Shown here: in pieces, positions 1-64,000 of the stretch
Position numbering within the stretch: position 1 is the stretch's first letter
How the letters are laid out: every line of letters begins with the position of its first letter
NCBI GenBank assembly: GCA_965198235.1
Contig: OZ240248.1
Coordinates: 4,992,001 to 5,056,000, forward strand
Length of the DNA stretch: 64,000 nt
Reading direction: 5' to 3'
Origin: Candidatus Poribacteria bacterium
GTDB taxonomy: Bacteria; Poribacteria; WGA-4E; WGA-3G
Made by a program: the position numbers and the translations under genes
The notes under the pieces: generated by a model
What the model saw: the letters and a program-made list of their open reading frames with translations, nothing else
What the model was told of the DNA's origin: nothing
Databases searched by the model: none

Positions 1-54
1 TGGCAAGTCCTGTACGTCGTTAACCTGTATTAAGCCAGTGAGGTTATCGTTATT

Positions 55-838
55 TTATGGTAGGACCTGCCTGAAGTCAATTTTAAATTCCAATTTATCC
101 TCTTTACCATTTGGATGGACAATCCGAACTTGAGGGACAATGATGCGAATATCTGTGGCGGTGCTCTCAAGTCGATCGAAAATTAAGAAACCGCTCCGTT
201 TCGCGCCAGAGAACAACTTTGCGTCTTCAAAGATGTGGTCCTCTATCACGATTCGTCCCAACTCAAGTGCTTCAGCATCTATGTAAGACTGAGAGTACCC
301 ATAGTAAGGATAGTAGCCGTGAGCGGTAGGACTGTAAGGGTAGCCTGCTCTCCCAAGAGTTACGTTCCGAAAGATTTACGTTGTCATAGAGTGAATCAAA
401 GTAAGCGTTGGATAGATTGGCGTATTGCACGCCATTTCCATCAATGAGGATGGCTGTGTCATCAACTAAGACGCGTCGGTTATCCCGGTTATGGATTGTA
501 ATGTCGAACACCGTGTAGATAGGTTCAACAGCACCGCTCTTCTCAACCAAGAGATAAGGATTCACCCTCGGCTCCTCAGTGAGTGCGAACAGTTCTACTT
601 CATCAAACGGTTTAATAGTAACGGCAATTCCCTTCTTTTCGACAGTTGCTGCCCCTGTCTCTGGGTTGATCTGTGCGTTAAAACGTCCTGAGATGGGTTC
701 CATATAGACATCGACTGAGGGTTGCGGTGGGACAGCACACCCTGCCGATAACATTCCTATTAAGAAAAGCATACCGATTCTGCCTATAATCTGATACCGG
801 AAGTGGATGCGATCTTTCGTATGGCTCATCAGTCTCAT
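55..838 (-). pseudogene. Putative lipoprotein split by a +1 frameshift near 345-375 (pseudogene or sequencing error)
   Basis: ORF 272-838 has a lipobox (LSAGC). The +1 frame opens near 375 and reads FRNVTLGRAGYPYSPTAHGYYPYYGYSQSYIDAEALELGRIVIED straight into ORF 55-261. The C-terminus resembles ORF 62815-63531 (RIIVPQV vs RIIVPRV). Confidence 0.65.
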
Positions 839-937
839 CCTCCTATGCTATCATATTTTACGTCACGTGCGTTTTATTGTCAAAGATTTTAATTTTCTGG
901 TGCCAGTCAATCGTGCCAAGCAAAGATTTTGAAAACC

Positions 938-1558
938 CTAAAATTCCCATTTCAACAACATGGCGCGGTTGTGCCAGACGAGCACCCCGGTTGCCGTGCC
1001 GATTGCCGCTCCAGTCACCACATCTGAAGTGTAATGCCTTCCCAAATAGATACGCGAGAAACTGACGAGTCCAGCACCGATGTAGAGCGGAATTCGTAAT
1101 TTCGGATACCGATACCCTAAAATTGTTGCAACACTGAACACAATAGACGCATGACCTGACGGTAAGGACGGATTCCCCAACACTTCGTCCAACGGTCGTT
1201 TCCTACCAACCAGTCTTTTCATGCCAAACGTTATAATCCCTGCTCCCATATATGCCGAAGACAGAAGTTTACCTGTTTCCCGATGTGCGTCATTTCCGTA
1301 CGCCATGAGGAGGATAGATGCCCCCATGACTGCTCGATAGTCTCCGAATTTTGAAACCCCTTCCATCATTGTCCACGTCGGTTGCTGGTGTGGTGGCGCA
1401 TCATAGATACGATCAAAGAGTGTTTGATCCCATCTCGATAGAAAGTCTTGAGCATTTGCTTCTAATCCTGCTATAATAGTGCAGAAAACCAGTGCGCATA
1501 AAAGCCATGATTTAAGAGATTTCACTAAGGCATAACTTGTACACTGATACTGCGTCAT
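938..1558 (-). CDS. PAP2-family membrane phosphatase
   Basis: PAP2 motifs KRLVGRKRP, PSGH and SRIYLGRHYTSDV; hydrophobic segments. Confidence 0.9.
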   Translation of the reverse strand: MTQYQCTSYALVKSLKSWLLCALVFCTIIAGLEANAQDFLSRWDQTLFDRIYDAPPHQQPTWTMMEGVSKFGDYRAVMGASILLMAYGNDAHRETGKLLSSAYMGAGIITFGMKRLVGRKRPLDEVLGNPSLPSGHASIVFSVATILGYRYPKLRIPLYIGAGLVSFSRIYLGRHYTSDVVTGAAIGTATGVLVWHNRAMLLKWEF

Positions 1559-1590
1559 GAAACTTGACCCGCCTATTGTGTTATATCCGT

Positions 1591-2943
1591 GTGATAGACC
1601 CCGTGCTAAAGCATCGGTGCTTCTGCAGGTTTATTCTGTAGAAGCACTTGTGGAATTCAGAAGCGGACTGGACGCTTCAACGCAGATGCCGACAATCCTG
1701 TGAAACAGGACAATCGGTCTTATTTCTGCTAACCCAAAGGAAGCTACCCCTTCCTTGAGAATATTTATCGCAGCGTTCTGGTCTCGGTCAAGGTGCGTCT
1801 GACACCTTGGACACGTCCAGTGCCGATCTGCGAGTGTTAGGTCCTTATTATGGTAATCACAAACACAACACGACTTCGTAGTAGGTGTCCACTTATCAAT
1901 CTTCAGCACAGCGCGGATACGTTTTTTACATTGGTGCTTGAGTTTCTCAAAGAACTCGCCAAACGCAAGATCAGAGACCTGTTTTCCCCACAGTTTTTTC
2001 ATACCCTGAAGGTTCAGGTCTTCAAAGAACAGGATGTCAAACTCTCGGCACAGGTCTATGGCAAGTTTCCAATGGTGATCCGCTCTCTGATTCGCGGTCT
2101 TTTTATGAATGCGTGCAACAGTTTTGCGAGAACGTTCTCGGTTGTGAGAACCTTTAACTTTGCGAGAATGTTCTCGCTGTGCTTTGGCGAGTTGCTTGGC
2201 GTTGTGTCTGTAGAACATCGGAGACGTATACCTTTTAGCGTCACTGCCAGTCAGGAAGTCTTTGATTCCCATATCAAACCCTTCCGCTTTACCGGTCTTG
2301 GGTTCGGGAATGACTTCGCTATAGTCTTCAGTGAGAGTGATATAGATGTCTCCAAGTGCGTCCCTTGTAACGTGAACTTGTTGAATAGCACCTTGTATCT
2401 CACGGTGCAGCGCGAAACGATACCAATGCCCATTCAGGCGGATTTTATACGTTGGATGGTTTCTCTTGTTCTTCTGGGCATCACTGACTTTTTCAAACTT
2501 CACCTGTTCACCAGAGAACGTCATACCCTTATGTTTCTTACACGACTTGAAACGAGGACGACCCCGCTTCAGCGTTTTTATTTCTCTAAAACTTTGGGCT
2601 AACCGTTTGAGAACATTTTGAAGACTCCACGCATACGGGATATTCCAATGCTTGTATTGCGGGAGCTTCTTGAGTTTCGTCAGATGCTTCGACATCTTGG
2701 CATACGAAAGGTCTTTACCATACCTACGGTAATACCTTCGCGAAAGCGCATTGAAATGATTTCGCAGAATGCCACAGATATTCAGGTCATTCTGCAGGCG
2801 TTTCAAATGTTTATCGTGAAAAAGTTTATGTATTGTGTTTCGCATAGTTTATCGAGAAAAACATTCATTTTCTTCAACGTGCTAAAGCAGGTCTCACATC
2901 CCCGACCTAAAGGTTCGGGGTTTTAGACCTAAAGGAAACTTTG
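1591..2943 (-). mobile_element. IS200/IS605-family (IS1341-like, tnpB-only) element; ends approximate
   Basis: tnpB is flanked by a subterminal hairpin at ~2900-2920 (CCCCGACCTAAAGGTTCGGGG) and a right-end hairpin at ~1598-1620 followed by TCAC (minus strand, 1594-1591). The 12-mer CGTGCTAAAGCA occurs at 1602 and 2878. No tnpA. Confidence 0.7.
1631..2845 (-). CDS. tnpB: RNA-guided endonuclease TnpB
   Basis: RuvC-I GFDMG, RuvC-II FFEDL, Zn finger CCVC...CPRC, RuvC-III DRDQNAAINI. Confidence 0.92.
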   Translation of the reverse strand: MRNTIHKLFHDKHLKRLQNDLNICGILRNHFNALSRRYYRRYGKDLSYAKMSKHLTKLKKLPQYKHWNIPYAWSLQNVLKRLAQSFREIKTLKRGRPRFKSCKKHKGMTFSGEQVKFEKVSDAQKNKRNHPTYKIRLNGHWYRFALHREIQGAIQQVHVTRDALGDIYITLTEDYSEVIPEPKTGKAEGFDMGIKDFLTGSDAKRYTSPMFYRHNAKQLAKAQREHSRKVKGSHNRERSRKTVARIHKKTANQRADHHWKLAIDLCREFDILFFEDLNLQGMKKLWGKQVSDLAFGEFFEKLKHQCKKRIRAVLKIDKWTPTTKSCCVCDYHNKDLTLADRHWTCPRCQTHLDRDQNAAINILKEGVASFGLAEIRPIVLFHRIVGICVEASSPLLNSTSASTE

Positions 2944-2951
2944 ATAATAAG

Positions 2952-3242
2952 ATGCGAATACGCCATGCCATAGTTGAGTACGACCTTGAAGAGGCAGCAG
3001 CGATGCTCGGTATCTCACCGGCAGACCTCAAACAAGCAGTCAGTACTGGACATCTCCAGTATTATTACCGACTCGATGGAGATGACTATCGGTTCCATGA
3101 GGCGAGTCTCCGCTCCAATAAAGACTTGCTCTCGCAGGAAGATTATCTCGCCAAGGTCCTAAACACGAGCTCGTCTTCAGAAACTACCACGGAGCCTGAC
3201 GCATCGGAAGAGGATCCACCGTCCACGCCATCCGATCCATGA
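2952..3242 (+). CDS. Small excisionase-like helix-turn-helix protein
   Basis: YDLEEAAAMLGISPADLKQAVSTGHL is a MerR/HTH_17-like pattern; acidic disordered tail. Confidence 0.65.
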   Translation: MRIRHAIVEYDLEEAAAMLGISPADLKQAVSTGHLQYYYRLDGDDYRFHEASLRSNKDLLSQEDYLAKVLNTSSSSETTTEPDASEEDPPSTPSDP

Positions 3243-3284
3243 AACGCGCCTGCTGGAAGATCGTTTGAATCCTTTCCATTTCCG

Positions 3285-4094
3285 TTAGTTTGCTTTAAGC
3301 CTGCCCCAGGTAATCGCAAGTTTATCTCGTGCTTCTACGGCGGTCAGTCCTCCGAGACTGTTGTTCATAATATCATTGACTTCTTCCTCTGTCAAACCGC
3401 GTTTCCAGATGTTAAGGTCATCCATCAATCCAGTGAAAGGTCGGTTGTTGTCAATGTTATAGCCGACACGTGCCCCCTGATCCCAATCTCCTGCGATAGG
3501 CGTAGGTACGCGAGCCTTTTCTTCACCGACATTTTCACCGTTGATGTAAAGCACGGCTAATCCCTCTGCTCGGCTGAATGTGCCACCGTAATGTATCCAC
3601 TCATTCGCTTTGTTTTCGCCAGCCCGGATATCGAATAGCGTTGTACCGGGGCTTCGATTGAGCCAACGATAATTTCCGTCCCCCCGTGCTTCTGGATGTA
3701 CAAGCCACGTATTATCGGCTGCACGGGCGTTGAAAATCGCCATATCTGATACGGCTTCAACGTTGAGCCACGCGAGAATACTCATGCCTTCGGTAGGGAT
3801 GTCTTCAGCCTTAATATTGGGACCCTCTAAATCCAAGAAGCTGCCGGATGCGAAATGGGCGGCTTTCCCGAATTTCCCGTCATTTGATTGTGTGACATCT
3901 CCATTAATCTTGCCATCGTAGCCATGTCCGGATTTTTCAACGACAACATCTCCGTTGAAGTCTTCATAATCGAAATACAGTACTAAATCTGGATCTAAAA
4001 CATCAGCTGAAAAAACTTCTACCGTAGGCACACAGAGAGTGCCTATCAGAAGTAAGCACATCAGATAAGGGGTGAGTATAAAGTTCTGTCTCAT
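3285..4094 (-). CDS. Secreted LamG/concanavalin A-like protein with C-terminal TWG tail
   Basis: Signal peptide, LVLYFDYE, GKFGKA, FTGLMDDLNIWKRGL, tail AVEARDKLAITWGRLK. Confidence 0.85.
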   Translation of the reverse strand: MRQNFILTPYLMCLLLIGTLCVPTVEVFSADVLDPDLVLYFDYEDFNGDVVVEKSGHGYDGKINGDVTQSNDGKFGKAAHFASGSFLDLEGPNIKAEDIPTEGMSILAWLNVEAVSDMAIFNARAADNTWLVHPEARGDGNYRWLNRSPGTTLFDIRAGENKANEWIHYGGTFSRAEGLAVLYINGENVGEEKARVPTPIAGDWDQGARVGYNIDNNRPFTGLMDDLNIWKRGLTEEEVNDIMNNSLGGLTAVEARDKLAITWGRLKAN

Positions 4095-4168
4095 TTTTCG
4101 AGATACTCCTTTAGATGAACCATTCTTCTATTTTTTTACAACATGTAGCCACTTTCACCGGTCCTGCC

Positions 4169-5005
4169 TCACTTTGATGCCTTAATTTTTCCCCAGGTAG
4201 TCGCCAGTTTGCCGTGTGCTTCCACAGCAAGAAACGCGTCAACACCATCGTTCATAATGATATTGACTTCTTCCTCTGTCAAGCCACGTTTCCAGACGTT
4301 GAGGTCGTCCATCAGTCCAGCGAAGGGGCGGTTGTTGTCAATGTTATAGCCGACGCGTGCCCCGTTGCCCCAGTCTGGTGCAATAGGCGTGCCGATTCGT
4401 GCTTTTTCTTCACCGGCATTTTTTCCATTGATGTAAAGGACGGCTAACCCGTCAGCACGGCTGAACGTGCCAGCGTAATGCTGCCATTGATTCGCCTTGT
4501 TATCTCCAGCACGAATGTCAAAGATAGTCGCGCCGCCAGGACTCCGATTAAGCCAGCGATACCTGCCACTACCGCGTGCCTCTGGATGTACAAGCCATGT
4601 ATTATCCTTTGCACGTGCATTGAAAACTGCCATATCTGCGATGGCTTCAACGTTGATCCACGCGACGATACTCATGCCTTCAGTGGGAATATCCTCAGGC
4701 TTGATATTGGGTCCATCTAAGTCGAGAAAACTTCCGGTTACGAAGTGGGCGGCTTTCCCGAACTTCCCGTCATTCGATTGTGTGACCTTTCCATTAATCG
4801 CACCGTCGTAGCCACGTCCGGATTTTTCAACGACGGTATCACCCTTAAAGTCTTCATAATCGAAGTACAGCACCAAATCCGGATCTAAAACATCAGCTGC
4901 AAAAACTTCTACTGTAGGCACACAGAGAGTGCCTATCAGAAGCAGGCACACCAGATAAGGAATTAGTTTATAAGTCAGGATTGTAAATCTCTGGTTCTGT
5001 TTCAT
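4169..5005 (-). CDS. Secreted LamG-like protein, tandem paralog of 3285-4094
   Basis: Close sequence match to the neighbour; tail AVEAHGKLATTWGKIK. Confidence 0.85.
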   Translation of the reverse strand: MKQNQRFTILTYKLIPYLVCLLLIGTLCVPTVEVFAADVLDPDLVLYFDYEDFKGDTVVEKSGRGYDGAINGKVTQSNDGKFGKAAHFVTGSFLDLDGPNIKPEDIPTEGMSIVAWINVEAIADMAVFNARAKDNTWLVHPEARGSGRYRWLNRSPGGATIFDIRAGDNKANQWQHYAGTFSRADGLAVLYINGKNAGEEKARIGTPIAPDWGNGARVGYNIDNNRPFAGLMDDLNVWKRGLTEEEVNIIMNDGVDAFLAVEAHGKLATTWGKIKASK

Positions 5006-5205
5006 TTTTTGAGGTACCCTTTAGATGAATCATCCTTCACTTTTTTACAGAACGATTCGCTTATGTTAAAGTTTACCACTTTCCATTCGGGTCTGCAACC
5101 GAAAACCAAAAAAATCTTGATTTTAACTTCACTTTGCGTTAAACTGATTTGGGAAACGAATAGAAAACTGTGTAAAAAAATAAGTTGTTATACGGGAGCG
5201 TTAGG

Positions 5206-5937
5206 TTGCAAAGTGTAGGAATTATTCCAGCACGCTATGCCTCAAGCCGTTTTGAAGGCAAGCCGTTGGTGAATCTGCTCGGGAAGCCGATGGTGCAGCA
5301 TGTTTACGAAAGTGCGTGCCGCGCAAAAACATTAGATGAAGTTATTGTCGCTACGGATGACCAACGGATTTATGATGCCGTAGTACGCTTCGGCGGAAAT
5401 GTGCAGATGACCGGTCAATGTGCGACAGGTACTGAACGAGTAGCCGTCGTTGCAGAGCGCTTGGCATGTGATATTGTTGCCAATATCCAAGGGGACGAAC
5501 CGTTGCTTGAACCTGCACAGATAGACATGATGCTGCAGCCTTTTATTGACAGACCGGAGGTGCAAGTTTGCACGTTAAAACAGCGGATTGAAACTGCTGT
5601 AGATTATCGAGATGTTAACGTCGTTAAAGTCGTTACAGATCTTCAGGGTGATGCGTTGTATTTCTCGCGTGCCTCTATGCCCGGAAAGGTCAGTGAGGCA
5701 GAGTTACATAAGTTCCCAGTGTATCGGCATGTCGGGTTATATGCTTACCGTCGAGAGCGGCTTCTCGCGTTTACGAGGTGGAGCAGTACACCTTACGAAC
5801 TCGCAGAGGGGTTAGAACAATTGCGCTTTTTAGAACACGGTGTCCCTATTCATGTCGTTGAAACGGATACGCCACTTATTGGGGTTGATGTTCCTGCTGA
5901 CTTGGAGCGGGTGAAACAGATCTTGGAGTCTTCATAA
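5206..5937 (+). CDS. kdsB: 3-deoxy-manno-octulosonate cytidylyltransferase
   Basis: IIPARYASSRFEGKPL, NIQGDEP, LEQLRFLE; TTG start at 5206 after GGAG. Confidence 0.93.
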   Translation: MQSVGIIPARYASSRFEGKPLVNLLGKPMVQHVYESACRAKTLDEVIVATDDQRIYDAVVRFGGNVQMTGQCATGTERVAVVAERLACDIVANIQGDEPLLEPAQIDMMLQPFIDRPEVQVCTLKQRIETAVDYRDVNVVKVVTDLQGDALYFSRASMPGKVSEAELHKFPVYRHVGLYAYRRERLLAFTRWSSTPYELAEGLEQLRFLEHGVPIHVVETDTPLIGVDVPADLERVKQILESS

Positions 5938-5947
5938 GGAAATTTTC

Positions 5948-7582
5948 ATGACAAAATATATTTTCGTAACGGGCGGGGTTATCTCAGGTATCGGCAAAGG
6001 GATCACGACCGCGTCCCTTGGTAGATTGCTTATCAACCGTGGGTTTAAGGTGATTGTTGTCAAAATCGATCCATACCTCAATGTAGATGCGGGTGTGATG
6101 AACCCGTTCCAACATGGCGAGGTTTTCGTCACCCATGATGGCGCAGAAACCGATCTGGATATAGGGAACTATGAACGGTTTCTCGGCATCGACCTAAATA
6201 AATATTCTAACTTTACTACGGGTTCTGTCTATAGTGAAGTGATTGCAAAAGAGCGGCGAGGGGACTACCTCGGTCAAACCGTGCAACTAATTCCACATAT
6301 TACTGACGAAATCAAACGCCGTATCTATCAGATAGGGAAAGATAACGAAGCCGAAATCGTCATTACGGAGATAGGCGGAACGATTGGTGACTTTGAAATG
6401 CCGCCTTTCGTTGAAGCCATCCGTCAGATGGCTGTTGAGGTTGAGCGCGAGAATACGATGTTCCTCCATGTCTCTCTCATTTATACCTTACCCAATGGCG
6501 AAAGCAAGAGCAAACCAACGCAACATAGCATCCGAAAACTCCAAGAGTTGGGTGTCCAGCCGGATCTATTGTTATGTCGCACCAGCGAGTCGCTGGATGA
6601 GGCATTTCGACAGAAAATCGCGCTCCTCTGTGGTATTAGTGAAAACTATATTTTTGAAGGATTGGACACAAAATGTGTAGATGAAATCCCCCTCAATTTT
6701 GAACGACAAGGCATGGGGCATCTTGTTCTAAAGAGACTCGGACTTGAAGCACGTCCACCGATGGATGCTGAATGGGTCGCAATGGTTGAAAAACTCAAAA
6801 ATCCGAATCGGAAAGCCAGGGTCGCTATTGTTGGAAAATACACAACCGGCAGTGATGCGTATATTAGTGTACAGGAAGCACTCAAGCATGGCGGGATTGC
6901 TAATGAAGCCTCTGTTGAAATTGAGTGGATAGAAGCTGAAGCGCTGACAGAACATCCAAACCTTGATAGTGTTTTTCAGAACGCCGACGGGATACTGGTT
7001 CCAGGCGGGTTCGGCTATCGCGGGATTGAAGGGATGCTGGTTGCCGCACGATACGCCCGTGAAAATAAGATTCCGTATTTGGGATTATGCCTTGGAATGC
7101 AGTGTCTGGTGATTGAGTTTGCTCGACACGTTGCGAAACTAAAAAAAGCAAACAGCACGGAAGTAGATAAAAAAACGCCTTACCCTGTTATAGATTTGAT
7201 GCTTAAACAGCACGCGATAGCTGACCTTGGAGCGACGATGCGCCTCGGAATTTATCCGTGTGTTCTCAAAGAAAACACCAAAAGTTATGCCGCCTATCAA
7301 CAACCAATTATTGTAGAGCGGCACCGTCATCGCTATGAATTGAATAACCAACACCGCTCACAATTAGAATCAGCGGGTCTCTGTTTTAGTGGTCTGTCAC
7401 CGGATGAGAGTCTTGTCGAAATTGCTGAGGTGACCGAACATCCCTGGATGGTAGGTTCACAATTTCATCCCGAATTTCAATCGAAACCACTTGCCCCGCA
7501 TCCGCTTTTCCGAGATTTTATCGCGGCGGTGCTCTCCTGTCAATACAAAGTTAATCACCCAGAAGAGGAAGAGGAAGAATGA
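5948..7582 (+). CDS. pyrG: CTP synthase
   Basis: TKYIFVTGGVISGIGKG, GLCLGMQ, ERHRHRYE, QFHPEF. Confidence 0.97.
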   Translation: MTKYIFVTGGVISGIGKGITTASLGRLLINRGFKVIVVKIDPYLNVDAGVMNPFQHGEVFVTHDGAETDLDIGNYERFLGIDLNKYSNFTTGSVYSEVIAKERRGDYLGQTVQLIPHITDEIKRRIYQIGKDNEAEIVITEIGGTIGDFEMPPFVEAIRQMAVEVERENTMFLHVSLIYTLPNGESKSKPTQHSIRKLQELGVQPDLLLCRTSESLDEAFRQKIALLCGISENYIFEGLDTKCVDEIPLNFERQGMGHLVLKRLGLEARPPMDAEWVAMVEKLKNPNRKARVAIVGKYTTGSDAYISVQEALKHGGIANEASVEIEWIEAEALTEHPNLDSVFQNADGILVPGGFGYRGIEGMLVAARYARENKIPYLGLCLGMQCLVIEFARHVAKLKKANSTEVDKKTPYPVIDLMLKQHAIADLGATMRLGIYPCVLKENTKSYAAYQQPIIVERHRHRYELNNQHRSQLESAGLCFSGLSPDESLVEIAEVTEHPWMVGSQFHPEFQSKPLAPHPLFRDFIAAVLSCQYKVNHPEEEEEE

Positions 7583-8838
7583 ACAACACTGCTACGGTGC
7601 ACTCCCGTGCTTGGTACGGAGACGAGGAACTGACGCTGAATTTTCCGCCCGGTTGGAAAGTAGAGGTATTGGGTCCGAAAGATGCTCCTGCGCTTTCTGA
7701 TGCCCAAATTGAACGAGCATTTGCTGAACCCATCGGCACACCCCGAATTTCGGAACTGGCGAAAGGCAAGAACAGTGCCGCTATTGTCGTGGATGACTTG
7801 AGCCGTCCGACGCCTGCTGCGACAGTTATTCCATTTCTCCTGCGTGAGTTAGTTTCGGCAGGTGTCCCGAAATCCGAGATCCGATTTGTCGTCGGTGGCG
7901 GGTCACATCGTCCTCTCACTGATGAAGAGGTTGCGAAGAAGATAGGACCAGATGTTGCTGCTGAGTATGAAGCGACAAACCACAATTTTATGGGTGGCGA
8001 TTTACGTGCCTTAGGGAACCTTGATAACGGTATGCCTATCTATCTCGACCGCGTCGTTGCAGATGCGGATTTCAAGGTTTGTTTGGGTGGTATCTATCCA
8101 CACGGTTCTGTCGGCTTCGGCGGTGGTGCGAAATTGGTCGTGCCGGGTATTGCGGGTTTCGCGACGATGTTCTATTTTCATACCTTTTCACCGGGACGTG
8201 GGCACGCTGTAATTGAAAGACGGGGCAGTGAACCCGATCATCGCGATTTCTCCGAGGCGGTCGCTGCTGTTCTCGGTCTCGATGTTATCGCCAACGTTGC
8301 GCTCAATAGCCGTCGTGAAATTTGCGGGTTGTTTGTCGGTGATTTTGTGCAGGCGCACCGTAAGGGGGCACACTTCGCTTTGGACACTTACGGCACAGAG
8401 ATACCGGAGGCGAGCCGAAAAGAGACGGATCTCGTTGTGCTTAACTGCTATCCGCTTGATAGCGATCCGATTCAAACGGGCAAGGCTATGTGGGCACTAT
8501 CGCACTTTGAGAAGGCGTACAGGATGGCACTCAACCCCGCAAGTGATGGTATCTGCTACCATGGGTTGTTCGATCAGGTTGATTACGTCCGCTTCGTTCA
8601 GGAGAAGGCGGAAAGGACAGAATCTGAACTTCCTGCACCACAACTCGGAACTCAAGATCAACTGCACGTTTGGTCGGAACACTTTTTGGTAGACGATTTT
8701 TACAAGAAGCATCCCGGTGCGCTCCTCTTCCGAGATCTGGAGAAGTTGATTGCTTTGTTTGCAGAAAACCTCCCGTCACAAGCGAAGGTCGCTGTCCTAC
8801 CATCTGCGGGGATTCAGGTGTTGGCACCGGAGAAATAA
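7579..8838 (+). CDS. Lactate racemase (LarA) superfamily protein
   Basis: DDLSRPTP, GGGSHR, PHGSVGFGGGAKLVVPG; ATGA overlap with pyrG. Confidence 0.8.
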   Translation: MNNTATVHSRAWYGDEELTLNFPPGWKVEVLGPKDAPALSDAQIERAFAEPIGTPRISELAKGKNSAAIVVDDLSRPTPAATVIPFLLRELVSAGVPKSEIRFVVGGGSHRPLTDEEVAKKIGPDVAAEYEATNHNFMGGDLRALGNLDNGMPIYLDRVVADADFKVCLGGIYPHGSVGFGGGAKLVVPGIAGFATMFYFHTFSPGRGHAVIERRGSEPDHRDFSEAVAAVLGLDVIANVALNSRREICGLFVGDFVQAHRKGAHFALDTYGTEIPEASRKETDLVVLNCYPLDSDPIQTGKAMWALSHFEKAYRMALNPASDGICYHGLFDQVDYVRFVQEKAERTESELPAPQLGTQDQLHVWSEHFLVDDFYKKHPGALLFRDLEKLIALFAENLPSQAKVAVLPSAGIQVLAPEK

Positions 8839-8844
8839 AGGCAG

Positions 8845-9381
8845 ATGCTTAAAGAAAGCACGACTATAAAATCCTTCCTCCAGAACATTAACGCCTTCCT
8901 GGGTAAGATTGAAACCGGTTTGCTGTGCCTTATTATCGCAATGATGTTAGGGCTCGCGATCCTCAAAGTCGTCATGCGCTACGTATTCAGTGCAAGTCTA
9001 TTGTGGAGCGACGTAATGCTTCAGCACCTAACCCTTTGGCTCTGCCTCTTGGGTGCTGCACTGGCTACTTGCGAAAAAAGGCACATCAGCATTGATGTGC
9101 TCAGCCGAGTCCTACCCGAAAATATCACGCGCTGGAGCAATCTTGTTGTTAATTGCCTCGCTTTAATTGTCGTTGGGATTTTAGCCTATTACGGCTTTAT
9201 CTTTCTACAGGATGAACAATTGAGCGAGGCTGTATTAATTGGAAGTGTTCCTCTATGGTGGGCGAAGTCTATTATCCCATACGGTTTTGTCCTCATCGGC
9301 ATCCATATGCTCCTTCAGATTGGCATCCATTTAACAGGGGGTAAACATGCTCCACGTACTGTCGAAGGAGAATCGGACTGA
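8845..9381 (+). CDS. TRAP transporter small permease (DctQ)
   Basis: 4 TM segments, HISIDVL motif; upstream of DctM. Confidence 0.85.
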   Translation: MLKESTTIKSFLQNINAFLGKIETGLLCLIIAMMLGLAILKVVMRYVFSASLLWSDVMLQHLTLWLCLLGAALATCEKRHISIDVLSRVLPENITRWSNLVVNCLALIVVGILAYYGFIFLQDEQLSEAVLIGSVPLWWAKSIIPYGFVLIGIHMLLQIGIHLTGGKHAPRTVEGESD

Positions 9382-10667
9382 TGGGCTTAATAATTGGCAT
9401 TGGATTGGTGGGATTCGCGCTTTTCGGCGGTGCACTTTTCGCCTTACTGGGTGGGGCTTCGATTATCGGATACGCTACAGCGGGCGAACCGATTTCAACA
9501 ATTCTGATCGATTTCAATCGGCTCACACGGAACTCGACTATTTTGATTATCCCGCTCTTCACTTTTGCGGGGTATATAGTCGCTGAAGGGAAGGCACCCC
9601 AACGGTTGGTTGCGTTTGCGCGCGCGAGTGTTGGTTGGCTACCGGGTGGTATTGCTGTCGTCGTGCTCTTTACGTGTGCGTTCTTTACAACTTTCACAGG
9701 TGCATCCGGCATAACGATTATCGCCCTCGGTGGATTGCTCTATCCAATTCTGCGGCAGACGTATAATGAAAGATTTTCACTCGGCTTGGTGACGGCTTCT
9801 GGGAGTATAGGGTTGTTGTTTCCTCCGAGTGTCCCACTTATCCTTTACGCGATTATCGCCCAAGTCCGTATCGACAGGATGTTCCTTGCAGGTATTTTCC
9901 CCGGGATTCTTATTCTCGTTATACTGAGCTTTTATAGTTGCGGGTGGAGTCTCTTCAAACGGACTGAGACAACTCCGTTTGATTGGAGAGTTTTCCTGCG
10001 AACGCTCTGGGAAGCGAAGTGGGAACTGCTGCTGCCGTTTATTGTGTTGGGTGGTATCGTATCCGGTAAAGTTACACTGGACGAAGCGGCTGCGCTAACA
10101 GCTATCTATGCCTGTGTCGTGGAGGTTGGCATCCACCGTTCCATTTCGTTGAGAGTGTTGCCGCGTATCGTCAAAGAGAGTACGTTGCTTGTAGGCGCAA
10201 TCCTCATCATTCTCGGTATCGCTTTAGGGTTGACAAACTACCTAATCACGCTTGACGTGCCTACGGCTGTCCTTGACTGGATTCAGTCAACAACGGAAAG
10301 CCGCGTCATCACACTTATTGGGCTCAATATTTTCCTACTGATTGTTGGGTGTCTGATGGACATCTTTTCGGCGGTGATTATTGTTGTGCCGTTGCTGCTT
10401 CCTATCGCTGAACAATTTGGTATTGACAAGGCGCATCTCGGTATTATTGTTTTAACGAACCTTGAAATCGGTTATTTGACACCGCCAGTCGGAATGAACC
10501 TGTTTATTTCAAGCATGAAGTTTGATCGGTCTGTCCTGTTGCTTTACCGCTCTGTGCTATTGTTCATTGCATTGCTGCTCGTAGCGCTCATATTGGTGAC
10601 GTATGTCCCAGAGTTGAGTCTGTGGCTACCGGAAGCTCTTGGGAAAACATCTCAACCGCTTTTGTAA
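9381..10667 (+). CDS. TRAP transporter large permease (DctM)
   Basis: IPLFTFAG, GSIGLLFPPS, IGYLTPPVGMNLF, PELSLWLP. Confidence 0.92.
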   Translation: MGLIIGIGLVGFALFGGALFALLGGASIIGYATAGEPISTILIDFNRLTRNSTILIIPLFTFAGYIVAEGKAPQRLVAFARASVGWLPGGIAVVVLFTCAFFTTFTGASGITIIALGGLLYPILRQTYNERFSLGLVTASGSIGLLFPPSVPLILYAIIAQVRIDRMFLAGIFPGILILVILSFYSCGWSLFKRTETTPFDWRVFLRTLWEAKWELLLPFIVLGGIVSGKVTLDEAAALTAIYACVVEVGIHRSISLRVLPRIVKESTLLVGAILIILGIALGLTNYLITLDVPTAVLDWIQSTTESRVITLIGLNIFLLIVGCLMDIFSAVIIVVPLLLPIAEQFGIDKAHLGIIVLTNLEIGYLTPPVGMNLFISSMKFDRSVLLLYRSVLLFIALLLVALILVTYVPELSLWLPEALGKTSQPLL

Positions 10668-10679
10668 ATTCAGCAAAAT

Positions 10680-10716
10680 AAATAAGTCTGGTGATAGAAT
10701 CACCAGACTTATTTTT
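10680..10716. terminator. Bidirectional rho-independent terminator
   Basis: Perfect inverted repeat AAATAAGTCTGGTGAT-aga-ATCACCAGACTTATTT with A/T tracts, between convergent genes. Confidence 0.8.
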
Positions 10717-10784
10717 AATATTTGTGCTGTAATAATACAGTTTGAATACCGGTATTCAGTAACAGGGCTGATTCAGCTGCAGAG

Positions 10785-11579
10785 TTATTTTCTTTCTTTC
10801 AGTTCACCCCATGTAACAGCCAGTTTTCCCGCCGCTTCGACATCCAAACTAATATCCATCATCTCGTTAATCTCATTTTCGTCAAGGGCACGTTGCCAAA
10901 ATGAAATCTCGTCAATAATCCCCTCAGCACCGTTTGTCATCGCGACATATTTGATCGTTTCCCAACCGAATCTCGGTTTTTCATGCAGGGCAGGGAAGCC
11001 ACCGGTAATTTTACGACTGTTCGCTGCTTCTTTACCGTCGATGTAGAGGAAGGGAACTTCACCGGCGAAATCCCATGTCACAGCACAGTGAAACCACACA
11101 TCTTTTTTGATGATGCCTGTCGGGTCGAATTCAATATCTTGCCAATCTGCGTCATCGGCGGCTTCAAAATAGAATCCGAAGTCTTCGGGGTTGATGTCAG
11201 CGTGATTCGCTCCCTTGGAGACGAAGAAGTAGATAGGTCCGAAACTGGCATCAAAGATGCGATAATCGTCGCCATCCTTGCCATCCCAATCCGGTTTGAA
11301 CCAGAAGAGCAGACTGCCTGCCTCGGTGATAACGTTGGGGACTTCCATGAAAGCCTCTGCGCCTCTCAGGGAAATTCCGGCGGCATATTTGCCTTCGCCA
11401 GCCACCCATTTTGCCGCGCCGCTAAACGCTCCATCGTTTCCGTTACCTGTACCATCAATTGCTTTGTTTCCACTACCTTCGCCGATCCACAAGAGCAGAT
11501 CCTTATCGCCGGGGATTCCTGCGAATGAAGAAGAGATGGCAAATACACTGATAAACAGAATCAAGTAAATCTGTCTCAT
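10785..11579 (-). CDS. Secreted LamG-like protein with TWG tail
   Basis: Signal peptide, WFHCAVTWD, GIIDEISFWQRAL, tail VEAAGKLAVTWGELK. Confidence 0.85.
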   Translation of the reverse strand: MRQIYLILFISVFAISSSFAGIPGDKDLLLWIGEGSGNKAIDGTGNGNDGAFSGAAKWVAGEGKYAAGISLRGAEAFMEVPNVITEAGSLLFWFKPDWDGKDGDDYRIFDASFGPIYFFVSKGANHADINPEDFGFYFEAADDADWQDIEFDPTGIIKKDVWFHCAVTWDFAGEVPFLYIDGKEAANSRKITGGFPALHEKPRFGWETIKYVAMTNGAEGIIDEISFWQRALDENEINEMMDISLDVEAAGKLAVTWGELKERK

Positions 11580-11643
11580 GACCTCTTATTAACCTCCCAA
11601 TGTTCAAATTTTGAGAGGATTGTAGCAGAAATCATAAATTAAG

Positions 11644-11901
11644 TCAATTGCTTTTCTTTCGCTCTGTGGTTTCTTGTTCAGGAGATGTCTCTGGCGCAGC
11701 TTTCTGCGTCGCTCTCACAGCTCCTGCCCCGTGTAAGAGTCGTTTTGGAACTGGTTGTGGTTGCGATGATACTGGACTTAATTTTGGACGGGGTCGAAAC
11801 TGTGGAAGCGGTCCCGGTGGCTCGTAAGTCGTATGTATTGGGCGTTGGCCTATTGAATGCCCAATGACGTGTTCTCTGTTTTCAACGGGTTGCTCTTTCA
11901 T
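11644..11901 (-). CDS. Small Pro-rich hypothetical protein
   Basis: ATGA overlap with the upstream gene suggests translational coupling; no recognisable motif. Confidence 0.4.
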   Translation of the reverse strand: MKEQPVENREHVIGHSIGQRPIHTTYEPPGPLPQFRPRPKLSPVSSQPQPVPKRLLHGAGAVRATQKAAPETSPEQETTERKKSN

Positions 11902-12428
11902 ACAATCATATCTCCCATCTGTTGGTTCAACTTTTCTTGAACCTTCTGGCGGTGTCTACGCGTCAAAAGAAAATCGTCCTTTAGCATTTGCGAACCCACC
12001 AATAACCACTCTCGGTACTGTTCAAATGTGGTTTTGAATTGCTCTAATGGGAAGTCGGGATTGGCTTCCATTTCGTAGATAAACCGCTCCAGATTGAGGC
12101 GTAAGCTCTTAAAATACTGCGCATTGTGACTCAAATCTGCGACACGGTCCGAAACCTTAAGAATAACATGCAGAAGTGCAAAAAAGGCAGCACATCCTGC
12201 GATGAGTAGCCACGTTACTTTTCCTGCTGGTGTGCCCCATGCCATCCATCCGACCATGACTGAGGCGATAGTGGCGACAGTCACGGTGCTTTTGATGACT
12301 CCGTCTACGGGTCTCCACATTTGAAGTGCTGAAGTCATGAGGCTTTCGGTGTAAGCAACGCGGTAGAAGGTTTCAAGTGATGTCTGCCAGAGAAGGTCTT
12401 TCTGATAGTCTGCAGCTGTCCTGTCCAT
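11898..12428 (-). CDS. Two-TM membrane protein, SLATT-like
   Basis: Two adjacent hydrophobic helices followed by a helical cytoplasmic tail (SDRVADLSHNAQYFKSLRLNLERF); AAGGAG upstream of ATG 12428. Confidence 0.55.
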   Translation of the reverse strand: MDRTAADYQKDLLWQTSLETFYRVAYTESLMTSALQMWRPVDGVIKSTVTVATIASVMVGWMAWGTPAGKVTWLLIAGCAAFFALLHVILKVSDRVADLSHNAQYFKSLRLNLERFIYEMEANPDFPLEQFKTTFEQYREWLLVGSQMLKDDFLLTRRHRQKVQEKLNQQMGDMIV

Positions 12429-12678
12429 TATATGGATCTCCTTTGGGGAATGCATTCCGTTACAGTAGTAGGTACCTTGTGTGCAATCACATAGGTTTAA
12501 TATGTTATTAGGTAACGAAAGAATTAGGAATTCGGTAACAGACTTTTTAATTTTCCTTGCGGTTAAATGAAGTGGGTCAGTACATTAACACCCTTCGCTT
12601 TAGAGTCGCCCTCCATTTCATTACGGGCTTGCGATCTTGGGCCAAGAAGACAGAGGAATAGTTTCGATCAATTCACGG

Positions 12679-13821
12679 TTACACACGGTAATGCTTTAGC
12701 AGTTCCCAGTTCGGAACAAAGCCGATACCGGGGCGAGTTGGAACTGTGACATGTCCGTCGGATTCTAAAACCATCGTTGGGAGAAACATTTCGCCTCGTA
12801 ATGGGTCAACGGCGGGCGGGTAATACTCTAACATCAAACCGTTATCTCGACTTGCAGCGATATGGATTTGCAATTCTTGTGCCCCGTGCGGGGCAATTGA
12901 CTTTTCGGCTGTCAATGCTTCTTCTACGACCTGCAATGCCGGCTCATAGCCAGGGAGGATGGCGACATCCAGATTGAAAACGTCCGCGCCTTCATAATCA
13001 ATGAGGATTTGGAAATAGTGTAACCCGTATCCGTTTTCTCCGGTGGCAATTTGTATCCCATAATCTTGTGCTATTTCGCGCAGTGCCTTGTGTCCTCTGT
13101 AATCGTGGCTGTGGATTGGTTCTTCAAACCAGAAAATGTCGTTCGCCTGAAGCGCAGGAAGGCATTCGCACGCCTTTTCAACCGACCATGCACAATTCGC
13201 GTCCACCATTAGGGTTGTATCGGGACCGACGGTTTCGCGGACCGCCTCAATCCGTTTGATGTCCATTTCAAGTCCTGCCTCTGGATCCCCAATCTTCATC
13301 TTGACTGCGGTAGCATTGAATTCGTTTATGTTGCGCGCCATTTCCTCGCGAAGTTCATCAAACCCCTTACCTCTACCGTAATAGCCACCGGCAATGTATG
13401 TGCGGATACGTTCTTGCGTGCCGCCAAGTAGCGCGTGAACGGATTTTTCTTCTATTTTCCCGCGGATATCCCAACACGCTTGATTTATCGCTGCCAAAAC
13501 CTGCGTATGATAGCCGCCGGGTCCGTAGATTTTGTAGTTCTCGGCTAACCGCGAGACGTAAGCCGTATCCGTTACATCGCGCCCAATCAAGGTGGGACGG
13601 AACAAATCTACAAACATTGGGAACAGATGGAGGGGACGGGTCGCAGCGGTTCCACCATTGAAGCCGTATCCGACTAAGGTGTCAATTCCATTTTGGGCGG
13701 TAACTTTTATCAGATGGAGCCTACCTTTATCGTAGACATGCATCCCGTTCCAAATCGGTGGCTTGTCCCATTCGTAAAGTTCGCTTTCAATGGCAACGAT
13801 TTTGAAAGAGTGTGGAGGCAT
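12679..13821 (-). CDS. Mandelate racemase/muconate lactonising enzyme family (enolase superfamily)
   Basis: ACWDIRGK, KMKIG, MVDAN, WFEEP, ATGEN. Confidence 0.9.
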   Translation of the reverse strand: MPPHSFKIVAIESELYEWDKPPIWNGMHVYDKGRLHLIKVTAQNGIDTLVGYGFNGGTAATRPLHLFPMFVDLFRPTLIGRDVTDTAYVSRLAENYKIYGPGGYHTQVLAAINQACWDIRGKIEEKSVHALLGGTQERIRTYIAGGYYGRGKGFDELREEMARNINEFNATAVKMKIGDPEAGLEMDIKRIEAVRETVGPDTTLMVDANCAWSVEKACECLPALQANDIFWFEEPIHSHDYRGHKALREIAQDYGIQIATGENGYGLHYFQILIDYEGADVFNLDVAILPGYEPALQVVEEALTAEKSIAPHGAQELQIHIAASRDNGLMLEYYPPAVDPLRGEMFLPTMVLESDGHVTVPTRPGIGFVPNWELLKHYRV

Positions 13822-13827
13822 TATCTT

Positions 13828-15048
13828 TTACTGTCCCTCCGTTATTAGTGGCGGTTTTGCGGCGAAAATTGTCAAACGCAATTCCTCGTCAAATAGTTCG
13901 TATAGAGGTGTTTTTCCGCTCAGGGTTTCGCTTTCGTTCAAGATGATGCCGACACCTTCCCCTCGGCGTTCTAAAAAATGTCGTCGAGTTACCTGTCTCC
14001 GCATGTTGTCGTCGAGTGTAATTTCCGAAAGCAGGCGTGCAAGGAGTTCGTTGCGTGTAGCTTGACTGTAGCGTAGGTTGTCTACCGTCACTGTATTTGC
14101 CAATGCTCCCGGTGAATAAAGTTCCAGTCGGTCATCAAACATAAACAGCCGTATTTTTGATCCCGTTTTTGAATAATCTCTATGCACAACGGCGTTGACG
14201 ATCGCCTCAAACACGGCGCGCATGCTGTATTCGGGGTAATCTATTCTGCCGATGTCCTTTCGCGCGGCGACTGCATTGTATCTTTCAACAAATCTCATGG
14301 TATTTATGATTTGTTGGTCCAATGGTCCCTTAAAGTCCTTAGCATCAAGTTGGTAATTCGCGTCCCTTTCCTTACTGAGATAAAAAACGGCTTGGATGAA
14401 ACTGTTGTAAAGGTAGTCATCAGGGGTATCATGACACATCAAGACACCGGCTACAGAGGCACGGATTTCCTGACCTTCCTTGACGAGCAGATGTCTTTTC
14501 AGCAGTAAGTCATCTATCTCATCTTCTGTGGCACCTTCTGTGATAAATCGTTGATAGAGGTCTTTCCTTAATGTGCCTTTATGCGTGTTCGGCACGAACT
14601 GTTCATCGAAAGTGATAATACGCGCCTGCGATCGAGTTTGGAACAGCCGTGCTAACTGCTCGGTGGGCATTTCCCTTTTGCTACTTCCTTGGCGAACAAA
14701 GTAACCGTTAGAGGTTTTGTGGACAAACAGACTCCTCGGCACCTCTATTTTTAACAGATTTTTGTCATTAATCCGCAGTTTTTCTGTAAAGATGAGAACT
14801 ATCGGATCAATGCTGTCTTGGCATATTTCGACGACTGCTTTCTCCACATCACCCAGTTCTTGCCGGTCAATCCCGATGATTTCACCATCGTTATCAACTC
14901 CAATGAGGATCACCCCCCCTTTGGCGTTGGCAAAAGCGGCGATCTCGTCGGCCAGGCTATTTCTGTGCGGCAGCTCTCTTTTGAATTCAATCGTTGCATC
15001 TTCGCCGAGATATATTTTTTCTATGAGTTCAGTCAAACTGTCAAACAT
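13828..15048 (-). CDS. AlbA_2/Schlafen domain plus HATPase_c_4 (RecG-C-like) protein
   Basis: GEDATIEFK, IAAFANAKGGVILIGV, EAIVNAVVHRDY, YSPGAL, ERRGEGV. Confidence 0.85.
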   Translation of the reverse strand: MFDSLTELIEKIYLGEDATIEFKRELPHRNSLADEIAAFANAKGGVILIGVDNDGEIIGIDRQELGDVEKAVVEICQDSIDPIVLIFTEKLRINDKNLLKIEVPRSLFVHKTSNGYFVRQGSSKREMPTEQLARLFQTRSQARIITFDEQFVPNTHKGTLRKDLYQRFITEGATEDEIDDLLLKRHLLVKEGQEIRASVAGVLMCHDTPDDYLYNSFIQAVFYLSKERDANYQLDAKDFKGPLDQQIINTMRFVERYNAVAARKDIGRIDYPEYSMRAVFEAIVNAVVHRDYSKTGSKIRLFMFDDRLELYSPGALANTVTVDNLRYSQATRNELLARLLSEITLDDNMRRQVTRRHFLERRGEGVGIILNESETLSGKTPLYELFDEELRLTIFAAKPPLITEGQ

Positions 15049-15110
15049 CGCTAATTATTCAGGAGTAGTGGACAATAGTGAACTATGCACCTTTAAATTG
15101 TGAGAAGAAT

Positions 15111-15172
15111 GGTTCGTAGTGAGGCGATTTATCGCCTCTATCAAGGCGCAATGAATTGCGCCACTACAAACA
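15111..15172. repeat. GTAG-type REP doublet (REPIN-like)
   Basis: GTAG-TGAGGCGATTTATCGCCTC ... GGCGCAATGAATTGCGCC-ACTAC; related copies at 25585-25662 and 45302-45370. Confidence 0.7.
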
Positions 15173-15458
15173 AATCCTAATTTTAGACTGGACAGTCCAG
15201 TAGTGGTTCAATTCTGGAAGACAGAATAGACGCTGAATAGAACAGCATTCTTGGGCACGAGAAAGCCTTAGTCTTGCTGGTTTGCGTATGCAATTGCAAT
15301 ATTATAACACAAAAATCGGAAATGCGTGAATCCTAATTCGTTTTTCATTTTTTTTAAGCCTTTTTTTGTGAATTCAGTCTAAGGATTCATTATTTGTACC
15401 GAGCGCACGTTTTTTACGTTAAATTCCCGTAAATTGGAAGTGTTTAGAGGAGTTTGGA

Positions 15459-15696
15459 ATGTCGAAATTGACAAGGGAAAGTGTCGTAAAACTGGTAAAT
15501 GTGAGAAAGACTGCCCTCTACAATGCGATGGGATGTCGGCACGGTAGTATTCACTATAGACGTTCAAAGTCGGAAAATAATCGACATAGCAGCATTGCAA
15601 CGCTCCTATGGTATGCTATCAGCGCGCTTCCCAGACGAAAATAATGGAAAGAAGCGAGGTTCGGAAACCCCGCTAACAAGTAGCGCAATGGGTTTG
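15459..15696 (+). pseudogene. Frameshifted HTH DNA-binding protein remnant
   Basis: GAGGAG RBS, then MSKLTRESVVKLVNVRKTALYNAM; removing one G of GGG (15530-15532) continues as DVGTVVFTIDVQSRKIIDIAALQRSYG, an excisionase/plasmid-type HTH pattern. Confidence 0.5.
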
Positions 15697-16377
15697 TCAA
15701 TTCAGTGTTTCAATCCATTCACTGAGCACCCGTGCCATCTCTACGAAAACGTCTTCTTCCGTTTTGCGCGAGCGTTTTAGTACTTTGAACCCGTGATCCG
15801 CCGTATCCAGTAGATGTAAGGTCGCCTTGTCGCCAAGGTTTTCGCAGACTGGAGCTAACAGGTCGAGGACCGCCAATTTGTCGCGGGTACCGGACAGGAA
15901 CAGCATCGGCACGGTAACATCGTCAAGATGCTCTGCGCGTTCCGTTCCCTCTCTTCCAGAAGGGTGTAGCGGGAAGGCGAAGAATACGAGACCTCGGACG
16001 TGTTCGATCGGGGCTTCTGCGGCTGTGAGCGAAGACATACGTCCACTATAGGAATGTCCCCCAACGAGAATTGATAAATTATTGGCAGCCTCGTGTGCAG
16101 CTGCAACCGCAGATCGCACTGTTGCCAGAGCCACGGCTTGCGATTCCCTCCCACCGCCGCCACGTTCCATGTAAGGGAACTGATAACGGAATGTGGCGAT
16201 TCCTATATCTGCCAACCGTTCAGCGATTGTCTGGAGTGTTGAATGTCTCATAGTCGTACCTGCGCCGTGTCCGAGCACCAACAGCCATTTCGCGTCGTCT
16301 GGAAGTATCAGTATTGAGGAGACCTCGCCTTTTTCTGGCGTTGCGATGAACTTCGATTCAATTGTTTCATAACTCAT
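15697..16377 (-). CDS. Alpha/beta hydrolase (KANL3/Tex30-like)
   Basis: HGAG, GGHSYSGR nucleophile elbow, FPLHP, GTRD, ADHGF. Confidence 0.88.
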   Translation of the reverse strand: MSYETIESKFIATPEKGEVSSILILPDDAKWLLVLGHGAGTTMRHSTLQTIAERLADIGIATFRYQFPYMERGGGGRESQAVALATVRSAVAAAHEAANNLSILVGGHSYSGRMSSLTAAEAPIEHVRGLVFFAFPLHPSGREGTERAEHLDDVTVPMLFLSGTRDKLAVLDLLAPVCENLGDKATLHLLDTADHGFKVLKRSRKTEEDVFVEMARVLSEWIETLN

Positions 16378-16403
16378 TTTCTACACCTCTCAAATCAAAA
16401 TAC

Positions 16404-16660
16404 TTGACATACTCCCACAACTAAAGCAGTGGGAGTCTGAGAGAATCCATCGCTTTTCTGTGTGGATTGTGGGGTTCCGACTTCGGATGAAGCCTACGAA
16501 AGTTGCTTGCGATCACAAGTCTGACACCTTCTAACCCAAAGGTTGATGCCCCAACCTTGAGAATGTTTATCGCAGCGTTTACGTCGCGATGATGTTTTCG
16601 TTTGCAACCGCTACACTGCCACTTGCGAACCTCTAAGTCTATCAGCATATTAACGTGGTT
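16404..16660 (-). mobile_element. tnpB 3' remnant with intact IS200/IS605 right end
   Basis: WQCSGC..HHRDVNAAINILKVG; right-end hairpin CTCCCACTGCTTTAGTTGTGGGAG followed by TATG-TCAA (16407-16404); DNA similar to the 3' end of tnpB at ~1729-1777. Confidence 0.8.
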
Positions 16661-16661
16661 T

Positions 16662-17300
16662 TTATCCGGCACTTAAACACTGCTGCACAATATCTCGGTA
16701 GGTTTCTAATCCGACTGTCTTCAACCCTTTCACCTTTGCGAGATCGTCCCATCGCCGTAAGCTGAGCGCGTCTCGGAAATGGGGGATCTGTTCAAAGGCG
16801 TTTCGCTCCTCATCCGACAGGATACCCCCTTGGAGTTTGAGACTCCTTTTTGATGCCTCGGATAACCCGTCATAGTAAGATGCATCGGTTGTACACAAGT
16901 ACCTTTTCGCCGGAACGTGCAGCCGGACCGGTGTTGTAACCGCTTCTGGAAAAAAGGGTTCCAGATACTGCGCGCCGACCTCCTCATGAGTCAGATCCGT
17001 GTCGAGAAAGGCTTTATCAGCATTATGTTCATCTAAGATGATATGCCCGATGTCGTGGAGTAATGCGCCCGTAATCAGCGTGGGACTTGCGTCGTTCCGA
17101 TGTGCGAGGGCGGCGCATTGGAGCGCGTGCTCTAACTGCGTCACGACTTCATCGTAGAACGATTGCCCGCGTTTTTCCATATAACTGAACAGCGTGCCAA
17201 TCTTTTGTTCTGCTGTCCCACTTCTCATTTTCTGCGCGAGACTTGGATCAATGTACTTTTCAATGTCGCTTGAAAGCAGAGATTTGTTATCAAAAGTCAT
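16662..17300 (-). CDS. phnZ: HD-domain oxygenase, PhnZ/TmpB-like
   Basis: VTQLEHALQCA, LLHDIGH, HEEVGA, LHVPAKRYLC, SLKLQGG, LRRWDDLAK. Confidence 0.8.
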   Translation of the reverse strand: MTFDNKSLLSSDIEKYIDPSLAQKMRSGTAEQKIGTLFSYMEKRGQSFYDEVVTQLEHALQCAALAHRNDASPTLITGALLHDIGHIILDEHNADKAFLDTDLTHEEVGAQYLEPFFPEAVTTPVRLHVPAKRYLCTTDASYYDGLSEASKRSLKLQGGILSDEERNAFEQIPHFRDALSLRRWDDLAKVKGLKTVGLETYRDIVQQCLSAG

Positions 17301-18075
17301 GATTCACCGATTTCCCTTGAAAATGTGCGATTTTGCTAATTTGTTTGTCCCGGTTTGAGCCATCTTTTGCGTATTGCAAGAAAGCCTGCCGTTTGTCTGC
17401 GTAATACTGCTCACGCCAGTCGCCTTGGGAACTGGCGTTGTAGGTGAGATAGATAATTCGTCTCGGTTGGTCTGAACGGTTTGTAGGACTCTTGTGCGGG
17501 ATGTACGATCCGAAGAGGAGAATATCCCCCGGATCTGTCGGTACGGCGACCCACTCCATCGTCGAAGCGGTTTCAGGGGCGACACACCCCTTTTCGTCCA
17601 ATGCGATGAACCCTTCTTGGTGTCTGCCTGCGGCAAAAGAGAGGCAGCCGCTTTCCGGAGTCGCTGAATCCACCGAAATTAGACAGGTGATATGGAAGTT
17701 GACGAACTCGTAAGCGGGCGCGTCCTGATGCGCCGCGTAGCCACCGCCGCCGGGATACTTGTAATTGATTTTCTCTTTGTAGAGCACCGCTGGTTCTTCC
17801 ATCAACTCGGAAACGACATCTAACACTTTGCCACGCGTCACGGTGGCTTTCATACCGGTGTGGTACGGCACAAAATTTTCTGAACGAGAGAGTCGCGCAC
17901 CATCCCGTGTAGATTCGTAGTGATGCATCCACTTATCGGGTGTCGGTTCCCAACCCGAAATTTCAGAGACCCACGCCTGTAGATCGTCCACCTCTTCAGT
18001 GGAGAAGAAGCCCAGAACTTTCAAGTAGCCGTTGGTTTTCCAATCTCGGTGGAGTTCGGAATTAAGGTAAGACAT
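17290..18075 (-). CDS. Fe(II)/2-oxoglutarate dioxygenase (PhyH family), PhnY-like
   Basis: LYKEKINYKYPGGGGYAAHQD (HxD), PGDILLF, PHKS..N...R; start at ATG 18075 after GAGG; overlaps phnZ by 11 nt. Confidence 0.82.
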   Translation of the reverse strand: MSYLNSELHRDWKTNGYLKVLGFFSTEEVDDLQAWVSEISGWEPTPDKWMHHYESTRDGARLSRSENFVPYHTGMKATVTRGKVLDVVSELMEEPAVLYKEKINYKYPGGGGYAAHQDAPAYEFVNFHITCLISVDSATPESGCLSFAAGRHQEGFIALDEKGCVAPETASTMEWVAVPTDPGDILLFGSYIPHKSPTNRSDQPRRIIYLTYNASSQGDWREQYYADKRQAFLQYAKDGSNRDKQISKIAHFQGKSVNHDF

Positions 18076-18232
18076 AATCCTCTTCTTTGCGAATAATCCT
18101 GTTGTTCTGCAAGTATAGCGTGCAGGCACTCTTTTGTCAAATTTTAGGGGTTTTGGTGCGGATCCGTTCAAAAAGGAGTGCGCATGCGACCTCCCAAGGA
18201 GTTCGGAGGCCGCACCAATTGGATTAAGGAGT

Positions 18233-20032
18233 TTAATCTGGGTTGGCATTGAATTGGAGGACGTTCATCGTGTTGTCAACTGCCATTTGGTAACTCCATC
18301 CACCTGTGTAGTCCCCTGAATGGACAGTTACGGTATTCCATCCTGCTTTCAGCGGTAATTCAACATAGGCTCTACCGGAAAACAGATGCTCTCCAGGTCT
18401 CGCTGCAGTACTCAACTCAACGCCGTTAATGAAGAGTCTGCCGAGGTTGCTTCCCCAACGGATTTCTGCAAAAACCTTCCGTGCGTCAGGGCTTTTGATG
18501 TGGGTTACCCCATAAGCGGATGCCCACTCAGGCTTATCAAAAACCCCATCCAAGTTAACGGATCCCGAATCAACGTGGTGTTCCTGCCACTGGATGTCTC
18601 CATGCTTCCCTTGGTAGGTTTTATCAGCAGACTTGTCGTATGTGGGTGGGATTTCAGCGACGAAATCCGACGGAACGATATTCGATGCAGCAAGTTCCTC
18701 TGGAACATCAAGCCTGAAGGTACCAAGAAGCATCCAATCGGTGAGTTGCTGCATCACCGATGGTTCAACCGGATAAACCATTTCGGTTCGCCGGTACAGT
18801 TGTTCACCACCGTACAGCACAGAATAGTCATAAATTGGCAAAGGCAGCAGTGCCTCCGATGCTGCAGAGAGAACAACACTTCCTGTCGCGTCCTGCCCGG
18901 GTTTGAGAACAAATGCAAGCTGATTTGGTGCTATTTGCCAGTTTTCACTTGAATGGAAAACGAGGTCGACCTCGACATCTTTTTCCAACTTATTTTTCAA
19001 CGCGATTTCAAGTTTTCCATTAGAAGAGAGAAGTTCCGGTTCAATTTTAAGTTGAGACTTAAGTGTGATTAAATCTCTGAGTTTCTCTTTGAATTCAGCA
19101 GTTGAAAGGTCAGCAGAATAGATGTTTCCAGGTTCAACGATAGCGACATTAATTTCGTTTCCATCTACTGTCACGATACTGTAATGATCAAAGGCACCGT
19201 ATTCCCGCACTTCTCGCTGTGTGAATCCACCACCTGTTGCGCCGAGTACGAAGTATCGCCGGTCGTTGCGCGTGTGCAACGTCAAGTTATGATAGTGTCC
19301 AGCGAACACGGTGTATGCCCGATCGGCGAGTGCATCTTCAAATTGTGACCAGCCGGAGTCTTCATGTAGCCATGCCGGTTTGTGTAGCATGACGAAGGTA
19401 TGGCGTACATCCTTGTGCTGCACTAATTTGTCCGTTATATATGCGATCTGGGCATCGCCAAACCATGTTCCTGTCCATCCCTCACTGTCTTCAGGTAGAC
19501 TGTGTTTTTCTTCTGTGTTGAGTAGGAGAAATAGACAGCCTTTATAGGTAAATGCTGAATAGGTGCGTCCAAGATGTTTCTGCCAATAGTCGTACATCAT
19601 CGGATTTGTAATATCGTGATTGCCCGGCAGCGGCAGAAATGGGACGATTAGATCGGATTCGTGTTGCCAGAATTCTTTCCATTCCGTTTCGACCTGCGCC
19701 ACGTCACTTGTATACCCTTGTATCAAATCCCCCACCATAATGGCGAAGTCGGGTTTCAGAACATTGATTTCATCGATTGCCCGGTCAAATATGTGCCACT
19801 TGTCGTAACCTCCTCCTGTTTTATCACCGATAATAGCGAAACTGAACTTGTCTGGATCGTCCGAGAATGGACGTTCAACGATCGGCATTCGCTCTGGAAA
19901 ATTGGGTGTTTGGGCGGTGACTATAGTGATAGTGCCAAGGATAAGGGCAAGGCATAAAACAAGGCCTGCTGCAATTTTAGCGAAACTTAACGATTTCCAA
20001 GATTGCGCCGTCTGTTTATACGTACGAAACAT
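18233..20032 (-). CDS. Secreted calcineurin-like metallophosphoesterase with C-terminal beta domains
   Basis: Signal peptide; IIGD, VGDL, PGNHD, LHKP, FAGHYH. Confidence 0.85.
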   Translation of the reverse strand: MFRTYKQTAQSWKSLSFAKIAAGLVLCLALILGTITIVTAQTPNFPERMPIVERPFSDDPDKFSFAIIGDKTGGGYDKWHIFDRAIDEINVLKPDFAIMVGDLIQGYTSDVAQVETEWKEFWQHESDLIVPFLPLPGNHDITNPMMYDYWQKHLGRTYSAFTYKGCLFLLLNTEEKHSLPEDSEGWTGTWFGDAQIAYITDKLVQHKDVRHTFVMLHKPAWLHEDSGWSQFEDALADRAYTVFAGHYHNLTLHTRNDRRYFVLGATGGGFTQREVREYGAFDHYSIVTVDGNEINVAIVEPGNIYSADLSTAEFKEKLRDLITLKSQLKIEPELLSSNGKLEIALKNKLEKDVEVDLVFHSSENWQIAPNQLAFVLKPGQDATGSVVLSAASEALLPLPIYDYSVLYGGEQLYRRTEMVYPVEPSVMQQLTDWMLLGTFRLDVPEELAASNIVPSDFVAEIPPTYDKSADKTYQGKHGDIQWQEHHVDSGSVNLDGVFDKPEWASAYGVTHIKSPDARKVFAEIRWGSNLGRLFINGVELSTAARPGEHLFSGRAYVELPLKAGWNTVTVHSGDYTGGWSYQMAVDNTMNVLQFNANPD

Positions 20033-20380
20033 TTAATTTTCAGCCTCCTCTGAATGCGGGGTAAAGGTTCTCACTAATTTCCTTTGTTTCAACAGCGTCA
20101 CGTGTTGAAAACTCTATCAATGCTGTGTCGGTGTCATGAAAATACGTCACTTTCACTGGGGTTCTCCCTTAAAATTCCTGTCGAAAAAGGCGTTATGAAG
20201 GATGCGGCATAAAAACCATCTCACTTTCAAAAAACGGGCATTTAGATTTTAAAGATAGGATAGAGTATCTACACAAATTGCGTGTATCTGCTGGCTGACG
20301 AGGTTTTCAACTTTGCCTTTTTCTACACAGTTCATGGAAGTGTCTGTAGCTACCACAGGCAACTACAGACATTCACTGCA

Positions 20381-21034
20381 TTAAATCGAAAAACTACCGA
20401 CAAAGACGTTGTTCTCTGTGCCACTTTGCTGCCATGTCACCGGGAGGTGAGTGTCCTTATAGCGATAAACTTCGGATTTACCGACAATGGCGTTCTGAAT
20501 CGTTGTCAGCGGTTTGTACCAGATCTGATGGGGTTGTGTACATCCGGCACACGGATAGCGGTTGGCAGAAAGTTTGAGAACTTCGCCAACGGTTACATCA
20601 TATTTGGTGCCTTTTTTCGTGAATTCAATGGAAGCGGTCTGGGTCGCGACGACTCCGCCCAAAACATCAGCGTATTTCGTCGTGAGCATATCGCTGAGCG
20701 CGGCACGCTGTTCCGGCGTAGTGCTTGGATCCATGTACAGTACACTCTTACGGGTTTTGGTCTCGATTGCCAAGTTGTTTTTCGCACTAACGACGGCGAC
20801 GACGGTTAGGTTCTCCAGCGAAACGTCATTCCAACTTCCATTCTGAACGTTCCAGACCAGGGTTGCCTCTCTGCCACCTTCCACATATTCGGCACCAAAG
20901 TGGCATGCCCCGACATAAACACTCGCAGAACGGGCTTCAATGTATTCGCCTTGCACAGTAGGTGATTCGGTCGCAAAAGCGAAACCTGCTATGAAGGTCA
21001 GCGCGAGTATTGTCAAAACAAAGATATTTCTCAT
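20381..21034 (-). CDS. Secreted DUF1326-like protein
   Basis: Signal peptide; GEYIEARSASVYVGACH, DPSTTPEQRAAL; start after GGGAG. Confidence 0.7.
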   Translation of the reverse strand: MRNIFVLTILALTFIAGFAFATESPTVQGEYIEARSASVYVGACHFGAEYVEGGREATLVWNVQNGSWNDVSLENLTVVAVVSAKNNLAIETKTRKSVLYMDPSTTPEQRAALSDMLTTKYADVLGGVVATQTASIEFTKKGTKYDVTVGEVLKLSANRYPCAGCTQPHQIWYKPLTTIQNAIVGKSEVYRYKDTHLPVTWQQSGTENNVFVGSFSI

Positions 21035-21317
21035 CTTGATTTCTCCCTTTTTTTGGGGATTTACCTTACTAAACACAATAGTAACATTATAGCCATTTAA
21101 CCTTAACCCTTATTATATCTTAAATAAATTAAAAAAGCAATCTTTTTTATAATTGTTTATTTACCCCATTTTTTATAGGAGGTTTGTGTTGAAAAGGTAT
21201 TGATAGAAAATGTATAGGAAAGTCAGGACTAAATTTAAACGGATCATTACTATATTTTTCCTTACATCTGGGACGGTTAAAAGACCACACCTCCCTGGAA
21301 TTAGGACTGAGGTAGCG

Positions 21318-22172
21318 TTATTTCCCGGCTTCCGCTAATAGGCGATGGAGCGTTCCGCCTAAAATCTCTGCTTTGTCTGCCTCTGGAATAAACGTACAGT
21401 GTGTTCGGAACGCCTCAAGCGCGTGTTGATAGGTCATAAAGTTCCGAACAACTGGGTAGTCGGACCCCCAACAGAGACGACCGGGACCGAAGTGTTCATA
21501 GAGTGCGCGCACAATCCAGTGCGTATCTGATTGTGGATAATCCCACGAGACCTGTGAGACATAAGCGAAACCCGACATCTTGATATGAATGTTCGGCACG
21601 TTTCCCGATGCAAGCACCTGCTTGAGTTGTGGATACGGATACTCTTCACCGGCTCGCGCACCACCCATGTGATGGCACAGAAATGGCACAGTCGGGAACT
21701 GCGCTGCGAGTTTTCCGAGTGCCTCGTGCTGATGGCTTCCCATAGCGATGCTGGCGATTAGCCCTAATTCGGCGGTCGTTTGGAAGAAACGTTGCCCTTC
21801 CTCTGAAAAGAACCAACTCCCATCGTCATCACCTCTGAGATAGTGGGTATAGCCTTTGAGGGCGTACGCTTCCGCTGCAGTTTTCAATCGATCAGCTGCA
21901 CCATCCGTATGATACGTCTCTGTCCATGAGCAGTCCACATCAGCGAATTGGATGAGCCGCTCAGGGTAGCGTTTGACGCACGCTGCGACGTAATCGTTGT
22001 TTTCGGGGTTCCGATCGATGCGTGCGCAGATAAGCACAGCCCTGTCGATGTCGTGCAGATCCATTTCGTGGAGCAGTTGTTCAACCTTGCCACGGCTCTC
22101 ATCATCAGGAACGGGCGGTTGATAGGGCCACCGGGGCCATGCGTGGGTATGTGAATCAATTATTATCGTCAT
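21318..22172 (-). CDS. Amidohydrolase_2 family protein
   Basis: IDSHTHAW, CHHMG, IKMSG, WGSDYP. Confidence 0.9.
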   Translation of the reverse strand: MTIIIDSHTHAWPRWPYQPPVPDDESRGKVEQLLHEMDLHDIDRAVLICARIDRNPENNDYVAACVKRYPERLIQFADVDCSWTETYHTDGAADRLKTAAEAYALKGYTHYLRGDDDGSWFFSEEGQRFFQTTAELGLIASIAMGSHQHEALGKLAAQFPTVPFLCHHMGGARAGEEYPYPQLKQVLASGNVPNIHIKMSGFAYVSQVSWDYPQSDTHWIVRALYEHFGPGRLCWGSDYPVVRNFMTYQHALEAFRTHCTFIPEADKAEILGGTLHRLLAEAGK

Positions 22173-22362
22173 TTCTCATCCTGTGCAGCACACTACACAA
22201 ATGTCGCCCCGCTGGGGCTAAAGAGCATATATTCACAGCACATTCTATAGACGCCTTGAAAGGTATTTCCACCTGAGAACGCGCTTCCTGTTGTGAAAAA
22301 TACGTCCATTTTTCTAAAATTGACACCTATGGTGCGTTTGTCCCTCAACTCCGTTGGAATTT

Positions 22363-22782
22363 CTAAGGGCTTATAATGTATTTTTGCTTAAGTGCTTCTA
22401 TTTCTCGTGACAATTCTTCTATTTTTCTGTCTTGTGCCCGTTCGTTTTGTCCCCGCCACGCGATGATAATCTGCGGGATGCCTACAGTTACAACAATGAG
22501 AATTATGAGCGCGGATACGAATCCTATGACCAAGGTAAGCCGTTTGTCAAAACTCTCAAATTTGGTGTCAACATACCCTTTCATATTCAACTCGGATTTC
22601 GCTATTTCTTCTCTGAGCCGCGTCTCAGATGCAGCAATTTCTTTTCTGAGCTGCGTCTCAGATGCAGAAACCTCCTCTTTAACAATCAAACGAATTTTGT
22701 CAAGATCTTGAGAAGTTAAGTCCCCAACGGCGGATGGCACGATCACCAAAAATGCAGTATAGAAAAATATAGTAAATTTCAT
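22363..22782 (-). CDS. Small coiled-coil membrane protein with 11-aa tandem repeat
   Basis: Signal peptide, repeats SETQLRKEIAA/SETRLREEIAK (33-nt tandem repeat 22601-22666), C-terminal TM. Confidence 0.7.
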   Translation of the reverse strand: MKFTIFFYTAFLVIVPSAVGDLTSQDLDKIRLIVKEEVSASETQLRKEIAASETRLREEIAKSELNMKGYVDTKFESFDKRLTLVIGFVSALIILIVVTVGIPQIIIAWRGQNERAQDRKIEELSREIEALKQKYIISP

Positions 22783-22917
22783 CACAAACTCCTTTTTCAC
22801 ATATAGTACATCACATTTTTGGGACTTTGTCAACTTGAAATTTGATTTGGGGTCGGGGCTATTCGTTTTCAGCGGTCAGTAAGATCGCGAGCACAGCTCG
22901 CTCCTACAACAAACGGT

Positions 22918-24447
22918 TCACTTTAATCCCAGCATCAGGGCACCCAACTCTTGTTTGTTTGTTTCTGCAGGCTTCACAACACCGACAATTTTGCCATCGT
23001 ACATCACTGCGATCCTGTCGCTAAGGTGAAGGAGTTCGTCTAATTCAGAGGAGACGAGTAAAACGGCTTTGGCGCGGTTACGGGCATGAATAAGCCGTGT
23101 GTGGACGAATTCCGCTGCATGGATGTCTAAGCCTCGTGTTGGGTGCGCAGCAATGATAACTTCAGGATGTGCCTCTAACTCGCGCGCGACGACGACCTTC
23201 TGCTGATTCCCACCGGAAAGGGTCCGTATCGGATCTGTGATATCTCCAACACGAATTTGGTATTTGTCGAGGGCATTCAGTGCATACCGTTGAATTGATT
23301 TTCGCTGAAGCAGTTCATAGCGGCAGAATCGACTGTGTTTATGATGTCCGATGATGAAGTTATCGTCAATTCGGTCGTTCAAACTAATACCGTGTCGGTG
23401 TCTATCGGCGGGGACGTGCGCGATCGGTTCCCCGTTTAGCGTGAGCCTACCGCTATCAATCTGCCGTAACCCTGTCAGGACCTGAACGAGTTCCATTTGT
23501 CCGTTCCCTTCCACGCCTGCTATGCCGACAATTTCACCGGGGAACACCTCAAGGTTAACTTCGTTGAGATGTCGTTTGTTGGACGCTCTATTTGTCAGGA
23601 CCTTTTTCCATTTATGCCTTCTTATAACGTCAGAACCTCCAGTGAGTGTGACGTTTTCCAAACGGAGCAGAGGTGTTGCGCCTGTCGTCTGTTCTCGCGT
23701 CACAGAGGCAGGGATAACAGGTTCGCCGAGAATTATTTCCGCCAACGTTGCCGGATCGGTATCGTCGATCGGACAGGAGGCGACGGCTTGCCCGCGTCGC
23801 ATTACCGTGACGGTGTCGGCGATTGCCATCACTTCATCGAGTTTGTGTGTGATGATAATGAGGCTTTTCCCTTCACTTTTGAGGTTGCGCATACAATTAA
23901 AAAGTCCTTCGACCTCTTGTGGTGCGAGCACGGCTGTCGGTTCATCCATGATGAGGATGTCTGCACCGTGGTAGAGGACTTTCAGGATTTCGGTGTGTTG
24001 TTGTGCACCAATCGGCAGAGATTCAACAGAGGTGTTCAGTGGTACATCGAAACCGAGCTGCGCTGCAAGCACTGCAATCTGTTCTCCTGCCTGTTGATAA
24101 TCAAGGAGCGCACCAAATTTGCGAGGCTCTTTGGCAAGGACGATGTTTTGAAGAGCCGTGAAGACGGGAATGAGCGTGAAGTGCTGCTGGACCATTCCCA
24201 AACCGAGGTGCATCGCGCGCCGTGGCGAGGAGATAATTACGGCACGTCCATCGACGAAAATCTCGCCTGCATCGGGTTGATACAGACCGTAGAGGATTTT
24301 CATCAGGGTAGACTTGCCTGCTCCGTTTTCGCCAACAATCGCGTGGATCTCACCCCGATGGAGCGTGAAATCTACAGCGTCGTTTGCCTGCACTTGTCCA
24401 AAATGCTTGCTGATGCCACGCATCTTGATGATTGGTGGATGTGTCAT
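22918..24447 (-). CDS. Nucleoside/sugar ABC transporter ATP-binding protein (two NBDs)
   Basis: GENGAGKSTL, MDEPT, LSGGNQQK, PTRGLD. Confidence 0.92.
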   Translation of the reverse strand: MTHPPIIKMRGISKHFGQVQANDAVDFTLHRGEIHAIVGENGAGKSTLMKILYGLYQPDAGEIFVDGRAVIISSPRRAMHLGLGMVQQHFTLIPVFTALQNIVLAKEPRKFGALLDYQQAGEQIAVLAAQLGFDVPLNTSVESLPIGAQQHTEILKVLYHGADILIMDEPTAVLAPQEVEGLFNCMRNLKSEGKSLIIITHKLDEVMAIADTVTVMRRGQAVASCPIDDTDPATLAEIILGEPVIPASVTREQTTGATPLLRLENVTLTGGSDVIRRHKWKKVLTNRASNKRHLNEVNLEVFPGEIVGIAGVEGNGQMELVQVLTGLRQIDSGRLTLNGEPIAHVPADRHRHGISLNDRIDDNFIIGHHKHSRFCRYELLQRKSIQRYALNALDKYQIRVGDITDPIRTLSGGNQQKVVVARELEAHPEVIIAAHPTRGLDIHAAEFVHTRLIHARNRAKAVLLVSSELDELLHLSDRIAVMYDGKIVGVVKPAETNKQELGALMLGLK

Positions 24448-24449
24448 CT

Positions 24450-25427
24450 CTACTGCCGTTCGTATGGGACAATAATGTCGCCCGAGATAATTTTCGCTTT
24501 AAATGCTTCGACCTGTTCCAAAATCTCGTCCGGGAGAAGGGCACGGTTGACATCATCAACGATGTACTCAACACCCCCCTCTTTAAGCCCGTAATTTTTC
24601 AAACCGCCAGAGAAATTCCCTTCTTGGACGCTCTTTATCGTCTCATAAACCGATATTTCCACGCCTTTGATAACACTCGTGAGGACTAAACCGGGGGCGA
24701 GGTTGTTACCGTTAGAATCGACCCAGATAATAGATTTTTGTGTCGCTTTTGCTGCCTCAAGAACACCCAGACCACTCGCACCTGCAGCCGCAAGGATAAT
24801 GTCAATTCCACGGTTGTATTGCGTGAGAGCGAGTTCTTTCGCTTTCGCTGGATCGTTGAATGCTTGCGGTGTAACACCTACGTAATCCGCTACCAGTTCA
24901 AGATCGGGATTTGTTGCCTTAATACCGGCGCGATAGCCGATTTCAAAAGCCTCAACCAGCGGCACCTTCATCCCTCCGATGAAACCTATCTGCTTTGTCT
25001 CTGTTTTCAACGCTGAAATGACCCCTGCGAGAAATGTGCCTTCGTGTGCTCGGTAGGTCAGCGAGGCGACGTTGGGTTGTTCTATGACTGCGTCGATAAG
25101 CGCGAACTTAACATCCGGGAAATCGCTTGAGACACGATTCATCGGTTCTTGAAAAAGGAAACCGACCCCGATGATAAGATCGTATTTCAGTTTCGCGAGC
25201 CTGCGGAGCGTCAACTCGGTATCTGTGCTGAGGCTTGGGGTAACCTCTGTGAGTTTAAATCCCCATTCGTCTTCTGCTTTTTTCGCGCCTGCGTAGGCGG
25301 CATCACAGAATGAGAGATCGCCGCGCCCGGTGACATCGTAGATGAGACCGACTTTCAGTGCCGCGGATGCCGTTTCTATCATAGCAAAGCATACGATAAA
25401 AAGTGTGATTAAAATCCTTATACGCAA
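24450..25427 (-). CDS. BMP-family ABC substrate-binding protein
   Basis: GRGDLSF, IGVGF, FNDPAKAKELA, AAAGASGLGV. Confidence 0.9.
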   Translation of the reverse strand: MRIRILITLFIVCFAMIETASAALKVGLIYDVTGRGDLSFCDAAYAGAKKAEDEWGFKLTEVTPSLSTDTELTLRRLAKLKYDLIIGVGFLFQEPMNRVSSDFPDVKFALIDAVIEQPNVASLTYRAHEGTFLAGVISALKTETKQIGFIGGMKVPLVEAFEIGYRAGIKATNPDLELVADYVGVTPQAFNDPAKAKELALTQYNRGIDIILAAAGASGLGVLEAAKATQKSIIWVDSNGNNLAPGLVLTSVIKGVEISVYETIKSVQEGNFSGGLKNYGLKEGGVEYIVDDVNRALLPDEILEQVEAFKAKIISGDIIVPYERQ

Positions 25428-25584
25428 AATGTTTTCCTTTCTAATTCCGTAGTTCTATGATGGAGAGAGCCTAAGACTATCTCAATACTATTTAACATAC
25501 ACGATAATTGGGTCAAATGCAAGTGTTATTGTGGTTCTAATGCCCTTGTGAAGCTATTTGGTTTTTCATACTTCAAGTTAGTCG

Positions 25585-25662
25585 GTTCGTAGTAGGGAAA
25601 CCATTCATTGCCCGTTATACACAGTTTTAGAACGTGCGATGAATCGCACGACTACAAACACA
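25585..25662. repeat. GTAG-type REP doublet
   Basis: 33-nt GAACGTGCGATGAATCGCACGACTACAAACACA at 25630-25662 is identical to 45338-45370. Confidence 0.8.
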
Positions 25663-25816
25663 TTCCCTCGTAGTCTGAAAACTATTTATTATCTGTTAAT
25701 TCCGAGCAATCCGATACGCGGAAGAGTCGGGGTTAGAAACCCCTCCCACAAGGTATTAAAATGTCCAAGTAATTCTATATTTTACTATAAATACCCTAAC
25801 ATTCTTGAAGTTAATG

Positions 25817-25845
25817 TTGACTTTTTTGATTTTTAACGTTATTCT
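25817..25845 (+). promoter_or_regulatory. Candidate sigma70 promoter
   Basis: TTGACT-N17-TATTCT upstream of 25932. Confidence 0.45.
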
Positions 25846-25931
25846 ATTTGTAGGATTTCTGCTATCACTACGATGACAGAAATGTATCGACAAGTTCTAA
25901 ATTGTATTGACGGAAAACAGGAGGAGAAGAT

Positions 25932-26615
25932 ATGAGAATGGCTATTAGATTCTCAAAGTTAATCGTCTTGAATCTCATCGTGCTTTTGGGGGTCGCGTTT
26001 TCGCTACCAACTTTCGCAGGCACCCAATTGTGGGACTTTGAGGAAAAGCACGATGACTGGAAAGTCGCGAACGGAAATTGGGAAATCAAGGGCGGTATCT
26101 ACCAACTCGAAAGAGGCGGTAGAGCCGAACATTCTCTCGTCGGCGAAGAGGACTGGGACGACTACACCGTCGAAGCCAAGATCCGGATGGACGAAGGCAA
26201 TTGGGCAGGCTTAATCTTTCGAGCACAAAGTGAGCATGAGTATTACATCTACTACCTGAACGTTCCGAACAACAAGTCTGAGCTTTGGCGGCATAACAAA
26301 GGGGCGTGGGATTCGCGTGTCGCGATTACCAGTAATATTCCCGCCACTAAAAAAGTGAAGATAGAGAACGAAGAGTGGTATGATGTTAAAGTAATCGTTG
26401 AAGACGGTATCTTCCAACTGCATATCAACGGTGAACTTCAGAGTGAACAGAAAGACGATGCCTACAAAACCGGCAAGATCGGTGTGTGGGGATGGGAAAC
26501 CGCCGCGAGTTTTGATGATGTCACTATTACCGGCGATAATGTCATAGATACCCTTGCCGTTGATGCGAATCACAAGCTCGCAACAACATGGGGTCGCCTC
26601 AAACGGGTCTATTAA
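25932..26615 (+). CDS. Secreted DUF1080 (3-keto-disaccharide hydrolase-like) protein with TWG tail
   Basis: WDDYTVEAKIR, AGLIFRAQ, GKIGVW, FDDVTITG; tail AVDANHKLATTWGRLK. Confidence 0.8.
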   Translation: MRMAIRFSKLIVLNLIVLLGVAFSLPTFAGTQLWDFEEKHDDWKVANGNWEIKGGIYQLERGGRAEHSLVGEEDWDDYTVEAKIRMDEGNWAGLIFRAQSEHEYYIYYLNVPNNKSELWRHNKGAWDSRVAITSNIPATKKVKIENEEWYDVKVIVEDGIFQLHINGELQSEQKDDAYKTGKIGVWGWETAASFDDVTITGDNVIDTLAVDANHKLATTWGRLKRVY

Positions 26616-26766
26616 TTTTCGGTAAAGTTCAGCCTCAGAAGTTTTCTACACGAAAACCTTGTTGAAGACTTTTGAGGCAACCTTAATTTGGGCTTGTAGC
26701 CACGCTTAAGCATTTTCAAAGCGGTCTTCGGACAGGTTATCAAATATGGTTAGAAGGAGTGGTTTG

Positions 26767-27435
26767 ATGAAATATCTTTTTTCAATCGTTGTAAGTTGGT
26801 GTTTTCTCGTACTCGTAGCCTCCTTCGCTTTTGCGGGAGAGCAAGTATGGTCATTTGAAGCGGATGCAGACGACTGGGAACCTGCTAACGGTTCTTGGAG
26901 TATTGAAGATGGCATTTATAAACTCGCCAAAGGCGGTAGAGCCGAGCACTCTCTCGTCGGTGACGCTGAGTGGGAGGACTACACTGTTGAGGCGAAGGTT
27001 CGGCTTGATGAGGGAAATTGGGCAGGTGTTGTGTTTCGCGCCCAAAGCGAGATGGAATACTATGTTTACTATCTCAATGTCCCGAATAACAAAACTGAGC
27101 TATGGCGACATAAGACAGGGGCATGGGACGCTCGTGACAAGATCGGCGAACTCGCCGGAGCTAACATAACTGTCGCGAACGGCGAATGGTTTGACATGCG
27201 AATCGTCTTAGAAGGCACTTCGATGAAACTCTGGATTAACGGTGAAGACCAGGGTGAACTTAAGGATGAAACCGGTGCTGGATACCCCGCCGGGCAAGCC
27301 GGTGTCTGGGCGTGGGAAACTGCCGCGAGTTTTGATGATGTCACGGTCTCTGGAGACGCTATCGTCGGTCTTACTCCGGTGGAGCCGCAGGATAAATTGG
27401 CGACGACATGGGGACGTATTAAACAACGTTTTTAG
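26767..27435 (+). CDS. DUF1080 protein, tandem paralog
   Basis: Highly similar to 25932-26615; tail PVEPQDKLATTWGRIK. Confidence 0.8.
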   Translation: MKYLFSIVVSWCFLVLVASFAFAGEQVWSFEADADDWEPANGSWSIEDGIYKLAKGGRAEHSLVGDAEWEDYTVEAKVRLDEGNWAGVVFRAQSEMEYYVYYLNVPNNKTELWRHKTGAWDARDKIGELAGANITVANGEWFDMRIVLEGTSMKLWINGEDQGELKDETGAGYPAGQAGVWAWETAASFDDVTVSGDAIVGLTPVEPQDKLATTWGRIKQRF

Positions 27436-29322
27436 GTGGTGTTTCCATTTCACCGCTGGGACGGTAGCAAGTGGTACGGAAACTTTCCTATTACACAGTC
27501 GTGTTGGTGGTGCTTGTCATGTGCTACCTTACCTTCTGGCAAGTTCCGAGCGCGTTCTGCCAAGAAAGTAGGTCCTGACGACATCACAGCACAGATTCGT
27601 GCTTATAAGGCGGAGCTGGCTGTTGATAGTGCTCAGGTTAAAACTCGACTGCAGCTCGCGAAAGTGTATCTCCAAATTGAGGCTTACACGGGAGCAGTTG
27701 ACGAGTATCATCGAGTCATAGCATTGATGGAAGCGAAGGCAGTTCCGGGAAGCGAAGAGATTGGGCACAACTCAGATATTTCCGCCGCCTACTACGGTTT
27801 GGGGTTGGCATATACCGGACTCGAAAAATTTGAAGACGCCGTAACTGCATATCAGCGTGCCATTGGGTTCGTTCCCGATTGGGCATATACACATGCAGCT
27901 TTGGCGAGTGCTTACGCGAACATGCACCGTTACGCCGAAGCACTCGACGCTTACAAAGTGGCGAACGCTTTGGACCCGAACGATGAGATGATTCATCATC
28001 AACTCGGGAATGTCTATAGCAAACGTGGCGAACGTTCAGCAGCGATGCAGCATCAGCAACGTGCGATTGCCATTTCACCGGAATTCGCGGCTGCGCACTA
28101 TCAGTTAGGGCTCCTCTACGCACAAGAAAAACGGTGGACTGACGCGATCGCGTCGTATCGGACCGCGTATGCACACGATGAGACGTTAGTTGAGGCACTC
28201 TATAATCTTGCACAGGCATCCCTTCGCGCTGGGAATGCATCGGCAGCGCGTGAGCAGATGGCACTCTTTGAGGAACGAAAAGCCGCCCTGATACCTCTGC
28301 ACCAGTTGCGAGGCGCGTTGCAGCGGACGCAAGATACAAGTGAACGCGCCCAGATTCTCACCAACATTGCGAGGCTTTATCTCAAAAACGGGTTTTACGA
28401 GAAAGCAGTCTGGGAGTACCAAAAAGCACTTGGGATGAACGCACAACTTGCACCTGCTCACAACGGCTTGGGTATCGCTTATACGATGCTTGAGAAATAC
28501 TCGGAAGCCGTTACTGCACAGCAGAAAGCGTTGGCACTCCAACCGAATTTCGCGAAGGCATACGCTGGACTCGGTTTAGTATATTTCAGGCAGAATAAGG
28601 CAGAATCCGCACTGGAACATTACCGACACGCAGTCGCTTTGGAGCCCCAATTTTTGGAGGCGAATCTGAAGATTGGAATAATTCTGCTGAATCAGAAGCG
28701 TTATGCGGAGGCAATTGATACGTATCTGGCAATCCTTGAAATTAAGCCCGACGATCCTGAGATATACCACAACTTGGGATTATGCTATGCGCATCAGGCG
28801 AAAGCTGCACGTGACACGCGCCGATCTCCTGAAGATTTGACGGTTTCTGCATTGGAGGCACTTGAAAAGGCGGTTGCGCTTTCGTTATCTGACACCGATA
28901 ATTCAAACGAGGCGGAGCAATTACCTATTCAGCCCCCGTTTTTGACGGAGACCTACTATCTCATCGGTGAACTTCAAGCGAGTCAAGGGGATTTTGATGC
29001 GGCGGAGACAGCTTACCTAACGTCCGGCTTGCCGAAGGCGTATCATGCCCTTGCACAGTTAAGGGCAAAGTTTGCAAAGAAAAATAAAGAAAACGGCAAA
29101 CGTGGTGTGGATTTAGAAACCGCTCGGCGTTATGTTCAGGAAGCTATCCGCTTGGATCCGAACGTCGCGAGTTATTACAATACGCTCGCCCTCATTGATT
29201 TTCGGCGCGGCGATCATTCACAGGCAGAGAAAGCGATCCGAAAAGCGTTGGAACTTGAACCGGAAAATCGAAACTATCAACAGGGGTTAAAACAGATTTC
29301 TGGTAAATTAATGGCTGATTAA
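27436..29322 (+). CDS. Tetratricopeptide repeat protein (start uncertain)
   Basis: Many 34-aa TPR repeats (AYYGLGLAY, AHYQLGLLY, AHNGLGIAY). Confidence 0.88.
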   Translation: MVFPFHRWDGSKWYGNFPITQSCWWCLSCATLPSGKFRARSAKKVGPDDITAQIRAYKAELAVDSAQVKTRLQLAKVYLQIEAYTGAVDEYHRVIALMEAKAVPGSEEIGHNSDISAAYYGLGLAYTGLEKFEDAVTAYQRAIGFVPDWAYTHAALASAYANMHRYAEALDAYKVANALDPNDEMIHHQLGNVYSKRGERSAAMQHQQRAIAISPEFAAAHYQLGLLYAQEKRWTDAIASYRTAYAHDETLVEALYNLAQASLRAGNASAAREQMALFEERKAALIPLHQLRGALQRTQDTSERAQILTNIARLYLKNGFYEKAVWEYQKALGMNAQLAPAHNGLGIAYTMLEKYSEAVTAQQKALALQPNFAKAYAGLGLVYFRQNKAESALEHYRHAVALEPQFLEANLKIGIILLNQKRYAEAIDTYLAILEIKPDDPEIYHNLGLCYAHQAKAARDTRRSPEDLTVSALEALEKAVALSLSDTDNSNEAEQLPIQPPFLTETYYLIGELQASQGDFDAAETAYLTSGLPKAYHALAQLRAKFAKKNKENGKRGVDLETARRYVQEAIRLDPNVASYYNTLALIDFRRGDHSQAEKAIRKALELEPENRNYQQGLKQISGKLMAD

Positions 29323-29407
29323 ACACACGACGTAGAGTGAAATTGACAGATTTTCTTGGTTACGAAAAAGCGCACTTATCTGAAAGTAGAAGATAGAAAG
29401 GATTCGC

Positions 29408-30853
29408 ATGGCATACGACAGTCTCGCAGAGTTTGTCAAAACCTTGGATCGAGCAGGCGAACTCAAACGGATTAAAACAATTGTATCACCGGACTTGGAA
29501 ATCGCTGAAATCACCGACCGGGTGAGTAAAGCAGAGGGTCCCGCGCTTCTCTTTGAAAAGGTTGAAGGCAGTCGAATGCCGCTCCTGATTAATACTTACG
29601 GCTCTTATCAGCGAATGGCGATGGCACTCGGTGTCGATGATCTCGGGCAGATTGCGGCGGAAATTGAGGGTATGATTAAATTGGGACCGCCGGATTCCCT
29701 TCTCGATAAAATAAAAATTCTCCGACTGCTATCGCAATTGACGAACTTCCCTCCCAAGACGGTGAAAAAAGGCGCGTGTCAAGAGGTCGTCCTTACCGGT
29801 GAGGAGGCATCCTTAGATATATTGCCGCTCATTAAATGCTGGCCCCTTGACGCAGATAAATACATCACCTTACCCCAGGTTTTCACGCATAGCCTTAAAA
29901 CGGGTCAACGTAACGTTGGTACATATCGTTTACAGAAAATAACGCCGCACGCTTTAGCGATGCATTGGCAAATTCACCACGATGGTGCCGCACATCATCG
30001 TGAATATCGGCAAGCGGTGCAACAGATGCCCGTCGCAATCGCACTCGGCGGAGATCCAGTGATGTCTTATATCGGCACAGCACCTCTTCCATCTGGGATT
30101 GATGAACTCCTATTCGCGGGGTTTCTCCGAAAATCGAATGTGCAGATGGTGCCTGCCAAGACGATTGATATGCTCGTGCCTGCAGATGCGGACATCGTGA
30201 TTGAAGGGTACATTGAGCCAAATGAAACCTGTATAGAAGGACCCTTCGGCGACCATACGGGATTTTATTCCTTGGCAGATGAGTACCCGCTCCTTCACAT
30301 CACGGCGATTACGCACCGTAAAAATCCCATCTATCAGACGATCATCGTCGGTAAACCGCCGATGGAGGATTGCTACATGGGTAAGGCGACTGAGCGGATC
30401 TTCATGCCGTTGATTAAAACGCAGCTGCCAGAACTCGTCGATATGAATCTACCTTTGTTTGGTGTATTTCACAATTTTGCCCTGATTTCTATTGACAAAC
30501 GCTACCCGTACCAGGCAAAGAAGATTATGCACAGCTTGTGGGGGCTTGGGCAGTTAATGTTTAGCAAAATTATCATCGTTGTTGATAAAGAGGTTAACGT
30601 TCAGAATGTCGAAGAGGTGCTTTTTTATGTCGGCAGCAATGTCGATCCAAAAAGGGATGTGACGATTGTCGAGGGACCTGTCGATGTGCTGGATCACGCC
30701 GCACCACTTATGGGTGCGGGATCGAAGATGGGCATTGATGCAACAACGAAATGGGCGGAGGAAGGGTATCAACGCGAGTGGCCTCAGGAGATACTAATGT
30801 CTGACGAGGTGATTGCGTTGGTCGATGAAAAGTGGAAAAAATACGGTTTTTAA
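29408..30853 (+). CDS. UbiD-family decarboxylase (menaquinone futalosine-pathway type)
   Basis: GPALLFE, NVGTYR, EGPFGDHTGFYS, KMGIDAT. Confidence 0.9.
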   Translation: MAYDSLAEFVKTLDRAGELKRIKTIVSPDLEIAEITDRVSKAEGPALLFEKVEGSRMPLLINTYGSYQRMAMALGVDDLGQIAAEIEGMIKLGPPDSLLDKIKILRLLSQLTNFPPKTVKKGACQEVVLTGEEASLDILPLIKCWPLDADKYITLPQVFTHSLKTGQRNVGTYRLQKITPHALAMHWQIHHDGAAHHREYRQAVQQMPVAIALGGDPVMSYIGTAPLPSGIDELLFAGFLRKSNVQMVPAKTIDMLVPADADIVIEGYIEPNETCIEGPFGDHTGFYSLADEYPLLHITAITHRKNPIYQTIIVGKPPMEDCYMGKATERIFMPLIKTQLPELVDMNLPLFGVFHNFALISIDKRYPYQAKKIMHSLWGLGQLMFSKIIIVVDKEVNVQNVEEVLFYVGSNVDPKRDVTIVEGPVDVLDHAAPLMGAGSKMGIDATTKWAEEGYQREWPQEILMSDEVIALVDEKWKKYGF

Positions 30854-31057
30854 TTTATTGCTTCTGGGCCGCTCTCCATTACATTACGAGCGGGTTTCTG
30901 GTTAAATCTATACTGGATTTGGGAATTTTGACGTTCCTTCGAGAAAACATGAAACCCTTAGCCTGCAACAACGGCGCGGGCGGATTTGAGAAACATGCGC
31001 AATGGACATAACGATCATTGTTTAACCGCAAGGAAAATTAAAAAAAGGAGTAAAGCC

Positions 31058-32128
31058 ATGGGAGAAACGATTTACGATGTTGCGGTGATTGGCGCGGGAC
31101 CCGCTGGCGCGCAAGCGGCGGTTTCAGCGAGCCATCAAATGCGGCATGTTTTGGTGCTGCACTCAGGAAAGGTAAGTTTTAGTCGGGGTCGCGCTTACTG
31201 GTCAAAGTCCGTAGAGATTGAAGATGCTCCGGTCTTTCCCGGTATTATTGGACCTCACTTTGCGAAGGAACTCATGAAATGGATGGAGAGCCGACCTGTC
31301 CTCGATTTCATGCTGGGTTCGGAGAAACGCAAGACTGGTATTGATATACGCGATGGAATGGTCACGAAACTCACACGGAACGGCGACCTATTTGAAGTCG
31401 AAGCATCCGCAAAAACGCTGAAACAAAATACACCTCCGGAGATGGCATCTTTTAAATCTCGCACCGTCGTTGTTGCCGCTGGATTTGATGATAAGTGGCC
31501 CGATATTGAGTTTGAACCGGATGCTGAGCGTTTATATAAACAGTATGTTACGGTATTTCGCTATGCAGGCAACCGAAAAGGGTGGCACGTCTGTATCCGT
31601 TGTGATGGACATCTGCATGTCAACGAGCATCTTGCGCTCCTCGGTGTTGGGGACTACATCTACGAGGCAGCGATTGGGGCACAGGATTTTACAGATAAAA
31701 TTACAATTCTAACAAACGGCAGACCGCATGGTATGTCACCACCTGTGTTGGAGCAGGTAAAGGCACGTAAAATTAATATCATTGAAACAAAGATTAAACG
31801 GCATATTGGTGAAAAAACGAATCTCTTGGGATTTGAGATGGTTGATGGGAGCGAATTGTTTTTCCACGGTTTCCTCGTTGATGAAGGACTCATCCCGAAC
31901 ACAAAGTTTCTCGAGGGGTGGGATTATCAGAGAGATGAGGAAGGCTTAATTGTCGCAAACGAGGATATGCAGATGTTGGATAGCAATGGGGAGCCGATTC
32001 CTGGACTCTTTGCCGCAGGCGACATCATATCTGGCGAGCGAAACTTGATCGCGACTGCGTTCGCACTCGGACAGGAGGCGGGCTTGTCAGCATCAGACTC
32101 CTTGCGTCAATGGAATTTCCCAGATTAG
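31058..32128 (+). CDS. Thioredoxin reductase-like NAD(P)/FAD oxidoreductase
   Basis: IGAGPAG, CIRCDG (CxxC), GLFAAGD; AAGGAG RBS. Confidence 0.82.
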   Translation: MGETIYDVAVIGAGPAGAQAAVSASHQMRHVLVLHSGKVSFSRGRAYWSKSVEIEDAPVFPGIIGPHFAKELMKWMESRPVLDFMLGSEKRKTGIDIRDGMVTKLTRNGDLFEVEASAKTLKQNTPPEMASFKSRTVVVAAGFDDKWPDIEFEPDAERLYKQYVTVFRYAGNRKGWHVCIRCDGHLHVNEHLALLGVGDYIYEAAIGAQDFTDKITILTNGRPHGMSPPVLEQVKARKINIIETKIKRHIGEKTNLLGFEMVDGSELFFHGFLVDEGLIPNTKFLEGWDYQRDEEGLIVANEDMQMLDSNGEPIPGLFAAGDIISGERNLIATAFALGQEAGLSASDSLRQWNFPD

Positions 32129-32146
32129 GAGGCAGGCACAGGAATA

Positions 32147-35026
32147 ATGCAAAACGAGCAAAAAGATACTGTCTATATTATTGATACGCACGCCGAAATA
32201 TTTCGGGCGTATTACGCGATTCGTAGCGGATTGACGAGCAGCATCACCGGCGAGGCGACACATGCTGTGTTCGGGTTCGCTGGCACGCTTATTAGGATCT
32301 TGACGCAACTTCAGGCAAAATATATTGTCGCTGCGATTGATACACCGGGTAACACGTTTCGCAATGAACTTTATTCGGAATACAAGGCGAATCGCTCTCC
32401 AGCACCTGATGATCTGGTGACACAGATTCATCGCATTCTGGAGCTGCTTGAGGCATTTGGTATCTTGACGCTCGGTAGACCTGAATTGGAAGCGGATGAC
32501 ATCATCGCCTCTGTCACTCAGGCAATACTTGACGATCCGCAGGCATCTGATGTTGATGTCTCTATTATTTCTAAAGACAAAGACCTTGAACAGTTGCTCG
32601 GCGATCGGGTCACAATGCTTGATCTCCATAATGATAAGATTATCGATGTTCGGTCGCTGTGGGAAACGAAAGGCATAAAACCTTCCCAGGTTGTTGATAC
32701 CCTCGCCTTGATGGGAGATACTTCGGACAATGTACCGGGTGTTGAGAAAATCGGCTTGAAAACAGCGGCACAATTGATTCAGCAGTACGGTTCCGTTGAG
32801 GGTATTTTTCAGAACATCAATGAAATTAAAGGGAAGCGTCGCGAAAATTTGGAGAAGGCGCGTTCACAACTCGACCTTTCACGAGAACTTGTAACCTTGA
32901 AGCGATATGCGGCTTTGGACTTCTCCATAGAGCAAGCACGGGTCAAACCACTTGATCTCCAGAAGATCCTCCCACTGTTCCAACAGTTAGAACTCAAGCG
33001 TTATGAGCAAGTTGTGACGGAGCTTGCGGGTGGAAAGTCTGCGTCCGCTGCTGCGCCTACGCCTGCAACGCGCAAGGAACGGGTTGCGGAGTTAGCACAG
33101 AAAACGGATGCCATTTTGGACAAAGGCGACTACGGGACCGCTGAAACAGGGGACTATTCGGCGATCGTTACCCTCGACCAACTGAAAGATCTCGTTGACA
33201 CCCTATCCGCACAGGAGATTATTAGTTTTGATACTGAAACGGATGGCTTGGAACGTGAGGCGATGCTGTGTGGGTTAAGTTTCTCATGGAAACCGAAGCA
33301 CGGCGTTTACGTGCCGGTTCGCTCGCCTCAACCTGAAGATCATTTAGATACCGATACCGTGCTTTCGGCACTTAAGCCGATTTTGGAGAACCCCGCGCTA
33401 TCAAAATGTGGGCATAATCTGAAGTTTGATGCCGGCATTCTTATCAGGAACGGTGTTAAACTCCAAGGGGCTGTTTTCGATACGCTGCTCGCAAGTCAGT
33501 TAGTTGACGCGCGGACACCCTCCCACAACCTTGATACGTTGGCGTTGCTCCATTTAGAGCACAAGATGATCTCTTTTGAGGAACTAACAGCAGATCCGGG
33601 CGATGCGACGTCTGCTGACGAAGTGACGAATTTAGGTGGACTGTTTGAGGTGGAGGCAGGACAGCAGAAAACAATTGATGAAGTGCCATTGGAACAAGCC
33701 GCAATTTACGCCGCAGAGGATGCTGACATTACCCTCCGACTCTATTATTTCCTTACGCCAAAACTTGATGGGATGGGCATCACGGCATTAGCGCGTGATA
33801 TAGAGTCACCGCTCGCACCTATTCTCGCTGAAATGGAATATAACGGTATCGTTTGCGATAAGGAGGAACTCAGACGCCAAAGCAGTGTGATTAGCGAACT
33901 CGTTGATGCCCGGCAAAAGGAGATTCACGGAATCGTCGGATATCCGTGTAATATTGATTCACCGAGACAACTCGCGCAAGTGCTGTTTGATGAACTCGGT
34001 TTCAAACCCGTGAAACGGACGCGAGGCGGCAAGATTTCCACAGATGTGACTGTGTTAGAGGCACTCTCTCTGAGAGAGGATATCAACGATCCGAAGACCA
34101 GCGTTCCACGTTTAATAATTGAGTACCGCCAATTCCGTAAGTTACAGAGTACTTATCTCGCTCAACTCCAGAATGCTGTTGACCCAAAAACAGAGCGTAT
34201 CCACACACATCTTTATCAGTTAACAACAGCCACAGGGCGTTTGAAGTCCGACCACCCCAATCTACAGAACATTCCTGTCCGAACCGAGATTGGAAGGCAA
34301 TTGCGACGTGCGTTCAAAGCACCCGATGGGCATCAGTTAATCTGTGCAGATTATTCACAGATTGAGCTTCGCATTCTCGCACACTTTAGCGAAGATGAAA
34401 GTTTAATCGAGACATTCACCCAAGATTTGGATATCCATACAGCAGTTGCTTCGCAAGTGTTTGAGGTCCCGGCTGCCTCGGTTACGCGTGAACTTCGTGA
34501 TAAGGCGAAAACTATCAATTTTGGTATCATTTACGGGGTTTCGCCAACAGGTCTCTCACGTCGGATTAAAGGGATGCGTGTAAAGGAAGCGGCTGCGCTT
34601 ATTGATGATTATAAAACGCGTTTTCCGGGGATAGATCGGTTTCTGCAGCAGTGTGTCCAGCAGGCATCGGATCACGGGTATGTTAGCACGCTCACCGGCA
34701 GGCGACGAGCAATTCCTGAAATCTATGCCACTAACCGTAGTCGGCGAAGCCTTGGCGAACGGTTGGCAATCAATACGGTAGTGCAAGGTTCTGCTGCAGA
34801 TTTAATGAAGGCGGCGATGGTCCAGGTGCAGCGTCGTATTGATAAGGATAGACTTCCCTTGAAAATGCTTCTACAGATTCATGATGAGTTAGTGCTTGAA
34901 ACGCCAGAGGCACTCGCGGCGGCGCATGCCGCAATCGTCTGTGAAGAGATGGAGAATGCGATGTCGCTTCGGGTACCGCTTCGGACAGCAGCAGGAATCG
35001 GAGATAATTGGATGATCGCGAAGTGA
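32147..35026 (+). CDS. polA: DNA polymerase I
   Basis: 5'-3' exonuclease (EADD, GDTSDNVPGV), 3'-5' exonuclease (FDTET, HNLKFD, YAAEDAD), polymerase motifs DYSQIELR, KTINFGIIYG, QIHDEL. Confidence 0.97.
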   Translation: MQNEQKDTVYIIDTHAEIFRAYYAIRSGLTSSITGEATHAVFGFAGTLIRILTQLQAKYIVAAIDTPGNTFRNELYSEYKANRSPAPDDLVTQIHRILELLEAFGILTLGRPELEADDIIASVTQAILDDPQASDVDVSIISKDKDLEQLLGDRVTMLDLHNDKIIDVRSLWETKGIKPSQVVDTLALMGDTSDNVPGVEKIGLKTAAQLIQQYGSVEGIFQNINEIKGKRRENLEKARSQLDLSRELVTLKRYAALDFSIEQARVKPLDLQKILPLFQQLELKRYEQVVTELAGGKSASAAAPTPATRKERVAELAQKTDAILDKGDYGTAETGDYSAIVTLDQLKDLVDTLSAQEIISFDTETDGLEREAMLCGLSFSWKPKHGVYVPVRSPQPEDHLDTDTVLSALKPILENPALSKCGHNLKFDAGILIRNGVKLQGAVFDTLLASQLVDARTPSHNLDTLALLHLEHKMISFEELTADPGDATSADEVTNLGGLFEVEAGQQKTIDEVPLEQAAIYAAEDADITLRLYYFLTPKLDGMGITALARDIESPLAPILAEMEYNGIVCDKEELRRQSSVISELVDARQKEIHGIVGYPCNIDSPRQLAQVLFDELGFKPVKRTRGGKISTDVTVLEALSLREDINDPKTSVPRLIIEYRQFRKLQSTYLAQLQNAVDPKTERIHTHLYQLTTATGRLKSDHPNLQNIPVRTEIGRQLRRAFKAPDGHQLICADYSQIELRILAHFSEDESLIETFTQDLDIHTAVASQVFEVPAASVTRELRDKAKTINFGIIYGVSPTGLSRRIKGMRVKEAAALIDDYKTRFPGIDRFLQQCVQQASDHGYVSTLTGRRRAIPEIYATNRSRRSLGERLAINTVVQGSAADLMKAAMVQVQRRIDKDRLPLKMLLQIHDELVLETPEALAAAHAAIVCEEMENAMSLRVPLRTAAGIGDNWMIAK

Positions 35027-35030
35027 TAGT

Positions 35031-35054
35031 CCCCCGAATGAATTCAGGGGTTTT
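35031..35054 (+). terminator. Rho-independent terminator after polA
   Basis: CCCCCGAATGAATTCAGGGG hairpin followed by TTTT. Confidence 0.55.
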
Positions 35055-35097
35055 GTATCAGAAAAGCAATAAAATTATTCAACAGATAAAATTAATA

Positions 35098-35126
35098 TTG
35101 ACAAGTGATATAAAATGTGATATAAT
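35098..35126 (+). promoter_or_regulatory. Consensus sigma70 promoter with extended -10
   Basis: TTGACA-N17-TATAAT with TGn. Confidence 0.8.
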
Positions 35127-35490
35127 TTAGTGTAAATTTGTTTAAGGGAAATGTGGATAGTGTCCGCTGGCAAAGTTACGAGTAGTGTTTTGACAGTGTT
35201 ACGGTTTGGAACCGAAACATGCTCATTGTAAGTGTGACAAGGCTTCCAACAAGAGATTGATGAGAGTTAATTTTTGCCAATCTTTGCATTATGGGCATTG
35301 CGTGCAATGTCCGGCTACGCTTGCTGCCAAATTTCTGCCTTTGAAAATGCTGACAGTGCTCAGTTTTCTCATTTTCCCGTATTTCTATTCCCTATTCTGG
35401 TTTTTTGAGAGAGATCGGTTCGCGTGAATGTATCGGTTGTCTTCGTGATGCTGGGTTAGGGTACATATAATTTCTAAAAGGAGAAACGAG

Positions 35491-35781
35491 ATGAATATCT
35501 ACGTTGGCAACGTGCCTTATGCGGCCACGGAAACCGACCTCGAAGAGCTCTTCGGTGAGTATGGTCCGGTTGCTACTGCTACGATTATCCGTGACCGGTA
35601 CGATGGTCGCTCCAAAGGGTTTGGCTTCGTTGAGATGGAAAACCAAGAGGATGGCGAGCGAGCGATAGAAGCGTTGGATGGCCAAGAGATGATGGGACGT
35701 CCGTTGAAAGTCAACCCCGCACGCCCTCGCGAGCAACGCCGCGAGCCCCGTCGGTATGACGACGCGGACAGGAATATGTAG
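35491..35781 (+). CDS. RRM (RNP) RNA-binding protein
   Basis: RNP2 IYVGNV, RNP1 KGFGFVEM. Confidence 0.93.
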   Translation: MNIYVGNVPYAATETDLEELFGEYGPVATATIIRDRYDGRSKGFGFVEMENQEDGERAIEALDGQEMMGRPLKVNPARPREQRREPRRYDDADRNM

Positions 35782-36028
35782 TCTGTTTCGTAACAATTTC
35801 AATGCAGCTCCGATTGTATAAACAGTTGGAGTTGGATTGGGAAAGTGTCGCGATGGGATGGAAACTATTATTTTGCGTCCTGCCGCGCTGATAAATTTTG
35901 CCCCGGTTTTGGATTTGTTTTCTCTAAACGAGTCTTGAACCGGGGTTTATCCGTTTAATATTGACATAGGACGGGTTGGGATACAGCGATGAGTGCCGCT
36001 CCGTCAGCCCGTCCTGCGCTAAAATTGC

Positions 36029-36799
36029 TTAGTATTCTTTCCGCTTGAGGATGCCCCAAGTTACTGCGATTTTCCCTGCGGGTTCTACCGCAACCCCTAA
36101 GGCAGTCAAACCGTTATTCATAATATCAGCAATATCGGCATCAGTCAAAGGCGAGTGGAAGAGACCGACTTCGTCCATTGCCCCTACGAACCAATTGCCA
36201 TTCGGATCCCAAACGCCACACCCGCCGATATTCACGTTGAAATCGGATCTGCCGTGATTGGACCACTTCCCGTTTTTTGTGGTAGGATTGCCATCGATGT
36301 AAACCTTCGTGAATTCTTGGGAAGCCACAGCGGCAACATGGTGCCACTCACCCGGTGGATGCTCGTATGGATTATTATTAATACCGGCTGAGGGGGTCCA
36401 TAGCGAAACGGTACCAGGGTCAATAAAACCGAATTCCGGTGAATCGTTCTGCCCAATTAATCCGATGCGATTCTCGGTGATAGTTCCCGGTTTTATCCAC
36501 GCAACAACCGTGAATTCCTTCTTGCCGTTAAGAAGTTTTTTGTTTGTGTTGACACAGCTGCCATCAAATGCTAAAGCACTACCGAATCGTCCATCCACCC
36601 AAATGGGTGCGTTAACAATCGTTCCATGGTTATTGTTTCCTGAGGAGTCCATCGCTGTGCTTCCGCCCGCTTCGTCGAACAGCCAAAGACCGACAACACT
36701 GCTCGGGTCAATTTCGGCACTACTACTGTTCACGGTAACGAGACTGATCGCCATCAGCCCTAAACTAAACAGGATAAATGTTAAAGCGTTAAATTTCAT
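36029..36799 (-). CDS. Secreted LamG-like protein with TWG tail
   Basis: VGLWLFDE, WHHVAAV, GAMDEVGLF; tail AVEPAGKIAVTWGILK. Confidence 0.85.
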   Translation of the reverse strand: MKFNALTFILFSLGLMAISLVTVNSSSAEIDPSSVVGLWLFDEAGGSTAMDSSGNNNHGTIVNAPIWVDGRFGSALAFDGSCVNTNKKLLNGKKEFTVVAWIKPGTITENRIGLIGQNDSPEFGFIDPGTVSLWTPSAGINNNPYEHPPGEWHHVAAVASQEFTKVYIDGNPTTKNGKWSNHGRSDFNVNIGGCGVWDPNGNWFVGAMDEVGLFHSPLTDADIADIMNNGLTALGVAVEPAGKIAVTWGILKRKEY

Positions 36800-37119
36800 T
36801 TGAATCCTCTCACTTTCTTTAGAGATTTGCCGCGCTGCAACGCGGACTGTTTCGTGGCACTACTCCACTGTCTGTCAAACTATCGGCGCATGTTGATCGC
36901 CTGATGTTCCGCGCAAGGTTAGAAATAGGCATTAAATATATTTTGACATATTTTGCATTAAAATGCAAGTTTTTTTTCTGAACACGCTATTTTACCATTG
37001 TAGCAGACATGCACAATAATTATCAAACGAAATTAATTCAATTGTTTTCAGTTCGCTATGGGATACTTTAGTAAACGAGCGAATCGAGATTATAGACTTT
37101 ACCTATAAGCAGTTTTGTT

Positions 37120-38124
37120 TCACTGAATTTCCACGCTCACGCCAACGGCTTTGCGAACCTTCGCCAGAATTGGTATCGCGATATCTCGTGCTTTTTCCGC
37201 CCCCTTTTCGAGTATTTTATCCAACTCATCAGGACTGTCCATTAACGCATTATACCGATCGCGTTGCTCGGAAAAGGTAGCCTCCAGCAACTCAAACAGT
37301 TCCTGTTTCATTGCACCGTAGGCGAGTCCGCCCTCAAGATAGAGTTGTCGCTTCTCAGCGACGGCATCCACATCCGCGAGATGACGATAGATCGCAAAGA
37401 TGCTACATTCGTCTGGGTCTTTGGGATCTTCTGGACGCTTGGAATCGGTTACAATGCGCCTGACAGGTTTGCGCACTTGGTTAGAAGGTGCGAAGATCGG
37501 GATGACGTTGTTATAACTTTTACTCATCTTTCTGCCGTCGATTCCGGGGATAGTCATCACCTCTTCCCGAATTACGGCTTCCGGAATCGTCAAAACGTCG
37601 CCATAATTTTTGTTGAAAGTCAAGGCAACATCGCGTGTAATTTCGAGGTGTTGCTGCTGGTCAAGCCCGACTGGCACAATGTGTGTCCCGAAAAGGAGAA
37701 TGTCCGCTGCCATCAAAACCGGATAGGTGAAGAGTCCTGCATTAATGTTCTTATCCTCTTCACGTCCGGCTGCAATGTTGTCGTCAACGATCGCTTTGTA
37801 GGCGTGTGCGCGGTTGAGCAAGCCCTTCGTTGTGAAACACGCCAACACCCACGCCAACTCGAATACCTCCGGAACATCCGATTGACGGTAGAAAATCACC
37901 TCATCTGGGTTTAACCCCAATGCCAACCACGTCGCAGTTGCTTGGTGGGTTAAATGCACTAACTGTTTCTTGTCCTTTACGGTGGTGAGCGCGTGGTAAT
38001 CTGCGATAAAGTAAAGTGCTTGATATCTTTCCGCGAGTTCCAGTGCTGGTTTGATCATACCGAGGTAGTTCCCAATGTGCGGCTGTCCTGTTGGTTTGAT
38101 TCCAGTTAATGTAATCTGTTTCAA
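37120..38124 (-). CDS. trpS: Tryptophan--tRNA ligase
   Basis: TGIKPTGQPHIGNY (HIGH), YPVLMAADIL, KMSKS. Confidence 0.95.
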   Translation of the reverse strand: MKQITLTGIKPTGQPHIGNYLGMIKPALELAERYQALYFIADYHALTTVKDKKQLVHLTHQATATWLALGLNPDEVIFYRQSDVPEVFELAWVLACFTTKGLLNRAHAYKAIVDDNIAAGREEDKNINAGLFTYPVLMAADILLFGTHIVPVGLDQQQHLEITRDVALTFNKNYGDVLTIPEAVIREEVMTIPGIDGRKMSKSYNNVIPIFAPSNQVRKPVRRIVTDSKRPEDPKDPDECSIFAIYRHLADVDAVAEKRQLYLEGGLAYGAMKQELFELLEATFSEQRDRYNALMDSPDELDKILEKGAEKARDIAIPILAKVRKAVGVSVEIQ

Positions 38125-38188
38125 TTCTCTGCCATCCTCCTTTATGGATATAATTTTATTTTATTATAACCCGCTTGGGCTTATATAT

Positions 38189-39019
38189 TTAATCAAACCT
38201 CTGAATTACGACGGGATCGCCCCACTTTAAGCCCAAACCTTCTTTAGCGTTCCCACCATTTATAGCAATTTCTAACAACCCACAGCTTCCGATGATTGCC
38301 AGAGGTTTGCCGACTCCAGATTCAGCGTAAGCACGGTTCAGCCGATTAAGTCTCGCACTTCCAACTCTGATTTCATATATAGGCATCTTTCCCGTAGACG
38401 CGCTTTCTAAGCGAGCAATTGCGGTTTCCGATATATTTGTTATTGCATTCCCAAATCTGTCAATTTTAACAATCTGCCCTGTCAGTGTATGACCGGAGAG
38501 TTCTGGCACTTGAATCGGTAGTTGAACGAGGGTTTGCACCGGCGGACCGATGTCATTAAGCAATACACCGAGCGATAAGTGTGCTGCAACGGGCGCGAAG
38601 ATATCCCTACCGTGGAATGTGTTGCTTACTTCTGACAAATAGTACGTACTGTTTTGAATCGCCACGGAATCTATGGGTTGTTCCCCTTCGTTCTCAACAC
38701 TATGCAATAGATAACTCAGCACGCCATTGTCGGGACAGACGAAAAATGCGCTGTCTGTTTGGCAAACTATTGCCTGTCGATCACTCCCTACACCCGGATC
38801 AACTACGATGATATGAATCGTTCCTTTTGGGAAGTAGTTGTAGGCAGCATAAATTGAGAAAGCCGCTTCGTAGATATCTTGTGGTGGAATGGCGTGTGTG
38901 AGGTCAACTATCTGTGCATTCGGATTAATACTGAGGATGACCCCCTTCATGATTCCGACATAAGTATCGATTGTGCCGAAGTCGGTTGTTAGCGTGATGA
39001 TACGAGGTGATTCGTTCAT
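38189..39019 (-). CDS. SAM hydroxide adenosyltransferase (DUF62)
   Basis: ITLTTDFG, VVDPGVG, SNTFHGRDIFAP, IDRFGN. Confidence 0.9.
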   Translation of the reverse strand: MNESPRIITLTTDFGTIDTYVGIMKGVILSINPNAQIVDLTHAIPPQDIYEAAFSIYAAYNYFPKGTIHIIVVDPGVGSDRQAIVCQTDSAFFVCPDNGVLSYLLHSVENEGEQPIDSVAIQNSTYYLSEVSNTFHGRDIFAPVAAHLSLGVLLNDIGPPVQTLVQLPIQVPELSGHTLTGQIVKIDRFGNAITNISETAIARLESASTGKMPIYEIRVGSARLNRLNRAYAESGVGKPLAIIGSCGLLEIAINGGNAKEGLGLKWGDPVVIQRFD

Positions 39020-39022
39020 TGG

Positions 39023-39823
39023 TTACAGGTTTGCTTGCATCCAAGCGAAACTTTTTCGTTGACCTGTGCCGTCGTTTTCTCTGCCTTCATACTCACAGCA
39101 CCAGACGCCGTCATAGCCTGCTTCTCTCAGACAGCGGATTGCTTTTGCCAGGTCTATTTCACCTTCACCGAGTGCCTCGCCGCGGTAATTGCCACGTGAA
39201 CCCGTCCCGTCTTTCAGATGCGTGTGCAATGTATAAGGGGCGACGATCTCGTAATATCTGCCCACGGTTTCTAAATCATGACCCGCCCAACGGTAATTCA
39301 TCGTGTCCATATTCGCACCGACATATTTGGAACCGACCCGTTCAAAGAGCTCTACCTGCAAGTCACCGTCATTTGTAACGATACCGTGGTTGTCCACTGC
39401 CAGGTAGACCTCATCACGTTCAGCGAATTCAAGGCATCGTGTCAGGCATCCAGCCATTGCTTCAACCCACCGACTTTCTGGGACAGCATCTTTTGCGGAG
39501 CCACCTTCAGTGCGGAGAACTGAGGTGCCGAGGCGTGTCGCAAGTCCCGATATGCGTTCCATCCGGGCAACTTGGGAGCGAATGGTTTCCTCTTCCAACA
39601 CAACGAAATCGTTCCCCGCAGCAAGTGCGGAGACTTGTAAACCGTAACCTTCAACCTGTGCTCTCACGGCTTCCGCATTTTGTTCAGGATTCGCGACATC
39701 CGAGTTCCATACGTCGCCAATCTGGAGCTCGACGTAGCCGAACCCTGTTTCACTGGTAAATTTCAGAAAATCGTCAAGTGATTTACTTGCGTAGTTGTAA
39801 TGGATAAGTCCTAATTTTGGCAT
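39023..39823 (-). CDS. Sugar phosphate isomerase/epimerase (xylose isomerase-like TIM barrel)
   Basis: AVDNHG, NMDTMN, HTHLKD, LGEGEID, EYE. Confidence 0.85.
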   Translation of the reverse strand: MPKLGLIHYNYASKSLDDFLKFTSETGFGYVELQIGDVWNSDVANPEQNAEAVRAQVEGYGLQVSALAAGNDFVVLEEETIRSQVARMERISGLATRLGTSVLRTEGGSAKDAVPESRWVEAMAGCLTRCLEFAERDEVYLAVDNHGIVTNDGDLQVELFERVGSKYVGANMDTMNYRWAGHDLETVGRYYEIVAPYTLHTHLKDGTGSRGNYRGEALGEGEIDLAKAIRCLREAGYDGVWCCEYEGRENDGTGQRKSFAWMQANL

Positions 39824-39950
39824 AAATTTATCTGCTCCCCTTTGAGTAACCGGATCCCATAAGATCAGTTAAAAACCGCTCTTATCGTGTGTGGCTAACC
39901 GCTGACTGCTGATAGTTCTCACTGCGAAGCATGCTGACAGCTAAAAAGAC

Positions 39951-39979
39951 TTGCATCAATTTAGTTGTTATGCTATAAT
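39951..39979 (+). promoter_or_regulatory. Candidate sigma70 promoter of the mqnE-mqnA-fur operon
   Basis: TTGCAT-N17-TATAAT with extended TG. Confidence 0.6.
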
Positions 39980-40082
39980 ACCTTTACTGAGGAATAAGTG
40001 TCAAGCAATTTTTCACTTTCTATAGCAAGTTTTGGCTTGCAAACTTCGTGGGAAAATGGAGAACCGATTAGGATAAAAAATA

Positions 40083-41219
40083 ATGGAGAACTATAGTCGT
40101 TTTACGGACCCCAAGTTGCCTGAAATCTATGAGAAGGTCAAGGCAGAACAACGACTCTCCTTTGAGGAGGGGGTCGCGCTTTATGAAAGCCCGGATATTA
40201 CAGGGGTTGGATTTATAGCGAATCATGCCCGTGAACGTCTAAATGGAAACGTCGCTTACTATAACATCAACCAGCATATTGATTATTCAAATGTCTGTAT
40301 TCTACACGCCCGGTGCCATTTTTGTGCTTTTGCCCGAAAAAATATGCAAACGGAAGGGGCGTGGGAAATGAGTGTTGATGAATTTTTAGACAAGGCGATG
40401 TATTCTATAGGGCACGGATGCACTGAGATTCACAGTGTTGGTGGGTTACATCCTAAATTACCTTTCGATTACTATTTAGACATCATCCGCGGACTCAAGG
40501 AACGGATGCCACAGGTACACCTCAAATTCTTCACAGCTGTTGAAATCCATCACTTTTCGCGTATCTTTAAAATGTCGATAGAAAAAGTTTTAGCCGAATT
40601 ACGGGATATAGGTTTGGATTCATTGCCCGGCGGTGGTGCTGAAATATTTGCGGAAGAAACGCGCGAGAAGATTTGCCCAGGAAAACTGAGTGCAGAAGGA
40701 TGGCTGGAGGTTCACGACATCGCACACCGTCTCGGTATTCCCACAAATGCAACGATGCTTTACGGGCACCTTGAGACAAACGAGGATAGAGTAGATCATT
40801 TCATTCGGTTGCGGGAGCAACAGGATAAGTCCGGTGGTTTCGTGACGTTCATTCCACTTGCGTTTCATCCTGCCAACACTCGCATGGCGTATCTACCCTC
40901 GACGACGGGTCTGACCGATCTTCGGAACATCGCCGTTGCACGTTTGATGCTCGATAACCTGCCGCACATTAAAGTTTACTGGATTATGACCGGCTTGAAA
41001 ACGGCACAGGTCGCACTCCGTTTCGGGGCTGACGATATTGATGGCACTGTAACCGAGGAAAAAATTACACACATGGCGGGAGCGGACACGCCAGAGGCTG
41101 TTTCCGTTTCAGCACTAACACACCTCATTGAGGAGGCTGGCTTCGTCCCTGTTGAGCGTGATACACTTTACAATGAGATCATTCGAGAGGGGAATCAGTG
41201 GTACAGAAAAGCCGCTTAA
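40083..41219 (+). CDS. mqnE: Aminofutalosine synthase (radical SAM)
   Basis: SLPGGGAEIF, NATMLYGH, HIKVYWIM, DDIDGTVTEEKITHMAGA; adjacent to mqnA. Confidence 0.85.
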   Translation: MENYSRFTDPKLPEIYEKVKAEQRLSFEEGVALYESPDITGVGFIANHARERLNGNVAYYNINQHIDYSNVCILHARCHFCAFARKNMQTEGAWEMSVDEFLDKAMYSIGHGCTEIHSVGGLHPKLPFDYYLDIIRGLKERMPQVHLKFFTAVEIHHFSRIFKMSIEKVLAELRDIGLDSLPGGGAEIFAEETREKICPGKLSAEGWLEVHDIAHRLGIPTNATMLYGHLETNEDRVDHFIRLREQQDKSGGFVTFIPLAFHPANTRMAYLPSTTGLTDLRNIAVARLMLDNLPHIKVYWIMTGLKTAQVALRFGADDIDGTVTEEKITHMAGADTPEAVSVSALTHLIEEAGFVPVERDTLYNEIIREGNQWYRKAA

Positions 41220-42037
41220 GGGTTGGCGCAGTCTCGTTTCTGAACACCAAACCGCTCATTTATTCCCTTTTGAACGAAGAAGTCCAAACGGATATTGCGC
41301 TGAGTGTTGATGTGCCAAGCCGCGTTGCGGCACTTTTAAGCAAAGGTGAGCTGGATGTTGGGTTAATTCCGATTGTTGAATATTTTCGTGCGAATCCTTC
41401 GCATACGTCTTACTGCATTTTACCAGATATATCAATTGCGTCTCACGGAAGGGTGAAAAGTATCCAACTATTCAGTCGCGTTCCGATTCCAGAGATTCGA
41501 CGTATTGGACTCGATACGAATTCCCGGACATCTATTGCGCTGCTTAAGATCCTACTCGCTGAGAAGTATCAAATCTCTCCAGCGTTCACAACTTGTAGAC
41601 CAACAGTAAATCCAAAGACTGCCCTTCAAAATCGCCAAGATCCGCCTTTTGATGCAATCCTTCTCATCGGAGACGCAGCACTCAGACACTTCGGTTCAAC
41701 TGAATACAGTATGGACCCCGGTGAGGTGTGGTATAAGTTCACGGGTTTACCGTTCGTTTATGCCTGTTGGGTTGCCAGGACGGAAGCGCATCTCGGTGAT
41801 TTACCGGAGTTACTCCTTAAATCAAAGGCACATGGTATCGCACGAATCCCAGAAATCGCACGGATTGAGGCGCAAAAGCTTGGTTTGCCCGAGAAACTCT
41901 GCAGCCATTATTTGCAACATCATATCAAATATGACTTGGACGAATCTGCGATTAAAGGTCTTGAACTTTTTTATAAGTATGCTGTGAAGAACGATCTTGC
42001 GCCGCCGTGTCGTCGTCTGTCTTTTGCGTCTAGTTGA
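41198..42037 (+). CDS. mqnA: Chorismate dehydratase
   Basis: GAVSFLNTKPL, SRTS, LLIGDAAL, TGLPFVYACW. Confidence 0.88.
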   Translation: MVQKSRLRVGAVSFLNTKPLIYSLLNEEVQTDIALSVDVPSRVAALLSKGELDVGLIPIVEYFRANPSHTSYCILPDISIASHGRVKSIQLFSRVPIPEIRRIGLDTNSRTSIALLKILLAEKYQISPAFTTCRPTVNPKTALQNRQDPPFDAILLIGDAALRHFGSTEYSMDPGEVWYKFTGLPFVYACWVARTEAHLGDLPELLLKSKAHGIARIPEIARIEAQKLGLPEKLCSHYLQHHIKYDLDESAIKGLELFYKYAVKNDLAPPCRRLSFASS

Positions 42038-42050
42038 AAGGGGGCGGAAA

Positions 42051-42551
42051 ATGGAAGCCGTTGAAGAAGCCACTCGCGATACAGAGTTCGCAAAGCAGTT
42101 TGAAGATTATCTCAAAAGTTGTGGACTCCGTTTGACCCAAAAGCGATTGGACATTTTAAACCAGGTCTTTGACTATCCCGGACATTTTCAGACAGAGGAC
42201 CTTCTGGTGCAGATGCGTCGAAACGGCTATCTGGTGTCGCGTCCGACGATCTATCGGACGTTGCCGCTGCTGGTAAGAAGTGGACTGCTGACAGAATTTA
42301 TCGATGCACAGAAGAACACTCGTTATGAGAGTATTCATTCACTTCGGGAGCATGCGCATCTTATCTGTCTTCGGTGTAGTCAGATTGTTGAGTTTAAAGA
42401 ACCGCAAATTGATGCGTTGCAGAAAGCGGTGTGTGAAGCGCACGACTTTAAAGCCGTGCGCTTCCGTAATGAAATAATTGGTTATTGTGCTGAATGCCAA
42501 GCAGAATTAGAGCCAAGGACACCTGATAAAGACGACGAAACTACTGCTTGA
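42051..42551 (+). CDS. Fur-family transcriptional regulator
   Basis: GLRLTQKR, SRPTIYRTL, HAHLICLRC, GYCAEC. Confidence 0.92.
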   Translation: MEAVEEATRDTEFAKQFEDYLKSCGLRLTQKRLDILNQVFDYPGHFQTEDLLVQMRRNGYLVSRPTIYRTLPLLVRSGLLTEFIDAQKNTRYESIHSLREHAHLICLRCSQIVEFKEPQIDALQKAVCEAHDFKAVRFRNEIIGYCAECQAELEPRTPDKDDETTA

Positions 42552-42796
42552 GCCGACTCCACGTTGTGGTTAGCAATCCATCCGGATGCACCGGCAAAGT
42601 CTTTTCGTCGGCTTTCTCGTAGTCTTCATCCGTAGGTTGATATTCCAGGTCACTGGACCAGCAGAAAACATCGTACTGGACCTGGAGCGAACTCTGCCGT
42701 GTCCATATCATCATGACGTTCTCACCGTCTTGTAAATGGCTGGACCAGCAGAAGACAGAGGGTTAAACCGAGCGTTAATTGGAATCTCTGAAGCAT
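42541..42796 (-). pseudogene. Internally deleted/frameshifted secreted protein with TWG tail (absent from the ORF track)
   Basis: AAGGAG, then ATG 42796 MLQRFQLTLGLTLCLLLVQPFTRR*; another frame ends ...EKTLPVHPDGLLTTTWSRLKQ* (TAG 42543-42541). Confidence 0.65.
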
Positions 42797-42864
42797 TATG
42801 CATTCTCCTTCATTTGTTTTGAGTCAGTTTAAACGAATTAAGGGAGATTGTAAACTTTAAAAAT

Positions 42865-42893
42865 TTGACAATCGTCTGGAAATATCGTATAAT
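42865..42893 (+). promoter_or_regulatory. Consensus sigma70 promoter of iscU-iscA
   Basis: TTGACA-N17-TATAAT. Confidence 0.8.
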
Positions 42894-42960
42894 TGCAAAA
42901 ACAGGTTTCTTTCTAATAAAATTATAGACGTGCCTTCTTCTGCGATGCGGGAAATGTCCC

Positions 42961-43341
42961 ATGTATACGCCACAGGTGACCGAACATTACGAAAACCCGC
43001 GCAATATCGGAACTATCGTCGATGCTGATGGCACTGCCAGTGTCGGTTCTCCGGCTGACGGTGAGATGATAAAACTGACACTCAAAATATCGAATGACGT
43101 GATCGTTGCAGCGAAATTTCGAGCCTTCGGTTGCCCTACCGCTATCGCGAGTGCTTCGATCCTCACTGAACTGATTATAGGCACTCAGGTCCCGGAGGCA
43201 TTGGAAATTACTGCTGTGCAGCTTTCTGATGCGTTGGGAAGACTGCCGCTGGATAAACAACGTTACGCGAACACTGCTGAAAAAGTCCTAAAAATGGCAA
43301 TTGCTGATTTTCTGTCCAAGAAGGAGGGGCAGTCATCATGA
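42961..43341 (+). CDS. IscU/NifU-N-like scaffold protein with atypical ligand set
   Basis: EHYENPRNIG, FRAFGCPTAIASAS; only one Cys. Confidence 0.8.
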   Translation: MYTPQVTEHYENPRNIGTIVDADGTASVGSPADGEMIKLTLKISNDVIVAAKFRAFGCPTAIASASILTELIIGTQVPEALEITAVQLSDALGRLPLDKQRYANTAEKVLKMAIADFLSKKEGQSS

Positions 43342-43667
43342 TTACTGTCACAGAATCTGCCGCGCAAAAAGCGGTCGCTCTCATTAGCCACAGTGAAGCT
43401 CCAGCTGAATCCGAACTCGGCTTGCGGATGCAGGTTATCGGCGGTGGATGCTCCGGTTTCCAATATAATCTTGAGCTTGGTGCCGCGAAAGGGACCGACA
43501 AAGTTTTTGAATTTCACGGCTTGAAAGTTTTCATCGATCCTCGTAGTACGCTCTATCTCGCAGGCTCGGTACTCGACTATAACGATGGGTTGATGGATTC
43601 AGGCTTTAAAATAACAAATCCGAACGCTAAAAATACATGCGGTTGTGGTGAGTCGTTTAGCGTTTAA
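43338..43667 (+). CDS. A-type Fe-S carrier (IscA/ErpA/HesB family)
   Basis: GGGCSGFQY, NPNAKNTCGCGESF. Confidence 0.93.
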   Translation: MITVTESAAQKAVALISHSEAPAESELGLRMQVIGGGCSGFQYNLELGAAKGTDKVFEFHGLKVFIDPRSTLYLAGSVLDYNDGLMDSGFKITNPNAKNTCGCGESFSV

Positions 43668-43723
43668 CTGGTTTGGTCTGTTCTGCAGCAGATAACCGGT
43701 TTTTAAAATATCGATCTCCGTTC

Positions 43724-43765
43724 AAGCGCGCCTGAAAGTTTCTATGGCTTTACAAGCGCGCTTTT
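43724..43765. terminator. Probable terminator between convergent genes
   Basis: AAGCGCGC...GCGCGCTTTT inverted repeat. Confidence 0.55.
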
Positions 43766-43803
43766 CGGTAATTGGGTATCCCAATAGATTTCATTCGTTG
43801 GTG

Positions 43804-45150
43804 TTACACCCACGAAGATCCTAACTCGTGCACCTTCAATGATACTATAGTTACTGGATTTCCCTCCGTGTAGATTCCGATATCTGCGTTCTCCTGATCT
43901 GGGAGGAAATAGGATGTCATTGAGAGCTTACCATCGTCTCCGAATGCTTCGATAGAAATACGGTCGACTAAAATTTGCAAGCGGATTTTCCCATTTTGTG
44001 GCGCGAGGGGTCCGCTCTTTTCTAAGAATGTTAGTTGCTGCGATTCAACATCGTAACGGACATCCTGCCCGCGAATTTTGAAACCAACGGCGGTAGCATC
44101 GTTCAGGGCTATTTCAGCACGGATGTCGAACAACTCACCCGTCAGTCCAGAAAGCGGATCTTCATCCGGCTTGAGCGGGAGATCGCTCCACGCGTGCGTA
44201 TACATGTGGATATTTTCGATCTCTGAGACCGGTTCTCGATGTAGACGTATACCTTCTGGAGTCGTCCGAAGGGTCAACTTGCACGGAAAGCTCATCTGTT
44301 GATTAAAAGGCATATCCGGTGGGTTACTGCCACTCATCCAAGCGATTTGAATACGTCTGCCATCGGATTCTGGGACATCGCTCCATGTTTGCGCTGCATA
44401 GAAGTTGGCACCGTAGTCAGAGCGTTGTGCGTCCCTTTCCGGAGTAAAGGTCGTTCCATCGAAATTACCGACGTAATATTTCCCTGCCGCACCCCAGAAA
44501 ACCCATTTGGTATTATCGGGATCACCGTCAACGGGAAGCTCAAAGATGTCGGGGCATTCTGTGTCGGGAATCTGTAAGTCGGATAACCGTGTCCACTCCT
44601 TAAGGTTTGTCGAACCGAATAAGGTGTAGTCATTTTGGTCAAGATAGAGAGCCATCACCCACTTTTGCGTCGGTTCGTGCCAGATCACCTTGGGGTCGCG
44701 GTTACTCCCGACAAGATGTTCAATCACGGGATTCCCTTCATATTTTGTCCAACTTCGTCCGCGATCGTTGCTGTAGGCGATACTTTGTGTAAATGGAACC
44801 TCTTTCGGAGCGTGGCTGCCTGCCGACGTGTAAAAATTGACGAGTACCGCCTCGTCGCCGGTCTGAAAACCACCGGTATTCTTCCAGTCCACGACACCAG
44901 AGCCGGAGAAGATTGTACCGAGTTCATCTGGATGGAGGGCATGCGGAAGTTGCTTCCAGTGGACGAGGTCTGTGCTGACAGCGTGTCCCCAGGTCATATT
45001 GCCCCAATCGATACCGGATGGGTTGTGTTGGAAGAAGAGGTGAAATTCGCCTTTGTAGTGGATTAAACCGTTCGGGTCGTTAGTCCAATTGGTTTTCGGT
45101 GTAAAGTGGAACTGTGGACGATACGCTTCCTTGTAAGCCGTTTGAATCAT
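43804..45150 (-). CDS. Glycoside hydrolase family 32 (levanase/beta-fructosidase)
   Basis: WTNDPNG, WGHAVS, FSGS, RDPKV, ECPD. Confidence 0.93.
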   Translation of the reverse strand: MIQTAYKEAYRPQFHFTPKTNWTNDPNGLIHYKGEFHLFFQHNPSGIDWGNMTWGHAVSTDLVHWKQLPHALHPDELGTIFSGSGVVDWKNTGGFQTGDEAVLVNFYTSAGSHAPKEVPFTQSIAYSNDRGRSWTKYEGNPVIEHLVGSNRDPKVIWHEPTQKWVMALYLDQNDYTLFGSTNLKEWTRLSDLQIPDTECPDIFELPVDGDPDNTKWVFWGAAGKYYVGNFDGTTFTPERDAQRSDYGANFYAAQTWSDVPESDGRRIQIAWMSGSNPPDMPFNQQMSFPCKLTLRTTPEGIRLHREPVSEIENIHMYTHAWSDLPLKPDEDPLSGLTGELFDIRAEIALNDATAVGFKIRGQDVRYDVESQQLTFLEKSGPLAPQNGKIRLQILVDRISIEAFGDDGKLSMTSYFLPDQENADIGIYTEGNPVTIVSLKVHELGSSWV

Positions 45151-45301
45151 TAACTATTTCCTTTCCGTTTTGAAAATGTAAAGAGATACGCGCCTTTTTC
45201 GCTGTTTTGCACACTATTCTATGCATGTTTTTTATTTTGTCAAGTGTGCCTTCTTGTTCTTTGAGACCATTTAGTCTTCCCTATTATAAGCCCAACGGTT
45301 C

Positions 45302-45370
45302 AGGGAAACTATTTATTGCCAATCAACACGCATTAAGGAACGTGCGATGAATCGCACGACTACAAACACA
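45302..45370. repeat. GTAG-type REP doublet (degenerate left arm)
   Basis: 33 nt identical to 25630-25662; upstream AGGGAAAC.ATT.ATTGCC also shared. Confidence 0.8.
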
Positions 45371-45525
45371 CTCGACGGATAGCCTCTAATCCGCTGACCT
45401 TTGTGAAGGTGCATCCGAAAATGTGTATGAGTGGTAAAATTGAATCACTTTACTTACCCGACACTTTTCGCGGTAAAATTTCCGTGGAACCTGAAGCGGA
45501 ATAGCTGCAGTAACGGAGGCAGATA

Positions 45526-47067
45526 GTGATAAACCTTTGTAATGTCCTAAATAGTTCGATACGTCTACAGGTGCAGGCACATTGGGAACCGATTGCGGAT
45601 TCTACGTTTCGTATGCACAAGACATCGCCAGAACACGTTGAACTCTTCGATCTGTCACCAAACCATCCTGTCAAAGAATACAGGACAGACGCTTTCAAGG
45701 CATTTCTTCCGTCATCAACTGTAGGGGTGGGTGATGTTTGGGAACTTGATCCGAACAGTGTTGTCTCTTTCCTGCGCCAGTTTCATTCCGGTGTGACCAC
45801 ACCCGTATATCACGGTGCGGAGGGTGCGTTCGCCTGCTTACGTGCTTTTTCGTCAGTTTACGCTGAGATTGTTTTCCGAATTCATGCGGACTTCACGTTG
45901 GAAAGCGTCGCTTATGAGAAGTGGCGTGCCGCCAACGCCTCGGAGGACGACGATAATAAATCCCGTTTTGTCCCCTCCCATTTCGTCGGACGATTGTTAA
46001 TCAATTTGAAAGAAGGAACGGTTCGGGTGTTTTCGCTCTATCTGCCGGCACGCAATAGTAACGTTGTCATCAGTGCTTTTGGCGGTATTGATATGGTTTA
46101 TGTGCCGCGTATGGAACTCCTCGCTACGGACGAGACCGACAAAGACGAGATCGCGTGGGATGCTGCTATTACAACGGAAGAGGCACACCGGATGTTGGAA
46201 TTGAAGTTCTATAAATTCGCTGAGATTGATTGGCTACCGATTGATGAGGCAGTTGCACAGGCGAAAGCGACCAATCGTCCGATCCATGCAATCCTCGTCT
46301 GGGGGTGTTTAGACGATGAATCCTGCTGAGCGAACGGCAAATATTTGAGGGCGGGTCCGCTCTCCGATTCAGAAGTGATAACAACGCTCAACGAGAAGTT
46401 TGTCAATACATGGGTGCTCCTCCGGGAATTGCCAGAACTAATAGGTGGTGCGAAAGGCGAGGCGGTCAGCCTCGTCGCAAAAGAGATAAAACGCCACTAC
46501 ACTGACTCTGTAGATATTCTGGCACTCACCCCCGATGCGGAAGTTATCATGCATCAGCCGGAGATGGCTCTACCGTACAGGAACCAGGCGCAAGCGTATC
46601 TAAAAGTGTTACAGCATGCTGTGGACGCATTTGAAGGGAGACGCACCCGTGTAGGCAACGCGTCAAAATTAGATCGGAACCCGATCAGCTTGGGGACGGA
46701 GTTGATGGAGGTTTTACACGTTTTTAGCACATCCGACACCAATACCCCGACTTACACAGTTATTGAAATTGATACGACACCGTTTGAACGCGGTGGGATC
46801 CTCCACATTGAAATACATGTGGGTGAGAACAGGTTGGCAGGAACGTTTGAATTGTTTGATGCAGATACCGAAATTTCTACAAAAAATGATGAAGATGAAA
46901 CTCTGGATGGTGCATGGAACGTTTCATCCGGTGGTGTAGGGCACATCTTTCACGATTTTAGTCGGGGTCGGCGTTTCAAGTTAGTCGCTACAGGGGCAAA
47001 CAACCAAAAGAGTGTTTCCAATGCTTTTCTGGCACGTGTCTCTATCGTCCCACCGTTTGAAAAATAG
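45526..47067 (+). CDS. Selenoprotein N-like protein 1, Sec at TGA 46327-46329 (~513 aa)
   Basis: ORFs 45526-46329 and 46345-47067 are in frame; read-through gives VWGCLDDESC-U-ANGKYLRAGPLSDSEVITTLNEKFVNTW; GGAGG RBS before GTG; hairpin downstream of TGA. Confidence 0.8.
46347..46364 (+). promoter_or_regulatory. Candidate bacterial SECIS element
   Basis: GAGGGCG-GGTC-CGCTCTC hairpin with GU in the loop, 17 nt after TGA. Confidence 0.7.
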
Positions 47068-47200
47068 CCCATATTATTCCAACCTACCTGTCAACGCGTG
47101 CCTGCCTATCTACGTTTCTATGAAATACATGCCGAATCGGTGGTGTTGTGTCTGTTCTATTAGGTTTGTGTCCGATTTTCCCTGATTTTTTGAAGAATTA

Positions 47201-47229
47201 GGCAACTTTCTTGTCCGTTACCCGCGTCA
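47201..47229 (+). promoter_or_regulatory. Candidate ECF sigma promoter, copy 1
   Basis: GAATTA-GGCAAC-N18-CGTCA-CTATAT. Confidence 0.7.
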
Positions 47230-47357
47230 CTATATATTGATATGGGAATCTACGCGAACAGAAACTTTCCGCGGGGAGGGTGTTTACATAGATATTTCCC
47301 GTAATTTAGTGTCGGGTAAAATCAAACATCAAGACTCATTTTAGTAGGAGGCACCCT

Positions 47358-48398
47358 ATGAAACATAAGTCGGTTTCTCCTTTTTTAGGAGTTGGAGGCT
47401 GCACCAAATTTCTAATATTCAGTTATGCTATCAGTGCCCTACTCATGTTCAGCGGCAGCACTGCTGTATGGGCAAAAGCCCCGGAGACAGCGAAAATTAC
47501 ATTTATGTCAAAGCGGGACGGTAACGCTGAGATCTATATCATGAACCCCGACGGGAGTGAGCAAGTCAATCTCACCCAACATCGTGCAGCCGATTATACA
47601 CCAGCCTGGTCGCCAAACGGGAAACAGATATTGTTCAGCTCAGATCGAGATGGAATTTTTGATTTGTATCTTATGGACGCAGATGGCACAAATGTCCGGA
47701 AGGTGTTCGCAAGCAGCAAATACAGATGGGAGCCTGCCTGGTCGCCCGATGGTAAACGAATTGCCTATGCACAAGGAGATCCAGGAAAGGCAAAACTACA
47801 GTTTGGGTTACGATTTGTCCCTTACGCCGATCTCACACTTTACATCGCAACACTAAATGGAGACTCCGTTGAGAAATTGACGGATGGATTTGGTCCGAGT
47901 TGGTCTCCTGATGGACACGAGATAGCCTTTGTGGTGGGTGGTCGCAAAAGTACACTACTGGGTATTTACGACTTGAGGAAACGTTCCCAAAAAACGCTCA
48001 TCTCAAAGAAGATGCCGTGGATATTTGATCCCAGCTGGTCTGCACAGGGTGACAGAATAGCTTTCGCGAAACTCGAGGGTGCTGCGTTTGATGCACAAGG
48101 TTTTCTTAGGTTTAAGAAGGGTACGATTTACACCATAGATAGTGCTGGGGGTGGACTTCATCAGATTACCGACGAGAACTCTTCTGACCCAACCTGGTCC
48201 CCAGATGGCAGCGAACTCATTTACAACTCTCGGGTGGGTTTTTCGCAACTCTTCAGAACGGGCTTGAACGGCGACAATCCAACACAACTGACGCATGACG
48301 GAAGTAATTTGAGTCCAGATTGGTTTGACCCCTTTTATAGCGTTTCGCCGTCGGCGCAATTGTTAACGACGATGTGGGGAAAAATCAAAGTGGATTAA
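47358..48398 (+). CDS. Secreted TolB-like PD40 beta-propeller with TWG tail
   Basis: Repeated PAWSPDG motifs; tail [16 protein letters not shown]. Confidence 0.88.
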
Positions 48399-48493
48399 GT
48401 TAACTATAAATCGTTCCAGATTCAGGGCAGTGAATGCCTTTTGCTTCCAATTGTCAAAATTTATTCCCAGATTTTCATTTTTTTTCAGAATTA

Positions 48494-48522
48494 GGCAACC
48501 GTTTTTCCGATCCTCCGCGTCA
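48494..48522 (+). promoter_or_regulatory. Candidate ECF sigma promoter, copy 2
   Basis: GAATTA-GGCAAC-N18-CGTCA-CTATAT. Confidence 0.7.
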
Positions 48523-48594
48523 CTATATATCAACACGATATTTGTGTGACAAATTTTGGAAGATTCAAATGACTCCATAGGAGGAAGCGAAAAC

Positions 48595-49416
48595 ATGTTA
48601 CGGACATTTACTGCTGCTTTTTCGAGTGTCATTATGCTATTGCTGGCAGCTTCTGCCAACGCGGGTTTGGATGAAGATCTCGTTTTTTATCTGACCTTTG
48701 ATAACGTTAAAAATCAGACGATTATTGATGAATCTGGCAATGGTCTTGATGCAGAAATACTTGAGCATGTCGAGATTGTCAAGGGTAAATATGGAGATGC
48801 AATCCGTCTTAAAGGTCAAAGCGGGGATTGCGTTAATATCCCTGCTCAAGAGAAATTGAAAGTTATAGGCGAGATAACAATGATGGCATGGATTTATTCT
48901 CCAGAAACATGGAACAACGAGAAGATGCATTGGCTGGAAAAAGATTGTCATTTCGTTGTTCCGATTGGTTGGGCGCACTGTTACGGTATCGCTGGTGTTG
49001 ATGTCGGTAACGGACCAGAAATCTTTTTGTTTTTGGGATCACAGGTAGAGGGGAAATGGGACCGGCAGGAGTTCAGAACTCCACATAAAATGGGCGAAAA
49101 AAAATGGCATCACGTTGTCGGAAGTTACGATGGCGAAACCATGAAAATCTATGTGGATGGTACAGTCATAGGGGAAGAAAAGAAAAAATTCAATTTCTTT
49201 GGAGACAATGACGCGGACGTTCGGATCGGATGTGCAAAAGATGTCCCCCACCTTACATTCACAAACGGCTCTATTGATGAAGCTGCGGTCTGGCAACGAG
49301 CACTGAGTGATGATGAAATTAAACAAGCCATGACAGGGAACTTTCTCGCTGTTTCGCCGAGCGATAAAGTGGCGACGACTTGGGCGGATATGAAAAGAAG
49401 AGCAGTCGTTCCTTAA
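48595..49416 (+). CDS. Secreted LamG-like protein
   Basis: LVFYLTFD, WHHVVGSYDG, GSIDEAAVWQRAL; tail VSPSDKVATTWADMK. Confidence 0.85.
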   Translation: MLRTFTAAFSSVIMLLLAASANAGLDEDLVFYLTFDNVKNQTIIDESGNGLDAEILEHVEIVKGKYGDAIRLKGQSGDCVNIPAQEKLKVIGEITMMAWIYSPETWNNEKMHWLEKDCHFVVPIGWAHCYGIAGVDVGNGPEIFLFLGSQVEGKWDRQEFRTPHKMGEKKWHHVVGSYDGETMKIYVDGTVIGEEKKKFNFFGDNDADVRIGCAKDVPHLTFTNGSIDEAAVWQRALSDDEIKQAMTGNFLAVSPSDKVATTWADMKRRAVVP

Positions 49417-49459
49417 CGGCTACCTGCAAAGTCAGAATTTCCCCATAAAGGAATGTAGG

Positions 49460-50482
49460 ATGAAAACAATACGGTTGTTAGTTTTTGCCATATTGAACAT
49501 ATTGATGCTGAACGTAAGCGTTTGCCTCGCTTTCGCAACAGCACCCACAACCGCCAAAATTCTGTTCACCTCTTCACGGGACGGCAATTATGAGGTCTAC
49601 ATCATGAATCCGGACGGTAGTGAACAGGTGAATTTAACACAACATCGCGCAAATGATTTTCAAGCCGTATGGTCCCCCACTGGGGAGCAGATTCTTTTTG
49701 TCTCCGATCGCGATGGCGGCATCCGAGACTTGTATCTGATGGACCCCAGTGGATCCAATGTCCGACGCGTTTTCACGAGGAAACGAAAGTCTTATAGGGA
49801 TTCTCCGACGTGGGCACCCGATGGCAACCAGATTGCTTACGTACACCTGAATTGGAACGGTGTCAGGTTCCATATCTACGTTGCAATCTTGGGTAAACAA
49901 AAAGAGGAACACCTCGTTGAGGGTAGACGTCCGACGTGGTCACCCGATGGAACGAAAATAGCATATATGTCTTATATTGTAGATACCTGCCGAATTGCTC
50001 TTATTGACCCCCACACACGAAGGCAAAAACACCTCCTATCGAGGAAAGCAACGCCTTGGCAAAATCATCCATTTTGGTCGGCTACGGGGAGCAAACTCGC
50101 TTTTTCTTGGAATAAGAATCCGTTACCGCGCCTTTTGCCGGGTGATCGTTTCCCATCCGTATGGCTGGATAAGGAGACAATCTATATTGTGAACAGCGAC
50201 GGGACCGATCTCCGAGAACTTCTGGATGAAGCTGGGCCCAGAGCACAGTATCCAGTGTTGTCGCCAGACGGGAAAGAGGTACTTTATACACAAGAAATTA
50301 AGGGTCGCCTACAAATTTTCAAACTTGATGTACACAGTGCCACTCGGGCACAGTTGACAAATATCGGGCGAGTCTTTGAGGCGAATTTCGGAGGGGATTG
50401 GTTCGATCCTGTGTATTCGTTGCCTGTTTCGCCACAATCGCGACTGCTAAGCACAGTATGGGGAAAAGTAAAAAAGAAATAG
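49460..50482 (+). CDS. Secreted TolB-like PD40 beta-propeller
   Basis: WSPTG/WAPDG/WSPDG repeats; paralog of 47358; tail VSPQSRLLSTVWGKVK. Confidence 0.88.
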   Translation: MKTIRLLVFAILNILMLNVSVCLAFATAPTTAKILFTSSRDGNYEVYIMNPDGSEQVNLTQHRANDFQAVWSPTGEQILFVSDRDGGIRDLYLMDPSGSNVRRVFTRKRKSYRDSPTWAPDGNQIAYVHLNWNGVRFHIYVAILGKQKEEHLVEGRRPTWSPDGTKIAYMSYIVDTCRIALIDPHTRRQKHLLSRKATPWQNHPFWSATGSKLAFSWNKNPLPRLLPGDRFPSVWLDKETIYIVNSDGTDLRELLDEAGPRAQYPVLSPDGKEVLYTQEIKGRLQIFKLDVHSATRAQLTNIGRVFEANFGGDWFDPVYSLPVSPQSRLLSTVWGKVKKK

Positions 50483-50568
50483 TGTCATAGGTAGAATCAC
50501 CATGAAACTGCTGTGTTATGCACGTTTTCCGCTTTGTGTATCATATTTTCTTTATGTTTGCAGAATTA

Positions 50569-50597
50569 GGCAACCGTTTTGTCTGTCTCCCGCGTCA
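50569..50597 (+). promoter_or_regulatory. Candidate ECF sigma promoter, copy 3
   Basis: GAATTA-GGCAAC-N18-CGTCA-TTATAT. Confidence 0.7.
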
Positions 50598-50669
50598 TTA
50601 TATATCGATACGATAGCTGTGTGACAAATTTTAGAAAGTTCAAATGACTCTATAGGAGGAACAGAAAAC

Positions 50670-51491
50670 ATGTTACGGACATTTATTGCTGCTTTTTCGA
50701 GTGTCGTTATACTGTTGTTGGCAGCTCCTGCCAACGCAGGTTTGAATGAGAAACTCGTTTTTTATCTGACGTTTGATAATGTTAAAGATCAGACAGTTGT
50801 TGACGAATCTGGGAATGGTCAGGACGCAGAGATACTTGAGAACACCGAGATTGTCAGGGGCAAATATGGGAATGCCATTCATATTACAGATGATGGTCAG
50901 GATTGCGTCAGTATTCCTTCTCAGGAAAAACTGAAAATTACAAGCGAAATAACAATGATGACCTGGATTTATTATCAAGAAACATGGAAAGGCAAAAGGA
51001 TGTTGCATTGGCTTGATAAAGGCTGCCATTCGGGAGACGGTTGGGCTGGAACTTACGGTATCGGCAGTTCCGATATCGGTAACGGACCAGAGATTGTGTT
51101 GTTTTTCGGGTCGCGGGAGAAACAGGGGATTACGGACCGGCATGAATTCGCAGTTCTACACAAAATGGGTGTTCAAAAATGGCATCATGTTGCTGGGAGC
51201 TACGATGGGAAAACCATGAAAATTTATTTAGATGGTAAAGTCATAGGTGCGGAAAAGAAGAATTTCAATCTCTTTGGTGGTAATAACGTGAACCTCAGGA
51301 TCGGATGCGCAAAAAACAGCCCGCAGTATGCATTTGCCAACGGTTCTATTGACGAAGCCGCAGTCTGGCAACGAGCATTGAGTGATGATGAAATCAAGCA
51401 GGCGATGGTAGGGGACTTCCTCGCTGTTTCACCGAGTGATAAAGTTGCAACGACTTGGGCGGATGTGAAAAAGAGGATGATAGCCCGTTAG
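50670..51491 (+). CDS. Secreted LamG-like protein, paralog of 48595
   Basis: High similarity including the 5' UTR; tail VSPSDKVATTWADVK. Confidence 0.85.
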   Translation: MLRTFIAAFSSVVILLLAAPANAGLNEKLVFYLTFDNVKDQTVVDESGNGQDAEILENTEIVRGKYGNAIHITDDGQDCVSIPSQEKLKITSEITMMTWIYYQETWKGKRMLHWLDKGCHSGDGWAGTYGIGSSDIGNGPEIVLFFGSREKQGITDRHEFAVLHKMGVQKWHHVAGSYDGKTMKIYLDGKVIGAEKKNFNLFGGNNVNLRIGCAKNSPQYAFANGSIDEAAVWQRALSDDEIKQAMVGDFLAVSPSDKVATTWADVKKRMIAR

Positions 51492-51610
51492 CGGGTTTCT
51501 GGAAAGTGAGAATGCTATCACCCTTATTGATGCTTCAAAATCCTGTAAGTGATAATGAAGCGGAATATTTAAGCATTGTTATTTAAGGTATGTGCACCTT
51601 TGCAGAATTA

Positions 51611-51639
51611 GGCAACCGTTTTGTTTGTTCCCCGCGTCA
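51611..51639 (+). promoter_or_regulatory. Candidate ECF sigma promoter, copy 4
   Basis: GAATTA-GGCAAC-N18-CGTCA-CTATAT; downstream GAATCTACGCGAA shared with copy 1. Confidence 0.7.
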
Positions 51640-52066
51640 CTATATATCGAGATTAGAATCTACGCGAAGAACAACTTTTTGTATAAGTGTTGTTTGCGTA
51701 GAATGTTCTTGTTAATTGCTATAACGTGAGTTCAATATGAGAAATTGGTTCACTATATAGGTCGTGTTGAACAAAAAGGGACATAACACCCAAGATGCAT
51801 ATTTTGCTCCGTAGGAGCAACATGTCTATAGCAGTCGTCCGACACGACGTTTCCGCGCCGTAGGTGCGGTATGTAGTATCACCAGAGATAGCTCCGCTGG
51901 GAGTGCGAGTACTTGGGCATCGGGTTTTCTATTCTCACTGCGAAGCAATAGTACTGCTCTGGAGCGATGGAATTTGTCCGTCACCTGCTTGGAATAGGCG
52001 TGATATATCCTGTCGAATCTTTCTAATCTTTATGTCAACTCCACGTTACTATAAGGAGATTTGAAG

Positions 52067-53746
52067 ATGAAAATCTTAACCGTTGGGTTTCTTATTCTGG
52101 TAATGATGAGTGGAGTGCTGAATGCCGATAACCACTCAACAACTCACAACAAAATTACACTGAACCTTGACGGGACCCCAGAAGTATCTGTCAAAGGCTT
52201 CATTGCTCCGATTGAATATACACAATACAATTTCCATGTGGAGTGGGATGAACTGGCAAATCTGCGGGTTGCTGAGCCGGAGAAGCGGTATTCTGCATCG
52301 GTTTTCCATGCCTTTCTGCCCTCCGAAGCGGTTTCTGTAGGCGATCTCTGGCAGATTGAGGAAGAGGGGGTGCTAGAATTACTAAGGCAACTGAACCCCA
52401 ATCCGAGGCTGGACCTGGACATCAATATGGGAGATTCCCGTGGACTGTGGGCATGTCTGCGCGCCTACAATGATGAATTTGCTAAGATTGTGTTCCGCAT
52501 CCATGCAGAATTCGTCTTAAACGATGGTCGGTTCACTCCATCTCAGTTTACAGGACATCTTGTTATTGATCGAATTAGAGAGAGGATTGCCTCCTTCAAG
52601 ATGTATGTTCCTGAAGGTGTACTGAATTTTGATGTCGGGCGAAACAGTATCGGAGCTATAGATGTCGGTTTTTGCCCGCAAATGGAACTCCGTGCTAAGG
52701 CACCAGAAGTGGTATCGGACATCAAGTTTGCGGAGTCCATCACCCAAGAAGCGGCTGAGCGGGTGCTGATACTGCGTTTCTACAGATCGCAACAAATCAA
52801 CTGGGTGTCTCTGGAAGAAGCGTTAGAGACGGCACCGGCGCAACGAAAACCTGTTCATGTTGTTTCGATAGATGGACCGCTTGCGGATGAGTCGTGCTGA
52901 GGGAGTGGCAAAACTCTGAGGGCAGTTGTCCTCTCTGACGATAAAATTATAGAGTTCTTGAACGAAAACTTTGTTAACACATGGGTGCCGAATTCTGAAT
53001 TAGGGCGCGTCTCCAGTTTGCGGGAGCCGATTGACAAGAGACGCGAGCGCGAAGGTAAAACGTTTGACACAAGCCACGCCTTGGCACAAGCAATTATAAA
53101 GGGTTGGAAAGAGGGGTCGCCTGTGGATTGTCTGGTTATCTCGCCGGAGTTTGAAGTGATGGGTAGGCAACCTGTCAACGAAATCGGGTGGTCCAACGGA
53201 GTAGCATTTTACATGAATTTCCTCCAAGAGTCCTTAGAGGGGAAACTACCAGGGTTCGGTGAGGCCGCCTCGAAACCTTTACCGAAACCTAGTTCAGAGT
53301 CTTACTCTGGATTAGGTGCTGTTGTGCCAGAGGATTTAAAAGTTATACTCACCCGTGAAAAGCCCCAGCAGGAAGTTCTCAGCATTTTCCGGACACCAGA
53401 ATCCGGCTATCAAGATTATACTGTCGTTGAAATTGATACGACAGCGTTTAAAGGCGGCGGTATGCTTACTATTGATATCTTAGTAGGAAGTGCTGAATCC
53501 AAAGGCTCGTTCGATCTTTATGATGGTGACACTGAACTTCCAACACAAGGTATGCCTCGCGGCGCGCTTACCTCTGCGTGGGATGTTCCTCCCGGTAAAA
53601 GAGGAACAATCAAGTATCGTTTTGACCGGGGTAAAGTTTTTAAGTTAGGAGCTACAGGCAGTTGGTTCAGTAAGGAAGGGAACATCAACGCTTTTCTCGC
53701 TACAATTTCTGTAGCCCCTATGGCGAAAGAAAGTAACGAACATTAA
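52067..53746 (+). CDS. Selenoprotein N-like protein 2, secreted, Sec at TGA 52898-52900 (~559 aa)
   Basis: ORFs 52061-52900 and 52958-53746 are in frame; read-through gives GPLADESC-U-GSGKTLRAVVLSDDKIIEFLNENFVNTW; signal peptide MKILTVGFLILVMMSGVLNA. Confidence 0.85.
52918..52933 (+). promoter_or_regulatory. Candidate bacterial SECIS element
   Basis: GAGGGC-AGTT-GTCCTC hairpin with GU in the loop, 17 nt after TGA (same offset as copy 1). Confidence 0.7.
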
Positions 53747-53842
53747 CGCCACTTCCATGCTAATGTGTCTCCCAAAAAAGTCTGCCCAGCATGGAATATT
53801 ATTATAGCGTCTAATGAAGTTATCCCGTTCTGGAGGTAACGA

Positions 53843-55171
53843 ATGAAAAACGACGATGTCGAATTAATTCAAGGCAGTCTTATAGGCGATGAAAAAGCCT
53901 TTGCGAAGTTGGTGAGAAAATACCAGAAGCAGGTTCACGCACTCGCGTGGCGGAAAGTAGGCGATTTCCACATCGCTGAAGAGATTACGCAGGATACCTT
54001 TTTAAGGGTTTATAAGAAACTGGCAACGCTGAAGGATCCGCATCGTTTTGCAGGATGGCTTTATAGAATCGCTGCACGCCAATGCCATGCCTGGCTCAGA
54101 AAGAAACGGATGCAAACGCAATCGCTTGAAGACACAGACATCGAACTGATAGAGGGAGGGACGTATTCTCAATACATTGCCGAGGAGCAGGAGAAAGCTG
54201 CGGTAGATGCGCAACGCGATATTGTCCAAAGGTTACTCGCTCGGCTGCAGGAAAGTGAACGCACTGTCGTCACACTCCACTACTTCGGGGAGATGACCTG
54301 TGAAGAGATTAGCCGATTTTTGGGTGTATCAGAGAGTACCGTTAAGAGTCGGCTCCGCCGTGCGCGGCACCGCTTAAAGAAGGCGGAACCCATGATCCGA
54401 GAGGCACTGGAAGGCTTCCAAGTTAGGGCGAATCTCACCGAGAATATCATGCAAGAAATTGCCCGTATCAAACCTACTCCACCGCCCAGTGGTAAACCGT
54501 TTGTGCCGTGGACAATTGCCGCCTCAACCCTTGTTCTCGTTGTGATGGCACTTGGAGCAAGTAGTCAGTACTTAACACGTTTCCAACAACCTTACAATTT
54601 TGATGCCACATCCGAAATGACAGTAGAACTCATTGACACGCCTATGGTTCTGAATCTCGCATCGAAACCGGATGTGCGGACCCAAGCCGGTAAATCTGTG
54701 ACACCGAGTAAAGGCGACGGACATACCCCGAGCACAAATCAATCAGAATATGTGCCGAGATTTCTTTCTGCCCAAGCAAAGAACGTCGTGCTTGATAATA
54801 AACAGCCTTCGCAGGATGTTTTGAGCATTTTCCAAACACCGGCGGCGGGCTATCAAGACTACACTGTCATTGAGATTGATACGACGGCATTTAAAGATGG
54901 CGGCACGGTCACTATCGACCTTTGGATTGGGAGCGCAGAGGCTGCTGGTGCTTTCATTCTGTTTACAAGCGACAGCGAAATCCCCACAGACAGTATGCCT
55001 AAGGTTATACTCACCTCAGCATCAGGAATCATACCCGGTAAATCAGGGCGGATCACGCACCGTTTTGACGAAGGCACACGCTTTAAGTTAGGAGCTACCG
55101 GTAATTCGTTCAGTGGGGAAGGGAAGGTCAATTCCTTTCTCGCAAAAATCTCTATAGACGCTACGTTGTGA
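53843..55171 (+). CDS. ECF sigma-70 factor fused to a TM helix and an extracytoplasmic domain
   Basis: Region 2 (AEEITQDTF, FAGWLYRIA), region 4 (EEISRFLGVSESTVKSRLRRAR), TM WTIAASTLVLVVMALGA; C-terminal domain shared with both SelN-like proteins. Confidence 0.9.
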   Translation: MKNDDVELIQGSLIGDEKAFAKLVRKYQKQVHALAWRKVGDFHIAEEITQDTFLRVYKKLATLKDPHRFAGWLYRIAARQCHAWLRKKRMQTQSLEDTDIELIEGGTYSQYIAEEQEKAAVDAQRDIVQRLLARLQESERTVVTLHYFGEMTCEEISRFLGVSESTVKSRLRRARHRLKKAEPMIREALEGFQVRANLTENIMQEIARIKPTPPPSGKPFVPWTIAASTLVLVVMALGASSQYLTRFQQPYNFDATSEMTVELIDTPMVLNLASKPDVRTQAGKSVTPSKGDGHTPSTNQSEYVPRFLSAQAKNVVLDNKQPSQDVLSIFQTPAAGYQDYTVIEIDTTAFKDGGTVTIDLWIGSAEAAGAFILFTSDSEIPTDSMPKVILTSASGIIPGKSGRITHRFDEGTRFKLGATGNSFSGEGKVNSFLAKISIDATL

Positions 55172-55509
55172 TAATCTTAATCCGCGAACTTGTATTGAAA
55201 CTTTCGCAACTCCTGCCTAATCGCTGTATTTCTCGTTCTGCCGTTTTCTCTCCACTTATTTGACAAAAGGTAAACCCTCCAGCTCGTCCTACGTTTTAAC
55301 TTTCCAATATACCGCCAGTAGAATCATTTGTACACTTTGAATCGCAGGAAATCTATGAGGAAATCCCACGAACCTGTATGTATGAGTTGATTCATGGTAT
55401 AATTCTACCAATAAATTCGTTTGTCCAAATTTAATCTACATAGGACTTACACAAACACGGATGTCTGGGACTACAAGTGAGCCTGATTTTTACGTTTTTT
55501 CTGAACTTA

Positions 55510-55538
55510 TGCAACCCTTTCACCAGCAAATTGCGTCA
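55510..55538 (+). promoter_or_regulatory. Candidate ECF sigma promoter, copy 5
   Basis: GAACTTA-TGCAAC-N18-CGTCA-TT, followed by the tandem repeat TAACAATGAC x2 (55541-55560). Confidence 0.6.
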
Positions 55539-55647
55539 TTTAACAATGACTAACAATGACAAACGGTAGAATTTATCGGACAAACAGTGCAATAAACCGA
55601 AGAATGGGGACATAGTGCCAAAGTCCTACTCTCCTAAGGAGAAAGCA

Positions 55648-57492
55648 ATGTTAAAGAAATGTTTACCCTTATGCTTCACCGTGTCGATATTTCTGATAAT
55701 CCTTCTATTCGCCACTTTCAATGTGGTAGAAGCCCTACCAGATTCATCTAAGGTATCCGAATCGGCACCCGTAGATACACCTTCTCAAAAATCTGAAAGC
55801 GCACCAGTTCCTGTTCCAGACAACAGTGTTCTGAACCTAATTCCTGAAAAAGCATTAGGCGTTATCTACTGTCCGAGTCTGCTGGAATTGGATAACAGAA
55901 TTAACAAGATAGTAACTGAGCTCTCCCCTCAAATCGAGGTCCCCGATGTATCTATGCAGATTTTGAAGAGTATTTTCGGAGATGCGTTTGAAAGTTTAGC
56001 CGATTTTGAAGAAATTGGGTTGGATTTGAACCAAGATTTCGCGGTCTTCATTACCAGTTTGCAGCCACTGCATCTCTCGGCACTGGGGCATCTAACGGGT
56101 CCTAAGGCAATGAAACAGATAATTGAAGCCGAAGGCGGCACACCCTCGCAATATAAAGGCGTAACCTATTGGAGTGCCAGCGAAGGTAATAAGAGTTTTG
56201 CTATTTTGGAGAATATCCTCGTTTTTTCAACGCCTCGCGGGATTTGTGAGAACGTTATTGATACCTATAACGGAGCGGGGTATGCTATCACACAGAACCC
56301 AAATTACACCACTTTTCTTATAGATATTTTGGAGGGTGACGATCAAGTGGGGGTGTGCGTTGATGTTGAAGCCATTATTGCCACCTTCGATAGTCTGCCT
56401 GAAGAGGAATTGGAGTCAATAGTAAACGCTCTCCAAGATGGGGATCCGATATCCAAGTCAATTGCATCCTTCCTTGAAGATATACCTGGAGAGGAAATAG
56501 GAAGCATTGAGCAGTTCCGATCAATAAACGTCCGGCTGGAGGTAGAGGGAACCGGTGTGCAAATTAAGCCGTCCGTGAAATTCAGAAGCGATAGTGAATT
56601 TCTGAAAGTCTTGGAAGAAAGGTCTGGTGAATTAACTTTCCTCGACGAACTCCCAAATCGTGCAGCTATGAATGGTGCCGTTCAAGGTTGCCCACAGTTG
56701 CTGGTTGAGCTGAGTAGGTTCTGGTTAGATACTCTTCCCACGGTAACTCCAGAACAACAGGCGCAGCGGGATTTGCTCCTCAAACAGGTGAAAGATTTTC
56801 ATGAATCTCTTGCAGATCGATGGAGGGTTTCTTTCGGTTTTGAGGATACGCTTTTACCGACTTATCTGTTTATCTATGAACTGAAAGATGAACAGGCTGC
56901 CAGGGTCTATATGGATGAGGTGTTTCTGGAACATCTCAGCGATCAAGACGCTTATGCAGGTAAGTCGATCATGCACAACCGCGTTGAAATTAAAAGTTAC
57001 ATCTTTCCTGATCTCACAGAGGGGCTTCCAGAGGAATTGCCCGAAGAAATCTCTGGTTTGTTGCCCACCAAATGGCACTGGTATTATGCATTTACCGAAG
57101 GGCAGCTCCTTTTCGCAACGGGTACAGGTCCAGAATCAATTCAAATGGCACTTGATAGGAAAGCAGGAAACGAGGCGAAATTTTCTGAGCATCCGAGTTA
57201 TCAAAAACTCGTCGACATATTAGGGACTGACTCCAACATCTTCTGTGCGATATCTCCAGCCATCGCGGCTAAAAACTCTTTGCCGATGTTTGGGAAGATG
57301 GATCCGGACAATGCCGCGGTAATGCAAATACTGGCAGGGATATTCATGAGTCTCCCTGAGAACTATAGTATCGGTTTTTCCGCCAAAAGAACGGACAATA
57401 GCATTGATGCGAAACTGCTCATTGACCTTGGTGACTTCAAGCAGCTTATACAAATGATGGAAATGATGGCTCAAATGAGGCAGAGGCAATAG
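55648..57492 (+). CDS. Secreted acidic hypothetical protein (DUF3352-like architecture)
   Basis: AAGGAG RBS, signal peptide, Pro/Ser linker; family call is tentative. Confidence 0.65.
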   Translation: MLKKCLPLCFTVSIFLIILLFATFNVVEALPDSSKVSESAPVDTPSQKSESAPVPVPDNSVLNLIPEKALGVIYCPSLLELDNRINKIVTELSPQIEVPDVSMQILKSIFGDAFESLADFEEIGLDLNQDFAVFITSLQPLHLSALGHLTGPKAMKQIIEAEGGTPSQYKGVTYWSASEGNKSFAILENILVFSTPRGICENVIDTYNGAGYAITQNPNYTTFLIDILEGDDQVGVCVDVEAIIATFDSLPEEELESIVNALQDGDPISKSIASFLEDIPGEEIGSIEQFRSINVRLEVEGTGVQIKPSVKFRSDSEFLKVLEERSGELTFLDELPNRAAMNGAVQGCPQLLVELSRFWLDTLPTVTPEQQAQRDLLLKQVKDFHESLADRWRVSFGFEDTLLPTYLFIYELKDEQAARVYMDEVFLEHLSDQDAYAGKSIMHNRVEIKSYIFPDLTEGLPEELPEEISGLLPTKWHWYYAFTEGQLLFATGTGPESIQMALDRKAGNEAKFSEHPSYQKLVDILGTDSNIFCAISPAIAAKNSLPMFGKMDPDNAAVMQILAGIFMSLPENYSIGFSAKRTDNSIDAKLLIDLGDFKQLIQMMEMMAQMRQRQ

Positions 57493-57627
57493 GTTCGTTC
57501 TGATTCGGCTGACGATGTTACCCTGGGATTTACGCAGATTAGTGTTATACACTTTACTCTCGCTGGCGAGGTGTTTTTGCTGGGGTGTTTCTCTCGCCTA
57601 CCAGTAGAAGGAAATTTCGATTCCCGA

Positions 57628-60600
57628 TTAGAGTTCTGCACTGACCGTCATTTCCAAGCGGTGTTCGGGTTTCCGCTGTTTTGTGGAGAGTAAGCGGTAA
57701 TTGAGCCGAAGCAGAAGGTCGGTAAATTTTCGCAGTCTGTAATCTGCGGTTGTGCGGACTTCGTGGCTGATGCCTTCGTAGAAAGTGTACTGTGCAAAGG
57801 GTATGCCACCCTTACTCTCGCCATAGCCGAGTTTATAGTTGACATCAATGCGTCCTTTACCAATAAGACTATACGTGAGGCGATTTTCAAATGAGAAGGT
57901 CCGCGTTCTGGCTTCTGGCTCCTCGTCAAGCTGCTCCTTGTCAATTGTACGATTATATCCTCCGATACCGCTCCATCGCACGGAATTGCTGAGTTCATAT
58001 CGGAGGCTCAATTCAGTCGTCTGCTCAAATTGGCGTAGGTCTGAGATAGGCGTTGATGGAAGGTCTCCCCTGTTCGTTATAGTCTCGGTTTCCTGAGTGA
58101 GTTCTTCCACTTGGAGTTGACTGTATTTCTCAGTTTCCCGGCGTTGTTCCCAGTTTACACCGAGGGACATACGTTGCGTTGGGTTCACGGAGAGACCGAC
58201 ATCCCATGTCCTGTGCCGCCTGTGGCGTTCTTGATTATTAATCCGACGATTGAGGGTCTCGCCAACACGAAGGTTGAACTCGAAACTGAATGCTGGTGAT
58301 GGCGAGAATTCGAGGCGATGGTGTTGATTCAACCGACCAAAAAGCGTTTCTGAGCCTTGTAGACTTTGGAGCAGATAGAGGGACACCGCCTCCTCTACCT
58401 CCTGTTCCTCGGTCAGCCACAGGCGCGTTTGACCTCTGAGGGCATTTAGAAACCATTCTAAGCGAGACAGGCGTGGGCTTCGTGCCGCGATTGTGTTGGA
58501 TAAAGATGGTGTTTGTTGATTCCCTTCTTGGGTAGATGATGACCGAGTCGGGCGCAAGCTATCACGTTTCAACATTGATTCACGATGCTGTTGTTGTCTT
58601 GCTCTGGCACGCCGTGTGAAAAACTGGCGGGGTTGAAAACGCACTCGGAATTCTGCATCTACCGCTGTTGTCGGTTTATCACCCACATTTTGATAAATCT
58701 TGACATAAGTGCCCTCCTCGGGATCCTCTACGTAGTGCAGGTCATCCAACTTTACGTAGTATCCTTCACCGGGTTGAAGCAGAACACCAGTGTGTGGATG
58801 GATGTCGGTATAGACTTCGCGGCGTTGGCTTGTTAGTTTTTTGTCTAATTCATAGGCGATTTCTATATCAATTGCCCGACTGAGTGGTGTGAGCTGGAGA
58901 TTGACATCCGCGAGTTGCGTCGTTGTATTCGCACCGAGATCGGTGTGTGCTTTCAACATCCGGCGCGCAATGTTTGCTGTCAGATTCACCCCTCCGTTGA
59001 GAAAGGATTGTTGTTGTGAAAGGACGCCTACCTTCCAAGTCCGTGCTGTGGTATTTCGCTGCCAATCCGACAAACCGATAGGCTCATCATCAACAGTAAG
59101 CAACGGTTCTTTAGCAAAAGCCTCCTCAAGTTCATAACTGGTGTTCAAAGATACCCAGTTGAAATCAGCGAGGTCAATACGTCCAGTTGCGCGGTTCCGC
59201 TTTCGGTTGAGCGTAGCATTACGCGCCTCGCTCGACTCCACTCTTCCCAGTGTTCCTATAATTCTGAATGGACCGAGAGGATACGACAGATTACCTTCTT
59301 GACGTGACTTCTGTAGCGATTGTGTCCTTGTTGAATCTGCCCCCTCCATCCGGGAACTGCTACGATAGTCGTCCCAACGGAGATTCGGCAACCTCTTCAG
59401 TAATTGCGTTCCTGCAGACGTGCTCTGTTCCGACTCTACTGAATTCTTCTCTTGTCCAATTATAGGCAGCGTGCTTTCCCGCGTGAGGGTAGGGCTAACT
59501 CGTCCACTACCTAAACGCCGGTTGAAGTTGACCCCCCAGTTGAAATTGTTGCGGATCGTTGCGTTTGCAGTAGGTAAAACTTCTGTTTCATCTGTGGTCG
59601 CGGTGGCCTCCTGAACGGTTCCCTCGCGTTCTGGGTCTTTCTCTTCGCTCCTACCGACTCCCGCGTCAACCTCCAGCCAACCTGTGGGAATCATTCGGAT
59701 GTCGAAGTTCATGGTTCTCTCATCTTGGGAAGTTCGCGGGCTGCCCGCTGTGTCGAGCAGGAACGCATCATCAAATCCCTCTGTGGCGTATTGTGTTTCG
59801 TAACGGGAGCGGGAACGGTTGCTGCTTGCGGCACCCACAGGCACGAAGTTAGCATCCATCGACCGTATGTCGAGGTTTGTGGTCAGTTTAGGACGCAGCT
59901 GATCCGTCCATGTTGCAAAGTCCCAATCGGCATAGCCGATCAGTTTCCACGCCCGACTTACCTCTTTCCGATCGACAGCAGAGTAGGTATTTTTATCAAG
60001 ATTACTATAGGCGAATTCGCCTTGAATCCACGCCTGTTCTGTAACGTTCAGACGACTCTCCAGTCCCCATACAGTATGCTTTTGTGGTGGTATGAGGGGC
60101 GATTCGTCTTCCTTAGGATTAAGGATGTTTTGGCGAAGTGCCTCCAGTTCTACATCTTCAAACGTGATTAGAGACTGTTCTGGTTGATTCAGATCTGCTT
60201 CAACAGCGTAGGACGCTCCAAAAGTTAAACGTTCACCCGGCAGTGTGAAGACGCTGCTAAGTCCGTAAAGATTCTGTTGATACGCCCGATCTTCCGGGAT
60301 GTATTCAAAGTCGATCCGAATCACATCGTTGCTCGTTATGAGATGCTTACTGTTAAACTCGACAATTGGGTCTCCATATTCGCGGATGATGTAATCATTG
60401 TTTTCGCCGCGCCGCATCCTTTCACCGTTCAGCCAAACGATTTCACTGCCTGCTTTTACAAGGACGTATTGTCCATCAACTGTGAGTCGATATTCACTGC
60501 GTCCTTCCTCACCGCGCAGGACTAAACTTGTAGACTGGCCCTTCGGAATGGCAGTCGGAATGAAGTGAAAGTCCACCCATTTGAAATCGCCTTCAACCTG

Positions 60601-61425
60601 TACCCCCTCTAATGCGCGTGGAAAAAAAATAAACTCTGATGCCCCGAGCGAACCTTCAAAGTCTCCTAAAGTCCCCCTCATGTTCGGATGCGTAATACGA
60701 ATCAATTTCTGATCGATGTCCTGAATATTTTCGGTTGTGCCTTCGGGTTGGATAGGCAAATCTTGGTCGGATAGCAGTGCCAAGACGGTGATATTTTCAG
60801 AGGCTTTACCTTCTACATTGACGCGGAGTTCTTGATTCGGCGACACGCCACGCCCACTTCCAACTGAAATACCGAATGTTTGACTTCCAGACACCTCTAA
60901 TTGAGATGCGCCATCGCTCGTAGAGGGGATACCCCCGAGTTCGCCGAAAGGTTGTCCGGGCTGTCTTTCGGATTCGTCCATTGTGGAAGGCTCGCGAGTC
61001 ATTTCTATCTGTGGATTCTGCTCACCGTAAAGGTCGCGTTTATAGACCTGTTTAATCGCGAACGGCAATGTCCGGTAGGTTATCTTAAGTTTAGACGGTT
61101 TGTCTGTAGGTGGCTCGGTAGTTGTGCGCTTACCTAAAGTGATTTTACCCAAATAGAAATCGATCTGATAGTCAACACCTCGCACGAGTACTTTTCCATC
61201 TGCTTCTGTTATCCGCTCGCTGTTTGGAAGGATCGGCGGGTACTTCACCGTAAAGTCTTGCTCTCCTGCTTCCAGTGCAACGGACTCCGTCTTCTGGAGG
61301 ACGGAAAAGGTGGGAAGTTCAAGGACTTTGGTTTCATCGTTAGGGGATTTTTGAACTGTACTACCGAGACGTGGTAGCAGCACACACAAACAGAAGGAAA
61401 CAAGGAAAAGGAGTGGGATACGCAT
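57628..61425 (-). CDS. Large outer-membrane beta-barrel protein, possibly SprA-related
   Basis: Signal peptide; amphipathic beta strands; motifs VLVRGVDYQIDFYLGKITL, LSDQDLPIQPEGTT, GSEIVWLNGERMRRGENNDYII. Confidence 0.6.
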   Translation of the reverse strand: MRIPLLFLVSFCLCVLLPRLGSTVQKSPNDETKVLELPTFSVLQKTESVALEAGEQDFTVKYPPILPNSERITEADGKVLVRGVDYQIDFYLGKITLGKRTTTEPPTDKPSKLKITYRTLPFAIKQVYKRDLYGEQNPQIEMTREPSTMDESERQPGQPFGELGGIPSTSDGASQLEVSGSQTFGISVGSGRGVSPNQELRVNVEGKASENITVLALLSDQDLPIQPEGTTENIQDIDQKLIRITHPNMRGTLGDFEGSLGASEFIFFPRALEGVQVEGDFKWVDFHFIPTAIPKGQSTSLVLRGEEGRSEYRLTVDGQYVLVKAGSEIVWLNGERMRRGENNDYIIREYGDPIVEFNSKHLITSNDVIRIDFEYIPEDRAYQQNLYGLSSVFTLPGERLTFGASYAVEADLNQPEQSLITFEDVELEALRQNILNPKEDESPLIPPQKHTVWGLESRLNVTEQAWIQGEFAYSNLDKNTYSAVDRKEVSRAWKLIGYADWDFATWTDQLRPKLTTNLDIRSMDANFVPVGAASSNRSRSRYETQYATEGFDDAFLLDTAGSPRTSQDERTMNFDIRMIPTGWLEVDAGVGRSEEKDPEREGTVQEATATTDETEVLPTANATIRNNFNWGVNFNRRLGSGRVSPTLTRESTLPIIGQEKNSVESEQSTSAGTQLLKRLPNLRWDDYRSSSRMEGADSTRTQSLQKSRQEGNLSYPLGPFRIIGTLGRVESSEARNATLNRKRNRATGRIDLADFNWVSLNTSYELEEAFAKEPLLTVDDEPIGLSDWQRNTTARTWKVGVLSQQQSFLNGGVNLTANIARRMLKAHTDLGANTTTQLADVNLQLTPLSRAIDIEIAYELDKKLTSQRREVYTDIHPHTGVLLQPGEGYYVKLDDLHYVEDPEEGTYVKIYQNVGDKPTTAVDAEFRVRFQPRQFFTRRARARQQQHRESMLKRDSLRPTRSSSTQEGNQQTPSLSNTIAARSPRLSRLEWFLNALRGQTRLWLTEEQEVEEAVSLYLLQSLQGSETLFGRLNQHHRLEFSPSPAFSFEFNLRVGETLNRRINNQERHRRHRTWDVGLSVNPTQRMSLGVNWEQRRETEKYSQLQVEELTQETETITNRGDLPSTPISDLRQFEQTTELSLRYELSNSVRWSGIGGYNRTIDKEQLDEEPEARTRTFSFENRLTYSLIGKGRIDVNYKLGYGESKGGIPFAQYTFYEGISHEVRTTADYRLRKFTDLLLRLNYRLLSTKQRKPEHRLEMTVSAEL

Positions 61426-61572
61426 TATAAGTTATCGGCGTGTTAGCCGTCGGCTGTCAGGTCGAGTTGCTGTGCAACCCTTTCCGCTGTCAGCAAGAGA
61501 TTCTTGTGGTCGTTGCGAAAGTTGGGCATGCAACACGCTGATCGCCGATAGCCGACTGCTGAAAGCCAAAAA

Positions 61573-62625
61573 CTATTTTTTACGAAAAACTTGGAATACC
61601 TTTATGTTATTCGCTTCGGCATCACTCACAAAGACACGTCCGGTCTTTGAGACTGCGATGCCAGCTGGCTCTAAAAGCGCGGCGGCACTGAATTCTGTGA
61701 TGCTTCTACCACCAGGTGCAAAAACTTGAATACGCCGGTTGCCGCTGTCCGTTACATAGAGATAATTCCATTCGTCTAAGGCGATACACTTCGGTTCCCG
61801 CAGTTGTCCAAGTGCGTCGCCTTCGCCACCCCACATGTCAATAGGGTTACCACTGAAGTCGTATTTTTTTATGAGATGATTGCCAGTATCAATGACGTAA
61901 ACATTACCGTGAGCATCAACATCCAGATCTGTCGGGTTCCAGAGTTGTTCACTGCCATTCCCGAAGCTTCCTCGTGCGACAACGGGAACGCCTGCGACAT
62001 TGAATTCAATCCAGCGGTGATTGCCAGTATCAACGACATAAACCTCACCATTCCGTCCGATACCGATACCTTCGGGGCGGTCAAGCAGAACATCATCTAC
62101 ACTCTCACTGAGTGGATAAAAAATCCGGTCGACGAAATTACAGTATTGCACCCGATTGTTACCCGTGTCTGCTACATAGAGGCGGTAACTTCTTTGAAAA
62201 CTCAAGGCTATATCTGTAGGGTGATCGAACTCCCCTGTCTGCCATCCACGACTTCCGAATTCTATGATGAAATGCCCGGCATCGTCAATCACTTGCACCC
62301 GATTGTTACCCGCATCGGCGATGTAGATTCTGTCTTCTTCATCTATGGCAAGCCCTAACGGTGTCCGAAATTCGCCCGCTCCTTGCCCGGTCCTACCGAG
62401 CGTTTCGATGTAACGAATACCCAATATAGGGGGTGCCTGCCGTTCACGGTTCGAGGGGAGGATTTCAACCGGGGTTTTTGATAGGGGTTTTTGATAGAGG
62501 TTTTTGATAGGGTGTTTCCTCTGCGGATTTCCCCGTGCAACTTCGCCTTCGGGTAGGGTGCAACTCAAACAGAGCACAAGGAGGAGGGAACCGAGACCTC
62601 TAAGGATTTTTAATTTATTGCTCAT
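61573..62625 (-). CDS. NHL-repeat beta-propeller lipoprotein
   Basis: Lipobox-like LCLSC; six NHL repeats (YIADAGNNRVQ etc.). Confidence 0.88.
   Translation of the reverse strand: MSNKLKILRGLGSLLLVLCLSCTLPEGEVARGNPQRKHPIKNLYQKPLSKTPVEILPSNRERQAPPILGIRYIETLGRTGQGAGEFRTPLGLAIDEEDRIYIADAGNNRVQVIDDAGHFIIEFGSRGWQTGEFDHPTDIALSFQRSYRLYVADTGNNRVQYCNFVDRIFYPLSESVDDVLLDRPEGIGIGRNGEVYVVDTGNHRWIEFNVAGVPVVARGSFGNGSEQLWNPTDLDVDAHGNVYVIDTGNHLIKKYDFSGNPIDMWGGEGDALGQLREPKCIALDEWNYLYVTDSGNRRIQVFAPGGRSITEFSAAALLEPAGIAVSKTGRVFVSDAEANNIKVFQVFRKK
62471..62509. repeat. 13-bp tandem repeat x3 inside the NHL gene
   Basis: GGGGTTTTTGATA, GGGGTTTTTGATA, GAGGTTTTTGATA. Confidence 0.9.
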
Positions 62626-62814
62626 GGTCACTGCTCCAAATGTAAAGCATTCTCACTGCGAAGCAAAATTATGCCATTTAAGGCATAATTTCATTCCGCA
62701 ACGGTTTTTGGGGCACTCCAACCTGCTCCAGGTGCTCAAAGGGTTCTGACTTCACCAAACACCATCGTGAAACGAAGTGGAACGATGCTCAGAGGCACAT
62801 AATTAAAAATATGT

Positions 62815-63531
62815 TTAGCCTCGTTGCACTTTAAACTTGAAAACGAAAGTTGTTTGTTGTTCATTGAAATCACTTGTGACTCTCGGTACAATGATTCGCA
62901 AGCTGCTATATTTAATGCTTCGCTTACGGAAATAGAGGAAGAATCTCGCGTGTTGTCCGGGCATCACGGTTGTTTTCTCAAGGTCTGCTCTGGGGAGTAC
63001 TGCTGGATCGCCTTGTATTCTAATCGCCTTATCCCATCGGAACACTTCCGCACCGAATTCGGGTGGCAACTTCGGTCTGAAGTTCTTTTTTAGGTAAAAG
63101 GATTCCTGTGATTTATCAATTGGCTTCGTAACGCTTCCCGTGCCATCAAGCATCTGGCAATCCTTCTTTTTGAAGGATATCCAGTGGTCGGTTCCATTGA
63201 AGATAAAGATGCCGAACGCATCAACCACCTTCACATCGTTTAGTGGCACTGCCATTGCTTTCACGCCGTTTTTGACATAACCAACAGTACCCGTCTGCGG
63301 CATGATATGAGCATCCGGGTCGAACACAGGGACAATCATCTCTGGCTGGAAGGTATCTTTGAGGAAATCTGGGACCTCTGGGACCTTCAAGCAGTTCAGC
63401 GGGATTAGTGCTAAACAGAGCACCGCTAAAATCTCTAAGACATGCACTCGAAGCAGGTCTACGATCTTCGCGTTCCTTCGGTTTTCGGATTGAGTGTTTA
63501 AAGTTCGCAACAGACCTATCTTATTTTTCAT
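62815..63531 (-). CDS. Putative lipoprotein, distant paralog of 55-838
   Basis: Hydrophobic stretch ending LIPLNC; C-terminal PGQHARFFLYF...RIIVPRV. Confidence 0.6.
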   Translation of the reverse strand: MKNKIGLLRTLNTQSENRRNAKIVDLLRVHVLEILAVLCLALIPLNCLKVPEVPDFLKDTFQPEMIVPVFDPDAHIMPQTGTVGYVKNGVKAMAVPLNDVKVVDAFGIFIFNGTDHWISFKKKDCQMLDGTGSVTKPIDKSQESFYLKKNFRPKLPPEFGAEVFRWDKAIRIQGDPAVLPRADLEKTTVMPGQHARFFLYFRKRSIKYSSLRIIVPRVTSDFNEQQTTFVFKFKVQRG

Positions 63532-63601
63532 TTGTGATCTCCATAGTTACAAATTTTTCCGTGGCATGTTGTAGGAGGGGTTTATAACCCCGAATTCCTT
63601 G

Positions 63602-64000
63602 CTACAATGCCGGTTTTTTACCTTTAAGGGCGAGCATCGCAGCACCCACAATGCCTGCATCGTTTCCGAGGTGTGCCTTTATGATCTTCATCCGCGCTGG
63701 AATATCCATAGCACGTTTGGAAAGTTCAGCCCGGATGGGCTCAAAGAGAAGTTTTTCACCAGCTTCCGCTATACCACCCCCGATGATTGCAATTTGTGGG
63801 TTGAGAATATGCGCTATTGAGGTGAGGGCAACGCCTATATATCGTCCTGTTTCAGCAAAAACCTCCATTGCGACTCTGTCACCCGCCTGTGCCGCCTCCG
63901 CTATTTGCCGTGGTGTTAGTGCTATTCCATTCTTCATTGCTTTCGCTAAAATCGTAGACCGTCCTGTTTCTATTTTCTCCTGCGTCCGTTCAACGATGTT
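63602..64000 (-). CDS. ROK-family sugar kinase (5' end outside the window)
   Basis: ILNPQIAIIGGGI, LGNDAGIVGAA; frame open to the window edge. Confidence 0.88.
   Translation of the reverse strand, partial: NIVERTQEKIETGRSTILAKAMKNGIALTPRQIAEAAQAGDRVAMEVFAETGRYIGVALTSIAHILNPQIAIIGGGIAEAGEKLLFEPIRAELSKRAMDIPARMKIIKAHLGNDAGIVGAAMLALKGKKPAL

What the first reader, a model, noticed from the sequence alone, without database searches (positions are those of the whole stretch)
45526..47067. Second, divergent SelN-like selenoprotein (WGCLDDESC-U-ANG) without a signal peptide
Same pattern: in-frame TGA at 46327 directly after ESC, continuing into ...LNEKFVNTWVLLREL. Two divergent paralogs keep a TGA at the identical aligned position, which argues strongly against random nonsense mutation. 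This copy has an extra Cys (WGC) and no evident signal peptide, so the pair may cover both the cytoplasm and the envelope (inference).
Basis: partly seen in the sequence, partly recalled or inferred. Interest (0 to 1): 0.85.

Follow-up and report, generated by a model that had tools for sequence, protein, structure and literature searches.

The report
Cytoplasmic bacterial selenoprotein N homologue
This gene of a sponge-symbiont bacterium is whole, its internal "stop" very probably encodes selenocysteine, and its product is a signal-less bacterial relative of selenoprotein N, the poorly understood human muscle-disease protein.

Summary
Window 45526-47067 (+) is one 513-codon frame with a single in-frame TGA at 46327-46329, straight after ...WGCLDDESC. 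The paralogue at 52061-53746 (35% identical) has its TGA at the aligned position.

The TGA is not an accident. All 30 orthologous rows keep it. So do 89 of 90 distinct family segments; one has TGG and none has TAA or TAG. The genome holds tRNA-Sec, selB, selA and selD. A 7-bp hairpin with a GGUC loop lies 17 nt downstream and stays paired in 97.4% of 420 cells, with a few compensatory changes.

The "SelN-like" label is supported. A family profile hits a marsupial protein at E 1.9e-47, and that protein's relatives are named Selenoprotein N. The middle domain folds as a thioredoxin fold with Cys-Sec at the CxxC position.

There is no room for a signal peptide, whereas the paralogue has one.

Its function, probably a thiol/selenol oxidoreductase, is inferred.

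This scan has already noted Poribacteria SelN homologues on other genomes. My ten searches of the held library found no paper on them.

The parts
45515..45519 (+). Shine-Dalgarno GGAGG, 6 nt before the GTG start. An in-frame TAA at 45511-45513 closes the frame upstream.
   Evidence: Read from the sequence. The ORF listing starts the frame at 45526.
45526..47067 (+). The complete selenoprotein gene: 513 codons, GTG start, TAG stop, Sec at codon 268.
   Evidence: Orthologues of 66-82% identity have the same architecture in 29 other genomes.
45526..46125 (+). N-terminal alpha/beta domain (about residues 1-200). It is homologous to the region of animal selenoprotein N that precedes the thioredoxin-fold domain (FRIHA.F ... 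PSQF.G motifs).
   Evidence: BLASTP alignment of P0001 58-296 with P0206 209-490. Conserved columns of alignment A1. The fold of this domain was not searched on its own.
46306..46308 (+). Extra cysteine C261 (WGC), six residues before the Cys-Sec pair.
   Evidence: Kept in 29 of 30 orthologous rows and absent from the more distant members.
46324..46329 (+). TGC-TGA, the Cys267-Sec268 redox pair.
   Evidence: TGA in 89 of 90 distinct family segments. In the domain model the pair lies in the loop after strand beta-1 and before the helix, which is the CxxC position of thioredoxin folds.
46347..46364 (+). SECIS-like hairpin GAGGGCG-GGUC-CGCUCUC. It has a 7-bp stem, a loop at 46354-46357, and 17 nt between the UGA and the stem.
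   Evidence: 97.4% of 420 cells are paired across 60 distinct sequences, and 2 of 7 pairs show changes on both sides. With the partner slid by 1-3 columns, pairing is 35.5-68.6%.
46210..46656 (+). Thioredoxin-fold domain (about residues 229-377).
   Evidence: Domain model with pLDDT 87.2. VIA-align gives 3f9u_B Z 13.4, DsbH 2ju5 Z 12.3, AGR3 3ph9 Z 12.1 and UAS domains 2dlx Z 10.0 and 2ec4 Z 9.9. Foldseek gives 7tkv_B E 3.5e-5. Pfam Thioredox_DsbH matches only below its cut-off (17.1 against 27 bits).
46672..47052 (+). C-terminal beta-jelly-roll/sandwich domain (about residues 383-509). The neighbouring ECF sigma fusion protein shares it.
   Evidence: VIA-align second look gives 9ues_B Z 10.9, PliG 4dzg Z 10.2, GOLD 7rrm Z 10.0 and ColH collagen-binding domain 3jqw Z 9.2, all on model residues 383-513. 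tblastn gives 42% identity to window 53843-55174.
52061..53746 (+). Paralogue with a signal-type N-terminus and ...DESC-U-GSGK (Sec at codon 280).
   Evidence: Its hairpin is in a shifted register: GAGGGC-AGUU-GUCCUC.
53843..55174 (+). ECF sigma factor fused, through one membrane span, to the same C-terminal beta-sandwich domain.
   Evidence: Pfam Sigma70_r2 and Sigma70_r4. Hydrophobic span at about residues 220-238. 59.7% identity over 124 aa to the C-terminus of the paralogue.

Best explanation
The gene encodes an intact, cytoplasmic, selenocysteine-containing homologue of selenoprotein N in a Candidatus Poribacteria genome.

How the UGA is read (inferred). UGA 46327 is read as Sec by the genome's own SelA/SelB/SelD/tRNA-Sec system. 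The hairpin at 46347-46364 (GGUC loop, 17 nt after the UGA) would recruit SelB, as bacterial SECIS elements do.

The protein has three parts:
- an N-terminal domain shared with animal SELENON;
- a thioredoxin-fold domain with Cys267-Sec268 at the classical CxxC position;
- a C-terminal beta-sandwich, probably a partner-binding module.

What it does (inferred). The adjacent Cys-Sec pair most likely cycles between a selenenylsulfide and a selenol/thiol, as the GCUG end of thioredoxin reductase does. The protein would then act as a thiol/selenol oxidoreductase on a still unknown client. Cys261 may act as a resolving residue in this orthologue group.

It is one of five such genes in the genome: two without a signal, two with a signal, and one fused to a redoxin domain. 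It lies about 5 kb from a secreted paralogue and an ECF sigma factor that carries the same beta-sandwich.

Shown here: the TGA is conserved, the machinery is present, the hairpin is conserved, the protein is homologous to SELENON, the middle domain has a thioredoxin fold, and the N-terminus lacks a signal sequence. Inferred: Sec insertion, cytoplasmic location and oxidoreductase chemistry.
For: Conservation of the TGA:
- One in-frame TGA in 148 of 150 listed matches across 176 genomes of the phylum; 131 of the 176 genomes have a match.
- 30 of 30 orthologous rows have it.
- 89 of 90 distinct family segments have TGA, 1 has TGG and none has TAA or TAG.
- 74 of the 76 best database hits are gene calls that end in ...ESC.

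Translation continues past the TGA:
- The five codons between the TGA and the first possible downstream start (TTG 46345) vary mainly at third positions: GGC/GGT/GGA, AAC/AAT, AAA/AAG.
- Unsplit Cys forms exist elsewhere: P0130, P0132, P0137, P0144 and P0153 have Cys-Cys at this site.

Sec machinery in the genome: tRNA-Sec 78.1 bits with anticodon TCA, selB 348 bits beside it, selA 592 bits, and selD 360 bits, itself with one in-frame TGA.

Hairpin:
- 97.4% of 420 cells are paired, against 35.5-68.6% when the partner is slid by 1-3 columns.
- Changes on both sides occur at two pairs: G-C to C-G through Leu>Phe plus Ser>Cys, and C-G to U-G to U-A.
- The secreted clade keeps a hairpin in another register, 98.6% of 138 cells paired.

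Homology to SELENON: profile E 1.9e-47 to P0206; BLASTP 29% identity, E 2e-35; that protein's relatives are named Selenoprotein N.

Fold: thioredoxin fold, Z up to 13.4.

No signal peptide.

Transcript: a contig from a sponge metatranscriptome library runs unbroken over 45300-46654, across the TGA.
Against: - There is no direct evidence that selenium is inserted.
- The hairpin lies in coding sequence. Its 5' arm encodes the conserved Leu-Arg-Ala, so much of its conservation could be protein-level. Only 5 of 420 cells show changes on both sides, and the structure was derived from these same sequences.
- RNAalifold on 20 mixed family members preferred a different helix, which pairs GAGSG at the UGA with the same 3' arm.
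- Rfam found nothing in the window at gathering thresholds.
- The residue after Sec is Ala here, not the Gly of the SCUG motif.
- There is no EF-hand and no membrane span, so the animal protein's calcium-sensing mechanism cannot apply.
- The RNA-library contig may derive from contaminating DNA, and a contig cannot show how the UGA is translated.
- Trp (TGG) stands at this column in L058 and P0124, so some copies do without Sec.
- The full-length model has pLDDT below 50 around residues 261-274.
Confidence: 0.88

Rival explanations
1. The TGA is a true stop. The region holds two separate genes, a 267-aa product and a 240-aa product that starts at TTG 46345, or else a recent pseudogene.
For: Every gene caller splits it: 74 of the 76 best database hits end at ...ESC. 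A TTG lies 16 nt after the TGA. TGA is an ordinary stop elsewhere in the genome; for example, the neighbour at 53843-55174 ends in TGA.
Against: - The same codon is TGA in 89 of 90 diverged segments and is never TAA or TAG.
- The codons between the TGA and the TTG are conserved at the protein level.
- There is no Shine-Dalgarno motif before the TTG.
- Unsplit Cys forms and animal SELENON are colinear across the site.
- The Sec machinery is complete.
Confidence: 0.04
2. The gene is a real selenoprotein gene but the product is not cytoplasmic. It would be exported without a classical signal, for instance together with a partner or by a non-classical route, and would work in the envelope like its paralogues.
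For: - Close relatives are secreted or lipoprotein-type.
- The gene lies near a secreted paralogue and an ECF sigma factor whose sensor domain is outside the membrane.
- The C-terminal beta-sandwich resembles domains of secreted proteins: PPC/collagen-binding domains, PliG and GOLD.
- Animal SELENON works in the oxidising ER lumen (recalled; compare the passage in PMC12936836).
Against: - No hydrophobic N-terminal stretch in this protein or in any of the 9 other signal-less rows of A1.
- The frame is closed 12 nt upstream of the start.
- The signal-less form is a conserved clade present in many genomes, not a truncation.
- No export predictor was available, so this rival was tested only by eye and by hydropathy.
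Confidence: 0.12
3. The redox pair is not catalytic in the thioredoxin sense. The protein would be a selenium- or metal-binding, sensing or storage module that feeds the neighbouring ECF sigma pathway.
For: - ECF-sigma::SelN-half fusions exist (P0074, P0077).
- The ECF neighbour shares the C-terminal domain.
- Upstream genes are a Fur-family regulator and NifU/IscA.
- Other selenoproteins noted by this scan in the same genome are metal-related (untested here).
Against: - The Cys-Sec pair sits at the catalytic position of a thioredoxin fold.
- A sister subfamily is fused to redoxin/AhpC-TSA domains, which points to redox chemistry.
- The gene's link to the ECF gene is loose: about 7 kb away here, with cassettes that vary between genomes lying between them.
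Confidence: 0.15

Closest known systems
Animal selenoprotein N (SELENON / SEPN1 / SelN)
   Same: - Sequence homology over about 240 residues of this protein, covering the domain before the redox site and the thioredoxin-fold domain: profile E 1.9e-47; BLASTP 29% identity, E 2e-35.
- The block ...(V/I)H.(I/L)L.WG.LDD(E/Q)SC-U-..G(K/R).LR...L......LLNE.F(V/I).(T/S)W.L..(E/D)L aligns with records named Selenoprotein N.
- Sec follows directly after Cys.
- An RNA hairpin lies just 3' of the UGA. A passage of PMC12936836 says that human SELENON has such an SRE, which 'resembles the bacterial SECIS'.
   Different: - No N-terminal membrane anchor and no EF-hand: Pfam finds none and there is no hydrophobic span.
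- Ala rather than Gly follows Sec (SCUA instead of SCUG).
- It has an extra C-terminal beta-sandwich.
- It is probably cytoplasmic rather than in the ER lumen.
- Sec insertion must rest on a bacterial in-frame SECIS, not on a 3'-UTR SECIS.
- The SERCA/calcium role of the animal protein cannot be transferred.
Secreted or lipoprotein-type SelN homologues of Poribacteria, such as the paralogue at 52061-53746
   Same: Same three-domain plan, the same Cys-Sec site, a hairpin at the same place, and the same genomes.
   Different: - 35% identity.
- They have a signal-type N-terminus.
- GSGK or ASGK follows Sec.
- The hairpin is in a register shifted by 2 nt, with an AGKU loop.
- They have no Cys at the WGC position.
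Thioredox_DsbH / DUF255 and DsbD-gamma-like thioredoxin-fold domains (Pfam PF03190; PDB 7tkv, 2ju5, 3f9u)
   Same: The nearest solved folds: Z 11.4-13.4 and Foldseek E 3.5e-5. There is also a weak Pfam match, E 0.0056.
   Different: The match is below Pfam's cut-off (17.1 against 27 bits). The redox motif is an adjacent C-U pair rather than CxxC. No PDB chain matches by sequence: 0 hits at E up to 1, for both the single protein and the profile.
Thioredoxin reductase C-terminal GCUG redox centre
   Same: Adjacent Cys-Sec, which can form a selenenylsulfide ring. This is established chemistry, recalled and not tested here.
   Different: An unrelated fold and position. In TrxR the pair sits on a flexible C-terminal tail; here it sits at the thioredoxin-fold active site.

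Membership tests
Selenoprotein N (SELENON) family | Significant sequence homology across the conserved core (the pre-redox domain plus the thioredoxin-like domain) | tested here: met
   The profile of A1 hits P0206 at E 1.9e-47 in 1.84 billion representatives. BLASTP gives E 2e-35 over residues 58-296. P0206's relatives are named Selenoprotein N by UniRef and NCBI.
Selenoprotein N (SELENON) family | SCUG redox motif with Sec encoded by UGA | tested here: inconclusive
   S-C-U is present and the UGA is conserved. The next residue is Ala (SCUA-NGK) in this clade, while the paralogues have SCUG. Sec insertion itself was not shown.
Selenoprotein N (SELENON) family | EF-hand calcium-binding motif | tested here: not met
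   No EF-hand family appears among the Pfam matches at E up to 1. The bacterial proteins begin about where the animal conserved core begins.
Selenoprotein N (SELENON) family | N-terminal membrane anchor / ER targeting | tested here: not met
   No hydrophobic segment: the best 19-residue Kyte-Doolittle mean is 1.26, inside a beta-strand region. The frame is closed upstream.
Selenoprotein N (SELENON) family | Thioredoxin-like (UAS-like) fold of the redox domain | tested here: met
   Domain model with pLDDT 87.2. UAS domains 2dlx Z 10.0 (rmsd 3.3, 120 aligned) and 2ec4 Z 9.9; best match 3f9u_B Z 13.4. That SELENON's domain is UAS-like is recalled, not taken from a call.
Bacterial selenoprotein gene (SelB/SECIS-dependent) | In-frame UGA conserved among homologues, with Cys homologues elsewhere | tested here: met
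   Cys-Cys forms are P0130, P0132, P0137, P0144 and P0153.
Bacterial selenoprotein gene (SelB/SECIS-dependent) | tRNA-Sec, SelA, SelB and SelD in the same genome | tested here: met
   All four are above the curated cut-offs.
Bacterial selenoprotein gene (SelB/SECIS-dependent) | Stem-loop shortly downstream of the UGA with G in the apical loop (bacterial SECIS) | tested here: met
   A 7-bp stem with a GGUC loop; the loop starts 25 nt after the UGA. It is 97.4% paired, with changes on both sides at 2 pairs. Caveats: it lies in coding sequence, and RNAalifold proposed an alternative helix. The spacing rule (loop 16-37 nt after the UGA) is recalled.
Bacterial selenoprotein gene (SelB/SECIS-dependent) | Selenium shown in the protein | not testable with these tools
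   This needs 75Se labelling or mass spectrometry.
Pfam Thioredox_DsbH (PF03190) | Score at or above the gathering cut-off | tested here: not met
   17.1 bits against a cut-off of 27, E 0.0056. The fold is similar.

The most novel reading that the evidence does not exclude
Selenoprotein N would be an old bacterial invention, and the hairpin just after the UGA in human SELENON mRNA (the SRE, whose mutations cause disease) would be the leftover of the bacterial SECIS seen here at the same place in the coding sequence.

In Poribacteria the family would form a two-compartment selenium redox relay: cytoplasmic ANGK forms such as this gene, secreted GSGK forms, and a redoxin-fused form. The relay would be read out by ECF sigma factors that carry the same beta-sandwich sensor domain.

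The bacterial proteins would then be a tractable model for the unknown chemistry of the human disease protein.
Probability: 0.2. Interest if true: 0.85.

Novelty: new variant of a known kind. Interest (0 to 1): 0.65.

Why it matters
Selenoprotein N is mutated in human SELENON-related myopathies. PDB sequence searches with this protein and with the family profile found no solved homologue. From recall, its reaction and its substrates are still poorly defined.

A soluble, signal-less bacterial homologue has the same Cys-Sec site and no membrane anchor or EF-hand. That makes it a simpler object for expression (as a Sec or a Cys variant), for structure work and for substrate trapping.

For microbiology, the result adds a multi-copy selenoprotein family to Poribacteria: five genes in this genome and up to 14 matches per genome in the phylum. 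Every gene caller truncates these genes, so the selenoproteome and the redox biology of these sponge symbionts are under-annotated.

The hairpin after the UGA lies at the same place as the human SRE. This gives a testable idea about where that disease-relevant RNA element came from.

Tried and rejected
**Sequence and family searches that gave little**
- PDB sequence search with the single protein and with the profile: 0 hits at E up to 1. No solved SelN-type structure could be used.
- Rfam scan of the window at gathering thresholds: 0 matches. I did not run the permissive mode.
- NCBIfam: only a chance-level match.
I did not send it in any other form.

**Folding**
- Single-sequence folds of 80 nt after the Cys codon were no more stable than shuffles (z -0.23 and -0.55). 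Thermodynamics alone does not single out the hairpin; the case rests on conservation.
- The full-length AlphaFold model was mediocre (pLDDT 72.2, below 50 at residues 261-274). Its Foldseek list was filled by the C-terminal beta-sandwich, so I modelled the middle domain alone.
- The N-terminal domain was not searched on its own, so I make no statement about its fold.

**Distribution outside Poribacteria**
- The 80 loci kept by the search for related loci, of 233 relatives, were all Poribacteria.
- One listing of cluster members on 10 non-ESC members brought no organism names.
- One relative is named as coming from a Deltaproteobacteria MAG.

**Direction of transfer between bacteria and animals**
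- Quick trees put vertebrate SelN on the side of the 'QSC' bacterial group (branch support 88-91, not starred).
- The AU test does not reject a tree with those bacteria as a clade without the eukaryotes (p 0.277).
- The tree is unrooted, the careful search did not finish, and the groups were named by the motif. I regard the question as undecided.

**The RNAalifold alternative helix** was considered and ranked below the local hairpin, because 5 of 20 sequences break its pair 10-38.

**RNA runs X6 and X7** cover only small parts of the gene, so they are no evidence either way.

**Literature.** Ten searches found no paper on bacterial selenoprotein N. I read passages only of:
- PMC13188914;
- PMC4807772;
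- PMC12936836;
- PMC13434919 (only its first 300,000 characters are held).

Subscription journals are not covered.
Full report
**1. The observation**

The frame from GTG 45526 to TAG 47067 has 513 codons. Its one internal stop is TGA at 46327-46329. The local sequence reads ...PIHAILVWGCLDDESC-[TGA]-ANGKYLRAGPLSDSEVITTLNEKFVNTWVLLREL....

The window holds a second such frame, 52061-53746, with its TGA at codon 280. BLASTP aligns the two end to end (35% identity, E 1e-92) with the TGAs in the same column.

**2. The start, and the missing signal peptide**

An in-frame TAA at 45511-45513 closes the frame. GGAGG at 45515-45519 lies 6 nt before the GTG. There is therefore no room for a longer N-terminus.

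The first 60 residues have no hydrophobic core: the best 15-residue Kyte-Doolittle mean is 0.75. The paralogue begins MKMKILTVGFLILVMMSGVLNA (2.49). The orthologues start at the same place or a few codons earlier, and none has a hydrophobic N-terminus.

No signal-peptide predictor was available, so the cytoplasmic location is an inference from sequence.

**3. The TGA is conserved**

- A search of 176 genomes of the same phylum found matches in 131. By family the counts are f1 109/111, f2 10/11, f3 11/29, and 0 of 24 in the other eight families. There are up to 14 matches per genome.
- Of the 150 matches listed, 148 carry an in-frame TGA, nearly always exactly one.
- The two exceptions are a truncated copy with TGG (Trp) at the site (L058) and a copy with an internal deletion (L062).
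- All 30 orthologous rows (66-100% identity) have TGA after GC(L/V)D(D/N)ESC or GALDDESC.
- Over all loci fetched, 90 distinct family segments give 89 TGA, 1 TGG, and no TAA or TAG. Two further motif hits in that call were unrelated sequence and were dropped.
- In the protein databases the family appears cut in two. 74 of the 76 best hits end in ...ESC, and 44 further hits begin with (M/L).(A/V)GPLS... just after the site.
- The five codons between the TGA and the first possible restart (TTG 46345) vary mainly at third positions. This is what a translated stretch looks like.

**4. The genome can read UGA as Sec**

The genome has 5.17 Mb in 2 contigs and is 96.3% complete. It holds:
- a tRNA-Sec (78.1 bits; ARAGORN gives anticodon TCA) next to selB (348 bits);
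- selA (592 bits);
- selD (360 bits), itself with one in-frame TGA.

TGA also ends ordinary genes here, so a general change of the code is not the explanation.

**5. The RNA signal**

Seventeen nucleotides after the UGA lies GAGGGCG-GGUC-CGCUCUC (46347-46364).

- In 67 family sequences with this loop type (60 distinct), 97.4% of 420 cells are paired. With the partner slid by 1-3 columns, pairing is 35.5-68.6%.
- Two pairs change on both sides. In three sequences G-C becomes C-G through a Leu>Phe change plus a Ser>Cys change. Another pair goes from C-G to U-G to U-A.
- The secreted clade keeps a 6-bp hairpin in a register shifted by two bases (GAGGGC-AGKU-GYCCUC). It is 98.6% paired over 138 cells, with G-C to A-U at one pair.

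Limits of this evidence:
- The element is coding sequence, and its 5' arm encodes the conserved Leu-Arg-Ala.
- Changes on both sides are few.
- The structure was read from these same sequences.
- Single-sequence folding energies are no better than shuffles.
- RNAalifold on a mixed set preferred a helix that pairs GAGSG at the UGA with the same 3' arm, although 5 of 20 sequences break it.

I take the local hairpin as the SECIS and keep the other helix as an open alternative.

**6. What the protein is**

Pfam gives only a match to Thioredox_DsbH below its cut-off. No PDB chain matches by sequence.

A profile of 14 full-length family members (A1) found 945 proteins at E up to 0.001 among 1.84 billion representatives.
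- 93 of the 149 newly listed proteins end in (E/Q)(S/A/T)C, so they too are cut at the site.
- Five have Cys-Cys there, and one (P0124) has Trp.
- One hit, P0206 (588 aa, E 1.9e-47), is a UniRef protein of a marsupial. Its relatives are named Selenoprotein N, among them a human entry.

BLASTP of this gene's product against P0206 gives 29% identity and E 2e-35 over residues 58-296 against 209-490. The homology therefore covers the domain before the redox site as well as the redox domain. Records named Selenoprotein N align column by column around the site. The label 'SelN-like' is right.

**7. Folds**

- The middle domain (residues 196-385), modelled with 23 aligned sequences, has pLDDT 87.2 and pTM 0.79.
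- It is a thioredoxin fold: 3f9u_B Z 13.4, Thermus thioredoxin 2lst Z 12.7, DsbH 2ju5 Z 12.3, AGR3 3ph9 Z 12.1, 7tkv Z 11.4, and UAS domains 2dlx Z 10.0 and 2ec4 Z 9.9. Foldseek gives 7tkv_B E 3.5e-5.
- Cys-Sec lies in the loop between the first strand and the following helix, where thioredoxins have CxxC.
- Residues 383-509 form a beta-jelly-roll like the C-terminal domain of Tk-SP (Z 10.9), PliG (10.2), GOLD domains (10.0) and collagen-binding/PPC domains (9.2).
- The full-length model was only fair (pLDDT 72.2).

**8. Family and neighbourhood**

The genome has five SelN-type Sec genes:
- this one;
- a 54%-identical signal-less one;
- two signal-type ones;
- a 580-residue one with a C-terminal redoxin domain.

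In the window the gene follows Fur, NifU and IscA genes and a divergent GH32 gene. After it come two PD40-propeller/LamG cassettes, then the secreted paralogue, then an ECF sigma factor fused through one membrane span to the same beta-sandwich domain.

In 11 of 66 orthologous loci examined, a signal-type paralogue lies within the 1.5-2.5 kb flanks, and the number of cassettes varies. The two sets of loci overlap in genomes.

The record titles of the 80 loci kept, of 233 relatives, all name Poribacteria. One more distant relative is named as coming from a Deltaproteobacteria MAG.

**9. Expression**

A contig of a sponge metatranscriptome library covers 45300-46654 without a break and with one differing letter, across the TGA. 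This is compatible with one transcript. Such libraries can hold DNA, and a contig says nothing about translation.

**10. Mechanism**

Shown: a conserved UGA, the machinery, the hairpin, the homology, the fold, and no signal sequence.

Inferred:
- SelB-dependent insertion of Sec at codon 268.
- A Cys267-Sec268 selenenylsulfide/selenol-thiol cycle, by analogy with the GCUG centre of thioredoxin reductase (recalled chemistry).
- Oxidoreductase action on unknown clients in the cytoplasm.
- Cys261 as a possible resolving residue.
- The C-terminal domain as a binding module.

The calcium-sensor/SERCA mechanism of the animal protein cannot apply, because the EF-hand and the membrane anchor are absent.

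**11. Origin**

Quick trees split the family into an ESC-type group, which holds this gene, and a QSC-type group, with vertebrate SelN on the latter's side (support 88-91). However:
- the tree is unrooted;
- the careful search did not finish;
- the groups were named by the motif;
- the AU test does not reject QSC-type bacteria as a clade without the eukaryotes (p 0.277).

The direction of transfer is open. A review passage says that human SELENON has an SRE hairpin directly after its UGA that resembles a bacterial SECIS (PMC12936836, passages only). That this is a relic of the bacterial element is my speculation. I could not test it, because no eukaryotic DNA was on hand.

**12. Novelty**

Ten searches of the held library found no paper on bacterial selenoprotein N. 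In a 2026 review of prokaryotic selenoproteomes, a term search found the protein's name only once, in its reference list (PMC13188914, passages only).

Earlier notes of this scan describe Poribacteria SelN homologues on other genomes. One of them was later marked 'part of it fell', without detail.

This gene adds the signal-less ANGK clade with a third cysteine. I rate it a new variant of a known kind, with interest 0.65.

Noticed in passing
window 53843-55174 (+): An ECF sigma factor (Sigma70 r2/r4) is fused through one membrane span to a beta-sandwich domain that is 59.7% identical to the C-terminus of the secreted SelN paralogue. The databases also hold ECF-sigma::SelN-N-half fusions cut at ...AESC (P0074, P0077).
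   Followed up: partly
window 45338-45371 and 25630: A 34-nt intergenic repeat with an inverted repeat (GTGCGAT..ATCGCAC). It has 13 copies in the genome at up to 5 mismatches, and it shows a roughly 100-fold depth spike in a DNA run.
   Followed up: partly
window 47358-51491 (+): Two tandem cassettes, each a PD40 beta-propeller gene plus a LamG (concanavalin-like) gene, lie between the two SelN genes. Their number differs between orthologous loci. The regions upstream of the two LamG genes are also duplicated.
   Followed up: partly
G000:C1:1798435-1800177 (L055): A 580-residue SelN-type Sec gene (DESC-U-GTGK) with a C-terminal redoxin/AhpC-TSA-like domain. In the databases its downstream half appears as 44 separate 'redoxin' proteins that begin MRAGPLSS...
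   Followed up: partly
L058 (G025:C1) and protein P0124: Copies with Trp (TGG) at the Sec column: one is truncated and one is full length (526 aa). They are either decaying copies or forms that work without Sec.
   Followed up: no
window 46329-46364: RNAalifold's alternative helix pairs GAGSG at the UGA with the 3' arm of the local hairpin. The two helices exclude each other and could form a switch.
   Followed up: partly
G000:C1:3115227-3116150 (L020): The genome's selD itself has one in-frame TGA, so it is a Sec-type SelD. tRNA-Sec lies directly beside selB.
   Followed up: no
window 41997-43667 (+): A Fur-family regulator, NifU-N and an IscA-type gene lie upstream of the divergent GH32 gene. 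NifU/IscA recur next to the orthologues in several genomes.
   Followed up: no

Follow-up and report, generated by a model that had tools for sequence, protein, structure and literature searches.

SelenoN (SELENON, SEPN1) is an animal selenoprotein and oxidoreductase of the ER lumen. An excerpt of a review defines its motif as SCUG and places Sec462 and Arg466 of the human protein at the site matching the motif of SelN2, one of the bacterial proteins described here. An excerpt of another paper reports that human SEPN1 shifts between oligomer and monomer (PMC7474598). No paper on bacterial relatives of SelenoN was found in the literature. The closest described regulators are IutY of Pseudomonas putida (ECF243) and SCO4117 of Streptomyces coelicolor (ECF52), which are presented in an excerpt of PMC8999054 as sigma/anti-sigma hybrids activated by proteolysis, in which a single polypeptide joins ECF sigma domains through a membrane span to an extracytoplasmic C-terminal domain.

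The locus studied here holds a SelenoN-like enzyme next to a protein built like these hybrids. Judging from the names of the database matches, the bacterium is a poribacterium. Eight ORFs were confirmed on the + strand within positions 45526..57492 of the window, which is the whole 64-kb stretch of DNA that was analysed, at the places and in the common orientation claimed by the first-pass annotation; all features below lie on that strand. The first and sixth genes, SelN1 (45526..47067, 513 aa) and SelN2 (52061..53746, 561 aa), are each two ORFs fused in frame across one TGA, at 46327-46329 (motif DESC-U-ANG) and 52898-52900 (motif ESC-U-GSG). The other genes encode PD40a (47358..48398, 346 aa), a putatively exported TolB-like beta-propeller with the family C-terminal tail; LamGa (48556..49416), a putatively exported Laminin_G_3 protein with a TTWA-type tail, whose start is likely ATG 48595 because of the comparison with LamGb; PD40b (49460..50482, 340 aa), a putatively exported PD40 beta-propeller; LamGb (50670..51491), a Laminin_G_3 protein; an ECF sigma-TM-Cdom protein (53843..55171, 442 aa); and a DUF3352 protein (55615..57492, 625 aa) with an apparent N-terminal membrane anchor or signal. 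LamGa and PD40b, separated by a 43-nt intergenic gap, probably form one operon. Pfam finds PD40 in PD40a and PD40b (E 2.7e-27 and 5.7e-29) and Laminin_G_3 in LamGa and LamGb (E 2.2e-20 and 1.6e-21); the DUF3352 match (35.0 bits against a 26.8 cut-off) covers part of the model only. N-termini read by eye suggest that most products are exported or membrane-bound, in keeping with the envelope module that had been proposed, but SelN1 has no visible signal peptide and therefore "envelope" is not true of every gene. No electron donor of the DsbD/CcdA type was seen in the island.

The SelenoN likeness is borne out against an animal protein. A search of a 1.84-billion-protein library matched P0269 (UniRef100_A0A4X2KGP4, a wombat protein of 588 aa named "EF-hand domain-containing protein") at E 6e-23, and BLASTP against it gave E 6e-31 with 32% identity across 241 aa, in an alignment that passes through the Sec motif, ADESCUGSGKTLRA. 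Based on its name, length and motif position, P0269 appears to be SelenoN. SelN2 consists of a signal peptide, an N-domain (residues 30-215), a Trx-like domain (225-395, with C279-U280) and a C-terminal domain, Cdom (427-552); the animal homology covers residues 104-308, spanning the latter part of the N-domain and the beginning of the Trx-like domain. SelN2 fits the S-C-U-G definition and SelN1 carries a variant of it. The AF2 model of SelN2 has a pLDDT of 86.3, and VIA-align comparison of its Trx-like domain, taken as about 241-395, returned as top structural matches DsbH (2ju5; Z 12.6, rmsd 3.5, 125 aligned), AGR3 of the AGR2-AGR3 type (Z 12.1) and ERp19, or TXNDC12 (Z 12.0). SelN1 has a weak Pfam match to Thioredox_DsbH (E 0.0056, under the cut-off). 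Whereas the DsbH/AGR/ERp19 type has a CxxC pair, the redox pair of SelN2 is an adjacent Cys-Sec, and its Trx-like domain is set between a SelenoN-specific N-domain and Cdom. Reductase chemistry seems plausible for SelN2.

SelN2 resembles SELENON in having Sec in an S-C-U-G motif and, judging from its signal peptide, probably in lying on the non-cytoplasmic side of a membrane. The oligomer/monomer switch of SEPN1 may also be likened to the predicted dimerising Cdom of SelN2. Unlike SELENON, SelN2 has no N-terminal membrane anchor, beginning instead with a signal-peptide-like segment (SelN1 has neither anchor nor signal); Pfam finds no EF-hand in the SelN proteins; a C-terminal beta-sandwich is added; and a SECIS-like hairpin sits within the reading frame shortly past the UGA, not in the 3' UTR. 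There are also many SelN paralogues per genome, with family matches in 45/61 genomes of the phylum, up to 24 per genome and in tandem arrays, and the SelN2 gene is coupled to an ECF sigma factor. None of the three remaining SelN paralogues in this genome has an ECF gene beside it; one paralogue, par_1.80M, seems by eye to have a C-terminal redoxin-like domain, and its gene sits after a TPR-AhpC/TSA gene.

The link to selenium that had been claimed holds: from the TGA, the decoding machinery, the hairpin and the animal homology, SelN1 and SelN2 appear to be selenoproteins, with Sec presumably inserted at the UGA. All five SelN paralogues of this genome, these two included, have a single in-frame TGA. 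A genome profile search found selA (592 bits), selB (348 bits) and selD above their cut-offs, the reading frame of selD being itself broken by one TGA, and ARAGORN found a tRNA-Sec adjoining selB. A hairpin lies at +20 nt after the UGA in 5/5 paralogues; those of SelN1 (46347..46364, 7-bp stem, GGUC loop) and SelN2 (52918..52933, 6-bp stem) are candidate bacterial SECIS elements. Rfam has no model matching the SelN hairpin. In an alignment of 24 sequences, pairing holds for 94.4% of cells, and change on both sides (compensatory) occurs in 1/6 pairs; this covariation is thin, given strong conservation and the overlap with the conserved peptide LRAGxLS. Among the best-scoring matches listed from the genomes of 45 relatives, the in-frame TGA is kept except in two without a stop there, and its flanks are open and conserved on both sides. 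Where the SelN proteins have U, homologues P0139, P0142 and P0177 have Cys (ESCCGSG, EACCATG), and some full-length poribacterial homologues have Gly. Many matches in the 1.84-billion-protein library stop exactly at query residue 279, so database gene calls do break SelN genes at the TGA, as had been expected of standard annotation.

The ECF protein has Pfam sigma r2 and r4 regions (residues 1-185), a hydrophobic segment read by eye (222-244, nt 54506-54574) and an outer Cdom (nt 54782-55168). It is a membrane-tethered hybrid of an already known kind, with the same order of parts as IutY and SCO4117 in the excerpt of PMC8999054. As with those proteins, sigma release would be expected through regulated intramembrane proteolysis by RseP, an analogy for which the genome contributes an RseP gene. 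Unlike them, it has no FecR-like or zinc-finger anti-sigma domain detected by Pfam or NCBIfam; its outer domain copies a domain of the co-transcribed enzyme; and it is one of at least 17 paralogous sigma-TM proteins in this genome, a poribacterial family with a common juxtamembrane segment and interchangeable outer domains.

Cdom is a beta-sandwich that forms the last ~125 residues of SelN1 (about 46690-47064) and SelN2 (about nt 53333-53731) as well as the outer domain of the ECF protein, so the shared domain that had been said to link the island is real but joins 3/8 genes only. The C-terminus of the ECF protein is 59% identical to that of SelN2 and 42% to that of SelN1, and a DNA repeat (53591-53720 / 55034-55163) is 74% identical. 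In a tree of the domain, the 12 ECF Cdoms group together in a single clade, apart from the SelN2 Cdoms (support 96/95), and the ECF Cdom seems to have been derived once from a SelN2-type Cdom. In other bacteria, a whole SelN-like domain is fused behind an ECF sigma (P0142, P0209). Complex prediction for the ECF Cdom with the SelN2 Cdom gave 0.74, a mark attained by 116/157 solved complexes and 2/215 mismatched pairs in a test that is also passed by near relatives of true partners; the best of three controls gave 0.00. Contacts agree between runs to 97% or more, and partner pLDDT does not fall below 89. The modelling thus supports Cdom-Cdom pairing, which may also occur in vivo. The predicted interface is pseudo-symmetric between homologues and may mean no more than that the fold tends to homodimerise.

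An ECF-type motif of 28 nt, GCAAC-N17-GCGTCA, occurs at 47202, 48495, 50570, 51612 and 55511, all on the + strand. The corresponding promoters lie 5' of PD40a (47196..47229; AATTAGGCAAC-N17-GCGTCA, the spacer counted from GCAAC), LamGa (48489..48522), LamGb (50564..50597, inside a duplication spaced by 2075 nt), SelN2 (51606..51639, 420 nt upstream) and the DUF3352 gene (55505..55538, a variant, ACTTATGCAACC-N-TTGCGTCA, kept in relative G050). These five sites, within 8.3 kb, are 5/17 matches to the looser GCAAC-N16-19-GCGTCA in the whole 5.17-Mb genome, which leaves 12 loose matches elsewhere. The shared promoter motif first noticed in the island is therefore real and far beyond chance, but it was not found 5' of SelN1, PD40b or the ECF gene. 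The site at 51606..51639 is the probable autoregulatory promoter of a SelN2-ECF operon. In both genera the motif is kept 5' of the SelN2 orthologue or, where that gene is in a PD40-SelN2 operon, 5' of the operon, and in the same genus also 5' of PD40, LamG and DUF3352 counterparts.

The duplicated PD40+LamG unit that had been described stands in part. LamG and its promoter were recently duplicated (48482-49348 against 50557-51423, 77-85% nt identity; LamGa and LamGb are 69% identical in aa), but the PD40 pair is no closer than paralogues elsewhere: PD40a is 43% identical to PD40b and 37-44% identical to ten genomic PD40 paralogues. The PD40 and LamG proteins are members of a class of some 100 secreted proteins that share a C-terminal tail, and the DUF3352 protein has one paralogue, at C1:4688155. 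TolB propeller repeats match PD40a (E 1.6e-47) and PD40b (E 2.1e-43). TolB itself is ruled out for both, which score 162 and 149 bits against an equivalog cut-off of 343, lack the TolB N-terminal domain and, unlike TolB, have the poribacterial C-terminal tail.

Synteny across relatives narrows the island to a pair. In 14 genomes whose loci were selected as best SelN2 matches, a SelN2-like gene is followed directly by an ECF-Cdom gene in 12 (7/7 in g1, 5/6 in genus g2, 0/1 in g5), and this pair with its conserved promoter upholds the claim of a dedicated ECF factor. PD40, LamG, SelN1 and DUF3352 are found near the pair only in some same-genus genomes: SelN1 orthologues are 79-84% identical in G055 and G050, DUF3352 lies 3' of the ECF gene in G055, G050 and G057, and all four are missing from the examined 14-20 kb stretches of genus g2. 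The eight genes are not conserved together, and the proposal that the whole island is one system fails on this point. The redox and host-interaction roles suggested for it stay conjectural. RNA support is weak, consisting of short low-depth contigs in two sponge metatranscriptome runs that may include DNA.

We lean towards reading the island as an autoregulated regulon of one membrane-tethered ECF sigma factor, serving an exported selenoprotein oxidoreductase. The conserved core would be the two-gene operon of SelN2 and then ECF sigma-TM-Cdom. SelN2 would be an exported Sec oxidoreductase with a SelenoN-specific beta domain, a DsbH/AGR-like thioredoxin fold and Cdom, and SelN1 its paralogue without visible signal peptide. 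The ECF protein would keep sigma2-sigma4 in the cytoplasm and, across one membrane span, Cdom outside, where its partner would be the SelN2 Cdom or a second copy of itself. How easily sigma is released by regulated intramembrane proteolysis would then depend on the level or condition of full-length SelN2 in the periplasm. Released sigma would read the GGCAAC-N17-GCGTCA promoters and raise SelN2 and itself, and in this genus also the exported PD40 propellers, the LamG proteins and DUF3352.

Other readings were weighed against this regulon. One is that Cdom is a targeting or ligand-binding sandwich that recognises a single external molecule, for instance an envelope glycan or a component of the sponge matrix like collagen, with no contact between enzyme and sigma: the ECF protein would sense the ligand directly and the SelN enzymes would just be anchored to it. 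Structural matches of Cdom to binding modules suggest this (PliG, Z 11.6; ColG/ColH collagen-binding and PPC domains, Z 9-10; GOLD, Z 9.9), although Z 9-12 is the common-fold level for a small beta-sandwich, several unrelated sandwich families match, and Pfam has no family for Cdom even at E up to 10. Cdom is also found on an M56 peptidase, on a caspase-like protein and on an S9 peptidase with PD40 repeats, a spread typical of portable binding modules, and the RNA-library runs holding parts of the window carry the label sponge metagenome. No ligand is identifiable, and the complex prediction favours direct Cdom-Cdom pairing; we regard this reading as unlikely. Somewhat less likely still is that only SelN2 and the ECF factor make up a functional unit, with PD40, LamG, DUF3352 and SelN1 being ordinary members of large poribacterial secreted families here by happenstance. 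The motif would then serve all the paralogous ECF factors as a generic promoter, and the island would not be one system. Close PD40 copies number 12 in the genome and LamG matches run to dozens, several lying beside other ECF paralogues; the PD40/LamG tail occurs in 103 ORFs; and both the size of the sigma-TM family and the lack of accessory genes beside the pair in g2 point the same way. In relatives, a near-identical motif precedes neighbouring ECF paralogues, and this sigma is therefore a putative reader of the island's sites. On the other hand, the extended motif was not found 5' of 15 PD40/LamG/DUF3352 paralogues elsewhere in the genome, where roughly three more good copies exist, and it precedes each such gene in the island, PD40b excepted, and the same-genus counterparts.

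The remaining two readings concern the SelN proteins themselves. They could be eukaryote-like proteins exchanged with the sponge host that act on host matrix or secretory-pathway redox rather than on the envelope of the bacterium itself. Poribacteria are known sponge symbionts (excerpt of PMC3909097), the nearest named relative is an animal protein and the family is greatly expanded in the phylum. However, neither a secretion apparatus nor a host-targeting signal was seen, and Cys-form homologues turn up in high-GC sequences that do not look poribacterial, in one case joined to an ECF sigma, which speaks for a bacterial signalling role; we find the exchange quite improbable. That the TGA is a true stop, each SelN being two separate genes or a decaying pseudogene, is barely credible: the public gene calls that finish there are automatic, and against them stand the TGA kept in the listed best matches of relatives, the Cys at its site in other homologues, the complete Sec machinery with the conserved hairpin 3' of the UGA, and an AF2 model that folds through the site with high confidence.

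Within the regulon reading, we entertain, as a speculation with the odds against it, that SelN2 is both enzyme and co-sensor, and that SelenoN and the poribacterial expansion may be linked by sponge-symbiont gene transfer. The SelN2 Cdom would hold the outer Cdom of the tethered sigma, and a shortage of full-length SelN2 would free sigma and turn the regulon on, in the manner of chaperone-titrated stress sensors. Shortage could come from SelN2 trapped on oxidised substrates, or from scarce selenium, with translation stopping at the UGA, upstream of Cdom. If so, this would be a feedback loop that reports periplasmic selenoprotein supply or redox load. The bacterial SelN proteins could also be a simple, tractable model for a poorly understood animal protein that is mutated in human myopathies.

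The island holds eight genes, all on the plus strand, between a minus-strand GH32 gene (43804-45150) and a minus-strand 1265-residue ORF (57628-61425) that matches no Pfam family, which agrees with the eight co-oriented genes described in the first-pass annotation. Two of the eight encode selenoprotein-N-like proteins, and each was obtained by fusing two ORFs in frame through one TGA: SelN1 (45526-47067, +), with 513 residues and the motif DESC-U-ANG, and SelN2 (52061-53746, +), with 561 residues and the motif DESC-U-GSGKTLR. Pfam identified the other six as two PD40 beta-propellers, two Laminin_G_3 proteins, a DUF3352 protein, and an ECF sigma factor with regions 2 and 4 and a long C-terminal extension. 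No NCBIfam family matched SelN or DUF3352, and the PD40 proteins scored well under the TolB cut-off. Read by eye, PD40a, PD40b, LamGa, LamGb and SelN2 have signal-peptide-like N-termini, DUF3352 begins with a membrane anchor, and the ECF has a single hydrophobic span (residues 222-244); the same reading of SelN1 showed neither a signal-peptide-like start, a membrane anchor nor a hydrophobic span. A duplicated PD40+LamG unit had also been proposed, and its PD40 part did not stand: the two PD40 genes are no recent duplicate.

The genome has the means to decode selenocysteine (Sec), with selA (592 bits), selB (348 bits), a tRNA-Sec adjoining selB, and a selD gene (contig G000 C1:3115227-3116150, locus L019) which has one in-frame TGA of its own and is probably a selenoprotein form. 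It encodes five SelN-like paralogues with exactly one in-frame TGA each, and in all five a hairpin starts 20 nt past the UGA. The SelN1 hairpin is GAGGGCG-GGUC-CGCUCUC, and in that of SelN2 the stem is 6 bp long with its register slightly shifted. When 24 hairpin sequences from this and related genomes were aligned, 94.4% of the pair cells were standard pairs, one of six pairs showed a compensatory change, and the covariation score was 0.134 against 0.097 for shuffles (matched by 1 of 500); this support is modest because the same stretch encodes a conserved peptide, LRAGxLS. Rfam gave no match at E up to 1 over 44000-58500. Three non-truncated bacterial homologues have Cys at the Sec position (ESCCGSG, EACCATG), and Sec/Cys exchange between homologues is a classic mark of a true selenoprotein. 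Many cluster-library matches stop exactly at query residue 279, which indicates that gene callers truncated them at the TGA, and the hypothetical fragments expected from standard annotation are indeed what is found. The first-pass reading is supported in that, judged from sequence, the SelN proteins would be selenium-dependent and the island's proteins mostly extracytoplasmic, SelN1 excepted. Five full-length homologues in alignment A1 (P0003, P0005, P0009, P0011 and P0014) have no stop and carry Gly at the Sec position (DEAC-G-ASGK), and these poribacterial forms may be redox-inactive or single-Cys variants.

SelN-like genes were found in 45 of 61 genomes sampled across the phylum: 35/36 in family f1, 5/6 in f2, 4/11 in f3 and 0/7 in the remaining families. 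Genus g7 has SelN in none of its seven genomes and selA in all seven. Since selA is present in 60 of the 61, the Sec trait spans the whole phylum, and in one order SelN accounts for much of its use. As many as 24 SelN matches occur per genome, frequently in tandem arrays, and among the best-scoring matches listed (267 more lie beyond them) all but two have the in-frame TGA.

Synteny was compared over 14-20 kb around the best SelN2 matches, a set of 15 loci in 14 genomes picked from the top matches. A SelN2-like gene with the C-terminal beta-sandwich (Cdom) is followed directly by an ECF-TM-Cdom gene in 12 of the 14 genomes (g1 7/7, g2 5/6, g5 0/1). The accessory genes lie near the pair only in the window's own genus: a close PD40 (at least 58% identity) in four genomes, LamG in two with a fragment in a third, DUF3352 in three and SelN1 orthologues in two. 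A promoter motif is kept in both genera ahead of either the SelN2 orthologue or a PD40-SelN2 operon, and in relatives that have PD40, LamG or DUF3352 it is kept before those genes as well; a near-identical variant stands upstream of neighbouring ECF paralogues in relatives. The suggestion of a dedicated ECF is upheld by the pair and its motif, and the proposed eight-gene system survives the comparison as this pair, its other genes being confined to one genus. The conserved unit is the SelN2-ECF pair; the remaining genes come from very large secreted families and form a probable regulon at the level of the genus. The shared domain and shared promoter motif that were said to link the genes both exist, and each joins or serves only some of them; these qualifications apart, the first-pass annotation was essentially right. 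At three relatives' loci (L022:17386-19392, L026:11049-13058 and L034:11128-13134) the SelN2-like protein has an extra ~110 residues after the Cdom (SAEDVMN.FVEA.KNLD...).

The motif consists of AATTAGGCAAC, then 17 nt counted from GCAAC, then GCGTCAYTATATAT. It stands upstream of PD40a, LamGa, LamGb and SelN2 (420 nt ahead of the SelN2 start), with a variant form upstream of DUF3352 and no copy of their own before SelN1, PD40b or the ECF gene. Short gaps point to operons for LamGa-PD40b (43 nt) and SelN2-ECF (96 nt), and in the latter the sigma would be autoregulated; autoregulation is common among ECFs. Of the 17 matches to the loose form GCAAC-N16-19-GCGTCA across the 5.17-Mb genome, five fall in an 8.3-kb stretch of the island, each of these on the plus strand with 17-nt spacing. 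No motif was found upstream of 15 PD40, LamG and DUF3352 paralogues elsewhere in the genome. Three further good copies on contig G000 C1 precede an ABC ATPase gene (886908, +), a propeller-repeat protein (3226238, -) and an ABC-2-type permease gene (4761982, -), which may be additional regulon members. Scans for sigma-70 promoters (22 against 19.1 in shuffles) and terminators (6 against 11.9) were not above chance. The SelN2 leader is unusually long at 420 nt (51640-52060) and matches no Rfam family; over roughly the first 70 nt it is similar to the leader of PD40a (TCTACGCGAA...). Three relatives' genomes (G055, G054, G016) have PD40 immediately ahead of SelN2, in G055 and G054 between this promoter and SelN2, and the window may have lost such a gene here.

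Over its final ~125 residues the ECF shares 59% identity with the Cdom of SelN2 and 42% with that of SelN1. When 27 Cdoms were placed in a tree, the 12 from ECFs grouped as a single clade separate from those of SelN2 (support 96/95), which implies a single origin of the sigma's outer domain from a SelN2-type Cdom, followed by its retention. Sigma and SelN are also joined in P0142, a high-GC sequence with sigma, hydrophobic segment and then a Cys-form SelN, and in P0209, where a poribacterial-type sigma and juxtamembrane segment precede a SelN1-like domain and the sequence ends in DDESC, i.e. at the Sec codon. Further Cdom carriers are an M56 peptidase, an S9 peptidase with PD40 repeats and a caspase-like protein. 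A search for related loci seeded with the homologue P0139 gave a single poribacterial locus.

This sigma family has at least 17 paralogues in the genome, with sigma domains 51-65% identical. They have the juxtamembrane segment in common and differ in their outer domains, which are mostly ~700-residue repeats, in one case an LRR and here the Cdom. Examples on G000 C1 are at 253116-256115, 962928-965903, 2070235-2073147, 3987821-3990937 and 4213510-4216512. The common segment reads QYLxRFQxPYSF..EPTIEIID, the ~700-residue repeats have STDGGxTW-like motifs, and several of the paralogues adjoin PD40 or LamG genes. The architecture is of a known kind, the same as that of the sigma/anti-sigma hybrids IutY, freed by regulated intramembrane proteolysis via Prc and RseP, and SCO4117, also freed by regulated intramembrane proteolysis (PMC8999054). 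RseP is present in this genome, and no FecR-like or zinc-finger anti-sigma domain was detected in the island sigma with Pfam or NCBIfam.

Complex prediction of the ECF Cdom with the SelN2 Cdom gave 0.74, a mark attained among solved complexes by 116 of 157 and among mismatched pairs by 2 of 215; the best of three controls gave 0.00. Contact agreement between runs was at least 97% and partner pLDDT at least 89. The predicted interface is pseudo-symmetric, so the model cannot distinguish heterodimer formation from a general tendency of this domain to homodimerise. We lean towards a mechanism in which the membrane-tethered sigma would be autoregulated, its outer Cdom pairing with the same domain of the target selenoenzyme.

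SelN2 was modelled with AlphaFold2 from a 36-sequence alignment, with mean pLDDT 86.3. In the model, residues 30-215 form the beta-rich N-domain and 225-395 a thioredoxin-like domain; a disordered linker (401-424) then leads to the Cdom sandwich (427-552). Foldseek with the whole model gave weak sandwich matches only, and the domains were resolved by VIA. The thioredoxin-like domain best matched DsbH (2ju5; Z 12.6, rmsd 3.5, 125 residues aligned), followed by a Bacteroides cytochrome-c-biogenesis-related domain (Z 12.4), AGR3 (Z 12.1) and ERp19 (Z 12.0). The Cdom matched PliG (Z 11.6), the Tk-subtilisin C-domain (Z 10.4), and GOLD and clostridial collagen-binding domains (Z 9-10), values at the level of common sandwiches. 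Modelled alone, the N-domain reached pLDDT 95.9 and pTM 0.91, and against 48,161 representative chains its best Z was 5.7, with none at 8, hence no clear solved relative in that set. Searched by sequence, the PDB had no related chain for SelN2 or the 36-sequence family profile, and Pfam gave nothing at E up to 10 for the Cdom alone or the juxtamembrane segment alone.

HMMER, run in full against 1.84 billion cluster representatives, matched SelN2 to 698 proteins at E up to 0.001. One is a 588-residue wombat 'EF-hand domain-containing protein' (UniRef100_A0A4X2KGP4, E 6e-23). By BLASTP, SelN2 residues 104-308 align with its residues 256-490 at 32% identity (E 6e-31), spanning LADESCUGSGKTLRAVVLSDDKIIEFLNENFVNTW of SelN2. 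A review places the Sec of human SelenoN in an SCUG motif and gives the mutations Sec462Arg and Arg466Gln; because the SCUG position fits Sec462 and Arg466, the wombat protein is taken as SelenoN. Animal SelenoN and the bacterial branch would keep Sec in the same motif. A Protein Atlas query with P0003 returned solely a poribacterial 'hypothetical' cluster (0.78), which says nothing about function. The literature search yielded no paper linking SEPN1 to Poribacteria and no 'SelN-like' or similar terms for bacteria; the bacterial SelenoN relatives, their expansion and their sigma coupling are in no paper that this search reached. Text matches to 'selenoprotein N' in the BSepDB paper were merely the words 'selenoprotein name'.

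Beside the genome's three other SelN paralogues lie mostly housekeeping genes and no ECF. In one of the three (L005 / L046, G000 C1:1798435-1800177), which follows a TPR-AhpC/TSA gene, a redoxin/TlpA-like domain with the motif WSGFC replaces the Cdom. Every island PD40 and LamG protein bears a TTWGxIK-type tail (48366-48398, 49375-49416, 50450-50482 and 51450-51491), which also occurs in the window near 4201(-), 26583(+) and 27403(+). Across the whole genome, 103 ORFs of at least 150 residues have ~[LP][AP]V[EDS]PxxKLxTTWGxIK followed by 0-12 residues. The tail looks like a genome-wide C-terminal sorting tag with no membrane segment, and we know of no sorting tag that fits it.

Two sponge metatranscriptome runs contain short, low-depth contigs identical or nearly so to parts of the island. 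One RNA-library contig of 1443 nt (45212-46654, one difference) crosses the SelN1 UGA, and others cover PD40a, the ECF sigma domain and DUF3352; RNA libraries may contain DNA, and contigs give no strand, starts or co-expression. Runs X6 and X7 leave parts of the island without cover, which, these being contigs, is no proof of absence.

For annotation, hundreds of poribacterial 'hypothetical' half-genes would be whole selenoproteins. For sigma biology, the island offers an example in which the sensor domain of a tethered sigma duplicates one found in its own probable target enzyme. Mutations of selenoprotein N occur in human congenital myopathies, and the protein is described as having no solved structure. 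The bacterial branch has confident models and an operon setting with a regulator, and it opens routes not available with the animal protein: recombinant proteins could be used for structure and chemistry. Its gene context gives hints of function, as the envelope-stress setting in the periplasm is a parallel to the ER lumen, and the family is a test case for how Sec persists while SECIS differs between domains of life.

Follow-up and report, generated by a model that had tools for sequence, protein, structure and literature searches.

Animal selenoprotein N (SelN; SELENON/SEPN1) is a Ca2+-sensing redox selenoprotein of the endoplasmic reticulum (ER) membrane with a SECIS element in the 3'UTR and a part in SERCA2 regulation, and the human SELENON gene underlies the SELENON-related myopathies. 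A further RNA hairpin, the selenocysteine redefinition element (SRE), follows the UGA codon of SELENON and has been noted for its likeness to the bacterial SECIS. SelN is listed as an animal-specific innovation in passages of PMC2375036 and PMC7016017. No paper on a SelN-like protein of Poribacteria or other bacteria was found in the literature searched, in which supplementary family lists may name one; NCBIfam, when searched, gave no model for the bacterial family, which is apparently undescribed.

Here we analyze a gene from a sponge-associated Candidatus Poribacteria bacterium, located in a 64,000-nucleotide stretch of contig OZ240248.1 (positions 4,992,001 to 5,056,000), hereafter the window. 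The gene very probably encodes a functional, secreted (periplasmic) selenoprotein homologous with SelN, for which the cell's own selenocysteine (Sec) system and an RNA hairpin would decode the UGA, and which would serve as a thiol/selenol oxidoreductase; it would belong to an old bacterial family that has expanded in Poribacteria. Sec insertion, secretion, redox activity and sigma-factor binding are properties that we infer for this protein.

Gene layout and relation to animal selenoprotein N

Translated with TGA as Sec (U), the gene is a single open frame of 559 codons plus stop, and its sole non-standard codon is that of U278, in the context ...HVVSIDGPLADESC-U-GSGKTLRAVVLSDDKIIEFLNENFVNTW and within the motif S-C-U-G-S-G-K. 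Translation table 11 cuts the gene into two ORFs of the same frame (52061..52900 and 52958..53746). The AGGAG site led us to prefer ATG 52067 to TTG 52061 as the start.

Table 1 Features at the SelN-like gene and elsewhere in the window (window coordinates)
Feature	Position	Strand	Basis
Second SelN-like gene, paralog p4 (SCUANGK; TGA 46327-46329)	45526..47067	+	Homology
Shine-Dalgarno-like AGGAG	52054..52058	+	Read from sequence; 8 nt 5' of ATG
SelN-like selenoprotein gene	52067..53746	+	TGA=U translation; alignment with animal SelN
Probable signal peptide (MKILTVGFLILVMMSGVLNA / DN)	52067..52126	+	Inferred from sequence; model residues 1-25 pLDDT <50
N-terminal beta-rich domain, ~residues 30-215	52154..52711	+	AlphaFold2 model and alignments
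Thioredoxin-fold domain, residues 216-400	52712..53266	+	Domain model (pLDDT 86.3) and Foldseek
TGA, putatively read as selenocysteine (U278)	52898..52900	+	Kept in paralogs and family
Predicted bSECIS-like hairpin GAGGGC-AGUU-GUCCUC, +21..+36 from U of UGA	52918..52933	+	Family alignment
C-terminal beta-sandwich domain, residues 423-551	53333..53719	+	AlphaFold2 model
ECF sigma-70 (regions 2 and 4), membrane span, extracytoplasmic beta sandwich	53843..55171	+	Pfam and homology

Likeness of the window protein (P0001) to animal SELENON is far above chance. BLASTP alignments with sequences from Nematostella (P0209; 1e-33, query residues 35-373) and wombat (P0223; 6e-31, query residues 102-306) both cross the TGA, so that homology is significant on either side of it within one frame, and hmmsearch with the family profile A2 retrieves the same two proteins at 4.1e-48 and 2.1e-46, respectively. 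Relatives of these animal proteins carry the name 'Selenoprotein N' in UniRef and NCBI. Identity between the bacterial copy and the animal sequences is 27-32%, and ESC-U-GSGK, around U278, aligns with the corresponding motif of eukaryote-type metagenome contigs and of animal models; animal SELENON database models mostly omit the U-G residues. Blocks common to the N-terminal domains comprise ACLRA, a 15-residue block and CPQMEL. The initial annotation had cited a set of animal motifs, among them DIGYIPQMEL, and these are indeed present in a horse 'Selenoprotein N' record (P0272), while a 16-residue upstream block and the matching DVGFCPQMEL are found in the window protein.

Sequence searches of Pfam, NCBIfam and the PDB with the window protein gave no significant match; for Thioredox_DsbH (PF03190) it stays below the gathering threshold (11.8 bits against 27, E 0.23), and a profile of 44 family members had no match among PDB sequences at E up to 10. 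No solved structure of a SelN-family protein came up in the PDB sequence searches. Foldseek returned only generic beta-sandwich matches for the full three-domain model, and the thioredoxin domain was therefore modelled alone. Its best matches are DsbH (2ju5, E 9e-6), Thioredox_DsbH (7tkv), 3f9u, AGR3/AGR2, ERp19 and UAS (2dlx), which, together with thioredoxins, indicate a thioredoxin fold around S-C-U-G in the predicted structure, with the C277-U278 redox pair located between strand 1 and helix 1. The DsbH/DUF255, AGR2/AGR3/ERp18-19 and UAS folds have their redox motif at the same fold position, however, they carry CxxC in place of the vicinal C-U and have no flanking N- and C-terminal domains. 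The PDB fold search gave no convincing match for the N-terminal beta domain, and matches of the C-terminal sandwich are of the generic beta-sandwich type (PPC, GOLD, CBM6). From N- to C-terminus, the predicted protein would thus consist of a signal peptide and a beta domain, then a DsbH/AGR-like thioredoxin fold in which the vicinal Cys-Sec pair (SCUG) would occupy the CxxC position, and lastly a beta sandwich.

The animal and bacterial proteins share homologous N-terminal beta and thioredoxin-like domains on both sides of Sec, with S-C-U-G in the same column, and in both genes an RNA hairpin, a predicted one in the bacterial gene, directly follows the UGA, the apical loops occupying roughly corresponding positions. 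They differ in that animal SELENON has an N-terminal type II membrane anchor and a Ca2+-binding EF-hand, whereas the window protein has neither and instead a probable cleavable signal peptide and an additional C-terminal beta sandwich of ~130 residues; the source genome, moreover, holds five paralogs besides the window gene, compared with the single SELENON gene of animals. Pfam detects no EF-hand in the window protein at E up to 1, nor in the wombat and Nematostella homologues, and gives weak EF-hand matches, below its cut-off, in a jellyfish homologue (P0232; 22.5 bits against 25, E 7.7e-05). The Rfam model SECIS_1 finds no match in the six bacterial loci searched, which include the window's own two and of which L001 covers 3 kb 3' of the gene; the only match is in a eukaryote-type contig (L141, 40.6 bits).

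Proposed decoding of the in-frame UGA

A search of the source genome for selA, selB, selD and tRNA-Sec found all four, each above its curated cut-off: selA scores 517.7 bits and selD 359.8 bits, and the tRNA-Sec (78.1 bits, cut-off 47) has the anticodon TCA and adjoins selB. The selD gene itself contains one in-frame TGA. Each of the five paralogs has one TGA, in the identical column, including p4, which has no signal peptide. The codon is kept in 115 of 115 family genes across 82 loci and in all 45 metagenome loci; among the 150 matches listed for 151 phylum genomes, 141 contain a single TGA and nine contain none. Three of these nine were read and have the Gly codons GGA or GGC at the U column, real codons that rule out an explanation of the Gly forms as gene calls under codes 25/4. 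Genuine Cys-Cys homologues also occur (P0124, P0129, P0152), a protein search with the Cys-form query A6 retrieved 17 metagenome proteins, and one homologue, read at the protein level, has Trp at this position (P0015). Family members thereby provide naturally occurring forms of the active site with Sec, Cys, Gly or Trp.

A short hairpin ~18 nt 3' of the UGA (+21..+36) is predicted to direct decoding. In alignment A5, 96.2% of the cells of its helix are paired, compared with 46-83% when the helix is slid, with 14 compensatory cells and none of 500 shuffles scoring as high; RNAalifold recovers the same helix, and synonymous sites are frozen across it. This conservation largely overlaps that of the encoded residues L-R-A-G-x-L-S, and changes on both sides are seen in only one of six pairs. 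In 31 of 33 loci of a second bacterial branch of the family, a perfectly paired stem of 7 bp is capped by a GGUC loop, and three loci show a compensatory change from A:U to C:G. Two stem registers are used by different subfamilies, and the bacterial apical loops (AGUU, AGGU or GGUC) lie at +27..+30 or +28..+31. In the window copy the conserved stem has just 6 bp, including one G.U pair; the 66 nt after TGC-TGA, taken alone, are no more stably folded than their shuffles (z -0.56), and their minimum-energy fold uses other helices. The predicted element resembles the bacterial SECIS in being intragenic, in following the UGA at a short and constant spacing, in the G-G-U of its apical loop and in the presence of SelB, but has only 6-7 bp; its loop is, we presume, similar to that of the E. 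coli fdhF SECIS. The SELENON SRE likewise folds as a hairpin that directly follows the UGA, and its loop position (+26 to +32) coincides with that of the bacterial loop, however, the arm nucleotides differ and its stem is of 16 bp or more. In eukaryote-type metagenome contigs the apical loop falls inside +26..+32 in 10 of 12 cases. We put forward the hypothesis that the bacterial hairpin and the SRE are of common descent, and since the hairpin loop of the bacterial homologues sits at the same nucleotides, the noted likeness of the SRE to bacterial SECIS elements gains a testable explanation.

Three sponge metatranscriptome runs, in whose libraries carry-over of DNA is possible, contain contigs with pieces of the window gene at ~100% identity, and one metatranscriptome contig with a single mismatch spans 45400-46654 and bridges the TGA of p4. 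No clean RNA contig bridging 52898 was found in the three runs, in which parts of the window gene are uncovered; as the runs consist of assembled contigs, they are uninformative on transcript level or ends.

Were the TGA a true stop, the locus would produce an N-terminal protein of 277 residues plus a C-terminal one that starts internally, as the two ORFs of standard gene calling suggest. TGA also serves this genome as a normal stop codon, for instance at 55169-55171, where the next gene ends, and database entries of the family mostly end at ...C or begin after the U column; family members are routinely split at the Sec codon by gene callers and named 'hypothetical'. We nevertheless consider a true stop very unlikely, given that the split would cut a single thioredoxin fold apart after strand 1 and ahead of helix 1, that the frame is maintained across the TGA in every copy examined, and that conserved codons homologous with SELENON fill the interval from the TGA to the earliest possible start (52901-52957); in addition, Cys and Gly homologues run straight through this point, and Sec machinery and hairpin are in place. 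Just as little credence is given to read-through with an amino acid other than Sec, either by near-cognate Trp or Cys insertion or by SelB-independent local recoding. The Trp form and one Gly orthogroup each lie a single-base change from TGA, and other residues are therefore tolerated at the U column in some lineages, and the hairpin of the window copy is weak. Against this stand the full Sec machinery with its selenoprotein selD, the Cys homologues, which form the classic signature of a Sec/Cys pair, the loop GGUC/AGGU at fixed distance from the UGA, and the correspondence of the U column with the redox-active Sec of SELENON as given in passages of PMC12839072. We thus favor decoding of UGA 52898 as selenocysteine by the genome's own SelA, SelB, SelD and tRNA-Sec. 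Homology on both sides of the TGA, the Sec machinery, the conserved TGA and the conserved hairpin all bear out the proposal, made in the initial annotation, of a bacterial SelN homologue posing as two ORFs.

Branches of the family and its origin

A profile search assigns 973 cluster representatives to the SelN-like family. The best 80 matches of the genome contig search are all Poribacteria-like, and 74 of the 77 best loci are named Poribacteria, the other three 'uncultured bacterium'. Across the 151 Poribacteria genomes searched, no sequence exceeds 41% identity with the second bacterial branch; the contigs of this branch have 52-70% GC, its proteins have lipobox/lipoprotein signal peptides, and it has an animal-like 10-residue motif. 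In two unrooted trees, drawn from searches that list the best 120 or 150 matches each and free of sequences from sponges, ctenophores or choanoflagellates, the animals fall together with this branch, apart from the Poribacteria branch (SH-aLRT 96 and 98), and the animal stem is long (0.77-0.94).

Two explanations would derive the window gene from a sponge. The first, a recent host-to-symbiont transfer in which sponge SELENON was acquired as a 'eukaryote-like protein' and later multiplied in Poribacteria, would be in keeping with the predominance of Poribacteria among the best genome loci, with the sponge metagenome label of the sequencing runs that contain the window, with the treatment of SelN as animal-specific in the passages cited above, and with the unrooted tree, whose root may lie on the animal stem. 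It is unlikely, since the second branch is remote from the Poribacteria genomes in identity, with its own GC content and lipobox, and is grouped with the animals, with which it shares the motif; since the animal stem is long and the Poribacteria copies are so dissimilar from animal sequences; and since the bacterial genes have no EF-hand and have hairpins of bacterial type. The other, a misassembly that put sponge DNA into a bacterial bin, draws on the host-associated metagenome as the sample and is scarcely conceivable: the gene sits on a 5.12-Mb contig, 77 kb short of its end, is surrounded by dense bacterial genes, has no introns and has a Shine-Dalgarno site, and 117 of 151 phylum genomes contain family members in a search with 150 matches listed. 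Judged from the sequences, an old bacterial family appears to fit the data better than sponge-to-symbiont transfer, because the second branch is distant from the Poribacteria copies and grouped with the animals; the Poribacteria copies would then be a lineage-specific expansion and not a recent sponge gift. Of the two origins that the initial annotation had offered, the unrecognised bacterial family is in line with the 973 representatives and the second branch, whereas recent host-symbiont transfer is disfavored by the grouping of animals with the second branch and not with Poribacteria.

The old bacterial family may reveal the source of animal SELENON and of its unusual RNA hairpin. SelN, listed as an animal innovation, may instead be a case of interdomain transfer. 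We tentatively suggest, as a scenario that may well fail, that the ancestor of animal SELENON was a bacterial selenoprotein of the cell envelope, a redox sensor module wired to ECF sigma factors, which was transferred near the origin of animals together with its UGA and hairpin; the bacterial SECIS would have become the SRE and kept the UGA readable while the 3'UTR SECIS evolved. If true, this would be a worked example of a selenoprotein gene crossing the decoding barrier between bacteria and eukaryotes. The bacterial family also supplies tractable, intron-free, soluble homologues for structure determination and enzymology.

The adjacent ECF sigma factor

The C-terminal sandwich of the window protein shares 58% identity with the corresponding domain of the product of the next gene, the ECF sigma factor. 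In 28 of 77 Poribacteria loci, which are closely related and not independent, an ortholog of the latter follows the SelN-like gene in the same orientation, and in two homologues (P0125, P0131) an ECF sigma factor is fused directly to SelN-like domains. A complex model of the SelN sandwich with its ECF sigma partner reaches an ipSAE of 0.69, a mark attained by 58 of 80 solved complexes and by two of 110 mismatched pairs, compared with 0.00 for the best control; the runs have at least 97% of contacts in common, and the partner has a pLDDT of at least 85. The model may reflect mere homodimerisation of the domain, because the two domains are paralogous with 58% identity and the interface is symmetric. 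Shared domain, gene order and modelled complex point to the ECF sigma factor as a probable regulatory partner of the window selenoprotein.

In the proposed mechanism, the selenoprotein would act in the cell envelope as a thiol/selenol oxidoreductase, with oxidised cysteines or targets damaged by peroxide as the substrates to be reduced, and the envelope redox state might be signalled to the adjacent membrane-anchored sigma factor by pairing of the homologous beta sandwiches. If so, bacterial redox sensing through ECF sigma factors would foreshadow the role of SELENON as an ER sensor.

A P-type ATPase directly upstream of a SelN-like gene in one locus (L108) was considered as an echo of the SELENON-SERCA relation and rejected; DKTGT[LI]T is confined to this locus among all loci and was therefore taken as chance. 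A Redoxin fusion is also among the genomic contexts of the family and, like the sigma factors fused to or neighbouring its members, suggests a part in sensing the redox state of the envelope.

The in-frame UGA and homology to selenoprotein N

With TGA translated as selenocysteine (Sec, U), window positions 52067–53746 (+) form a single frame of 559 residues in which U278, in the context ...VSIDGPLADESC-U-GSGKTLRAVVLSDDKIIEFLNENFVNTW, is the sole non-standard step. Translation table 11 yields two ORFs in the same frame, 52061..52900 and 52958..53746, and the initial annotation, which described a SelN-like gene split in this way by a TGA at 52898, is exact to the base. The ATG at 52067 is the likely start, given the AGGAG that precedes it.

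Features of the SelN-like gene, its surroundings and its modelled product
Feature	Position	Strand	Remarks
SelN-like paralog p4, SCUANGK	45526–47067	+	TGA 46327–46329; without signal peptide; 5 kb upstream of the window's gene
AGGAG	52054–52058	+	8 nt before ATG 52067
SelN-like selenoprotein gene	52067–53746	+	translation with TGA = U
TGA (U278)	52898–52900	+	single in-frame TGA
ECF sigma regions 2 and 4, hydrophobic span, C-terminal domain	53843–55171	+	next gene
Disordered N-terminus, putative signal peptide MKILTVGFLILVMMSGVLNA/DN			AlphaFold2 model
Beta-rich domain	residues ~30–215		AlphaFold2 model
Beta-alpha-beta-alpha-beta-beta-alpha domain	residues 225–395		AlphaFold2 model; C277-U278 between first strand and first helix
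Disordered linker	residues 400–422		AlphaFold2 model
Beta sandwich	residues 424–551		AlphaFold2 model

Homology to animal selenoprotein N (SELENON) both before and after the UGA, anticipated in the initial annotation, is established by the sequence statistics of two BLASTP alignments that span the TGA, to Nematostella P0209 (1e-33, query residues 35–373) and wombat P0223 (6e-31, query 102–306). The SELENON motifs quoted in the initial annotation are present in a horse protein recorded as 'Selenoprotein N'. Among 1.84 billion cluster representatives, a profile built from eight family members matched 973 proteins at E ≤1e-3 and 236 at E ≤1e-30, among them P0223 (2.1e-46), P0209 (4.1e-48) and the jellyfish protein P0232; with these three as queries, 273 proteins were retrieved, the best 120 of which are vertebrate and echinoderm and mostly named 'Selenoprotein N' in UniRef/NCBI. 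The only Pfam match of the window's protein is Thioredox_DsbH (11.8 bits versus a cut-off of 27), no match was found in NCBIfam, which holds no model for the family, or among PDB sequences, and NCBI names family members 'hypothetical protein'.

The Sec machinery that the initial annotation proposed to look for is present in the genome (5.17 Mb, 96% complete, 5.12 Mb of it in the window's contig): tRNA-Sec (78.1 bits versus a cut-off of 47, anticodon TCA) adjoins selB, and selA (517.7 bits) and selD (359.8 bits, one TGA inside) were also found. TGA is used as an ordinary stop as well, and the gene after the selenoprotein gene ends in it. Five paralogs in the same genome, 32–63% identical to the window's copy in the alignment, have exactly one in-frame TGA each, in the same column (SCUGSGK, ACUGSGK, SCUANGK twice and SCUGTGK). 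A codon-blind scan for the downstream motif LNENF.NTW in these five loci and 77 loci of other genomes gave 116 distinct matches, with TGA twenty codons upstream in 115; the remaining one is spurious and lies on the minus strand. Among the best 150 matches listed in 151 genomes of the phylum, 141 have one TGA and nine have none, and the three of these nine that were read have Gly (GGA or GGC), one base from TGA, at the Sec column. True Cys-Cys forms occur in P0124 and P0129 (DESCCGSGK) and in P0152 (DEACCATGK); the pairing of Sec and Cys at a redox position classically marks a real selenoprotein family. That the window's gene is a real, Sec-encoding bacterial homologue of SELENON is highly probable, and it would represent a bacterial, SelB-type, multi-domain version of the protein.

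SelN is treated as an animal protein in the available portions of PMC2375036 and PMC7016017. The words 'bacteria' and 'homolog' are both absent from a 2026 SelN review, a 2026 review devoted to prokaryotic selenoproteomes mentions neither SelN (nor SELENON as a protein) nor Poribacteria nor sponges, and no description of a bacterial SelN homologue was found in the main texts of open-access articles.

Contigs of three sponge metatranscriptome runs carry pieces of the window's gene at 99–100% identity (52285–52745), and the TGA of paralog p4 at 46327 is bridged by a contig of 1443 nt that has a single mismatch; these contigs come from RNA libraries, in which DNA carry-over is possible, and none of those with the window's gene runs cleanly across 52898.

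Several further genes and proteins are of note. The selD gene (G000:C1:3115227–3116150, minus strand, locus L021), with its own in-frame TGA, is itself a selenoprotein gene. Paralog p2 (G000:C1:2836866–2838533, locus L002), whose identity to the window's gene is 67% by BLAST and 63% in the alignment, has a second TGA at its end, apparently a true stop, so that both meanings of TGA appear to occur in one gene. Many of the 7.6-kb loci hold two or three tandem family genes, some of which may have fused into a two-Sec protein, as the sequence of P0017 suggests, where the C-terminal half of one member runs into a second N-terminal half ending ...DDESC. The Gly forms are an orthogroup of full-length homologues (L101–L103 from genomes G066, G069 and G097; P0002–P0014), with the neighbouring Cys replaced by Ser in one case, and P0015 has Trp at the Sec column; these forms also have 28 additional residues inserted into the N-terminal domain. 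Gly and Trp are single-base changes from TGA, and the sequences suggest redox-dead derivatives.

Distribution of the family in bacteria and animals

The family is present in 117 of the 151 genomes of the phylum, with 97/99 in family f1, 9/10 in f2, 10/26 in f3 and 0/15 searched in f4–f9. The 77 best loci among species-representative genomes are 74 named Poribacteria and three labelled 'uncultured bacterium', and the RNA runs with parts of the window's gene are labelled sponge metagenome. A second bacterial set reaches no more than 41% identity to any sequence of the 151 Poribacteria genomes searched, shares the WGALDDQSC ending with animals, and has signal peptides of the lipobox type, which are a hallmark of bacteria. 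When six of its members served as queries, a metagenome scan gave 52 loci, of which 7 partial ones were dropped and the 45 reaching the Cys were examined; TGA directly follows the Cys in all 45. Thirty-three are of bacterial type, U-PSGTDLRAGLLS, with about 115 residues after U and without the C-terminal sandwich (GC 52–70% on the 13 measured), and 12 (within L141–L159) are of eukaryotic type, U-GSGRTLRE, some interrupted as by introns. Rfam SECIS_1 matches the eukaryotic-type contig L141 3′ of its ORF (40.6 bits, 2335–2399) and none of six bacterial loci searched. L148 (U-GSARNMRDGHLKDD) is divergent among the eukaryote-type contigs and may come from a distant eukaryote. In L108, a P-type ATPase gene (1092–3797) lies directly upstream of a second-branch SelN-like gene (3853–5330), an arrangement that recalls SELENON-SERCA but is put down to chance, as the ATPase motif DKTGTLT occurs in this locus alone among all those examined.

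Trees of 253 N-terminal columns were computed with FastTree (132 rows) and IQ-TREE (LG+C20, quick, 61 rows), from rows picked by coverage of profile positions 30–277, with shorter rows dropped; they are unrooted and without sponge, ctenophore or choanoflagellate sequences. The animal sequences make up a single clade (support 100) whose stem is long (0.77–0.94), and a split supported at 98 (FastTree) and 96 (IQ-TREE) places the five paralogs and their kin on one side, and animals with the second set, all unnamed proteins, on the other. Based on the tree position, lipoboxes and low identity of the second set and on the metagenome loci, the family, as judged from sequence, extends beyond sponge symbionts, with deeper diversity in bacteria than in animals.

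The UGA-proximal hairpin and the direction of transfer

With +1 set at the U of UGA, +21..+26 pair with +31..+36 (GAGGGC-AGGU-GUCCUC) in 115 copies, 106 of them distinct, that align without gaps. Standard pairs fill 96.2% of cells, versus 46–83% with the 3′ arm slid by 1–3 columns; 14 cells have both-sided G-C to A-U changes, none of 500 shuffles reached the observed pairing or covariation, and RNAalifold returns the same helix. Synonymous third positions in the stem are near frozen (Leu +21 G in 106/106, Ala +27 A in 100/106, Gly/Val +30 T in 105/106, Leu +36 C in 103/106). In some subfamilies, including three paralogs from the window's genome, the register is shifted by two (GAGAGCG-GGUC-CGCUCUC, +21..+38), and the p4 subfamily has this GGUC-loop hairpin. 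A perfect 7-bp stem (+21..+27/+32..+38, loop GGUC) is found in 31/33 bacterial-type metagenome loci, three with a compensatory A:U to C:G change; the other two have indels that break the frame too. The conserved hairpin is graded a probable bacterial SECIS (bSECIS) on this sequence evidence, and only probable because the family stem is short, covaries on both sides in one pair only and overlaps conserved amino acids, and because the 66 nt of the window's own copy show no better folding than shuffled sequences do (z −0.56), their minimum-energy fold consisting of other helices.

SELENON mRNA is described as having a hairpin shortly 3′ of its UGA, called the selenocysteine redefinition element (SRE), in which mutations cause disease (PMC12839072, excerpts); one review likens it to the bacterial SECIS element (PMC12936836, excerpts). 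Long hairpins are also the predicted fold of the 63 nt that follow the UGA in the eukaryote-type contigs, with the loop at +26..+32 in ten of 12 (−22 to −38 kcal/mol; the exceptions are a contig that is divergent and another that an apparent intron interrupts). In the bacterial hairpins the loop occupies +27..+30 or +28..+31. Since the arms differ in sequence, the correspondence is one of position only, which could reflect convergence set by ribosome geometry; the same correspondence underlies the reading of the SRE as a SECIS relic in an animal SELENON of bacterial origin, for which we have rather limited confidence. The initial annotation had offered two origins, an unrecognised bacterial family and host-to-symbiont transfer. 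The former agrees with the second bacterial branch and the deeper bacterial diversity; a recent sponge-to-symbiont transfer runs against the 98/96 split and is very improbable. Transfer of the gene from bacteria to animals is somewhat favoured, and the remaining probability is undecided or falls to a more complex history.

Domain architecture, redox role and the adjacent sigma factor

The AlphaFold2 model (44 family rows) has a pLDDT of 82.6, and the middle domain modelled alone one of 86.3. The best structural matches of this domain are DsbH, Thioredox_DsbH-domain proteins, a DsbD-like domain, AGR2/AGR3, ERp19, a UAS domain and thioredoxins; from the model and these matches we infer a thiol/selenol oxidoreductase outside the cytoplasm. 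By analogy with SELENON, whose activity is taken from reviews (among them PMC12839072 and PMC12936836), the selenoprotein would reduce oxidised cysteines of envelope proteins, and such an envelope role is, by this analogy, moderately likely. Three paralogs in the same genome are without signal peptide. Paralog p5 (G000:C1:1798432–1800177, locus L005) has the SelN-like N-terminal and thioredoxin domains with SCUGTGK, but its beta sandwich is replaced by a C-terminal Redoxin/AhpC-TSA domain (Pfam 1e-20), an ending that fits a redox role.

The C-terminal domain of the downstream sigma factor is 58% identical to selenoprotein residues 424–550, and 28/77 Poribacteria loci, which are close kin and not independent, have a sigma ortholog (73–93% identity across its first 200 residues) downstream in the same orientation. 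The two sandwich domains were modelled as a complex, which passed with an ipSAE of 0.69 versus 0.00 for the best control, at a mark reached by 58/80 solved complexes and 2/110 mismatched pairs; at least 97% of contacts are common to the runs, and partner pLDDT is at least 85. The selenoprotein might dock on the sensor domain of the sigma factor, and docking would couple the envelope redox state to transcription. Because the modelled interface joins paralogous domains symmetrically, the model may show no more than dimerisation of the sandwich domain. The link between selenoprotein and sigma factor is proposed tentatively.

P0125 and P0131 combine, in one polypeptide, ECF sigma-70 regions 2 and 4 with a SelN-like domain that ends at the Sec codon, and similar matches with open frames of 581–595 aa occur in several Poribacteria genomes; by sequence, P0125 and P0131 would in effect be sigma factors with a selenoprotein sensor domain. 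Between the two SelN-like genes of the window, 47358–51491 (+) holds a duplicated pair of secreted proteins, in which 47358..48398 resembles 49460..50482, with repeats that look TolB/PD40-like by eye, and 48556..49416 resembles 50670..51491.
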